The translations under genes and the position numbers were made by a program. The notes beneath the pieces were generated by a model. That model did no database searches, was not told the origin of the DNA, and worked only from the letters and a program-made list of their open reading frames with translations. From Monocercomonoides exilis PA203 (Eukaryota; Protista; Preaxostyla), in contig LSRY02000074.1 of the NCBI GenBank assembly GCA_001643675.2, forward strand, positions 1 through 64,000: 64,000 nt of DNA, given 5' to 3'. This document shows, piece by piece, positions 1-64,000 of the stretch; positions within the stretch are counted from its first letter, which is position 1; every line of letters starts with the position of its first letter.

Positions 1-750
1 TCTCTTTGATTTCATTCACAAATTGATCCTTTTCGATTCTCTATTTTTTAAAAACAAAAAATAATAAACATCACAAATTTAGCAAACAAGTTTATACCGT
101 CATTGAACTAATGTGGCTCAAAGCAAGCAGCGCCATTTCGACTTCCTTTTGTGCTTTAATGTCTTCCTCCTTATTTAAAGCAACTTTCAAAAGGCTTGAA
201 GATCGAAATGAATTCATATGAAACATCCTCAATCAGCAAAAGATAACCTTCCCACAGATCTATCAAAAATTCGCTCTTCTCTTCCGTTTTCTGCTCTTTT
301 TCTTCTTCAATTATTAACTTCTCAATTCTTTTTCGAAGCAGAGGTTTGAAAACCAGAGGAGATGCAATCATATAACATTTGTTAACCGATACATTTCAAC
401 AGATATGCAGCATTTCCTTTTGAAATTTTCATATTTTCGATTAAATCATTGATTTTATTGAACGTTCTATCATCTAATATGGAAAACAATTGATCTTCAT
501 CTATTTCTTCCGTTAATTCATTTATATCTTCATGTACCAATATCTGCAATGGATCACTACAATCTTTTAACAATTCAAGCATTTCTGCAAAATAAAACAT
601 GAAACAATTTGCACAACTTATCCATTAAAAAATTACGATTAAATACCGTTAAGTGAGCTCGGCCCAATACATCTATCCTTTCCACAACGCAGAGCTGAAT
701 AACAATTCGTCGCCTTGTCCGAGTTGGAAAACTTTTTGATGATGTCTGCC
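1..750 (-). pseudogene. Disrupted member of a lineage-specific helical protein family (KEVEMALLALS motif); runs off the window edge
   Basis: Minus strand reads ...ALNKEEDIKAQKEVEMALLALSH, matching the gene at 25392-26830 (ALNKEENEEIQKEGEMALLALS). In-frame TAA at 382-384 and frame changes near 200 and 340. Confidence 0.6.
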
Positions 751-1393
751 CCATCTAAGAAATAATTTTGATTTGATGATATCAAAAAATTTATATTGGT
801 TTGCGAAAATTAAAATTGTGGAAAAATATTTGGAAAATTGAAAATATTCGGAAAGTTCTTAACTTAAAAACAATATATAAAACTCGTATGACCCAAATAG
901 ATTACTTAAATTTTGAATATCCAAAACTGATATTAATAATAATTAGCATCAACTTCCTAATATAATTTCATTCATTTCAAATTTGTTCAATGATGCTTTT
1001 CCCTGTTCCATAACATTGAAATGCAGACATTCAAACACTCAAACACTCAGATATACAGACATACAGACATGCAGATACGCCTCAACAGCCTTCTATTCCA
1101 ACAGCGAAAAGTCCCTTAGGCTTCTGCCCCAGAAACAAAAACTCAAATTTGAAGTGTTTTTCGAATAAAAATAAATACGATTTGCGCGCAAAGAAATAAA
1201 AGAAAAAAGCAAGCAGCCAATAATCGCTGCACTTTGCAGGCACTGGCAAAAGCAAAATGCAGCCAGGCAAACAACAAAAAAATTGAAAAATAGAAAAAGA
1301 GAAAATCACATCAATAGGGGTTTTGAATCCGCCTTCATCAGTTCTTTCTTTCTTTTGGGCAAGCCGTGCAACACCCGTTCCCCAACAGCACAG

Positions 1394-3536
1394 CTACCCC
1401 TCGGCGTTGTGCAGCATCTCCCGCACCTCTGCCTCTTTCCGCGCCAGCTCTTCGGTCCTGTAAACCTGCAGCCCTTGCACAACAACCGAATGCGCCTCCT
1501 TGTTGTATCCCAGCTGGCTCAGCACTGTCCCAATCCGCGCACACCCCTTCGCAATGTGGTCCAGCGGCGAGTGCAGCGCCATCTGCTGCACCTGCGCCTG
1601 CGCCTGCACCGACGCCACACGCGGCAGCACAAGCACAATCCCAAACGGGAGTGCCACACGCGCAGAACACGAGCAAGCAGGACACAAGTGCCCTCCTGCT
1701 TCCTCCGCCTCCTGGCCCTGCCCTGCCTCCACCTTCTGCTCCTCCCCTGCCAAAACACCCTCCACCGACCCTGCTGAGCCCACTGACCCCAAAGCAGGCG
1801 ATGATGCGGATGGGGATGATGTGGATGGGGATGATGTGGATGGGGATGATGTGGATGGAGATGCAGATAAGGAAGTGGATGAGCAGTCTGTCTCCCCAAT
1901 GCCACAAAAGCCCCCAACCCCCATGCTCACTGCCTGCACTGAAATAGACAGCGCCGCACGAAGCAGCCGTCGCCGATGCCGCACAAGCTGCAGCGCTGCC
2001 GACGAAAGAGACGGCGCCTCCAGCCCATACGCCTCGCGAGCTCCATTCACCCCATTCGCCCCTCCCATCTCCCCTGCTCCACTCTCTCCTCCCTGCTCCC
2101 CGCCTTCTCCATCACCTTCACAAGCTCCTTCATCGCTCCGTGCGCCTCCACAAGCGCGTCCACACTCTTTGCCGTCACCTCAATCTCATCACACCCAATC
2201 GATATATTGCCATCACCATCACAATCTCCTTCTCCTTCTCCTTCTCCTTTTCCATCCCCCTTTTCTTCCCTTTCTCTCCTTTCTTCCTCTTCCTCTTCCT
2301 CCATCTCTTTCATCCGCTCCCCTGCCCTCTCTCCCCACCGCTCCCTTTCCCCCGCCCCATCCTCTGCTCCATCCCCTCTGCCTCCTTCCCCGCCTCGTTC
2401 GCCATCTCCACAAGCGCTGCTGCCAGATTCAGCCGATACAGCATCCACTCCTGTCTTTCACCACTGCCCTCACATAATCTCTCGCCGCCTCTCCCAGCTC
2501 CCGCTTCCTGTACTTCTTGTTCCCCCTCTCTTTCGCTGCCTCCGCCTCAAAGTGCCGCCGATCCTCCAAGCTCGCCTCCCCGTCTCCCACCCACTGCATC
2601 CCCAGCCACTCCATCATCTCTTCCTCCTCCGTCTTCGTCACCCTCGTCCCTGCCCCTGCCCCTGCCCCTGCCCCTGCCCCTTTCCTCCCCGCCAAAAACG
2701 ACCCCCTCCCCGACCAGCTGTGCCCATGCGGATTCGCTCCCGACGACCCCTGCCCCCGCTCGTCCCTATCTTCCACACTTCCTCTTCATCTGCCCCACTC
2801 GCTATCGCCTCCACCTTCCGAAGCCGCTCGTCCTCCCTCACCATCATCTCCGGATAGCTCTCCAGCGACTGCACCATCCTTATCTTCCCATACAGATCCG
2901 CCTCGCACCCGTACCGCTGCATCAGCGGGTGCCGCTCCACTATCTCAATTCCCCTGTCAAATATCTTCTGCCACCCTTTCCGCTCCTCCCGCCCCCGACT
3001 CCCCATCAGAATCTCCACCTCCCTCGCCCCAGTCACACACGCCTCGTTCCCGCGCTCTATCTCCAGCCCCCGCTCAAACGCCGCCTTCGCTTCCTCCAGC
3101 CGCTTCAGCTTTATCAGCGCATTCCCCTTCCGCGAATACCCCTTCACAAACCCCGCCGCCAGCCCAATGCACTCCTCCGCATCCCGCAGCGCTGCCTCGT
3201 ACTCCCCAGCGCAGTAGTGGCACAGCGACCGGTTCGAGTATATCACATGGTTTCTTCCCTCAACCTCCAAGCAGCGCGTGTAAAGCTCAATCGCCTCTGC
3301 ATATTCTTTCCGCTGGTACGCCGCATTCCCCAGCGCTTTCAGCCTGCTGCCCTGCAACCCCGATGCCCCAGTCCCACAACACCCCACAAACACAACCGTT
3401 CGTGTTCATGCCCAGAAAAGCCCACACAAAATAAACAAATAAAATACATATATAGGAATAAGTAAAAAATTTTATTTTTTTTTAAACATGTTCAAAAAAC
3501 ATAGAATTCTGCACCGCCCCACACCTCGTCAGACAT
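1394..3536 (-). CDS. TPR-repeat protein with STI1/Hop-like carboxylate-clamp TPR; apparent frameshifts in the assembly
   Basis: Exon 1 is MSDEVWGGAEFY (3536-3501), followed by a GT-AG intron at 3500-3352. Then LKALGNAAYQRKEY..YSNRS..KGYSRKG and a second TPR, AKERGNKKYRKRELGEAARDY..LYRLNLAAAL. The frame changes at G-runs; the 3' end is approximate. Confidence 0.7.
1801..1862. repeat. 15-bp tandem repeat (GATGTGGATGGGGAT, about 4 copies) encoding SSPST repeats
   Basis: Directly visible. Confidence 0.85.
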
Positions 3537-3815
3537 TGCTGCACAACAGTCGCCTCAACAGCAGCAAGAACAGAAAATCGTGAAAAACACATTTCCATAC
3601 TATTTTTCTTCAATTTGCCACGACACACACTTTTGCGTTTTCCTTCTTCCAGCGTTTTGCCGCTGCATGCCCAGCACCGTGACATCGAATTTTGGTGAGT
3701 GTCTCGTCTTCTGCCGATTTCAATTATTTGTTTTGGTTGCTTGTATTTTTTGTTTTTGCTTGTGCCGGGACAGCAAAAGCGAAGTATTTTTGGAAGGATA
3801 TTATCTGGCGTTCAG

Positions 3816-6800
3816 ATGAGTTATGTGCAGAACGGCCGGGAAAGACGCGGCGGAAAGAGAGACCGGTTCCGCGGAAATGGAAGAAAACGATATCGGCCGC
3901 ACGGCGGCGCGGAGGAGAAGAAGTTTGAGTCTGTGTACATCCCATCTGTGCGCGAGCCGCTTGTAGAGGCAGATGTTAAATCGGTATCAGAGCTGCTTGA
4001 GCCGGCGGGACAGGGTGCAGCGTTTTCCAGCGAACCGATTTTGTCGTCGATGCTGCCTCCACAGCAACAACAGCAGCAGCACAATTATAGCCTCGCCAGC
4101 AGTGCTAGCAGTGCCAGCAGCATTGGCGGAGTCACGGTCGCGACGAGCGTGCCACCGCCACATGTGCAGGCGCAGCGGCAGAATGGAGAGCATGGGCTGA
4201 GCGCCGCGATTCGAGGTGCAGGGGTGCCTCTAGGAGGCGGGCCAAGCTCGGCGAGGGAGCAGCCATTGCCTTTCAAGGCGCAGACAGCGCTGCCCGCTTC
4301 GCCATACAAGCCACCACCACAGCCACCACAGCCACCGACGCGGATAATGCAACAAGCTGTACCTGTGCCTGTGCCTGTGCAACGCCGATCAGGCGCGCCT
4401 TCGCTTCTGGATTTGCTGGATCCGCAGAAGCCACCTCCGGGGCACTGCGAAAGCTGCTCTTCCGCGGAAGGAGCGGAAACGAAAGCGGGGCGGCAGAGCG
4501 AAGGAGGCGGAGCACCGCCATCGGGGCACTCGTCGTTTCAGTATTCTTCGGGCTCGGGCGCACGGAGCACAAGCCGCATCCCCCGTTTCCAGGCGGCACA
4601 GGGCCTGGTGTCTTCTTCGCTGTCGACAGCTGGGCAGGCTTGTGGGCAGCAGGCGCAAGCGCAGGCAGGCAGCGCAGATGCCTTTGCAGACATCGACCTT
4701 GACCTGGCCCCGATGAGCGGAGCGCCGAGGGAGTTCACTGTTTCGTCGTTTGATCCGGAGGTCTTCAGGGAATTTGCAGAGATTGTGGTTGTGGAGAAAA
4801 GAGATGGGTTTGCGGAGCTGAGGAAGGAGCGCTCTGTTGCGTCTCTTTTGGAGCGCTTTTCGATTTCTCCCTCTTCTTCTTCCTCTCGCTCTTCCTCTTT
4901 TTTTCCTCTGGGATCTGTTGGGCGGAGTGTTGCTTTGTCGAGCGTGTTCCCTGCAGCTGGGAAGGAGGAGCCATTCAGCCATGCAGGGCTTGTGCGGTCG
5001 TTGTGCCCGCTGAGCCACCAGAATGCGTCGAGTGCTTCATCGGTGCTTCCGGGGCTGCGGCATGTGCTGAGTGTTTGGGATGTGTTCAGGTGGGTGGAGG
5101 AGAAAGGGGTTGAGGTGCGTGTGGTGCCGAAAAGAGCAGAAACTGTTGCCTACAAGCAGGCGGTCTCTTTGCCATCATCATCGGATTCAGGCTATTTGGA
5201 GGAGGATTCGGCTCGCAGGAGCGCTTCGGAGTCATTGTGGGGCGAGCGAGTTTCGGAACAGACCGCAGAGTCGCACTTGTTTGTGGGTGATGCTGAAAAG
5301 GGAGAGGAGGAGGAAAAAGGAGAAGAGAAAGGGGATATAGTTGGACAATGCAGCCAGGGCACAGAAGGGTTTGATGGGGAGATGCTTCCGGCAGCGCCTT
5401 CTTCGCCAACACACGCAAGCACAGAGGCGTGGAGCGATGACGAGTGTTTGGAGGAGGAAATCAGCTTTTCGGCGCTGCCTCCACCACCGCCGTCTCCGTT
5501 GCCATTACCGTTGCTGTTGCCGCCGAGAGGTCAGATGAGCACAGCGGGGGAGAACAGAAGAGAAAAGGAAGAGGAGGAGGAGGAGGAAGAGGAGGAGGAG
5601 GGCGAGGAGGGCGAGGAGGAGTATGCTTATGGGTATTTTGACGATTTGGAGAAAGAAAATGCAAAGAAGGAAGCGGGAAAGGAGTTGGGTGGGGCTGGCT
5701 TGCAAGGTGGGAGGAATGGGGCGATTTGCAGGGTCGAGGATGAAGTTGGAAGCGACGCGTCGAGTGTTTTCCAGCAATCACTCCTGCTGCGCATCCCCAA
5801 GACGCTTCTCATGCAACATTTTCCATCAGCTTCAACACCAACAATTTCCTCCCCTTTCCCTTCCTCTTCTACTTCCCCTTCCCCCTCACATTCCTCTTCC
5901 TCTTCCTCTTCCTCTTCTTTGGGGGTGTTTTCGTGGGATTATTTCAGCGACTGGCAGATTGTTCCGTTTTCTGTGTGTGACTTTGTGCCGAACAGCATTT
6001 ACACGATGCTGGCAGCGATAGTGCTGTTTGTGCGAGTGAGGATTGTGGAGTGGCTGAAAGAGGATGACAGACAGGTGAAGGCTGAAGAAGAGAAAAGAGA
6101 AAGGGAAAGAGAAAATGGAAGGAAAGCGAAAGGGGAGGAAGATTTGGAGAGGGGAGAGGAGGAAATGGAGGGGATGCACTTTGGGCTGGGGATGGGTAGG
6201 GCAGATGGGGCAGATGGGGCAGAGCAGAGGGGGAAGGCGGGTTCAGGGTTGGAGGAGGAGGAGCAGCAGCAGCAGGGCGGGGCAGCGGCTCCGTTCTCCT
6301 CGCTTCTTCTTTCTGTGTTCCCGACTTACCGGCCACTGCGCACGCTCCCGTTTGTGCCGCCGCTTGTGCCGTGCGACTACTTTGCGCTGTCACCTGTTGT
6401 GCCGCCTGTGCCGTTTGGGTCTGTGTGTGCATCAGCTGTGCACTGCCCTCCAAGATGCACACCTCCTCCACTGGATGGTCATCCTCCGCTGGATGGCCAT
6501 CAGGTGGAGAGCTTGGCTGTCCGAGGGTGGAGGCGGGGAGTGCATCTGGCTGCCGCCGCTGTTTGTGCCGACGCTGCCGTTTGCACTGCCGCCGATGGAG
6601 AGGCAGACGCGGAAGATTCTGCACCAGATTGCGCGGCTGTTTGGGTTTACGTCGAATTCGAAAGGGAAAGGTGTGCTGTGGCATGGTGAGGTTATTATCA
6701 TCATCATCATTATCATTTATTTATTTCTCTTTCATATTTTATCTGCTTGTGTGCAGCGGATGGGATGCGGCACATTGAGGTGAAGAACATCTCCGCCGCG

Positions 6801-7831
6801 TGTGCGTCTGCAGAAAACGGGCGTCTGTCGTCGCTTCCGTCGCTGAGGTCTGTTGTGAAGGAGATGCAGCAGTACAACCAGCATGGGGTGTCGTTTTATG
6901 GTGTGCCTTGTAACTGATGATAATGGTGGAAGTGGAGAAATTGAGGGGAGGAAATTTGTGAGAGGAAGAAATTTGTGAGGGGAAGAAATTTGTGAGGGGA
7001 AGAAATTTGTGAGAGGAAGAGTGGCTGGTGTTGAGTTGCAGAAGATATTCATTTCTCCATTTTATTTTCATTTTATTTTTTTCTCTCTCTCATTTTTGTG
7101 CAGAGCTGTTTGGGACGACAGCGTTCTTCCCGTCCTGGTTCACGGAGGCGCAGCGGGAGGAACATCTGTTTGCGCGGCGGGTGTTTGGGCTTCTGCATCC
7201 GGTGGTGCGGCTGCCGACGGGAGTGCTGTGCGACGTGGGGTGGGCGAAGAAGGTGGTGATGCGGTGTGTGGAGTGGGTGGAGCAGCAGGTGAAGAAGGAG
7301 GAGGAGAAAAAGAAGGAAAGGGCGTCGAACTCTTCTGTGCCCCCACACGCTCCGTGGCGTCTGCCGCGGCGGCTGCTGATCCCTGGGACGCAGGTGCCGA
7401 TCAGCGCGCTGCCGGTGGGGGTGAGCCTGACGCTGCGGCTGTTTGATGCGGTGGAAGGGAGCATGAACCGCGGGGAGGTGGCTGTGGAGGAGGCGAAGAA
7501 GCGGCGGGGGCGGGGGAGGCGGTGGCAGGCAGGCGGGGTGGAGGTGGGGCAGTTCGGGGGAGCGGTGGAGAGCGAGGGGAAAGGCGATGGAGAAGACAAA
7601 GGGGAGGGGAAAGGCGAAGGAGGGGTGGTGCATCCGATGTACGAGAGGGTGGCCGCGGAGGTGGGTGGCGGTTTGGAAGGAGGAGGAGGAGGAGGGAGGG
7701 AGAACATCGGGTGGCGGCTGCTGGTGAAGAGCGGGTGGAAGGGGACGGGGCTGGGGGCGCGGGAAGACGGGATGCTGGATGCGCTGGAGGTGCAGGTGCG
7801 GCGGAGCAAGAGCGGGCTGGGGAAGCAGTGA
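3816..7831 (+). CDS. R3H + C-terminal G-patch protein (Sqs1/Pfa1-like architecture)
   Basis: R3H-like LPPMERQTRKILHQIARLFGFTSNSKG (about 6590-6670) and terminal G-patch ENIGWRLLVKSGWKGTGLGAREDGMLDALEVQVRRSKSGLG. Introns near 6670-6756 and 6888-7103; one frame change near 6420; start uncertain. Confidence 0.75.
6950..7017. repeat. Intronic 17-bp tandem repeat (AGAAATTTGTGAGRGGA x4)
   Basis: Directly visible. Confidence 0.85.
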
Positions 7832-8081
7832 AGGGGGGCAGGGCGCAGGTGGAGCGCGTTGCCAGACTGGTTTTCCATTCAATTTTGCTATTTTTGTCAT
7901 TTGTTTTGCTGTTGGGGAAGAGAGGATGGAGCGAAAGATGTGTTTATCCCAGTTCTCAAAAAAATAAAAAATAAAAATCTACTGTTGTACTTCTAATGGC
8001 TTTCTTTCATGTATTTGTTGGCCACGCAGCGTGACGAGAGAAATATAAAATTGAATTTGAATTTGGAAAAAGATAAAAAGA

Positions 8082-8153
8082 AGCGGCCTACCGGAATTGA
8101 ACCGGTGACCTAGTGATCTGCAGTCACTTGCTCTACCGCTGAGCTAAAGCCGC
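8082..8153 (-). tRNA. trnC-GCA: tRNA-Cys(GCA)
   Basis: GCGGCTTTAGCTCAGCGGTAGAGCAAGTGACTGCAGATCACTAGGTCACCGGTTCAATTCCGGTAGGCCGCT: 7-bp acceptor stem, D loop, GCA anticodon, TTCAA T loop, U73 discriminator. Oligo-T Pol III terminator immediately downstream. Confidence 0.97.
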
Positions 8154-10247
8154 ATGACATCCAAATACTCTCCTGCCCCTTCTCACCCCTCGTTAAATAG
8201 CGCCTTTTTTTTGATAGATTTGAAAAATAAAAAATTAAAAAAAAAATATGTTTTTTGATCCTCATTGGAATAATAATTATTTTTCTTTTTCTTTTGTTTT
8301 CTTCGCTGAACCAATTTCTGAGCATTTCCGCCATGCGCTGAGCGTTTCTGAAAGGGAAGCAGACTTTGCAGCGAAATGCTGATAATTGGCCGAAATGGAA
8401 ATTCCTGCATGACTTCATGGGCTGTCTGCTTTCGAATGTTGTGAATGAGCAGCTTATTTTTTTTTTTCAAGCCGTAGCATCCATTCTCGTTGTTCTCGTT
8501 CCTGCACATGCACCGCAGACGCTATCTCGACAATCTGCGATGACGTTGCATTTCACTCGCTTTTGCGTTTCCATCGGCGCCCATCTGCGCCAAGTGGATT
8601 GCAAATCGTTATTCTCCTTTTTCTCTCCATTTCCTCCTCCCCCCAGAATTTTAAGCGATGTGGTTGCACCCAAAAGAATCTGCTTTATATTTTATTTTTA
8701 AGGAAGGTTTCGCTTCTGCCCATGTTTGTGCGCAGCTATCCTGCTTATAAACAATTCTTTTTTTTTTTGGAGTTGCACAAGAAGTCCCATTCGAATATTC
8801 GTGTCTGGCCCTCAGACAACGTTTGCCAACAATTTAACGGGACTGAGCCGATTGGCATCGTTGACTCTTGAAAGCCCTTGAAGGAAGTGCTGTCTGTTTA
8901 CTCGAGCAGGGAACCATCGTCTCCTTTCGTATCACTCCACATCTATGGGCGCGATGGCACAGGAAGGGCGTGGCACAGCTGCAGATGCCAGTGGAACGTG
9001 GTGGTAATTGTTGCAGCAGTTGACGATGCTTCAAAAAAGGAAAAGGCAAATGGGGATACAAAGAGAAGACTTCACGAATGAAAAGAGAATGAAAACAAAG
9101 AAAAAGTCAGGTTCAGAAAACACAAAGAAGAAATGGACTTGAGGAACAAGATTTTCGTTTTTATCAGTTGCAGCTGCACAGCAATCGCGAATCGAGTGTT
9201 TTGTTTGCTCTTCATCAGTTCAGCACAGGACGCACACAGACATCCTTCTGAACATGTGGGTTTTTCTGGAAAAGGCAAGAGCTTTCACAGCACCAGGCGG
9301 AACTTGGCAGCACCAGACAGCATGCAGTTCTGTGCTGCTCGATGGGATGATTTGTCCATCAAATCCTGCATTTGTTTCGTGTTTGTGGCTCTTTGCATTC
9401 ATCATTATCATCATCTTCTTCTCCTTCTTCTTCTGCTTCTGTCTGGTCTGATGCATTTCACGCGCAACAATGTTATTTTTTCCCCTTGTCTTCTGAGCAG
9501 TCGCACCTCCAGCTGCATTCTGTTTGTGTGCTGCAACACTCTCCGAGCCAGCCAAAAGCAAGTGTTCAGACATCGCCCAAACACATCCTCTTTTCTGCCT
9601 CATTCACAGATGGTGTTTTGCTGAGACCTGTTTTTTTCCCTCTCTGCCCATCTGCAAAGACGGAAAGATTCTTCTCTGAGTGTGTTTTCATCTGCATTTG
9701 CTTTGGCGTGTCTTCTCCTCTTCTGGTTCACACTGGCAATCATTCTCTCCTTCTGAGTATTTTGTTGATTCTGTTTCTCAATCTGTTGGCATTGAAGAAA
9801 AGATTCCTTTCTTCGCTTCAAAGAAAGATCGAAATTGCATCATTGAAGAGGATAAAATCATATTTCCACCCTTCTTTTTTTTCAATTCGTCTTCTGTTGA
9901 ATCTTGAACCTGCTTTTCTTTATTTTTCTTTTATTTTTCTTTTCCTTTCTTTTCTTTTTATTCTATTTTGAGTCAATAAATGAATCTTTGCAAAGAATAA
10001 AGCAAATATTTGATTTATGCGCTTTTCCAATGTTGAGATATTAATGGGCAATCAGGAAAATTGAAGGAATCAAAGAACTCCTATCGCTGATAAAGATGGT
10101 GAAATAAGAAGAAAAAATAGTTGCTGTGAGTTGAGAATTTTGTAAAGTCAATTTAAAAATTTATTGAGTTGTTAAATATTTTCACATTTGAATATTTTTA
10201 ATATTTTACAAAAATTGTGTTTGTGTTAAAAGGATTAACCAATCTCT

Positions 10248-11305
10248 TCACAATTTCTTGAATATAACGGTCGAAACAACACTTCCTATTTTGCCGCCAA
10301 ATTCAAATGTTTTGTGTGGAATATGATTGAATACAGCAAATCCAGTTGTCTCCGTCATTTTTTTGTCTTCTTTGGAATCTTTTTTCGCTTCAGTTGTTGC
10401 CTCTTTTTGATGTTCACATTTCTCCTCGTTTTTATCTTCTGATCGAACAAAATAACGAATAAGTTCTTCTTCTGTCCAATTGCACGACGTAATTATAAAT
10501 AATCCGCCTTGCTTTACACATTTACATAGTGCTTTACACGAATTTCAAAATATGAAAGGAAGAAGGGAAAATAAAATAAAATAAAAAATCCTTAAACAAA
10601 TTACAATGAATAAGTTGTTCAAACAATAGTAGTAAGCATTTCTGTCAATTCCAGGGCGCAGTTGGATTGCATCAAACGTTCCTTTATCATGCACAACCTT
10701 TGAATGTTAAAAAAAATGCATTTGTTTGAGTTATTGTTAAAATTAAATGAAATTTTCAATATAAAATTGGTTCAAACATCGAATGGTTCCACTTTTAACA
10801 GATTCAGAATGTCATCTTTCAGAAAATCAGCAGCAACAACAATAATGTTAACATCAGATGAAATTTTTCCTTCATTCTTTTTATCAGAAATTTGCGACTC
10901 ACAAAGCTGGATAGAATGAGGAGAATAATCCGAGCCGTACAAATTTAAATATCCTTCTTCTGCCTAAAAGAAATATTAACAAATGCAATTGAAGATGGAT
11001 TTTTCATGCCATTGAAATCAAAAATGCGGCATTTCCTGTGCCAACATCATAAATTGTCTTTGATTTTTCTAGATCCAAAACGTCTTCGATGAATTGTATT
11101 ATTTTCCACTGTGTATCTTCGCCAAACCTAAAAAAAATTCAAAATATAGGAATAATCGGACTTTCAAAAGACAAAAAAGGAAAGCTAACCAAATTTCTCC
11201 AACATCTCCATGATCTTTGTAATTAATAATCTCTTGTTCATATATCTCGTTCCAATGCTCAATTTTCCCTAAATTTGATGAAAATTCATCTTCTTCAATG
11301 CTCAT
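10248..11305 (-). CDS. EFM4: Protein-lysine N-methyltransferase EFM4/METTL10 (EEF1AKMT2-like), 5 exons
   Basis: Spliced translation gives LGKIEHWNEIY..GEIWFGE, DVGTGN (motif I), GSDYS, HDKGTFDAI, IITSCNWTEEEL and FEFGGKIG..STVIF, all typical of EFM4. Confidence 0.9.
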
Positions 11306-11648
11306 TTGCTTGTTTCCAAAAATATTGAATTAAATCATTTTGATATTGATCAAAATGTTTAAGTTATTTTTGTAAAAAAAAATGCACACATCCTTCCTTT
11401 TTGAAAAAAATTAAGAAAACAAAATTTCAAAATAAATTAAAGGCAAGATCTAGATCGTTTTTATTAAAATAGATGAATATCAAAGCTATAGTGACTATTT
11501 GAATTTTTGATATCTTATTATAATTTTACGATATTGATTAAAATCTGAGGGAGCTTCATTTCGTGGATTCTGTGCGATTGTTATTTGACATGATTTTTTA
11601 TGAAATTGTCATCTACAGTTTGGAGCTTTTACGTTTTGTTTTGTAATA

Positions 11649-12273
11649 ATGAATTCGTTATTATTCATTATTGCATTGCTGCATTTCATTGCTGGGTCAT
11701 ATCCATCTGATGATTCATTGAGAGGAAAATTTGATTCAAATGTATTTTTAGGTCAATTTTATCTTTATTTGATCGTTTATTTTGCTTTAAAAAATAAAAG
11801 AATGATTTCCGAAAATCTGGATATTCTTCTCCATATTCTCGTTCTGGGAGCAGAAATAACCAAAAAGGTTTTGGTAATTATGATAAGTCAAGCTATCGTG
11901 ATATTTTTGATGATCCGTATGGCAGGACTGCAGTTTGTCGATTTTTATCTAAAGTTGTAATATGAATTGCTTTGTTTTATTGGGTTTATGGTTGTTATAA
12001 CAGTCATCATACAGCTATCAAGAAGGTCCGTCAAGAAATTCCTATCGATCAACATCATCTCGTCCATCATCGTCCAACAGCCATCCAGGAATTATCAGCA
12101 CCGTAAGTGATAAATACAAAACAAATCCAAATTCTGCGGCTTATGAAGGAGGAGGTGGTGGAAGACGCAGTCACACTTCTTATAATGATTATTATACAAA
12201 AGGAGCTGGAACCGGAAGGAGAGGAGACACATCTAACGAATACAGAGTTGGACCTCCTGAATTGTATAGATGA
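11649..12273 (+). CDS. Small secreted S/G/R/Y-rich hypothetical protein (multi-exon)
   Basis: Signal-peptide-like MNSLLFIIALLHFIAG and short introns. Last exon reads SSYSYQEGPSRNSYRSTSS...YEGGGGGRRSHTSYNDYY...GPPELYR* (TGA 12271-12273). Confidence 0.6.
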
Positions 12274-13156
12274 TATGAATGACACTTCAGTTTTTCCTTT
12301 TATAACTTTTTATATTTTTTTCATTTGCCCATCATCTCTTTTGAAAGATGAATTGGCTGATTTTAAACACAAACTTTTTCAAAAAAAAATCATCATAATT
12401 TTGTAAATAAATTACAACAGTTCAAACACAGAATCAAAACAAATAAATCATAAATTGACATGTTAGCTTTTGAGAATTTATTCAGAAGAGGGAAATGTGA
12501 GTCTTTTCTGCTTTATTAGCATTTAAATGAATTAATTTATCATTTTTTGGTTTCATTTAAGAATATTATTTAAGGTAAAAGAATACAATTATTTTGCTCC
12601 TTTTTGCGAAATATCGTTTCTTTTTAAATGAAATATGCAGAACACTTTTTGAATGAGATTCAATTGAGGCTTTTTATTTTTCTTTCATTCTCTTTTACTT
12701 CAAAATAAAAAATGAAAATGTTTTCGAAAAATATAAACTGAAAAGATTTTGCAATTTGAAAGCGAACAACATTGTGAGAAAAGTTGTAGTTATAGCGATG
12801 CATCACAAGTTTATGAGTGAATGAAGTTGAAAACAGTTTTGAATTTCCTCTTCAAATGAAATTCTAGGAAATTATGATTCAATTCATTCATAGGCAAATC
12901 TTTGAAAAACGTCACATTTCGGGGGAAAAAATGAGTATTACTATTTGAATTTTATTTCATATCAAAAACTGGGGATAATCTTCAAAATAAAGCCAAATGT
13001 CATTTGTTAAGCGTGCTTCGTGGCAAATGATCAAAAATATCAACTCAAAAATATATTTATGCATCTTTTTTGCAAAAATACAAAAAGAATAAAAATACAA
13101 AAAAGATGTTTGTAAACAGACATGAATCGATCTTTAATCTTTGCCCAATTCTTAAT

Positions 13157-15181
13157 TTAATCAACTTCTTCAATTTTCGGTCCTGAAGAAGAAGAAGAAG
13201 AAGGTGGAGGAGCATTCTGCGATGAAGAGAATCCAGAACGGCCCAATCCTGCACCAGCACCGCCCATCTGTGCCTGGTTGAAAAACGGATTGCTGCTTTG
13301 ATCCTTTGGAGCACCAGCTTGCTGTCCTTGTGGCTGCTGCTGCTGATATGCCTTCATCATGATGGGGTTGGCAAAGTCCTCCAGCTCCTTCTGCTTCCTC
13401 TCGTACTCCTCCTTCGTGATGGCTGTGTTCGAGTGGATCGATTCCAGCCACTCAATCGCATCCTTCAGCTTGCCTTCCAGCGCATTCTTGTCAGATTCAG
13501 GAATTGCCATCTTCCCTTCGCTCAGAGTGTTACGCAGCGAGAACACATACGATTCCAGCTTGTTCTTCGCATCCACATTCTCCTTCACTCGCTCGTCTTC
13601 CGCTTTGAACCGCTCTGCCTCAGCAACCATCCTGTCAACTTCTGACTGGCTCAGCCTGCCTTTATCATTGGTGATGGTGATCTTCTGGTTCCTTCCCGTC
13701 GCTTTGTCCTCCGCTGCCACTTGCAAAATGCCATTTGCGTCGATATCGAACGTCACCTCAATCTTCGGCACACCTCTTGGTGCTGGTGCTATGCCGTCCA
13801 GATGGAAGGTGCCGAGGAGGTTGTTCTGCTGCGTCATCGCCCGCTCGCCTTCAAACACTTTGATCTCCACACCCGTCTGGTTGTCGCTGAACGTCGTAAA
13901 CATCTCCGTCTTGTGGCACGGAATCGTCGTGTTCCTTTTGATCAGCACTGTCATCATGCCCCCAGCCGTCTCAAGCCCCAGTGAAAGTGGGGTCACATCC
14001 AACAACAGCAGGTCTTCCCCTTTCTGCCCAATCGTTCCCTTCAGCACTGCTGCCTGTACCGCTGCTCCATATGCAACCGCCTCGTCGGGGTTGATGGACT
14101 TGCACAGTTCTTTTCCTCCAAATCTGTCACGAATCAATTGCTGAATACGAGGGACACGAGTTGAACCTCCGACCAAAACGATTTCATTGATTTGTGATTT
14201 GTCCAATTTTGAGTCCAGCATCGCACGATCCAATGGGTCCAAGCACTTTCGGAATTCTGACTCGCACAGCTGCTCAAACTTTGCACGGGTGATGACAGAG
14301 TTGAAGTCCAACCCTTCAAACAGAGAATCAATTTCAATGGTTGCTTGGGTGGATGTTGACAGAGCCCTCTTTGCCCGCTCGCAAGCTGTTCTCAGGCGCC
14401 CAACAGAACGTGAGTTGCCCATCATGTCTTTCTTGTACTTTCGCTTGAATTCATCTGCCATGTAGTGAGTCAAGATGTTGTCGAGATCTTCACCACCACA
14501 ATGAATATCTCCTGCTGTAGCTTTAACTTCAAAGACACCAGAATCCAAGCACAAAATAGAGACATCAAGAGTTCCTCCTCCGTAATCGAAAATGAGAACG
14601 TTCATTTCCGACTCTTTCTTTTTATCCAAACCATAGGCAATTGCAGATGCTGTTGGCTCATTGATGATTCTGAGGACGTTCAGCCCTGCAATTGTTCCAG
14701 CATCCTTTGTGGCCTGGCGTTGGCTATCGTTGAAGTATGCTGGGCAAGTCACAACAGCTTCTGTGACTTTGTGTCCAAGATAAACTTCGGAGATGTCTTT
14801 CATTTTCGACAGGACCATTGAGCTGATTTCCTCTGGTGAAAATTCTTTTGTTTCACCTTTGTATTTGACTTGATACATTGGCTTTCCCGAACGATCAACA
14901 ACTTTGAATGGCCAATGCTTCATATCATTTTGAATTTCATTATCACTAAAACGGCGTCCAATCATTCTTTTGCTGTCAAAGAGCGAATTTTCTGGATTCA
15001 TATTTCCTTGATTCTTTGCAGCATCGCCGATCAATCGTTCGGTTGGAGTGAAAGCAACCCAGGACGGAGTCGTTCTATTTCCTTGATCATTAGGGATGAT
15101 TTCTACTGTTTCATTCTTCCATACACCAACGCACGAATATGTTGTTCCAAGATCAATTCCAACAGCGTTCGGAGAAGACAT
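13157..15181 (-). CDS. HSP70: Cytosolic Hsp70 (674 aa, intronless, C-terminal EEVD)
   Basis: [49 protein letters not shown]. Confidence 0.98.
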
Positions 15182-16252
15182 AATCGAATTCAACAACAAA
15201 ATACTGTTGATAAATTCCAAAAATATGAGCAATTCGCAACATTTACTTATAATTTTATTTTCTTTCTCCTGCAAAAGACATTCGTAAAATAAAAAAATTT
15301 TACCGATAAAAAAATGTTATGGATATTTTCCCATTTTTAAAAAATTCAAGGGAAAAATAAGTTATTTTTTCTATCTTCAATATTTGAATTTTCAGAATAA
15401 AAATATTTTTCTAAGAAATTAAGTTCCAAAGACATCAAAAAATAAATCAAATATCACCAGAAGCATAATTATGCGACTGATTTCTCCAATCTCTGTACTT
15501 AAGAGTATATTTTCCATAGATCTCACAACTATAAAGATTTGAAAGGTGTCATTGCAAATTTGTTGTGTTGGATCATGGTGGTTGAAAGAAAGATAGATGA
15601 GATGAAAAAGAAAACGGAGAAAAAGAAAAAAATAGAAAGCACAGAATGGAATGGAAGGAATAAAGAGTGGATTATTGTGAGATAGATTTTGATGATAAAT
15701 GAGTATTTTTGGTTTTTAAAATTGAGGAGAGATTTAAAATGCAAGAATGACAGCCATCTTAAGAAGTTTTCATTGACAGCAAGTGAGAATGATAAAAAAT
15801 CTTTGAAAAGATGAAGGAAGATGGCTTTGGAGATTGGGCAGTATTTAATCAAAACTCCACCCCTTTCTTTTTGAGCTGGGTGCTGCCAGACACAAACTCT
15901 TTGCTAAAAAATAAATTAGAAATTTTTAGATAGAAAAGAAATGATGACACATGTTTGTTTGGATTAATTCTAATTGCTCCTATGAATCTCATTTTTTTGT
16001 ATTATTTAACAATTATTGCGAATCAAATAATAATAACTGCAATAAATTACAATAATAATCAACATAAACCATGAAATGATAATGTTGAAAAGAAAGGAAA
16101 AGAAAGGAAAAGAAAGTGTTATTGAACTCCATCTTGAAAAACACACAGGAATAAACATATTTTAACAAATCATTTTGGCAGGCAGCACATCTGCAAGCAA
16201 CGTGCTTGTGAAGAGAAAAAACAAACAAATTCCTTTAGCATGACTGATCCCT

Positions 16253-19200
16253 TCACCCTTCAGCCTTTTTGAAACGCATGAAAGCATAAACAAGGTATTT
16301 GAATGATTCTATCCAACCATCTGAATAACACTTCGCACAGATGACATCCTCCATCCCCTGTTCTTCCATCACCTCCAAAAAATACCTCAAAAGCCGATGC
16401 TTATCTGCATATTTAATAGCATTGACCAAAGAATTGTACACTGCCAAGCGATAATAAGATGTGCCAAGAGAAAGCATGCAATTCATGTGCAATGTTACAG
16501 CACTCAAACTCAACAGTACAGGTGACGGAGACCATTTATGCATAGCTTCAGCAACAAAAATTGTTGGTGCTGCAAGTATTTTTGAGCCCAACTCCATCAA
16601 CTTTTTGGACACCTCAAGAGGAATCGAATGAAAAGATCCATAAACTGCAATGTCCAAGCAAACAATCCCAAGCACTTCACGAAAATGTGGCTTTATTGCT
16701 TTCATGCTTTTCTTCACATCTCTTTCCCAAATTTCAAGCAGTTGAATGAAATCGATGTTTAACTTTCCTGACCAGTGTCTCGCTATATCCCTCAAAAACA
16801 ACCCGATACTGCTCAGGGTATATGGATGAAGCTTTTGCTTGCAACATGTTTCAATCAATTTGAAAGCTCTTCTGTCAGCAAAGAGCTTTCCAACTGCGAA
16901 ACGATGACCTAAAAAACGTTTCATAATGCACACAAATTACAGAGCGTGAAATTTAAAGAATCCGAATATTTAAATATGAACAGGCAAAAATAAAAGAATA
17001 ACGATTCATTTATAAACAGAATAAAATCAATAAAAAAAGGTCTCATTCACACCTTTTTCAAACATGTCTGCCATTCCTAGAAACATTGCACAGATCGATT
17101 CCTCGTTCTCTTTGAAGTATGTGTTTTCTCTGTCGTTTTTGTTCTTTCTGTTCGAATCTCCCGCCAACACGTTCAAACATAAATGCAGCATCAATTCACT
17201 TAGAGTTCTTTCTGACACTTTTAAATCAAACATCGCAAAACAAACTGCCAACATCCCATTTCGCATCTTTGCTATGTTGAGCGTGCAAGAATATTCCCTA
17301 TAAAGAGTGGAATGATTCTTCAACAGAGAGAATTGCTGCCTTGCCAATGACAGGCGAATAAATAAAGTTTCAGCCAACTCTTTCGCTTTCTCACTATATT
17401 GAGGCATTTCTCTCTCAAACAGCATCTCAAACGGATAGCTTATGTATTTGAATACATCCTCTCGAACAGCACAATAATAGATTGCGTTGAAGCCAGAAGG
17501 AAATGAAGGGATCAAGTTGCACAGCAAGTGCAGAGTTAGCTCCACTCGCTCGGTTTTGGTCACGTCTTCTTTCAACCAGCGGCAGATCGCAACACTCATT
17601 TTTGATTTTGTGTAGAAGTCAAACTGTTCCTGAGAAGAGTGAGCCAACTGCTCGACCGTCTGAATATACACATCATATTTGACCCTTCGTAGTTCCTCCA
17701 GAGCTGCTGTGACATTCGATATGCAGCGTGCTGCCAACGATGGGCATGCCAAACAGATTGGCGCAAAAGTCTGCAAGCAGCTTTTGAGTTCAGAATAGTC
17801 ATTTGAATTCAAATTGAGAGCGAAGGACTTTGTTGTTGATGAGCACAAACAAGAAAGAACATCGACAGTACAAGAACATCCATCAAGCGAAAGGATTGAA
17901 TGATGTGAATGAATTTCGAAAGAAGAAGAAGACGATAACGACAAAGACGATGACAAAGACGATGATAATGATCGAATTTTAACTTCATCGCCATTTGCAT
18001 CTCCTCCATCGGAAACTGTTTGAATCTCATTCTGTGTATTCGTCCCATCTCTCATGTCTCCTCTTTCAGGCAATTCCTCTCTTTCCTCAAAGCCATCATC
18101 ATCATCAAAAGGATTGACATTTGCAAAATTATTACCATCATCCTCATCAAACAGCCCCTTCGCAGAAATAACCATATCAAATCTATCTCTGGTTGCAACT
18201 TCGTTCTTGTTTTCCTCAGGCTGATCAAGGACTGCTTCTTTTGTTGGCCTCTCAAAATGCATATCCATCTTGTTCTGCACAGACTCAGGAACAGAAATGG
18301 CTCTCAAAACAAACTCGCGGACATGCTTGCGCATCGAACGGTTGAGCAACTGCGCTCTTTCGCCCAGAACAGAAAGAAGGCCAACAGCAAGCACATCCAA
18401 AAATGGAAGACGCTCAAAGAACAGTGTTTCCTCTTTGATTTCTGCAACACATTTGAAAAACGCTTTTGCCAATTTTTCGCTGTTGCTCTCAAGTTCCTTC
18501 TTGGCTGATGGTTTATCTCTGTTCAAGACAAGCAGCTTACTCAAGACGCACAACGAAGCATAGCAGCACTCCGCATCTCCTCTTTTCATTCTTTCAATCG
18601 CAATTTCTTCTTCTTCTTCAATCTCTTCCTCCACTTTCAAGTTCATGAGCTGTTCTGTATTCTCAACATTGCGTATATAAACCACACACAATTCTGCTGC
18701 TTTTGATGCCACACTTTCGAACTCTTCTTTAAAGCACACTTTGCTCTCAAACACAGATTCTGTTTTTCCTTTTTCATCCTCTCTTCCTTTATCTCCTTTC
18801 ATTCCTTCTCCTTCTCCTCCTTCTTCTTCATTGGATGCTTCACTTTTCCGCCCAGATTCTTCGCTTCTCCTCATTTTCTTCAGCATTTCCATCACACTTC
18901 CACAGGCAAAGCTCTTTGCAATCTGCGGTGACACTGCAAATATTACAGAAAGCACACTCAGCGCGTCAGACACAGCAGCACGAGAGGAAGTTCGATTGTT
19001 GCACACTGAATAATAAAGAAGCTCTGCAAGTGACTGCTTGATGAGAGGCCGCAGAAAGTTTGGCAATTTGAGGGAAGAAGGCTGTGGTGAGTGAAGAAGA
19101 AGAAGTGTTGGGACATTACAAGAATTTGACGATGAAGATGATGAAGAGGAAGAAGAGGAAGAAGCAGATGATGGAAACGAAGACAAAGAAGAACGAAATG

Positions 19201-21718
19201 AATTCGTTTTCAGTCTTTCAGAAATCAAATTCTGTCTGACAGACTTCAGAGAGCCCGAAAGAAGATGAAGAAGCATGTTTTGGCTGAGCGGGTGGGAAGA
19301 CAAGAAAACAGACTGAAAAGAAGACAGTGCTTCTTTGCTCGTCAAAGCAGACAGAAGAACAGAACTTTGGAAATCTGAAAGAGTCGTTAATTAAGAAAAG
19401 AGAGATTGAACATGGCATTCGAACGAAAAATGGAAGAAAATGATATTGAAAGCAAGAGAAGCCAAACAACAGAAAAAATAAAGAAAGAAAAAAAGAAAAA
19501 GAAAAGGACCAACAAAAATTCCCCGCATCAAAAGAAAGAAAGGGGAAATAATTGTGACTTGCTCACAAACTGTTCTTTCGGACTATTTCGTTCAAAGCTA
19601 CAAATAGTCTCTCCAAAACTTCCACATTAGCCCCATTTTTCGTGTCTGCAATCCACATGAACAGCAAAACAGCATTCAAAACATCGAAATAGCTTTTCAA
19701 ATGGCAAATCGAGCAGCTGATGCACAAGGCATAAAACTCAGCTAAATTGAATGGAGGAACAAAGAAAGAAGAAGATGAGGTTGATGGTGATGATGAGGAA
19801 GAAGGAAAAGGAGGAGAAGATGGTGAAAAAGAAGCAGAACAGCAAGCATTCAACTCATATGCGCACATTCCTTGTTCAGAAGCTTCAGATGCTTCCTGTT
19901 TCCTGTTCAGCAGCTCTCGCTTCAAAGCACATGAAATTTGGGAAAAACCTCCGTTTGCAGCAAATAAAACCCATCTCCTTCTCATTTCTCTCCGTCTGCT
20001 CTGCTTTTCTTCTTTTTCTTCTTTCTCTCCTATTTCTCTTTTTTCTTCATAAGCCATGGATCCAATTTTGAGTGCTTCATCTCCTTCTCCTTTTTGCCTT
20101 TCCTCTCCTCTTTTTGCCTTTCCTTTCTCTTTCTTGTTGCCTTTGCTGCTTTTTTGCCTACTTTTCACTTTCCTTTTTTCTCTTTCTCTTCCTTTTTCAC
20201 AGTTTGACAATGATCCATTCCGCTTTTGATCAATTTCCTCATTTCCTTCCATTCCTTCTTTTTTCCTCCCCAATTCATTCGTCTTCTCCATCCGCTCTTT
20301 CATCTGATCTTCCTCTTCTTCTTTCGGCTTCAGCAACTTATTCAGCATCTCACAGCAAAACACTCTGAATCCCTCATCTTCCAACAGCAAGCCTCGTAAA
20401 AGTGGCTGAAGATGATGTGCAGATAAACTTGCTACTTCCCCTTTTCCCTGCTTTTCTTCCCCAAACATAAATGCTTCCATGTCTGCTTCTTTTCCATCAC
20501 CATCCTCCACTTCTTCTTTCTCTTCTTTCTCTTCTTTCTCTTCCATCATTCTTCTTTCTTCTCTTCCTCCTCCTTTCTCTCCAGTCCCCATGTCTTCCAC
20601 AGCCAGTTCCATTTCCTGCACCAGATTTCCATACACCAAATTAAACACTCTTTTCCAAATCTCCCACTCTTCGCACTTATCTGCTTCATTGTTCTCTTCT
20701 TCTTTCCCTTCTTCTTTCCCTTCTTCTTTCCCTTCTCGTTTCTGTTTCTGATCCATATGCCGCTGTAGCATTTCTCCCTGTGTCTGCAAAATGAGCATCG
20801 GAACATGCTCTTCACACAACATTTCTCGATACACTTTCTCTTGCCTCGCTGCAATTGCCTCTGCCATCAGACCCATTGCCACTCCCGCCTCACTCCCGCA
20901 GCAGAGGGGAACAAGCGAATGCATCAGCACCAGCGCTTCACGTGCAAAGCTGATGCTCATCACAGATTCATTGCTTTGTGCCAATTTCAAGAGGAAGTTA
21001 AACCCATTCGAGATCACACTTTTCTGGCGTGAAAATCTTTCTCCGCGTGGTGTTGTGTTCGAGAATATATAGAAAAGGCAACGAACCAATAAAAACGCGA
21101 GAAACAAACAATCATATGAAACACACCGAAGTAGTTGCATTTCCAAATCGATAAATCCAGAAATTTCAACATCTGGCGATAAGCTATCGTCTACACACCC
21201 ATTCCAAAAACAAACGAAAAATATATCATTGCAAAAATCAAATCTCGGAGGAAATAAAAATACATACACAACGCAACAATGGTCTGAGAAATATTTACAG
21301 ATGACTCTTCTGCTCTTGCCTTCAATATGGCTCGAACAACTCTCAAAAAGACTTTGCTCCCCAGCCCATTCGAGTTCTTTGCTGAGAGGCATCGAAGAAG
21401 CTCTGAGCATAAAACTATAACCTCTTTTTCGTTCGACCATTTGACACATATTTTTCTCATAACGTTTGCGGCACACACAACCTCTTCTTCCGTGAAATCA
21501 AAATGCTCTCCTCCAACCTTCTCTCTGTTGCATGTCCAAAAACCAATTTCATTCAAAACAAAAACACTTTCCATACGCTATTCTTTCAAAATGCTCCGCA
21601 ATTTCATTTCTATCATTCATTTTCTTTTTCACAAAAAGTCAACAAATACAAAAGATATAAAGCCTTGTTCACATGCTTCAAGATCCGACATCAACGAAAT
21701 CAATGATTCTGAATTCAT
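16253..21718 (-). CDS. Large multi-exon hypothetical protein, predicted alpha-helical (ARM/HEAT-like) with E/K- and S-rich inserts
   Basis: Long same-strand ORFs 21191-21574, 19563-21476, 17027-19345 and 16253-16933 separated by AT-rich intron-like gaps. Plausible first exon MNSESLISLMSDLEACEQGFISF at 21718. Could be two genes. Confidence 0.55.
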
Positions 21719-21999
21719 TTGCACAATCAATTTTCAAATTAAGCAGTATAAAATAAAGGTTAATTCATAAAGTTTGTTATATCTGTTTTGATCAATTTAG
21801 GAGTATCGTTTGAAACCAATTCAGATATTCTTGCAAAATACACATGAGCATACGATGATTGTTCATTCGAATGTAATATTTATGATTTCTGCACAATTTT
21901 TAGTTTTTGAAAAAAATTTTTGAAATATTGTTGTTTTTTTAACAAATGAAAAGAAAAAGAAAAAATCAATTAATAAAACACTTTTTGAGAGTAACAAAC

Positions 22000-22490
22000 G
22001 GTAAGAGGGTACATAGCGACCGGTATAAAAATTGTCTATAAGAAGTACTATTGACATTTGAAAACCTAATTCACTGATGAAATAATTCACATAAAGGAGA
22101 AATATTCGTTAAAAAACTGAATATTTTTTGTGGTTAAAAAGCAATTTTTATCAAAAATTAATGATCAAACCCCTAAGATAAAAAAGAGAGAAACTTTCTT
22201 TTAGGTTTTTTTCGGAAATAAAGATTTATCCATTGTCAATGTGTTTATTAGGGTTATATTTAACGAAAACTTTTGTTTATTTAACTGATAAGGGTTTTTT
22301 ATTTAAAGTGAGGAAGCTTTCAAAATAAAAATTCCTGTTGGATTTAAAAAAAATAGGTTTTCTCAGCTTTGAATCACTGTAATTCGAAAATCACCTGAGA
22401 AATATCATAATTGGTTTCATTAGTAATAGTCTATATATATAAAAACATGTAAATCTAATTTTTTTACCGGTCGTTATCTGCCCACTTACC
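22000..22490 (+). mobile_element. 491-bp non-autonomous TIR element (MITE), copy 1
   Basis: 34-bp TIRs GGTAAGAGGGTACATAGCGACCGGTATAAAAATT and GGTAAGTGGGCAGATAACGACCGGTAAAAAAATT (5 mismatches). Reverse complement of 29340-29830. Confidence 0.92.
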
Positions 22491-23559
22491 TAACCTTTTC
22501 ATTATAAATCTTTCATTCTCATGTTTGAAAAAAAAGGAAAATTTTAATTAAAAAAAGAGAAAAATATTTGAATGTGAAGAATGAAACAAATTTTATCAAA
22601 TAATTTTCTTGATTTTCAAATTTTATCATTTGCATACATGAGAAAGTCGATTTGGAACAGAATATTTGCATGTATGGAAAAATCAATAATGTTTCAAACT
22701 TATCTGCAATCGAATAATTATAAATATGACATTCTCTTATAAAAACAAATATTGAATTATTCGAAAATTGAAAAAAATCTTTTTAAGTGCAATATAGAGC
22801 AATATTCATCAAAAAATATATATCATCTTATTTATAACGAATGTTTGAAGAAAAAGTTAGTTATTTGTTTGTTTTTTATTTTATTAATTACGCAAACTGC
22901 ATCATTTTTTCGAAAATATTTGGTTGCTTTGACTTGAAATTGATATAACCGAATATGCTTCATTTTGAACGGACATTTTCTTCATTATAATTCTTGAAAC
23001 TTTGTTTTGGTTGGAGGTTTTGAACAAAATTTTTTCAAAATGGGTGATTATTTCAGTGAACATATTTTCAAAAACAAAAATTTTCGTTTGGGAATTCACT
23101 TTGAATATCAACAAAAGAACGCTGAAGAGTGAAAAGGCCTATAAAAAACAACAACATCTTTATATGAGCAAAAAGATTTGCTCATCAAACAATGTGATAA
23201 ATACATAAATTGGAGAGAAAAACTCTTCCCAGTTTCAAACAACCTTTAGAAAATGAACACTACGAAAAAATTAATGATTTCAAAAATAATCGCCCACGTT
23301 TGTGTTAAAAAAACAATTATTTTGCAATTTTTCTTTTGAATGAAAAATCATTTCCAAAAAATCAACAATCTATGAAATATCATTACACCTAAATAATATG
23401 TGATTTCCAAAATAAACATTTATATATTAACATATAAAAATTTGATTGACAATGTTCTTAATGATAAAAGACCAGTGAACACTCGATGTTGAGGTTTCTA
23501 TTTCCGTTGTCTTCTACAAAAACAAGCAAAAAAAAATATCCCAAGCTGAAAATTTCAAA

Positions 23560-24617
23560 GTTGAAAATGTTTTATTCAAACAAGCTTGCTGTGTCGCATC
23601 AACAAGTTCTGAGACCCTGGTATGATATGCTCAAAGGATTTCATCTTACCGATTATTATAACAGTGTTCTCATCTTCAATGTGACGAGTCATCGCTCAGG
23701 ATACCAAACAACTCCAATCGGAATTTTGTTTATCCAACAAATGTCAAGCATGCTTTCACAAAATCTGCAGCGCAGATAACATGATCCATATTGATTGCGT
23801 CGATTGCTTCTGATGGTCAATAACTGAAGGTAGTGATACTGTGGATAAGTCTCAGATTTCCTGATGACTTGAATCATCTTTAGTTTTCCAAAACTTGGGA
23901 TATGTCCTAACAAAAGCGGATGGATGGAATCTTTGACATTCAGAAATTTTATGCTACAATTCTTCTCCCTTCGATCAAAGAAAGAAGACAACGCATGTCA
24001 CTCAAAGAATTTCACTGCTTGCTTTTGATTGATTCCCACGTTTCTCGTTCAAATCCAACGATCTGGCGAGAGTTATAAAAAGAAAATGGATATTGTGACA
24101 TTCGTCTTTCACAGCACACACATCTGCCAGCCACTGGACCGAGGTGTATTTGCCGTTCTGAAGTCAGAAATGTGTTCGCAATACGAAGCACCTTCTTCGT
24201 CGTCTTCAGCAGCGAAAAAAAACAGCTTTTGCAGAAGCACTACAGCAATCAATTGATTCAGCGCTTAAACATTCAGTCAACAAAAGAGCTTTGAAATGCA
24301 GCAGCGTGCTGAAAGACTCATCTGGGAAAGATCTGATAAATCTTCCTCAATCATCGACTTATCCTCTTCCTTCACATAAAAATCGATTTGACTTCTACGG
24401 TAAAGAAATATCTGAAGAAAAGTTGCTAAATGAGTGGGATGATTATTTGAAAAAGAAAAGCGTAATGGAAAATGAAAAAGAAAACATTTCTGATGAAGAA
24501 ATTGATGAAACAATAAATTTCACAAAAAAGCTTAAAAGAAAGTTCAAAATTCTTCAAGATGAAAACGATTTTGAGATAGAATCATCTGATGAAATTGAGC
24601 TAGAAAAGGGAAAATGA
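23560..24617 (+). pseudogene. Decayed pogo/Tc1-mariner DDE_1 transposase
   Basis: Fragments NKSGWME, LLLIDSHVSRSN and HSTHICQPLDRGVFAVLK, which are DDE_1 signature motifs, in shifting frames with stops. Confidence 0.8.
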
Positions 24618-25391
24618 AAAGTCAAACTCAAATGAGATTCGAGTTTTGTATTTTTTTATATAATTTTTTAGATTTTTTCATTTCGTTAAATTTCGGGACT
24701 AACAAAAAAAAGAGCTCTGATAAAAATATGACCTTATTCAAAAAGGAAAGAAATTCATTTTAATAAATAAAATTGATGTTTTTCATTTTTTTTCACCATT
24801 TAAATAATAACAACTTTAAATAGAAAAAAGACAATTAACATTTTTCATATGAAAAATGTGATTTATGAAAAAGTTTAATAAATTTGATAATTCAGAAAAG
24901 AGAATATTTTTCTTTAACTATGACATATAAGTGATCTTTTTTGAGTTTGTCTTTAATCTGTTTGCAATAAATGTGATATTTTAATGATAAAAAGCTATTC
25001 CGAAATCGAATGATCGTAACTTTTCTATAAAGTCTTATTATTGGTGTATTTTACAATAAAAAACTCATGATCTTTTCTCCATTTTATTTTCACTGATCTT
25101 GAAGCAAATACATAATTTTGAAGCATCAGTGACTCAAGTTACTTCACCAAAGTCAATTCGAGTCGATAATATTTAAGAGTTAAATTAAGAAAAAGAATAA
25201 TTAAACAAACACAAGGTTGAGCGATGAATAAATTCTTCACTTCAAACACAAGCTCTCCTTTTAAAAAATAATGATTTTTTATGTCAAACGAAATAATATT
25301 CAGAAAAAGAAAATTGGTTTAACTTTATAAAGCAAAAAGTGAACAAATGTTCGCTAAAAAAATTTGTGAAATGAATAAAAAAACAACTTAT

Positions 25392-26830
25392 TTAGTGATA
25401 AACAAAACAATCTTTGAGTTTTTCAAAGAAACTTTTCATATTATATATACCATTGTATAAGAAATAACTAAATCCAATTTCGCAATCTTCAAATCCTTTT
25501 TCTTCCATCTTTTCAAATATCTTTCTTTTCAATTCTTTTCTTTCCTCTTCTTCCTTTTCATCATCCTCCTTTTCTTTCAATCTTCTTGAAATATTCAAAA
25601 AGAAATTCAAGCAATTCCAAATAATTGCATCATCCAAAGTTGATTGATTCATTTCCTCCAAAACCACATCAATTGCTCCCCCTTTCAGCAAGTCTTCAAC
25701 TCTCACATTTCTATTTTTTGCTGCGCTTCTCAAGGAACAAATGCACCAATAGCAAATTTCTCTTTTATTTTCTCTTGCTGCTCGAGATACCTGAACAATG
25801 CTGCTGAAAAGACTAACATATTCTTCATTCCACAAATTACAATAGAGAAAATAAATCTCTAGTATTTCAATCCATCTCATTAAAATAAGCTCTTTTTTCG
25901 ATTCTTCTTTGCTTATTTCTTCGACTTCTTTCTTCTTCCAATCCACGCACTTCGATAGCTCCTCCAATTCTTTTGCTGCCTCTTTCAAAAAATGCAGTTC
26001 GTTCAAACTTACAACTTTAAAACAATGAATGTTAATCGATCGAAAAACCAAAAACTTCCAAATAGACTGATAGGCAAGACAAGTCAGATTTCGATGTTCC
26101 TTATGATATGTGATGATTTCTTTTATCTCATTCAAATACAGATCTTGCCTCAAATCCTGGTAATAGATAAGAAAAATAATAACAATATCAAAAAGGAAAT
26201 AACAATGCTCATACATAAAATTGGTCAACACAACTCAAAGCTAATAAAGCCATTTCCCCTTCTTTTTGAATTTCTTCATTTTCCTCTTTATTCAAGGCGC
26301 CTTTCAGAAGGCAAGGCACACATACTGGTATCAATTCTGATGAGGTGTCGTAACTTAGTGCAAGAAAGCATTCGCAAAGCCCAATAAGCAGCTTCTCGTT
26401 CTTTCCTTCTTTCTTCTTATTTTCTTCAATTATCATCTTTTCAAATTTTGTGCCCAACAAAGAACTGTCAAAACTTTCGATGCAAAGCCCTTGTAATGAA
26501 TTGCAGAATCCAATAAACTTCGATAGCACAATCGTATTTTCCAACGATAGTTTGTTTGCTTCAAGCATTTTACCAATTTTGTCGAACAATTCTCTTGAGA
26601 AAATAGATTTAAATTCCTTTTTATCCATCTTGTCCATTAGTCCATAAAGTTCCTCTATTTTTTGTTTTTGCACTTCTTCCTTGCAATTTCCCAGCTCAGA
26701 AAACAATTCTTCAATTAAAAAAAAGAAAGAAAGAAATTCAACCATCACAAATTCAAACACAACAATTCTGACAAACCAGTAAATTTTTCAATAATGGAAA
26801 ATTTCTGCATTTTTTCGAATATGGCACAGC
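25392..26830 (-). CDS. Lineage-specific helical protein family member (multi-exon)
   Basis: EKFT/ELFSELGNC..CVPCLLKGALNKEENEEIQKEGEMALLALS, an intron at about 26214-26157, then LYLNEIKEIITYHKEHRNLTCLAYQSIW..EKMEEKGFED. Start approximate. Confidence 0.7.
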
Positions 26831-28593
26831 CAGAAAGCAGCTTAATTATTCATATTTATTCGAAAAACGAACACAAAAAGTTAAAAGTAATTGAGTGAAT
26901 ATTAACCCCCAAAGCATAGGCATTTCGAATGTGCACACCACAGTTTTTTCTATTTGTATATTTGCCAAGCGACTGAAGAGCAAATCAAAGCTTTATCAAT
27001 TATCCTTTTTTGTAATGGTTGATTGGATCAGATTAATTGTTTTTATCAAGACTTTTCAATAATGCAACGAGAGGTCGATGATGAAATTTTTCTTTGGAAC
27101 AGTATTTTTATTTTCTCCGTGATGTGATGGTTCACAAGAAATCCATTGAAACAGCTGAGTTTCGAATGAAACATTTCATATTTGAAAACACAGGTGGTCT
27201 GCTCATAAAAATATTTTTTGAAAAAATAATTGTTCTAGTTTGCTTTTTTTTTCATATCCTTCTGCTTATTGTGAACATGCTTCATTTTGCTGAATTTTCA
27301 GAATCATTGGATCTTGTAATCAGAAATAATGCCAATTTTTCTTTGCTGAGCGTGAAAACCAAAGATGGAAAGATTATTGTATTTCGATTGAAAGAAAGGA
27401 AAATATATCGATCTTTGATCATGAAACAATTATTTATTGGATCAAGGGATGAAAACAAACTCAGCTCATCAATCATCAGCTATATTCATGAAGATTTAGT
27501 TCTCTGAAAAATGAAGTTTTAACAATAAATAAATTGATCTTCGAAAGGAAATAAAAATGGAATATATTGAGATATTTTCGTCAAAGAAAGTGGCTTGTTT
27601 TTAAGAAAGATGAATATTGTCTGCGAAAGAGGAAAGAATTTGTTCCAAGCAATGGAACGGATGATCCCATTGAAGATTGAACACCATTCTAACTTTTTTT
27701 AAATATCAGAAGGGAAATAAAGAGTTTCATGGTTTTATTTCCCTATTATTCATGTAGATGCATCAACCATTTTCGAAATAGAATGAACTTGAAATCTTCA
27801 AGAACTGCCTCACAAGAGCATTAGATTGGATATCCGTTTGAAAACACAAAGTTGGACAAAAATCAATCTTTATCATATTCTTTTTCATTAATGCATTAAA
27901 CAACAAGAAGAAATACAACTCATCTATTTCATTTGGAAGTTATTTTTCATCACATCAATCGCCATAGAATTTTGATATCTCATTCTTTTGCTTCTGAATA
28001 TCCATCTTTCGCAACCCAGTTTGTTGACAACGATGCCAAAATGCAATCAACTCAGAATTCTTTCTTCATGTTTTTTCTTTTGCCATTATTTCTTCAAACC
28101 TTTGAACAAAACATTTCAAGCTCCACAAATTATTTTGTTCGTTTTGAAAAATCTATTTTGAGCAGTGACATTCATCCCTCTTCAACAAAACCAATCACTT
28201 AAGATCAATCGACGAATCCATCATATTCTTCAGCCTTTTTCATTCTTTCCCTCAGAGGTTTTTGAAAGGTCAATTACAGTCATTTGTTATTTGTTAATTA
28301 TATTTTGCTCATCAGAAAGAGTGCAATTGGCAATGACCAGTGCTATAAGTTGACAGAAACTGAACCAGCCGCACCATTCCAGAAGGAATGTTATCCTTCC
28401 CATTTCTTCTGACAAATGCTCCTACGTTCTTTTTTCACAAGATTTATAATCTTAAACAATTCTGCATTATTTATAGTGTTGATGGTCTTTCCCATTTGCA
28501 TTTTTTCTTTAAGGTTCATTCATCATTCAAAAATATTCTCTTTTTATCATCATTCTTCTTATTCTCTTGTCAAATGACTTGGATTTGTACGTG

Positions 28594-28790
28594 ATGGAGG
28601 GAAACAGAGGAATCAGCAGAAAACGAGCGGATTGGCGCAAACGAACAAATCAGAAGAATGGCTGATGAAAAGCACTGACAGAAGGGAAGAATGGTGAATT
28701 TTTGGTGGAGCCTTTTCGAATTGAAGGGAAGAGACAAGCCAAACAATGAAGATGCATTGCGAAGAAAAGAAAGCTCTTGAGCAGATTTTA
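28594..28790 (-). repeat. About 200-bp segment, inverted copy of 30672-30868
   Basis: Both copies translate to FGLSLPFNSKRLHQKFTILPFCQCFSSAILLICSFAPIRSFSAD and differ by a few substitutions. Confidence 0.9.
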
Positions 28791-28805
28791 TTTTCGAACT
28801 ATGAC

Positions 28806-29259
28806 ACACCAAAAATTATTCAAAATGAGAATTTTTGCATTCAAAAAAATAAAAATTGCATTCAAAATAATAATTTTGCAAACAAAATAAGAACTTTTGC
28901 GTTCAAAATGGAAATTTTGCAAACAAATTAATAATTTTTTCAAACGAAATAATAATTTTTGCATTCGAATTAATAATTGTTGTAAACCTAACAAAAATTT
29001 ATTCGCACTCTCACCAAATTTTGTGAAAATCAGTTTGCCACTTTTGAATCGGAAATAATTTTGTGTTGTCATAATTTTTTTGTACGAAAGAAAAATTTTT
29101 GAAATTTTTAATTTTCTGACATAAATTTTAATAATTTCATATAATTATTATTCATATGAAAACATAAGATATTTTCATTTTGAATGAAAAATTTTTTAAT
29201 TCGTTTGCAAAATTATTAATTCGATAGTAAAAATTCTCATTTTGAATAATTTTTGGTGT
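28806..29259. mobile_element. About 454-bp MITE-like element with about 31-bp TIRs
   Basis: Starts ACACCAAAAATTATTCAAAATGAGAATTTTT and ends AAAAATTCTCATTTTGAATAATTTTTGGTGT. Subterminal AATAATTTTGCA-type repeats; no clean TSD. Confidence 0.75.
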
Positions 29260-29339
29260 ATTTTAATAAAAAGAAACTTCATTTTCACTTTTATTTTCTT
29301 TTACGAATTTTTTAAAAAATGAAAACCATTTGTTTGTTA

Positions 29340-29830
29340 GGTAAGTGGGCAGATAACGACCGGTAAAAAAATTAGATTTACATGTTTTTATATATATAGA
29401 CTATTACTAATGAAACCAATTATGATATTTCTCAGGTGATTTTCGAATTACAGTGATTCAAAGCTGAGAAAACCTATTTTTTTTAAATCCAACAGGAATT
29501 TTTATTTTGAAAGCTTCCTCACTTTAAATAAAAAACCCTTATCAGTTAAATAAACAAAAGTTTTCGTTAAATATAACCCTAATAAACACATTGACAATGG
29601 ATAAATCTTTATTTCCGAAAAAAACCTAAAAGAAAGTTTCTCTCTTTTTTATCTTAGGGGTTTGATCATTAATTTTTGATAAAAATTGCTTTTTAACCAC
29701 AAAAAATATTCAGTTTTTTAACGAATATTTCTCCTTTATGTGAATTATTTCATCAGTGAATTAGGTTTTCAAATGTCAATAGTACTTCTTATAGACAATT
29801 TTTATACCGGTCGCTATGTACCCTCTTACC
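29340..29830 (-). mobile_element. 491-bp non-autonomous TIR element (MITE), copy 2, inverted
   Basis: Same length as 22000-22490 and identical to its reverse complement in spot checks. Confidence 0.92.
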
Positions 29831-29976
29831 AAAGGTTATTGAAAAAGTTCGGAATAAATCGTTGTTTTATTTTTTTAATGAATGTATTTTACTTTTTATT
29901 ATTATTTCCTATTCAACTTATTTTATTTTGGGTATTTCGGATTTTGGAATTTTCAGATCATAATTGTTATTTGAAT

Positions 29977-30255
29977 ATGAATCCTCCAGGCAAAAAATAT
30001 CAGATTTTCGTGAGGTCATTGACAGGGAAAACAATGGTTCTTATGATTTCAAAAGAGGATACAATTGAAAATATTAAGAAACAAATTGAAGAAAAAGAAC
30101 GAATTCCAGTATCAGAACAAAGAATTATTTTTTCTGGCAAAGAGCTTGTAAACAATAAAACAGCGGAGGATTACTTTATCCTGAAAGAAGCTACACTTCA
30201 TCTTGTGCTGAGGCTTCCTGGTGGAATTCCATTTTTCTGTGAAATCACAAATTAG
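29977..30255 (+). CDS. Divergent ubiquitin-like protein with LRLPGG plus a 9-aa tail
   Basis: [69 protein letters not shown]. Confidence 0.85.
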
Positions 30256-30671
30256 AAATATCATCACATTTTTCATTGATCATGTTGAGATGGCTTTGTC
30301 TGTGTTCCAATTTTTTTAATTTGTACTGAATGCCCGTTTAACTCGAAGGGTCCTTGGGCTTTCCGGCAAGCAGCTGGAAAACAATAAAAGCACAAACAAT
30401 CATATTTATGAAAGAAAGAAAATGAATGTTTTTCTTGTCTTTTGAATTAGTGGAATATCTTAAACATTTTGAGAGTTTATATTCCAATAATTTAATTATA
30501 ATTCTTGTTTTTCGTTGTTTTTTAAAGAATTTGACTTTCTGTTCAAAATTTTGGCATTCTTGTGTTATTTTGAAAATGTTTTTATTGTTCAATTTTCATT
30601 TCAAAATCTCATGATCATTAACATGGAAAAGAAAATGAAATGAAAAATTTGAAACAAAATTGATGAGGAAA

Positions 30672-30868
30672 AAAAATCAGCTCAAGAGCTTTCTTTTCTT
30701 CTCAAAGCATCTTCATTGTTTGGCTTGTCTCTTCCCTTCAATTCGAAAAGGCTCCACCAAAAATTCACCATTCTTCCCTTCTGTCAGTGCTTTTCATCAG
30801 CCATTCTTCTGATTTGTTCGTTTGCGCCAATCCGCTCGTTTTCTGCTGATTACTCTGTTTCCCTCCAT
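30672..30868 (+). repeat. About 200-bp segment duplicated at 28594-28790; start of a decayed gene-like region
   Basis: Direct comparison. Confidence 0.85.
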
Positions 30869-32093
30869 CCCATGCAAATCTCAACATCTTGGCAAGAGGA
30901 GGCAAATGTGAAGGTGAAGGAGAAAGAGAAGGAGAAGGCGAAGGAGAAGGAGAAGGAGAAGGTGAAGGAGAAGGGTTTGCTGTTGAATCCCTTGGCCAGC
31001 ATTTCATGCGCAGAATACAACAGCAAATGCACCGAGGATGCCAAAGATTCAAGTCAACAAATTCAGAATGCTCACAGAAGAACAGAGACAAATCACGACT
31101 CGCTGCTCTCCCTCATCTTTTCGCATCTGCCTTGCCTTCCAATCACCAACCAAAAAGCTCCTCTTGTTCTCTTCTTCCTCTTTGCTGCGATCATCCTTCG
31201 CCTTCCTGTTCATTGCCTTTGCCTCCTCAAGTTGCGTGGGGGTGTCTGCTTCATCCATCACATCGCAAAGTCCATCCTTCCCTTTTCACTCAAATTGCCC
31301 CCTTTCCCTTCTCTTTCATCGTTCTTGCTCTCACACCCTTTCCCCATCGCAGAAGAAGCCGAAGATGATTCTCTCTCGCTCCTTCCAAACCCGTCAATCA
31401 CCAGTTCCCCTCCAACTCTCGCATCCAAGCATGCCATATTTCCTTGTTATCCCCTCTTTTTTGTTTCCTGTTTCTTCTGTTTCTCCTTCGCTTTCACACA
31501 AATACTGATCGTTTCATTTGTCAAGGACGTTTCATAATTGCTCTGCTGCCTCCACCGATCTCTCTCCATCTCTATTTATGCTTTTCTCCTTTTTCCTCTT
31601 TTCATTGATGCTCTTCTTGCCTTGCCTTTCCTTGCCTTGCACTGCAAATGACGCACTAACCATTCCTCAAATGTCCGTTGTTCCGATGCCACTTTGTTTT
31701 CATATCCAACAAAATCGTTTGTTCTTCATTCGCACGAAATAACGACTTGGCTGTCTGGGAACAGATGAAGAGGCCAAGAAAACGTTTGTTTGTTTCCCAC
31801 AAAGCTTGACTTTAATACTCCATCGAAAGGGGCTTCTTTGCCTTTCCCCGCGATCCTCCAACTTATTTGCTTGATGGCTCAAACTCGCCGACGCCCTTTG
31901 TCGATGCAAGGCCATATTCTTGAAGAAGACGAAAAGCACTGAAAAGTGCGCAGCTTGGCAAACGAGGCTGATTCGCGACATCCACGGGCTCTAAGAAAAT
32001 GCAATTGCCTGCCCCACCAAACAAAGTGCTGCGCCTTTTTCATGAACAACAACAATTCACTCTTCCTTTTCTCCTCAAATTTCACAATTCCCT

Positions 32094-35000
32094 TGTCCCT
32101 TCCATTCCACTCATAAATTAACAAAAAAGGTGCCACCACACTTTCTGCACCCGTCAGCCATCGCATATCGAGAAAAGGCCATTTTCTTTTGTTCACTCGA
32201 TCAGATGGATCATCCCACCCACACTCACATGCAATTGTTCCCAACAAAACACAAAACACTCACAACACCACAAGAAGCAGCACGGGCCGTGCGGCATGCT
32301 CAGTTAACAGGATATGGTGGAAAAGAAAAAAACAGAAAAAAATTTTGGATGGAGGAGTTGGAGTATGGGAGGGGCGGGGCGGAAGGGGCGAAATTGTTTG
32401 GATCTTTGTTTGAAAGGATCAAAATGCTTGCACAAGTATTGGCAGAAACGGCGGAGCAAGAGTGGAACTACGGCAACGTGATCATGGCAGGGTACATGAT
32501 TGCGGCGCTGTTTTTCATCATGACGCTGAGGTGTGTGGCTGTGGTGTTTAGCGCCTTCGGCAGCTCTTTGGGGCTGGTGGGGGCGTGTTTGGGCTGAAAT
32601 TCATTTTGTTGTTTTTTGTGTCTTTTCTTGTGTGCTTGCGCTTGGGGGTGGTGTGGCGTGCGGCGCGGCTGTGGTTTGTGTTCTGTGCTGACTTTTGTGG
32701 CGACTCGAACAAACAACCAAACAACCAAACAACCAACAAATGATAAAAACGCCTCCTTCAATCGACGAATCTGGCGAAACAAACGCATCCTGCGAACGAT
32801 TTGCACGTGTGGGCTGTTCTGCATCTGGGCACACGGAACACGAAATACGAACAATGTCAATGAAAAAAAAAACTGATGAATGGTTCAATTCAGCGGATTG
32901 AGCAACCAGGAGAGTGCGAAGAAAGGAAACTGGTACGGCGTGATTGGGATGATGTTTGGCGTGGCGCTGGCGACGGTTGATGCGTGGCACGATGCGACAG
33001 CGAAGGGGGCAGACATCTGGAAGATTCTGGGGACGATTGTGCTGATGATTATCCCGGGAGCGTCGATCGGGGTGTATGTGGCGCTGCGTGTGGTGATGAC
33101 GGCGATGCCGGAGCTGATTGCGTGCCTGCACTCGTTTGTGGGGCTGGCGGCGACGCTGATTGGGTACGGGAGCTTCTTCAACGACGAGCATGCGGAAGGG
33201 ACGTTCAACGTGGGGCTGCAGCGGCTGGAGTGCTTCCTGGGGATCTTCATTGGGGCAGTGACGTTCACGGGGTCGCTGATTGCGTTTGGGAAGCTGAACG
33301 GGAAGGTGCCGTCGAAGCCGTACATGTTTGGGGGGAAGTACCGGATGTGGATCAACGGGGGCATCATTGGGATCTCGCTGGTGTGCATGATGCTGTACAT
33401 GTATGGGCTGTCGTGGGGGTGGGACCTGATGAACCTGACGGTGGGGACAGTGCTGTCTCTGGTGCTGGGGGTGGTGCTGATCATGGCGATTGGGGGAGCA
33501 GACATGCCGGTGGTGATATCGATGCTGAACTCGTACAGCGGGTGGGCGACGGCGATGTCGGGGCTGATGCTGAGCAACATGGTGATGGTGGTGACGGGGG
33601 CGCTGGTGGGGTCGTCGGGTGCGATCCTGTCGTACATCATGTGCCGGGCGATGAACCGGTCGTTCATCTCTGTGATTCTGGGCGGGTTTGGAGAAGGGGC
33701 AGGAGGAGCAGCGGCGGCAGCAGCAGTGGAGGGAGAGATGAAGGAGATCCAGCCGATGGATGCAGCGCAGCTGGTGGCGAAGTCGAAGTCGATTATCATT
33801 GTGCCGGGGTATGGGATGGCAGCGGGAAAGGCGCAGCATGCAGTGGCAGCGATCACGAAGCTGATGAGGAAGCACGGGTGCAACCTGCGGTTTGCAGTGC
33901 ATCCAGTGGCTGGGCGTCTGCCGGGGCACATGAATGTGCTGTTGGCAGAGGCGCGTGTGCCGTATGACATTGTGATGGAGATGGAGAAGATCAACCCCGA
34001 CTTCCCGTCGACAGATCTGGCGATTGTGCTTGGAGCGAACGACATTGTGAACCCGTCAGCGCTGGACGACCCGAACTCGCCGATTGCAGGGATGCCAGTT
34101 GTGGAGTGCTGGAAGGCGAAGAACGTGATAGTGATCAAGAGAGGGAAGGGAACAGGATATGCGGGTGTGGAGAACCCGCTGTTCTACAAAGAGAACACGC
34201 GGATGCTGTATGGGAATGCGCTGGCGGTGTGCGAGAAGATGCTGGCGAACCTGACGGGGATCCTGGGAGACTCGTCGGCGGTGGCAGCAGCAGCGCCGAA
34301 GGTGGACGAGACGACGCCGCTGAAGCAGGAGGAGAAGGCAGGATACCAGACGCAGGAGAAGTTCCCCGACCCGGTGCACTTTGTGGGGGTGCCGAAGGAG
34401 GTGTTTGGAGGGGAGAGGCGTGTGGCAGCGACGCCGGAGTCGGTTGTGTGGATGAGGAAGATGGGCTTTGGAGTGTACATTGAGAGCGGGGCAGGAGAGC
34501 ACTCGCGGTTCAGCGACGAGGACTATGTGAAGGTTGGGGCGACGATCTGCCCGAATGCGGAGGAGCTGTACAAGAAGGCGGAGATTGTGCTGAAGGTGCG
34601 TCCGCCGCAGGAGCACCCGGTGTACAAGGTGAACGAGTGCCAGCTGATGCGGCAGGGAACAGTGATTCTGTCGTACCTGTACCCGGCGCGGAATGGGGAG
34701 GTGATGAAGGAGATGGAGAAGGCAGGGGTGACGGCGATTGCGATGGACCAGATTCCGCGTATCTCGCGTGCGCAGAAGTGCGATGTGCTGTCGTCGATGG
34801 CGGGGATCTCGGGATACCGAGCAGTGATTGAGGCGGCGTCGTATTTCCCGCGGTACATGACAGGGCAGATCACGGCAGCGGGGTCGGTGAAGCCGGCGAA
34901 GGTGCTGATTGTTGGGGCGGGTGTGGCCGGGCTGGCAGCGATTGGAGCAGCGAAGGGGCTGGGAGCGATTGTGCGGGCGTTTGACTCGCGTGTGGCGGTG

Positions 35001-36705
35001 CAGGAGCAGATTGAGTCGATGGGGGGAGAGTTCCTGACGGTGAGTGTGAAGGAGGACGGAGAAGTGGCAGGAGGATACTCGAAGGCGATGTCGGAGGCGT
35101 ATGTGCGTGAGGAGATAGCGCTGTTCACGCGGCAGGCGGAAGAGGTGGACATCATCATCACGACGGCGCAGATCCCGAACAAGAAGGCGCCGGTGCTGGT
35201 GACGGCGGAGGCGGTGTCGAAGATGAAGGCAGGGTCGGTGATTGTGGATCTGGCGGCAGAGACGGGAGGGAACTGCGAGCTGACAGTGCCTGGGAAGACG
35301 ATTGATGTGTCGAACGGAGTGAAGATTGTGGGAGAGACCGATCTGGTGGGGAAGATGGCGACGCAGGCATCGACGATGTACTCGAACAACCTGTGCCACC
35401 TGCTGGACGAGATGGGGAAGGCGCAGAACTTCTCGGTGGATGAGAAGAACGAGATCATCTATGGGTCGCTGTGTGTGATCCAGGGGAAGATCCGATGGGA
35501 TCCGAACAGGAAGCCGGTTTCGGTGACGGCACAGAAGAAGCCAGCCGGAGCAGCAGCAGCAGGAGCAGCAAAGCCAGCCACACCAGCAGCACCAGTGGCA
35601 GCAGCAGCAGCAGCAGCAACAGAGAAGAAAGAGGAGCAATCATTGCATGCGCCAGCAGGAGGAGAAGAGGAGAAGAAGTCGAAGGGATGGTTCTTCTACT
35701 TCAAGTGGACGCTGTTTGTGGTGTTTGTGGTGGGGATTCTGATTCTGGCGGTGTTCATGACGACGGAGATGCTGAACCTGATTGTGATCTTTGTGTTTGC
35801 GATCTACATTGGGTTCATGGTGATCTGGAATGTGACGCCGTCGCTGCACACGCCGCTGATGTCGGTGACGAATGCAGTGTCTGGGATCATCATCTGCGGA
35901 GGAATTGTGGAGCTGACAGCGCCGTTCCTGGGGGTGTGCTTCTGTGTTGGGGCAGTGTCAGTGTTCCTGGCGTCGATCAACGTGTTTGGTGGGTTCATTG
36001 TGACACACCGGATGCTGCAGATGTTTGTGATGGAGAAGAAGATGAACTAAGTGCAAGATGGAAGATGCAAAACAGCAAGAATGGAATATCTATTTCATTT
36101 TTGTTTTTGTTTTTGTTTTCTTCTTTTTCTTCTTCAACATCCTTTTTTCTTTCTTTTTTTATTAAGAAGAAATTATATAGTGCATACCTTTTATCTTTTC
36201 TTTATTTGACTGTTGTGTGCTTTTGGCAAAGAGTCCATCATTCTGTTGTTATTGAGTGCTTTGTTGAGCTGCAAGAAAGAAAGAGGTGAAGAGAGTGAGG
36301 CGTTTGTGTGCGAGCATTTTGGAGCAGTTCGTTCGAAAGCACGTTTGGAGCCATTGGAATTTCATATTCATTGACATGTTTCACGTCAAAACATAAAACT
36401 GTATTGAAGCAAATCAAACATTTTTTATCAATATTTTTTTTTCTTATTAAAATTATTTTTGAAAGAAAGCAATCAAAATGCTTCTTCCAAAAGTGAAGAA
36501 TTTGAAGAGATGGTCCAAGTGCACCTCTGAACAAAGAAATGGATGAAGTGGGAAATGTTTGCATTCCAGTTGAATCCATTAAAAAAATAAGAGTTTTGCC
36601 TTTTTTTTTCTGCAGGAGCGTTGATGAGGAGCAACGAGTTTATTGAGAGAGCGGAGAATTGGAGTGAAGAATAGGTATGGAAAGGATTTTAACGATTTTC
36701 AATAC
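32094..36705 (+). repeat. Left arm of an inverted segmental duplication of at least 4.6 kb (partner 59390-64000)
   Basis: The window end 64000 corresponds to 32094. Homology decays near 36705 / 59390. Confidence 0.95.
32424..36050 (+). CDS. NNT: Proton-translocating NAD(P)+ transhydrogenase, single-chain beta-linker-alpha form (about 1087 aa), copy 1
   Basis: Exon 1 32424-32530 (MLAQV..GYMIAALFFIMTL), GT-AG intron 32531-32893, exon 2 to TAA. Motifs LHSFVGLAA, GGADMPVVISMLNSYSG, AMNRS, PGYGMA, HPVAGRLPGHMNVLLAEA, GVPKE..ERRVA, GAGVAG and LHTPLMSVTNAVSG. Confidence 0.97.
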
Positions 36706-37091
36706 GAGCAAAACACATTCCTTTCACTTATCATATGTGACAAAAAATAATAAAGAAAATATAATGAATGAACATAAAATTGTTGCTCAACTTGTAAAAG
36801 CTTGCTATTCATTTTTTTCTTCTTATTTGGAGTTCAAAATCCGAAATAAATAAATTTAACAATATTGGAAAAAATCGTTTAGGAAATTTTTTGCACAAAT
36901 TCGTTCAAAAATTCATATCACACAAGTATAAATGATATCTTTTTTTAGAGAAAAAATTTTGGAATTATTAAAATTAAAAAAAGTATGGAAGGAAATATTG
37001 AAGTGTTGGGTCGTTTTACTTTTCGGATTTGGGTTATTTTGTTTCTTTATTCAAAGGAGATTTGAAACTTAAAGGCAATCGAAATACAAAG

Positions 37092-40000
37092 ATGATTAAT
37101 ATTTTATTAATTTTATCTTTGACCATATGTGCTTATTCATCTGGAATGGACGGTGCGCGAATAAAATTTATTTTTCTTTCCATCAGTATATTATTTCGTA
37201 TCATTTTTCAAAGATTACAAGCATTACAAATTTCATTATCATCTTGGATTGGCCGTGTGCAATATATCCAGGCCTTTGGGTGTTGGAACTTTTTGGACAG
37301 CTCCTGTTTATGACACGTTCAATGATGCAATCAATGAAATGTTTCTTAGCAACGGAACATATAACTCAACAACTCCATTTACGCGTTTAAATGTCAATAA
37401 GTTTATCACGGTAAGATTTTGATTTATTTGAAGTATTCTTTCAAAAAACGTGTATTTATATATTTAAGACATATTTAGCAGTTGCTTCTCCTTTAATAAT
37501 AATGTACGCAGTTATATTACTTTGGTGCGTGGGTTGGATTTCGATTCAGTGCTGTGCATTATGCACAACATATTCTGAAAAGCCACCTTGTACGTGCTGC
37601 TTTTGGACAAAAGGAGGGCCAAGGAGATCGTGGATTATTTTTACGAAAGCATTGTTCTCTGTTTCGACAATTTTGCTCATGTATGAAAAATTAAATTTTA
37701 TTCGTAATTTTTGAATGTTACGATTTTCACATTTCATAAATTATCCAACGCCGTGTCACAGTGTTGTATGTGTTCTTGCTGCGTCAACGTGCTTCGGAGT
37801 TCCAGCGCAATTAGATAAAGTTACGCCTGCAGTTAATGGAATATTGTCACACATGTCAACAATTGGAGAAAGCTTTGCTGAGCTGAATAAAGTTGTTCCT
37901 AATGCGAACACTGCACTGAGTGAGGTGGCAACGTCAGCTACGAGTCAATCAGAAACTGTGCTCACTCCATTTTCCGAGTTAAGTGGGCTTTTGAATACAT
38001 TCCAATCAGCTGTGAAAAGGCATGCATGCTTTTTGAGTGAGCGTTGATTGTCTGCTTGTGCATGTTGTTAAATGCACATTTAATAAGAAGATTTATTTAT
38101 GTATAATTAGCGTTCAATCATTTTTTTAAATTTTTGTTTTTGTTTTTCTCTTTTTTTTCTGGTTCAAACAAAATTTCTTTTTGAAAATCAATTTTCTATT
38201 TCAGTTTTTTGATATTTGTGATTTATTTTTTATTTTCTTTTGTGATATTTCACTTTATTTATGCTAACATTGGCATATGTCAATGATGATTTACAGCGAA
38301 ATTCATGCTTTGGAAACTGCTTCGTATGATGAATTATTTGTTGGGACAGGCTTGAACGATGCAATTAATACTTTCAAAGATATTTCATTTGACGTATGTG
38401 TTATTTCTGAGTAGTATATTGATTATGTGCTTATGTGCTTATGTGCTTATGTGCTTATGATTTTATGAGCTCTGAAGTTAACTTAATATTTTTCATGCTA
38501 TGTTTTTGCAATACTTTTACGTGATTTCTGTTTTGATGAAAAAAAAATTTTTTTTTCTCGTTAATTTATTTATTTATTTGTTTGTTTGTTTAATATTCCT
38601 CAGACCTCTTACACCCAAGGAGGTGATCCAGAGCTGAATGTTTCATTGACTAATGACACAGCATGGAGCATCTCATTCAAAGATATCATTTCTGATCTGA
38701 AGACAATCACAGACGATGGCCAAACATCGCTTCATTCATCGTCAAATGAAGATATTCCCTCTTTCGCCCCTTCAAAATCATTGGAAGAGATGAAGGTTGT
38801 TGTTACTGATGTTAGAGACATAATTAACAGGTTCACAACAGAACTGCAAAATTACACTGAAAAAGTTGAAAGGATTAACTCTGCAAGTAAAAGTTTGTTT
38901 TTTTCTTTTCTTTTCTTTTCTTTTCTTTTCTTTTCTTTCCTTTCCTTTTCTTTTCTTTCCTTTCCTTTCCTTTCCTTTCCTTTCCTTTTCTTTTCTTTTC
39001 TTTTCTTTTCTTTTCTTTCCTTTCCTTTTCTTTTCTTTTCTTTCCTTTCCTTTCCTTTCCTTTTCTTTTCTTTTCTTTCCTTTCCTTTCCTTTCCTTTTC
39101 TTTTCTCTTCTCTTCTCTTCTCTTCTCTTCTCTTCTCTTCTCTTCTCTTCTCTTCTCTTCTTTTTTTTTTATATTTTATTTTATTTTATTTTCTTCTTTT
39201 CTTCTTTTCTTTACATTTATGTTTATCTTTCTATTTCTGTTTCTTCTCTCTCTCTCTCTCTCTTTGATTTTTCTCGTTTTCATTTTCATTCTCTTTCTCT
39301 ATGTTTTATTCACACTTATTTCACAGAATTCATCGAATCAGTAGGCAATCCAATATTCGCAAATTCTTCTTCCTCCTCCTCCTCTTCCTCCTCCTCCTTC
39401 TCTGAAGCAATGCTCAGCTGGTCATACTCTGCCTCTGCCTTCAAAACACGTCTCAATTCCACCCTTCAGTCACTCAGCCATTTGAACGAGACACTCACAA
39501 ATGCCTTCAAAGACAGAGAAAGCATCCGGCTGCTGCTCAACCAGACGCTCTTTGAAGATCTGCTGGGGTGTGGGAACTTGCTGCCTGTGCTGAATGAGAC
39601 AGAGGCTGAAGATCAATACAGACTAGAAAATGGCTCGGGTGCAAGAACGTCAACAACAAGAGGAGTTAATGGAATAAGGGAAAGAAGGAGTGAAAATGAA
39701 GGCAATGAGTATAAGATATATTCAATGAAAGATCACAAGGGAAGAAAGAAGAATGTCGACTGCTCAACGGCTGATTATAACAATCCTGATTGGAGTACTC
39801 TTGGAGATTGCCATCCATCCAAGACAGACAAGACATATTATGCTAATCACTCGATGGCCAAGGAGTATTGTGCTTCTCTTCTCATCAAATGCAACAAAGA
39901 AGATACAACTCCAACAACCCCAACAACTTCTCTGTCTTCCTTTCATTCTTCCTCTTCCTCTTTCTCTTCATCTGCTCCAAAGACACGCAAGCCCACAAGC

Positions 40001-42718
40001 ACACTACCAAATGTTGTCGTTCCTGCTACTCTTCTTCCATTCAATCCAAAAATAGGTGCCGATACAGGAGGTTTATCCTTTAATGATATTCCAACAATAG
40101 TGGGGAGGCAGCAGACAGCAGCCAACACGCTCACAATTGCCAATTCTACCAGTGGGACAGCATCAGGAGAACATAGACAGCAGCTGGAAGAGGCATATGC
40201 CCTTGTCAACACCGAACTCTCATATTTTGTGCGTGATCTGAACAGTCTCAGAACACAGACCAACAATTCCTTAAGATCGTTCCAGAGTCAGGTGAATTCA
40301 CTGGCATCGACACTCAGCAACCTCGGCGGGAACTACTCGTCTGCACTGAACAGCACGCTTTTCAAGGGCATTGGAGTGTATTCACTCCCGAAGGCATTGA
40401 CAGAAGGATACATTCAGCCAGCCAAGCAGTATGTAGGGATGGTGTGCTATGCGTGTTTTGGGTACTTTGCAGTGATGGCAGTGATGGCTCTGCTGGACAT
40501 CTTGTTCGGGTGCATAAAGGGCAGCAACGGATACATGTGCTGCTCAATTGCTGTGCAGTTCATCTTGTCTTTTTTGTTTGGGGCGCTGCTGATGGCGTTT
40601 GGAGTGTTTGGGGGAATGTTTATGGATGCTCAGAGTTGGATATATGGAGGTGGATTGGAGGCATTTGCTACGTCTGAGCCTGCTGTGAGGTATGTGCAGA
40701 GGTGGTTCCCGTATTCAGCAGGGGCAAATGAAGTGATGGGAAGGGAGACGGAAATGGAGAAAGGAAGAGAAGAGGAGTGGAAGAGAAGAAGTGATGGATG
40801 GTGTGATAAAAATATAAATGAAGGAGAAGATGTGAATGATGACTTGGCTATTCATAATGTTTCATTGTATCTTTCTCAAAATGATAATCATTCATCATCA
40901 TCATCTTCTTCTTCTTCCTCTTTATTGTCATCGAATGAGAAAAGGACATTGCAGGAGGTGATCATCCAAAGTGCAGACTTCAGCATTCGCCGGCATATGA
41001 AGTTCAACCAGTCGACATATGTTGAATGCATTCATTCATTCCTTCAAGGCGATGATGGTGTCACATCTCCCATTGAGCTGGCCTTTGATCGGCTGCTGGA
41101 GAGGATGAAGAACGATTTTGCTGGACAGTTCTTGTCTTCTGATAAGAATATAAACCCACTCATGAAATGGATGGAGATCAGCATCAAGAATGGCAGTGCT
41201 AATGGCAATGGGGAGATGACAATGGATGCAAAGAATGATGATGAAAAAGTTAAAGTTAAAGTTGTTGTCGAAGAAGGAGAAGAAGCAGAGGAAGAAGAAA
41301 AAAACAAACCAAACAACTTCTCCTCTAGTTTTGCCTCTCTTGACTCCACACCCACCTCCTCAAAGAAGCTGTCACAGACCCCCAAGACACTCACAGACAT
41401 TCTGAAGGAGCTGAATGAGGATGTGAGCTACTCCTCCTCACAAGCACGTGCAGCAGTCATCAAAAACCTCCGCCCGTCGAAAGTGTCTGGCCCTCTCTTT
41501 GACTTCATGAACCCCATCTTCTACCACTCGGCATCGATGTTTGCGGTGACGTGGTTTGCCTCGTTCATCTTCTTCTGTCTGATGGTGCTGCATCTGTTTG
41601 CGCTGGTGTGTGGGCAGACGTACTGGCTGGACTGGGAGAAGATATTTGAGGAGCACAGAGAGAAGGAGAGGAAGAGGAAGGCGATGATTGAGGCACGAAA
41701 GAAGGCAGAGGAGGAGAAGAAGAAACAAGTGGCAGACGAAGTGAGGAGGCAGCTGGAGGAGCAGGAGAAGAAGAAGAAAGACGAGAAGAAGGCGAAGAAA
41801 GAGGAAAGGCTGAAGACAGCAGCGTCGATGGCAACACTAACACGGCAGATGACGAGGGGTTCATTGGGGACATCGAAGTTGGGGACACGAGGATCAACCA
41901 CGCCTCATCAGACACTGGATGACACGCTTGGGGGAGGGAGGAGTGGGAGTGGGAAGATAACGCCAGAGACATGGAGGAATGCATCAATGACACGAAGTGC
42001 CTCGCTGGCGATGATGTCAGCCCAGCAGATGCAGCTGGAGCAGCAACAACAACAGCAACAGCTCCAACAGCAGCAGCTGCTTCTTCTCCAGCAACTTCCT
42101 CCCACTCCTTCCTCTGCCCTGTCTATGCAGAGTCTGAGCAGTGTGGGTGGATTTGCAGGGGGACCTCTGCCACACTTGCCGAGTTCGTCGCATTTGGCGA
42201 GTCCATTCCAAAGACCACCAACCACACTCACTTTGATGGCACCTGCATATTCTGACCCAACAACAGCAGCAGCGTCAGCAGCAGCTGTGTCTCAATATGC
42301 ATTAGACTCAGCAGCAGCACAATCGATGCAGATGCAGATGCAGATGGCTCAGCCGGTCTCTTCTTTTGCACAAGTGAGCGATGGAATGGGACTGGGAACA
42401 ACAACGATAACTTCTTCATCTTCTGGTGCTCCTTTAACACCTTCTCAGACATCATCATCTTCTTCTTCTTCTTCTGCTTCTTCTTCTGCTCCTCCTCCTT
42501 CAGCATTAGCTTCTCCTTCATCACCTTCCTCTTCCTCTTCTTCTTCCTCCTCCTCTTCTTCAACATCTCCTTCCTCATCAACATCACCTGGACAAACAAC
42601 TCCAGTCTCACCAATGGCACCTTCAACAGCCTCTCTTTCCTCTCCGTCGCCTCTCAGAGCATCCTCCAACTTCAACTCAGAATACGACAGAACAGATGAT
42701 TTTGGCGATCCTATGTAA
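37092..42718 (+). CDS. Multi-exon pentaspan membrane glycoprotein, prominin/Tweety-like
   Basis: Signal peptide; TM1 followed by a Cys-rich loop (QCCALC..CTCCF); TM2; long N-glycosylation-rich helical loop; TM3-TM4 hairpin; second long loop; TM5 (FAVTWFASFIFFCLMVLHLFALVCG); charged and S/Q-rich tail. Confidence 0.65.
38900..39165. repeat. Intronic polypyrimidine pentamer microsatellite (CTTTT/CTTTC/CTCTT)n
   Basis: Directly visible; it explains the spurious F/S/L ORFs. Confidence 0.95.
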
Positions 42719-43272
42719 AAATGTTGTGATTATATGATTAATAAATAATAATAAATAAATAAATAAATAAATAAAATAAAATAAATGAAAAAAGGAAAGA
42801 GAGAAAGGGCAATGAAGATGGATGGAGTAGGAAAGAGATTTATTGATTGGAATGCTTTCTTTTCTTTTTCTTTTCTTTCTATCTTTTTTCTCCTTCAAAT
42901 ATGATTTTTTCTTTTATTTTCTTTTTTGAAGGAAAAAAGGAGGAAAGAAAAGAAATGTTTGATGTTTATTTGCAATAATTCATCGCTTTGAGAATTGCAT
43001 TATTTAATCGATGTTTTTTTTATTGATTTTGATATATTTCTATTTTATTTAATATTCTTTCTTTCTTTCTTTCTTTTTCTGTTTTATTTAATTCTTTTAA
43101 TTCTTATTTTTCTTTTTATTCTGATGGCAATGCATTTATTCTTCTTCATTTGTGTCTGTGTTTGTATTATTTTCAGCTGCTTATATCCATTTCTCAACAC
43201 ACTTTGCAGCATCTTCAGTTTTTCCATTGCCAAAGAAAGAAAGAAAGAAATGAGGGAAGAAAGTAAAAGAAG

Positions 43273-43304
<32 letters not shown>

Positions 43305-44478
43305 TTAATATTCGCTTTTATTTTGTTGTGCTATTTGTGAATATTTTGATTTTCTGTGCAATTGTTTCTATTTCTAATTTCTAATTTCTATTCTTTCTCT
43401 CTTTCTTTTTCCTTTCCTTTATCTTTTTCTATCTCTATTGTTATTTCTATTTATTATTAATATTATTAGTATTTTAGTAATTTTTATTTATTTATTTATT
43501 TCTGATGTGTTTCAAAAGCAAAAAAATTAAGAGATTAAGAGGCAATCATTTCCTTATGCTTTTTTATGCCATTCTATGCAATGAATGCATTTATTCCATT
43601 TTGTTACATTTTATTCCATTTTTATGACATTTTTATGACATTTTTATGAAATATGTATCGATTTATTTGGTTTTTTTGGAAATATACATGATTGTTTTAA
43701 GAATATATTTTGTTGCATTCTATCAATGATTAGCCTCATCTAAACATTCCATTTGTTTTTTCTTTTTCTTTCTCTTTCTATTTCTCTCTCTCTCTCTCTC
43801 TTTTTATTTTTCTTTTTATTTATTTATTTATTTTTCATTTTCATCATTTTTTATCAATTAAATGATAATATTGTTGTATTAATACTTTCCTTTTGTGCGT
43901 GTTATTCTGTTTGCAATTGTCAATTTTCATTTTTCTTTCTACACGCCTCGTATTTCATTTGTAATATATAGCTTTGTCTCCTTCTCCCTTTGCTTTGTTT
44001 GCTTTATTTCCTTTTTTTTGATTTGCACGCTCCTATGAAATGATAGAATTTTATTTGAATTTTAATGTTTGAATTATTATTATTATTATTTTTTTTTTTC
44101 TTGTGACATTATCAGAACTTCTTAATCATTCTCAATAACTAAGATTTTATTTTATTCCCTGTTATGCACTATCTTTTGAATTTTGAAAGTTTTTAGAGAT
44201 TTGATGTTAATTTTTTTTCAATTAAATTGCTTTTTTCTCCCTCCATTCTTATTTGTTCAATTTTCTCGAATAATCACTTCGAAAAATTTTTCATCTATAC
44301 TGAAAATCAAATTGTGAAATCGCATTGCAAAACTAAGTTTGTTTTTTTTTTGAAAAGTCAGCAATTATTTTGAAAAAGAAATTATGAATAATTGAAACAT
44401 GCACAAAAAAAGGAAGAAAAATGATCAAATACCTTAATTTATCTATATTTTATCTTTCGTAGAAATCAGAAAATAAAA

Positions 44479-45272
44479 ATGATTGATATTTCATTACATT
44501 TCGCTCAATCAAATAATAAGGAAGAAGATAAGCATTCCTTATTTTATATCGAAAAATTTAAGTGTGCTTTTTGATTCAAAATTCATTTTCATTCTCATTC
44601 AAATTTTCATGAACATTAAGAAATGATACAGTTAATTTTTCAGAGAAGCGAATACAAAAAGAACCTAATCAAAAATACATACCGGAGAACACTTTAAATG
44701 AACAAAATTGCCTTGCAAATCTTTCTACATGCATCTGCAATGAAAGGAGCATTGAAACAGTGTCACGGGCAATATGCTTTGTAATATCTAATTTTCTTCC
44801 TAATATTATACCTACAGATTGCTTGCTTCGCTTACAATTTCCTTCAAAACTTGGAGCTTTACCAGAAGAGCCACAGAACTTCACAAATAAACTTTTTGCC
44901 AAAATCTATCGTTTTTTATGCTTTGTTCAGGATTCGGTAAAGCTAACAGTAGCTGAACTAGCGCATGCATTTAACTTGATATGCCATTATATTCAATCAG
45001 AATGTGAATCTCATCCTGAAGGTGAGGAATGTGTAATTAATCATTCGACATTGGGAATGCTCTTTCTTTGTGGAATTATCATTTCCCTGAAAATGAATAG
45101 AGACCATGCTATTAAGAATTCTTTTTGGGCAAAAGCGTTGAACATTCCACTTGAAGTGCTGAATGGAAGCGAAGTTGCATTTTTAGAAAAAATTAACTTT
45201 TGTGTGTATCTGGAAGCAGATGAATATGCTCAACTCTTCTCGTCGCTCATTTCAGTTGAAGAGGAAGTATAA
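44479..45272 (+). CDS. PHO80/P-type cyclin-like protein
   Basis: LFLCGIIISLKMNRDHAIKNSFWAKALNIPLEVLNGSEVAFLEKINF cyclin-box motif. Probable intron 44562-44620. Confidence 0.8.
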
Positions 45273-47381
45273 TCAAGTTCTGCTTGTCTCTTCTGCTTTT
45301 TAATTAAAGTCTTAAACTTTATCTTTTTTTATTTTGTTATTCAAGAACACATAACTTTTCTCTTTTTGTTCTGTTTTCCCGAATGTTATTGTTCGGCATG
45401 GATGAGCAAGAAGTCCATCACTGATATTTTGTTTGCCTTAACTTTGATGGACATATTTATTCATATTTAGTTTGTGATTTTGCTTCAGAAGATCAAATTA
45501 TTTGCATGCACTGCTTATTGCATGTTGAGTGTTTTATATGGTTGGATGAATTTCTTATTGTTTTTTAACTCATGACATTTTCGTTGATGTTTTGTCATTA
45601 AATTTGATTTTTTTTTTTCAGATTTATTTACTATTCGTTCTCTTCTATGTCTTTTTTCTTTACCAAATGGAAATTTCTATTTAATTTTGAGGGCTTTTGC
45701 TTTTCTTTCCGAAAATTTTGATTTTTTTTGCATGGACAGAAAAGTAATTTATCTTGATGATTAGTTTTTTTTAATAAGTTATTATTGAATTTTTATTTAA
45801 ACATTCAGTGCATTTTATTTGTTTTTGTAAATGATTTTTGATCTCAATTGTCAGTTTTAATCTTCATGTTCTTCTCTAAATCCTCTTTTTAACAGTCTGT
45901 TACGAATTTTTTGTTTTCATCTTCATTTTTTTATTCTCTTCTCCTCCTGTTCTATCTTTCTTTATTTCAAAATTCTTTCACCTTCCTCTTTGAATATTTG
46001 ACGGCTTGCAAAATGTTAATGAATGCAAATGAATGGTTGTTGTGATAATGCTTTTTCGTATTCAAATTCGAATTTTTTTAAAAAAATTCCTTTCTTTTAA
46101 TCTTTAAATGCAAGATTCTTTTGTAAATTTGTTATAACGCCTTATTTATTATATTGCTCTGCATGGAATTTCATTTCTTCTTCGTTCTTCGTTCTTCGTT
46201 CTTCTTCACGTTGAATTGTGAAATATTTGTAGAGTGTTTGCTCCTTTTAATGAAATATTTCACAGAATCTTTTTTCTTTTTACTTTTTTTAAAAAAAAGA
46301 TGATTGTTCTTTATTTCCTGACTTCAAGATAGTTATTCATTTACGTTTTACACTTTCTCCTAATTTTGATCATATAATTTTTCGTCAGTCAATTGATTGT
46401 CTATTTTATTTTTTATTTTTATTTTTTTTTTCAAACGTTCTCTTTTTATCTTTCTTTAATTCAACAATTGAATAAATTTTTGTATCTGTTCATGTTGATT
46501 GGCATCTTCATTTGAGAGTGTTTGATAAACATTTGTCGTTTTTCGTAGTTCTCCATTATCACACGCTAAATGGCTCATTTTATTGAACGCCAGATTATTT
46601 TTATTTAAATAATGACAATTTGCAGAATAAGAAATATTCAATGAATTATTTTTATCGAAAACTTTTTCCAATGACAATAAGATTAAAAGGTGACATGAAG
46701 TGTCTTTCACCATGTTTAATTCTCATTTCCATAAATTTTATGTTTGCCGACAAATTATTTGATACTCATTGAGTTTATGAGGAAAAGTTGAGAAATCATT
46801 CAGAAAAGAAAGCAAACTTTATTGCAATTAACAAAAAAATGAAATGAAATGAAATGTTTCAAAAAAATGTGAAAAAATATGTTGTCGTATTCAACAACGT
46901 ATTTATTCCTTTTCATCAATGAAAACAACGCAACATCCACATAAATAAAATAGAATAACGTCGAATCATTCATAAAAAAATAAAATAAATTGCTTAAGGG
47001 GATGAAAATGAGAAGTTCTAAAAAAGAATTGACAGATTGGAAAATGCTTTTCCAGTCTACAACTTACAAAAGCTTTTGTTCCAAACAAATAAAACAACCA
47101 TTAAAGACAAAAGGAGAGAAATAAAACGAATTTCAATCTTTGGAGAATAATAATCAAAGAAAAATTTCATTTTCTCTTTATAAATAAACTCCGAATTAAA
47201 ATGGATTTAATTTGGAAGAAAACAAATAGATAGAAAAAAAAGAACCACAATATTTATGTTTAAGTATTGCCATTCTATTCCAATATTAACAGAACTTTTC
47301 AATCATTTCTTTATTATTGCTATTCATTATTTGTTATTTATCATTAAATTTTTTATTATTCTTAATTGAAAGAGGCATATT

Positions 47382-47775
47382 CTATTTAAGCCATCCAAAG
47401 AGAGACCATTTTGGAGTCTTTTGAGGAGAATCTGTGCTGGAAGAAGACAAAGAAGAAGAAGAAGAAGAAGAAGAAGGTGAAATGTTGGAAGAAGGGGTAG
47501 AAGAAGAAGAATGAGAAGAAGATGAGGAAGAAAGAGAGGAAGAAGATGTTGATGAAATAGCATTATGCAATGGATCCACAGTGAATGCAGCGTATGAGGA
47601 AGACGAAAGAGCATCTGCACTTCCCTTTGGAATTGAAGCAGAAAGGCCGTTTTTGTTGATGATTGCCTGCATCTGCTCAATCTGCACCACAAGAAATGCT
47701 ATTTGTGACTGGAAACGCTGCTTCACATCATCCAGCTCTTCCTTCAGACAGCGCAGTTCTCGCTGTATTGATGAA

Positions 47776-47806
<31 letters not shown>

Positions 47807-50800
47807 GAGAAAGAGAGAGGGAAAGAGAAAGAGAGGGAAAAGATGGAAGTAAGGTTGGAAGAATTGATAGTGATGAGAAGAATAAATTGAAAAGAGGAGT
47901 AAAAATAGAAGGAGTATTAACAAAAGAATAGAAAATGAAAAATTGTCATAGAAAATTTGATAAAGGAAAAATAACTTTCTTAAATTCAATTTCATAAAAA
48001 CTCTCCTTTTCAGGACAAATATATATGTATCACAAAATAATGCTCTCTCTAACATTTATTTATTTTTCTTACACAAACCTCTCTTTCCCCCAGCATCACA
48101 ATAGCTGTCTCCATTCTCTTCTGTGCCTTCATTCTCTCCTCCTTCTCCTTCTCCCATTTTTCTGCTTTCCTTTCTGCCTCTGCCAGTTGTGTGTGAGTTG
48201 AAGCTAGTTCATTCTGAAGAGTCTGTCGTGTGTTTAATAGATCAACCAGACGAGACTCAAGAATCTGATTGGAGGGAGAGGAATGAGAAGAGAAGGAGGA
48301 GGAAGAAGGAAAAGAGGAAGAAGAGGGAGAGAAGGAGAAAGAAGAAGAAGAAGAAGAAGGTTTGGAGAGAGAGAAGATGGAAGAAGAATTAGAAGAAGAA
48401 GAGGAGGAGGAGGAAGATGATGAAGATGAATGAGCGAATAGAGTGGGAGGAGTAAGAGCAGAGGCAGAAGTGGCAGAGCGAAGGGAGTTAGAAGAGTCCT
48501 GCCGATGGACAAGAGGAGGAGAACGTTGGCTGTGAATGGAATGAGATTGAGACTGAGATTGAGACTGAGATTGAGAAGAGAATGAATGCTGTGAAGAAGT
48601 CTGGGTGAGTGTGTGAGAAGGAGAAGGAGAAGAGGAGGAAGAGGAAGAGGAAGGAATTGATGGAGGCATTGGAATCTGAGAGAATGAAAGAACATCAACA
48701 GGAGAAGAAGGGGAAGAAGAGGAGGAGGAGGAAGAAGAAGAAGAATCAGAGAGAAGAGGAGAAGGAGGAGGGGAAGCAGAAGAAGGTGGAGGAGAAGAGG
48801 GAGGAGTGGTTGAGTTTGGAGAAGAGGAAGAGGAAGAAGAAGAAGAAGATGATGATGATGATGGCGACGAAGAAGAAGAAGAGGAAGAGGAAGTAGAAGG
48901 AGAAGAAGCACCGAAGGGAGTGGGAGAGAATGGATGATATGGAATGAGTCCTGTCAGAAGACGTGTCTCTAATTCGAGTGTGCGCTGCTCAGATGAATAC
49001 TTAAAGAGGAAGAGAAGATGGAGAAAATGAAAAGAAAGAAAAGAAATGACGTAAATAAATTAAATAAAGAAAATATAATTAAGAAAGAAAAATAAAGAAA
49101 ATGGATAAATCAAAATAAGATGGAATTTGGATTGAATTTTTGAATGGGATTACAAATATATAAATAAAATAAAATAAAACAAAACAAAAAAAATGTGAAA
49201 AGAATTCATAAAGAGGACATTAAATAAATGGATGAATGAACAAATGATATTATTCAATGAAATAAAAATGGAGATTAATAAAAGTTAAATCTCATCCATA
49301 CCAAAGAATCCTTCAATTCCTGTATTTGTTTGGTGAGTGAGTTGATAATGTCATCTTTCTTGTCTGTCTCAGAAAGAGAAAGTGAAGGAGAAGGAGAAGG
49401 AGAAGGAGAAGGAGAAGAAGAAGAAGATGATGATGAAGTGTTTTCTTCTTTTGTGGTGAAATCTGTTGAATTAACTGATTTAGATGGAGTTGATGGAAAT
49501 GTCTAACAAATACGACAGAAGTTTCATAAACACAAAGAAATCATAAGAAATGATAAAATAAGAAGAGAAAGCAGATTATTATTGTTATTATAAATAATTA
49601 TAAACAGATGTTGAATAAAAAAATAAGATATGAGAAGATAAAAAGAATTAGATTCATTCAATACAAATGCATACAGTTCCTTCTTCTTTTGCTTCAACAA
49701 ATGACTTTGCTTCTTCTGTCTCTTTTTGAATAAAATCGTCTTCTTTCATTGATTTCTCTTTCTCTCCTTCTCCTTCCTTCTCCTTCTCCTTCTCTTTCTC
49801 TTTCTCTTCTTTCTCTCTTTCTCTCTCTCCCCTCTCCTTCTCCCTCTCCTCCTCCATCTCTTTGCATTTCTTTTCCATTTCCTCTGCTTTCTTCTTCACA
49901 TTCTTCAGTTCCATTTCTATTTCTCCTTTTTCTTCATTCAACTTTGCTATTTCTTCCTCTTTGCTCTCAACTTCTCCTGTCAGCCGCATCACCTCCATTG
50001 CCAATCCGATCTCACTCCTCTTCTCTTCTTCTTCTTCTAATTCTTCTCCTTCTTCTTTCTCTTCTCTCTCTTCTTCCTCTTCTCCTTTTTTCTTTTCTTT
50101 CTTCGTTCTTTTGTCACTTTCAAAATCTGCTTTTTCTTCTTCAACTTTTCCATTTTTTGCATGAGTTTTTTGTTCTTCCTCTAATAAACCTTGCATTTCT
50201 TCTTCTTCTTCTTCTTTCTTTTCTCCTCTTTCCATGCTTTCATATTCTTTCTGTAGAGAATTTTTCTTTATTCCTCCATTTCCTCCATTTCCTCTTCTTC
50301 CTTCTCTTCCTTCTCTTCCTCTTCCTCCTCCTTCTTGTTTCTCTTCCCTCTCTTCCAACTCTTCCATTCTCCTCTCCATCCTCTTCTTCTCTCTTTCCCA
50401 TTCAAACGACCGCTCCAAATGCTCTGCACGCTCTTTGCTGATCTGTTGGCTCAGCCGGCGCGCTTCGGCCTTGCTGCTCCTCTGATTGAACAAGCAATGA
50501 GCATGTTTTAATATCACAAAATACAAAAAGAAGTCAAATATATAAATGATATTTCAAATTTTTATATTTGGATAAAAGATTAATTCGAAATAATATTTTT
50601 TTTTCCAAACAAAAATGGGTAAATGAAAAGAGCAATCGAAAGAAGAAATAACAACAAAAGTGCAAATGACAAAATATTTTTACAAACATGATCACTTTCC
50701 ATTTTCTCCAACTTCAGTCTCAGTATTTCTATTTCTTCAGAAAGGGAATTCTTTTCTGAAATTAATTTTTGGATAGTGTTTTTAAGTTCTTCCTTTTCTT

Positions 50801-51397
50801 GACTTTCGTGCTTCAGTTCTTCGCGCTTCAGCAATTTTTGTTCTTCTTTTTCTTGTTCCGATTTTCGTAAACGCTCTGTAACCTCGCGTGCAACATCAAT
50901 TGATTCACGCAATTTCTTTCTTTGTTCGTTCAATTCCTTTTGTAGCTGTTCGTTTTGTTTTTCTTCATTCATTAGCTTTGATTGACAATCAGCAAGAGAG
51001 TTATTAGTTTTCTGAAGGAGTTCTCGTTCTTTCAAAAGCAAGGCAATCTTTTTCTGCTCTTCACCTAATCTTCCACTAAACTCCTTTCGAAGTTCTTCAA
51101 ATTTTTTCTGTGTTTCTTCCGCTACAGGAGCATGTGCAAGTTTCTCTTGGCAAATTGACAAAGAAGACCTTTCCAGAAAAATAAATCATGATTTTTTTCA
51201 TTAAAAAAACTAAAAGCTAAATACTGCAATTCCTGTTTCTCTTTTTGAAGTGCTTCAACGTTGGATTCTGCCTTTGACAAGTCAGAAGATATTTTTTTAA
51301 TTTGTTCTTCTCTTTGCCGAAGCTCTGATGTAAGACGAGAAAATACCGTAGAATTTATATTTATTGTAGCTTGTTGTGGAGGGGACTTTTCTGACAT
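47382..51397 (-). CDS. Coiled-coil protein, TMF1/Sgm1-like golgin (multi-exon)
   Basis: Long heptad-rich exons. C-terminal RMETAIVMLGERE/ELRCLKEELDDVKQRFQSQIAFL resembles the TMF TATA-binding/Rab6-binding domain. Confidence 0.65.
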
Positions 51398-51543
51398 ATT
51401 TGTCTTTGATTTTAAAATAAAAACTACACAAAAAAGATAAAAAAATAACCGATCTTTTCTCTAATAAAAATTGTAAAGGTTCTAATAACACAAAAACTTG
51501 TAAAAAAAAATAAACTCTAAAATCACTAATAAATATTTGTAAT

Positions 51544-52567
51544 TAAACAGGCATCTCATGATGACTTTCGCTTGTATTAATTGGTTTGTATTCATTCTGC
51601 TTTAAGTGGCAACTAAATTGTCTGTAAGAATAAGCAATGCAAAATTGTGCTTTAAAAACGATAAATTTCAAAAAAAACAGCTGCAATAAGAGTGTACAAA
51701 CCAGCATAATATGTGATCATAACAATGTAGCTTCTAAGTGCTACTCCTTTTGGCAGGCACATGCCAAAAACAAGAACAGTGTCAGAAATATAAAAAAGTA
51801 ATGATCCAAAAACTCCAATTGATCGACAAGTTCTATCACAACGCAAACAAGAAAATGTTTTGAAATAAAAATTTAGCAAATACAAACTGACATCGTGCAG
51901 GCTCATTGGGAATCAGCATCATTGTCATTACCAATCCACCTTCAACAATAAAATATATAATGACAAATGGAATAAACAAGGCAGGTTGTTTAAAATATCT
52001 GAGGTTGATGAACATTTGAATTACAGCAAATGACACAACGGCAATAGCACCAAGAATAATTTTGTGGATATGAGGAAAAGGTTTTGTTGGGAAGAATGCA
52101 ATAATATAAAATACATGTCCCGTCAAAAAGGAAACTGTTCCAAAGCCAAGGAAAATAATTCCTTCAAAAAGAAGCAAGATGTCACCAAGAGCTCCAAATG
52201 CTATACCAAGTAATATCAATGCTTTGAAAAATTGAAAAAAATTAACAATTAAAAAAAGAAGAAAAAGAAGAATTCAAACGTTTAAATCTCTTTGGTTGGG
52301 CTGTTTGCTGCACAGGGCAAGGAAGGAGCTTGTCCCATAAAAACCAAACAAGAGGTATCAATAATAACAGCGGTATTGCTTTTGTCGCTGCGCGAAGAGC
52401 AAAAATATTCAATTCCGCACCAACAAGATAGCAAACTTCAAAAGAAAAGAGAACTTTCATAAAAATATGATTAAATTTTTAATAATAAAACTTGCTAAAA
52501 TAAGTTGAACAGCATAGATTACAACAGTTATCACAAAATATTGTTTTTTATTTTGATCGATTGTCAT
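51544..52567 (-). CDS. YhhN/TMEM86 family membrane protein (lysoplasmalogenase-like)
   Basis: ATKAIPLL, GIAFGALGDILLL, SFLTGHVFY, GSLLFYISD and VMITYYAG motifs over several exons. The 3' end is approximate. Confidence 0.85.
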
Positions 52568-53979
52568 GTTTTCAGTTATATATTTGATCAATTATTTTTT
52601 TTCGACTGTCAAAAAATGATTGTTGTGATATACGAACATCATTTGTTGTGATTATTCTCTCTCTTTCTCTCTCTTTAAACTTCTGTTATTGAATTATGAT
52701 TATTATTTTTGAATTCGACCTCAAAGTGTTTTGAGTTTTGTTTTTTTTAATTTGATTCGGAAATAATATTCTCAAAAAAATGAAATAGAAAATGAAAATG
52801 GGTTAATTTTATCAGCTTAGTGATTGAAAATAGAATAATAAAGTATCGAACATATTCAAAGATTTGTAACAAATTTTTTATTAAAAAGTATCATTACCAA
52901 CAGAGAACACGTTACGCAAAACGAATACTAGAGAAAAACACTTAAATATTTGTGACAAATTGCAGAGTGCGAAAGCATTAATCAACCCGTAAAATAAAAA
53001 AAACAAACAAAATCAACAATAAACACATTATTTTTATTAATTTTATTTTGATTTTTATTTTGATTTTGATTATTATTATTTCGAAAACATTTATGAAACA
53101 GATGAAAGTGGAAAAAAAAATAAATTTATACCAAACTTTTTAACAAAATTTCCAAAAACTTCCAAAAAATGGTGAAATTATTGCATCATATGCTAAAAAA
53201 AATCGCAAACAGCAAAACTTTGATGCTAATCTATAAAATTCCTTTCTTTTTGTCAAAAGAAATTTTAAATTCAAAAAAAAAGAAAAGAAAAAAAGAAATT
53301 AAAAAAAGAAATTATTTTTTTTTCTCAGATTATTTAACCAACAAGAAGAATAATTGACAAATCAAACAGAAAGAATAAAATAATAAGAAGATTGCAGAAT
53401 AATGAAAACAGTTATCAAAAAAAAAAAAAAAAAAAAAAAAATAAATAATGTGTAAATATTTAAATATTAACTTAAGAAAATACATCCAAAACAAATAATA
53501 TGTAATTGAAAGGAAAAAGAAAAATTTTATTTTAACTTTTTTTTAATTTTATTATTCGAATTTCAGAAATAAATAAAAATTTAATTAAATTCAAACAAAA
53601 CAAAATGAAATAAAAAAGAAAAAAAAAATGAAATAATTTTGTGAGAGTTGATTTAAATGACTTTGACAAAGCAACAAAGAAAGAGTAAAAAGATAATGCA
53701 ACAGATAATATTTGTCATTCAACATACAAAACAAGAATTAAAGAACATAAAAAGAAAGAGAGAAAGAATAAAGAGAAAGAGAAAGAATAAAGAGAAAGAG
53801 AAAAGAAAAGTAAAAATCAAACAATAATAGAAGAAGAAGAAGAAGAAGAAGAAAATAATGATGATGCAGAAGAAGAAATAGAAGAAGAAATAGAAATTTG
53901 ATGTTAACATTATTTCTTTCACACAAACTATCTCAATCCCCAAAAAAATTAAACACATAAAAAAATTAAAAAAAAGAAA

Positions 53980-53980
<1 letters not shown>

Positions 53981-54010
<30 letters not shown>

Positions 54011-54077
54011 AAGAAGAAGAAGAAGAAGAAGAAGAAGAAGAAGAAGAAGAAGAAGAAGAAGAAGAAGAAGAAGAAGA
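53981..54077. repeat. (GAA)n microsatellite, about 32 units
   Basis: Directly visible. Confidence 0.97.
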
Positions 54078-54404
54078 TAAAAAGAAATAAGATATTCCAA
54101 ATATTCAATGAACATATTTGCATCATCATTATCATCATAATCATAACCATCATAATCAGAAGACATCATTAACAATAATATTTCTATTACTCCATTCATA
54201 AAACATGCTTTCCAAATTGATTCAGAGCAGAAAGAAAGAAAGAAAGGCAATGATAAAATGTAATGATGATGAATGATTAATAAACCATAATTAACAATTC
54301 ATAATTAGCAACCAATAATTCATAATTCATAATTCTAAATTCATAATCCAAATAATACTCCATTCAAAAAAAATTTATAAAAAAATCTCTTCAACAAAAA
54401 TGAG

Positions 54405-54497
54405 AGAGAAAGAGAAAGAGAAAGAGAGAAAGAGAGAAAGAGAGAAAGAGAGAAAGAGAGAAAGAGAGAAAGAGAGAAAGAGAGAAAGAGAGAAAGA
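54405..54497. repeat. (AGAGAAAG)n tandem repeat
   Basis: Directly visible. Confidence 0.9.
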
Positions 54498-54767
54498 AAT
54501 AGAAATGTTCCAATAAAACTATTTCGTTTCATTCAACAATTGATGCAATTCTAACATTTTCTCCCTTTCCTTTTTCGTCCAATATAAAATCCATCATGTT
54601 TATTTGACAATATGTTAATATGAATATGAATATTGTATTTATTTCATTGTATTTTATTTTATTTAACCTCTGATAATGCAATATTCATTTAATTATCATT
54701 CTTCTCCATCTTCTCTTCTCTTTTCTTCTTCTTCTTCTTTCTCTTTCTCTTTCTCTTTCTCTTTCTC

Positions 54768-59029
<4,262 letters not shown>

Positions 59030-59389
59030 CTTTTATTTTGAAAGAGACGCCGAAAGTATCAAATGAGTGATCCAACTTCCATTATTGTTTAAAATCTTTA
59101 TTGTTTTTGTTTCAAGACGTTTCTTATTTTTTTTTTCCTTTTCTTTTCAATTGCGATTTGAAAGCCTACAAAAAACGTTGATGAAAATTGTTTGCGTTCA
59201 TGACTTTTGAATTTTATTTCTTTGAAAGAAAAACAACTTTTTTTGTAGAAGAATGTTTTTCACAATAAAATAAAAAGTAAAACATAACAAATATTTCGAA
59301 TAAAATATTAAATTGACCTTTCAGTTCAAAATAATCATCAGACGAATATTTTTTTTTGTTATTTAAAACATATTTAGGAAAATACTTCC

Positions 59390-62300
59390 ATATTGAAAAT
59401 TTAAAATCCTATCTCATTCTTCTCTCCAATTCTCCGCTCTCTCAATAAACTCGTTGCTCCTCATCAACGCTCCTGCAGAAAAAAAAAGGCAAAACTCTTG
59501 ATTTTATCCATGGATTCAACTGGAATGCAAACATTTCCCACTTCATCCATTTCTTTGTTCTTCAATCATCTTTTTGAAATGCACTTGTACCATCTCTTCA
59601 AACTCCTCATTTTTTGGAAGAAGCATTTTGATTGTTTTCTTACAAAAATAATTTTAATAAGAAAAAAAAAAATTGATAAAAAATGTTTGATTTGCTTCAA
59701 TACAGTTTTATATTTTGACGTGAAACGTTTCAATGAATATGAAATTCCAATGGCTCCAAACGTGCTTTCGAACGAACTGCTCCAAAATGCTCGCACACAA
59801 ACACCTCCCTCTCTTCACCTCTTTCTTTCTTGCAGCTCAACAAAGCACTCAATAACAACAGAATGATGGACTCTTTGTCAAAAGCACACAACAGTCAAAT
59901 AAAGAAAAGATAAAAGAATGCACTATATAATTTCTTCTTAATAAAAAAAGAAAGAAAAAAGGATGTTGAAGAAGAAGAAGAAGAAGAAGAAAACAAAAAC
60001 AAAAACAAAAATGAAATAGATATTCCATTCTTGCTGTTTTGCATCTTCCATCTTGCACTTAGTTCATCTTCTTCTCCATCACAAACATCTGCAGCATCCG
60101 GTGTGTCACAATGAACCCACCAAACACGTTGATCGACGCCAGGAACACTGACACCGCCCCAACACAGAAGCACACCCCCAGGAACGGCGCTGTCAGCTCC
60201 ACAATTCCTCCGCAGATGATGATCCCAGACACCGCATTCGTCACCGACATCAGCGGCGTGTGCAGCGACGGCGTCACATTCCAGATCACCATGAACCCAA
60301 TGTAGATCGCAAACACAAAGATCACAATCAGGTTCAGCATCTCCGTCGTCATGAACACCGCCAGAATCAGAATCCCCACCACAAACACCACAAACAGCGT
60401 CCACTTGAAGTAGAAGAACCATCCCTTCGACTTCTTCTCCTCTTCTCCTCCTGCTGGCGCATGCAATGATTGCTCCTCTTTCTTCTCTGTTGTTGTTGCT
60501 GCTGCTGCCACTGGTGCTGCTGGTGTGGCTGGCTTTGCTGCTCCTGCTGCTGCTGCTCCGGCTGGCTTCTTCTGTGCCGTCACCGAAACTGGCTTCCTGT
60601 TCGGATCCCATCGGATCTTCCCCTGGATCACACACAGCGACCCATAGATGATCTCGTTCTTCTCATCCACCGAGAAGTTCTGCGCCTTCCCCATCTCGTC
60701 CAGCAGGTGGCACAGGTTGTTCGAGTACATCGTCGATGCCTGCGTCGCCATCTTCCCCACCAGATCGGTCTCTCCCACAATCTTCACGCCGTTCGACACA
60801 TCAATCGTCTTCCCAGGCACTGTCAGCTCGCAGTTCCCTCCCGTCTCTGCCGCCAGATCCACAATCACCGACCCTGCCTTCATCTTCGACACCGCCTCTG
60901 CCGTCACCAGCACCGGCGCCTTCTTGTTCGGGATCTGCGCCGTCGTGATGATGATGTCCACCTCTTCCGCCTGCCGCGTGAACAGCGCTATCTCCTCACG
61001 CACATACGCCTCCGACATCGCCTTCGAGTATCCTCCCGCCACTTCTCCGTCCTCCTTCACACTCACCGTCAGGAACTCTCCCCCCATCGACTCTATCTGC
61101 TCCTGCACCGCCACACGCGAGTCAAACGCCCGCACAATCGCTCCCAGCCCCTTCGCTGCTCCAATCGCTGCCAGCCCAGCCACACCCGCCCCAACAATCA
61201 GCACCTTCGCCGGCTTCACCGACCCCGCTGCCGTGATCTGCCCTGTCATGTACCGCGGGAAATACGACGCCGCCTCAATCACTGCTCGGTATCCCGAGAT
61301 CCCGGCCATCGACGACAGCACATCGCACTTCTGCGCACGCGAGATACGCGGAATCTGGTCCATCGCAATCGCCGTCACCCCTGCCTTCTCCATCTCCTTC
61401 ATCACCTCCCCATTCCGCGCCGGGTACAGGTACGACAGAATCACTGTCCCCTGCCGCATCAGCTGGCACTCGTTCACCTTGTACACCGGGTGCTCCTGCG
61501 GCGGACGCACCTTCAGCACAATCTCTGCCTTCTTGTACAGCTCCTCCGCATTCGGGCAGATCGTCGCCCCAACCTTCACATAGTCCTCGTCGCTGAACCG
61601 CGAGTGCTCTCCTGCCCCGCTCTCAATGTACACTCCAAAGCCCATCTTCCTCATCCACACAACAGACTCCGGCGTCGCTGCCACACGCCTCTCCCCTCCA
61701 AACACCTCCTTCGGCACCCCCACAAAGTGCACCGGATCAGGGAACTTCTCCTGCGTCTGGTATCCTGCCTTCTCCTCCTGCTTCAGCGGCGTCGTCTCGT
61801 CCACCTTCGGCGCTGCTGCTGCCACCGCCGACGAGTCTCCCAGGATCCCCGTCAGGTTCGCCAGCATCTTCTCGCACACCGCCAGCGCATTCCCATACAG
61901 CATCCGCGTGTTCTCTTTGTAGAACAGCGGGTTCTCCACACCCGCATATCCTGTTCCCTTCCCTCTCTTGATCACTATCACGTTCTTCGCCTTCCAGCAC
62001 TCCACCACCGGCATCCCTGCAATCGGCGAGTTCGGGTCGTCCAGCGCTGACGGGTTCACAATGTCGTTCGCTCCAAGCACAATCGCCAGATCTGTCGACG
62101 GGAAGTCGGGGTTGATCTTCTCCATCTCCATCACAATGTCATACGGCACACGCGCCTCTGCCAGCAGCACATTCATGTGCCCCGGCAGACGCCCGGCCAC
62201 TGGATGCACTGCAAACCGCAGGTTGCACCCGTGCTTCCTCATCAGCTTCGTGATCGCTGCCACTGCATGCTGCGCCTTTCCCGCTGCCATCCCATACCCC

Positions 62301-64000
62301 GGCACAATGATAATCGACTTCGACTTCGCCACCAGCTGCGCTGCATCCATCGGCTGGATCTCCTTCATCTCTCCCTCCACTGCTGCTGCCGCCGCTGCTC
62401 CTCCTGCCCCTTCTCCAAACCCGCCCAGAATCACAGAGATGAACGACCGGTTCATCGCCCGGCACATGATGTACGACAGGATCGCACCCGACGACCCCAC
62501 CAGCGCCCCCGTCACCACCATCACCATGTTGCTCAGCATCAGCCCCGACATCGCCGTCGCCCACCCGCTGTACGAGTTCAGCATCGATATCACCACCGGC
62601 ATGTCTGCTCCCCCGATCGCCATGATCAGCACCACCCCCAGCACCAGAGACAGCACCGTCCCCACCGTCAGGTTCATCAGGTCCCACCCCCACGACAGCC
62701 CATACATGTACAGCATCATGCACACCAAAGAGATCCCAATGATGCCCCCGTTGATCCACATCCGGTACTTCCCCCCAAACATGTACGGCTTCGACGGCAC
62801 CTTCCCGTTCAGCTTCCCAAACGCAATCAGCGACCCCGTGAACGTCACTGCCCCAATGAAGATCCCCAGGAAGCACTCCAGCCGCTGCAGCCCCACGTTG
62901 AACGTCCCTTCCGCATGCTCGTCGTTGAAGAAGCTCCCGTACCCAATCAGCGTCGCCGCCAGCCCCACAAACGAGTGCAGGCACGCAATCAGCTCCGGCA
63001 TCGCCGTCATCACCACACGCAGCGCCACATACACCCCGATCGACGCTCCCGGGATAATCATCAGCACAATCGTCCCCAGAATCTTCCAGATGTCTGCCCC
63101 CTTCGCTGTCGCATCGTGCCACGCATCAACCGTCGCCAGCGCCACGCCAAACATCATCCCAATCACGCCGTACCAGTTTCCTTTCTTCGCACTCTCCTGG
63201 TTGCTCAATCCGCTGAATTGAACCATTCACCATTTTTTTTCATTAACATTGTTCGTGTTTCGTGTTTCGTGTGTCCAGATGCAGAACAGCCCACACGTGC
63301 AAATCGTTCGCAGGATGCGTTTGTTTCGCCAGGTTCGTCGATTGAAGGAGGCGTTTTTATCATTTGTTGGTTGTTTGGTTGTTTGTTCGAGTCGCCACAA
63401 AAGTCAGCACAGAACACAAACCACAGCCGCGCCGCACGCCACACCACCCCCAAGCGCAAGCACACAAGAAAAGACACAAAAAACAACAAAATGAATTTCA
63501 GCCCAAACACGCCCCCACCAGCCCCAAAGAGCTGCCGAAGGCGCTAAACACCACAGCCACACACCTCAGCGTCATGATGAAAAACAGCGCCGCAATCATG
63601 TACCCTGCCATGATCACGTTGCCGTAGTTCCACTCTTGCTCCGCCGTTTCTGCCAATACTTGTGCAAGCATTTTGATCCTTTCAAACAAAGATCCAAACA
63701 ATTTCGCCCCTTCCGCCCCGCCCCTCCCATACTCCAACTCCTTCATCCAATATTTTTTTCTGTTTTTTCTGTTCCACCATATCCTGTTAACTGAGCATGC
63801 CGCACAGCCTGTGCTGCTTCTTGTGGTGTTGTGAGTGTTTTGTGTTTTGTTGGGAACAATTGCACGTGAGTGTGGGCGTGATGATCATTCTGATCAAGAG
63901 AACAAAAGAAAATGGACTTTTCTCGATATGCGATGGCTGACGGGTGCAGAAAGTGTGGTGGCACCTTTTTTGTTAATTTATGAGTGGAATGGAAGGGACA
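59390..64000 (-). repeat. Right arm of the inverted segmental duplication (continues beyond the window)
   Basis: Reverse complement of 32094-36705 with scattered substitutions and indels. Confidence 0.95.
60059..63671 (-). CDS. NNT: NAD(P)+ transhydrogenase, beta-alpha fusion, copy 2
   Basis: Exon 1 63671-63565, intron 63564-63213, exon 2 63212-60059. The exon-2 translation appears to match copy 1 except in the Ala linker (AAAAAAT vs AAAATT). Confidence 0.97.

Follow-up and report, generated by a model that had tools for sequence, protein, structure and literature searches.

Does the arrangement of two short transposon copies on a contig of Monocercomonoides exilis PA203 record an inversion of the DNA between them, and if so, by which route was that DNA turned around? 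The window, that is, the whole 64,000-nucleotide stretch analyzed (contig LSRY02000074.1, positions 1 to 64,000), contains a 6.85-kb stretch that lies back-to-front, with one of two identical Merlin MITEs, placed in opposite orientation, at each end. In window coordinates, its features are as follows:

21992 to 21999, plus strand: outer copy of TSD A, TAACAAAC, found as a single site in two paralogs (TGACAAAC in C70 and TGACAGAC in C17)
22000 to 22490, plus strand: Merlin MITE copy A, 491 bp, with TIRs GGTAAGAGGGTACATAGCGACCGGTA and GGTAAGTGGGCAGATAACGACCGGTA, the same TIRs as in the autonomous 1.48-kb Merlin
22491 to 29339, unstranded: inverted segment, 6,849 bp, in reverse collinearity with C70; C17 has the same relative orientation
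22491 to 22498, plus strand: TAACCTTT, the reverse complement of AAAGGTTA; inner copy of TSD B, moved here by the inversion
22499 to 22622, minus strand: half of a host repeat of about 190 bp entered by copy B; the other half lies at 29831 to 29892
29332 to 29339, plus strand: GTTTGTTA, the reverse complement of TAACAAAC; inner copy of TSD A, moved here by the inversion
29340 to 29830, minus strand: Merlin MITE copy B, 491 bp, equal to copy A
29831 to 29838, plus strand: outer copy of TSD B, AAAGGTTA

The first-pass annotation of this DNA had described the layout with its crosswise flanks, judged the copies to look identical and the event to be recent, and stated that flipping the segment restores a perfect 8-bp TSD at each element. 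Its coordinates proved exact and both crosswise 8-mer pairs perfect: with 22491 to 29339 (6,849 bp) flipped, copy A and copy B each regain a TSD that matches at 8/8 positions, and the probability of two such 8-mer matches by chance is about 1.6e-9, given the local base composition. Alignment of copy A with copy B yielded 0 differences over 491 bp, which, together with the two perfect TSD pairs, supports a recent date. Apart from the TSDs, nothing is deleted or duplicated at the swapped-TSD junctions, where the junction alignments are contiguous. A repeat search of the window returned inverted-repeat arms of 495 nt (22000 to 22494 and 29336 to 29830) that are 100% complementary; each arm is the 491-bp element extended by 4 bp, TAAC, probably common to the two target sites by chance. 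TAAC begins both sites, while the other TSDs of the family show no such preference (chance p of about 0.006). Two further transposon-based readings of the flanks were rejected, as neither the outer flanks (TAACAAAC and AAAGGTTA), as expected of a composite transposon comprising copy A, the segment and copy B as a unit, nor the inner flanks (TAACCTTT and GTTTGTTA), as expected of reversed-ends transposition via the two inner ends, are direct repeats.

The 491-bp element is, on the evidence of its sequence, a non-autonomous Merlin. It is short, non-coding, and present in at least 40 copies in the genome (73 to 94% identity), and only its terminal 27 to 30 bp match the autonomous partner. TIRs that start with 5'-GG are a criterion of the Merlin superfamily (PMC8101967), and the 26-bp TIRs of the element do so, beginning with GGTAAGAGGG and GGTAAGTGGG; its 8-bp TSD likewise agrees with the 8 or 9 bp expected of Merlin. 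The label MITE given at first pass was hence correct, and TIRs, TSDs, and autonomous partner place the family in Merlin. A tabulation of TSDs at other family copies, which had been proposed along with that label, gave perfect matches (8/8) at 14 of 23 other full-length copies, 7/8 at 2, and 6/8 at 3, whereas a left flank from one locus and a right flank from another agreed mostly at 1 to 4 of 8 positions, so that an 8-bp TSD is the rule for the family. When the flanks of 25 full-length copies were compared crosswise, copies A and B were the only independent pair to match; a second cross-match (L025/L026) is a duplicated locus, and the TSD-less copies L005, L011, L017, and L020 contained no further swapped pair among them. 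The nearest other copy differs from the element at 29 positions (94%), a similarity that none of the other copies in the genome exceeds. Further inverted Merlin pairs lie close together, e.g., at C16:1002503/1012414, C25:1119886/1149312, and C80:178071/180449.

The autonomous partners of the MITE are the following:

C10:806373-807856, C63:318586-320070, C30:383133-384617, and C7:1291210-1292697: four copies of about 1.48 kb (L071 to L074) with the same 26-bp TIRs as the MITE

Perfect 8-bp TSDs flank these copies in 4/4 cases, three of them are 98 to 100% alike, and the 348-aa ORF of the partner, which is intact, matches PF12762 (4.5e-18), the domain of IS1595-type DDE transposases. Judged from these sequences, the Merlin transposase matching the MITE looks intact and recently active. 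An affiliation with hAT or P, where TSDs are also 8 bp long, was set aside in favor of Merlin, since the partner, whose TIRs are identical, codes for a DDE_Tnp_IS1595 protein. At least seven Merlin families have been described in Monocercomonoides sp. PA203, with 8-bp TSDs and TIRs of 23 to 29 bp (PMC8101967). The nearest of them, F7, has 5'-GG termini, an 8-bp TSD, a length of about 1.49 kb, and a DDE_Tnp_IS1595 transposase in common with the partner found here, but its TIR starts GGTAAGAGGGAACATAAC rather than GGTAAGAGGGTACATAGC, the two diverging after about 16 nt. The main text of the paper that describes F7 (PMC8101967) does not mention MITEs, while the 491-bp derivative found here is one.

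To establish which order of the segment came first, paralogs and other repeat copies served as references, i.e., as proxies for an allelic un-inverted chromosome. The left flank (15602 to 21999) is 88 to 94% identical to C70:199007-205629 and C17:941697-935321. Both paralogs are without the MITE, carry target site A once, and continue from the left flank into the reverse complement of the window from 29331 downwards; in C70, the collinearity in reverse extends from window position 29337 down to 25445 (C70:205624-209936), directly past the left flank. At the second breakpoint, the join obtained by flipping, namely the reverse complement of 22499 to 22622 followed by 29831 to 29892, runs unbroken through three host-repeat copies (L057, two arms on C64, and L058 on C25), in which AAAGGTTA occurs once; for the un-flipped joins at this breakpoint, no spanning match was found among the loci compared. 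Thus, by proxy, each target is single and the order un-inverted in the references. The inversion of 22491 to 29339, first proposed from the TSDs, is thereby supported beyond them, by the join in C70 and C17 at site A and by the three host-repeat copies at site B. Taken together, these sequence comparisons provide good support for a genuine chromosomal inversion of 6.85 kb, very recent in date, with the un-inverted order as the ancestral one.

The segment and its surroundings contain the following genes and repeats:

19563 to 21476, minus strand: flanking gene with a 637-aa frame and no Pfam domain, starting about 520 bp from copy A, part of the duplication shared with C70 and C17
23040 to 23296, unstranded: unrelated, dispersed repeat of about 260 bp within the segment, with 527 candidate copies
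25392 to 26760, minus strand: gene of a lineage-specific family without a Pfam domain, with open frames 26760 to 26209 and 26231 to 25392, uninterrupted
28806 to 29259, unstranded: nested foldback-type repeat of about 450 bp, missing from the paralog C70
29977 to 30255, plus strand: flanking ubiquitin-like gene (PF00240, 2.2e-22), with its ATG 147 bp from copy B

The gene at 25392 to 26760 is the only clear coding unit of the inverted segment, and its paralogs in C70 and C17 share 82% and 77% amino acid identity, respectively, over the N-terminal frame. The inversion breaks no gene. The larger ORFs of the segment have no Pfam domain. The same window also contains an inverted duplication of about 6 kb with blocks at 99 to 100% identity.

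How, then, did the segment come to lie back-to-front? It might do so on paper only, if the assembler had been misrouted at the 495-bp repeat, or in a mixed culture, such that the true chromosome, or that of most cells, were un-inverted. The repeat is indeed perfect, and the assembly contains no further 100% match to its flanks, hence no alternative contig for comparison. The genome, however, is a Nanopore assembly of 82,301,135 bp in 101 contigs, built with Canu from about 12.9 Gb of ONT reads (N50 8.9 kb, roughly 150x; PMC8767320). Reads of this length easily cross a 0.5-kb repeat, which is too short for a misjoin to be expected with such data and makes a wrong orientation unlikely; a single read across one 491-bp copy settles that junction, and many would cross the full 7.8-kb structure. 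We therefore regard an artefact or mixed culture as very improbable. A different kind of explanation would be a programmed switch, in which a site-specific recombinase flips the segment and thereby alters the expression of neighboring genes. Two outward-facing genes do have one of the identical inverted repeats upstream of them, at 147 bp and about 520 bp. Yet their proximal upstream DNA is unmoved, a Pfam scan of 16 ORFs within and around the segment detected no recombinase domain, and the repeats belong, as ordinary members, to a dispersed transposon family with normal TSDs at its other copies. With this evidence, a switch appears extremely unlikely.

This leaves two histories in which the MITE itself is the agent. 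We favor, at about even confidence, a history in two steps, insertion of a sister copy followed by ectopic recombination between the sister copies. A single MITE would have been present at TAACAAAC or at AAAGGTTA; the transposase of the autonomous 1.48-kb Merlin would then have placed a sister copy at the other site, at a distance of 6.85 kb and in opposite orientation, each insertion producing its own 8-bp duplication; and homologous (ectopic) recombination of the inverted copies would finally have flipped the intervening DNA, trading the inner TSD halves. An exchange of TSDs is accepted as the mark that ectopic recombination leaves on inverted transposon copies, as in Galileo (PMC2775673), and the locus carries opposite-orientation copies at both breakpoints with their TSDs exchanged. 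Moreover, the inverted duplication in the same window makes recombination between inverted repeats look active in this genome. The flip would then be a recombination step separate from transposition, and, as the first-pass annotation suggested, the MITE pair may still be able to flip and the segment may still be polymorphic. Alternatively, after replication, the Merlin transposase may have paired ends of the single MITE across sister chromatids, the left end from one and the right end from the other, and the hybrid element may have landed 6.85 kb away on the same chromosome, so that a copy was gained, the segment inverted, and the TSDs swapped all in one event. Identical copies are what such a hybrid insertion predicts, whereas chimeric copies would be expected from recombination of independent insertions (PMC2775673). 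Copies A and B differ at 0 of 491 bp, with the next relative 29 positions off (94%); the junctions are free of deletion or duplication besides the TSDs, the matching transposase appears to be intact and to have been active recently, and a short distance between the copies follows naturally. On the other hand, a local hop followed by recombination yields exactly the same sequence, and perfect 0.5-kb inverted repeats 7 kb apart would be expected to recombine as fast as a first substitution arises. Since copies A and B are identical, a search for chimeric copies has no informative sites, whereas the absence of any other copy more than 94% alike means that the only recent copy gain of the family coincides with the inversion, a coincidence for which a one-step event is the more economical explanation. 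We know of no biochemical or genetic evidence for hybrid-element insertion by Merlin or IS1595-type transposases. Overall, we consider hybrid-element insertion at this locus a serious possibility, though not the probable one, and only tentatively suggest that the M. exilis Merlin (IS1595-like) transposase makes such inversions in one step via sister-chromatid end pairing. If it does, the transposase would bring about the copy gain and the inversion together, in a single event that, if recurrent, could help explain the many inverted repeats and small inversions across the M. exilis genome. Of the two mechanisms named in the first-pass annotation, recombination between the copies and intramolecular transposition, both stay live, but the latter is better understood as hybrid-element insertion, given that the element is a cut-and-paste DDE transposon.

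Inversions of this kind are known from other systems. In bacteria, IS elements cause inversions through homologous recombination of inverted IS copies or through replicative intramolecular transposition. The signature is the one seen here, inverted copies with split TSDs, but IS elements are prokaryotic. We know of no replicative mechanism for IS1595 or Merlin. The IS1016/IS1595 group includes relatives of the Merlin transposases (PMC8101967). Among eukaryotic transposons, hybrid insertion of P elements and sister-chromatid or alternative transposition of Ac/Ds (summarized in PMC2775673) have the same predicted product as found here. This product is an inversion flanked by two identical inverted copies whose TSDs are exchanged, with nothing else lost or gained. 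To our knowledge, the demonstrations of hybrid or alternative transposition all come from flies and maize and from the superfamilies P and hAT, with none from Merlin, and the question of recombination versus one-step aberrant transposition is one not yet addressed for the Merlin superfamily. For ectopic recombination between inverted transposon copies, the counterparts are the Galileo inversions 2j, 2q7, and 2z3 of Drosophila buzzatii (PMC2775673), which, like the inversion described here, have one copy in opposite orientation at each breakpoint, exchanged TSDs, and a target that is single in the un-inverted reference. Galileo, however, belongs to the P superfamily and has 7-bp TSDs, long TIRs, and megabase inversions, in contrast to the 491-bp Merlin MITE with its 8-bp TSDs and 6.85-kb segment. 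Moreover, the 2z3 copies are chimeric, which is proof of recombination, whereas the copies here are identical, and the Galileo references are standard chromosomes, whereas ours are paralogs. The locus shows a very recent remodeling of the M. exilis genome by Merlin elements and their MITEs, and it provides a base-exact, testable structural variant. As a type of event it is textbook, a known way in which transposons rearrange chromosomes, of which this locus is a well-supported example.

The two 491-bp MITE copies, A and B, were read directly from the sequence at the following positions:

22000-22490, + strand, MITE copy A
29340-29830, - strand, MITE copy B

Their flanks follow the order TAACAAAC[A]TAACCTTT ... 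GTTTGTTA[B]AAAGGTTA, and flipping the 6,849 bp between them (22491-29339) yields a perfect 8-bp duplication around both copies; at local base composition, two such 8-mer matches would arise by chance with a probability of about 1.6e-9. Layout, swapped flanks and restored target site duplications (TSDs) are as the first-pass annotation had described them, and the alignment of the copies that it had proposed found 0 differences. In a repeat search of the window, the inverted-repeat arms (22000-22494 and 29336-29830) span 495 nt at 100% complementarity, corresponding to the 491-bp element plus 4 bases (TAAC) common to both targets, probably by coincidence. In the element's orientation, TAAC starts both target sites (21992-21995 and 22491-22494; as reverse complement, 29336-29339 and 29835-29838), for which the chance probability is ~0.006; no such preference is seen in 23 other TSDs of the family.

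The MITE has at least 40 genomic copies, the closest to the A/B pair being 94% identical (29 differences) and the remainder 73-90%. TSDs are perfect (8/8) in 14 of 23 further full-length copies and match at 7/8 in two and at 6/8 in three; left and right flanks paired across loci agree for the most part at 1-4 of 8 positions. The 8-bp duplication is thus the rule for this family, a trait on which the first-pass annotation had made its reading depend. Four full-length copies lack a TSD, namely L005 (C2:795360), L011 (C33:1014705), L017 (C91:34552) and L020 (C32:685489; C numbers denote assembly contigs), and none of them has a swapped partner in the examined set of 25 copies. Some 0.9 kb from L020 lies a partial inverted copy bearing the same flank, so a small inverted duplication seems likely there. 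L025 (C5:1367936, -) and L026 (C5:1408801, +) lie inverted 41 kb apart with the same TSD and similar flanks, and represent an inverted segmental duplication carrying a MITE, not two separate insertions.

The termini of the element begin with 5'-GG and its TSDs are 8 bp long, in agreement with the published definition of Merlin (PMC8101967), and it is a Merlin element, specifically a classical MITE. A pattern search of the genome recovered pairs of its 26-bp TIRs ~1,485 bp apart at four loci, which we refer to as autonomous partners:

C10:806373-807856, autonomous partner (TIR pair)
C63:318586-320070, autonomous partner (TIR pair)
C30:383133-384617, autonomous partner (TIR pair)
C7:1291210-1292697, autonomous partner (TIR pair)

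All four carry a perfect 8-bp TSD, and two contain an intact 348-aa ORF with a DDE_Tnp_IS1595 domain (PF12762, 4.5e-18). Only the terminal 27-30 bp are common to MITE and partners. Three partner copies are 98-100% alike, which argues that the Merlin transposase source has probably been active recently. At least seven Merlin families were reported from M. exilis, of which F7 has a TIR related to that of the MITE (PMC8101967); neither this survey nor the assembly paper (PMC8767320) mentions MITEs. Pairs of close, oppositely oriented Merlin transposase matches with equal scores (C16:1002503/1012414, C19:624302/625146, C25:1119886/1149312 and C80:178071/180449) are candidates for further inversions or inverted duplications.

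The left outside flank (15602-21999) has two paralogous copies:

C70:199007-205629, left-flank paralog, 88-92% identity
C17:941697-935321, left-flank paralog, 94% identity

Both hold target A once (TGACAAAC in C70, TGACAGAC in C17), without a MITE, and continue past it directly into the reverse complement of window 29331 downwards. C70 is collinear with the flipped segment for ~4 kb, and C17 has the same relative orientation over window 27406-25459:

C70:205624-205702, window 29337-29259, reverse
C70:205703-207226, window 28804-27285, reverse
C70:208064-209936, window 27292-25445, reverse

Copy B is inserted inside another dispersed repeat, and the flipped join, rc(22499-22622) + 29831-29892, gives an uninterrupted alignment with three further copies of this host repeat, each containing AAAGGTTA once:

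C64 near 282.9 kb, two arms of the host repeat
C25:1723807, one host-repeat copy

Among the loci fetched, the un-flipped joins used as a control had no spanning match. Hence, both pre-insertion sites are rebuilt only by undoing the inversion, and the arrangement in the window is the derived one; the inversion proposed in the first-pass annotation is borne out at site A by the paralogs and at site B by the host repeats. The paralogs belong to a segmental duplication of at least three loci (window 15602-21999 + 25445-29339, C70:199007-209936 and C17:931948-941697; 77-94%), which carries the gene family represented at 25392-26760 as well as two long ORFs of low complexity.

The inverted segment is AT-rich and contains several unrelated repeats. 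No coding sequence is interrupted, and for the two genes outside the segment the exchange was confined to distal upstream DNA. These two and the one gene inside the segment are:

19563-21476, - strand, gene with copy A ~520 bp upstream of it
25392-26760, - strand, lineage-specific family gene, no Pfam domain, paralogs in C70 and C17
ATG at 29977, ubiquitin-like gene, with copy B 147 bp upstream

A ~450-bp foldback-type repeat (28806-29259; TIRs of ~110 bp starting ACACCAAAAATTATTC, internal 21-bp tandem repeats) has at least 95 candidate genomic copies and is absent from the paralogous C70 site, and was therefore inserted after the duplication. A ~260-bp dispersed repeat (23040-23296) has 527 candidate copies. 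A 230-bp repeat (93-94% identity; 28564-28793, 30669-30898 and C74:65212-65442) has its two window copies inverted at present; before the inversion they would have been direct. Outside the segment lies a ~6-kb inverted duplication (30491-36492 and 59612-64000, on to C74:65624; 94-100% in blocks, spacer ~23 kb), with a complete beta-alpha NAD(P) transhydrogenase ORF in each arm (32880-36050, +, in the first); this pair could itself be flippable or homogenised.

The assembly of M. exilis PA203 (82,301,135 bp in 101 contigs; C17 alone is 1,379,369 bp) was built from Oxford Nanopore reads (N50 8.9 kb, ~12.9 Gb total) with Canu 1.8 and polished with Nanopolish and Pilon (PMC8767320); no mention of inversions was found in the paper. 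Reads of this published length bridge a 0.5-kb repeat, and many would cover all of the 7.8-kb structure. The segment is therefore unlikely to be wrongly oriented, and we regard an assembly artefact as very improbable. A programmed switch seems hardly credible; Pfam domain searches of the ORFs found no recombinase in the segment. A composite transposon and reversed-ends transposition were ruled out, as the outer and the inner flanks, respectively, are not direct repeats.

Ectopic recombination is the default and best-documented route to such inversions, and MITE families expand by ordinary transposition, often into nearby sites. Two inverted copies would have inserted separately, followed by homologous exchange that flipped the DNA between them, a course to which we assign an even chance. 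In its favor, a perfect 0.5-kb inverted repeat with arms separated by 7 kb would be expected to recombine on roughly the time scale of the first substitution, and the genome bears signs of active inverted-repeat exchange, such as the 99-100% blocks of the ~6-kb inverted duplication. Alternatively, both ends of one element on sister chromatids may have been used jointly and inserted nearby, a one-step hybrid element insertion that we consider a real possibility, though the less likely of the two: no relative of the A/B pair is closer than 94%, so that the only recent copy gain of the family coincides with the inversion, only 6.85 kb away. Both models yield this exact sequence, as laid out for Galileo in Drosophila, where recombination predicts chimeric copies and hybrid insertion, in which the second copy arises in the same event, predicts identical ones (PMC2775673). 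Copies A and B, being identical, offer no sites that could inform a chimerism test.

In kind, the event belongs with the inversions produced by Galileo in D. buzzatii and with bacterial inversions bounded by IS copies; it differs from them in its superfamily, Merlin (related to IS1016/IS1595), in its host, an amitochondriate oxymonad, and in its small size.
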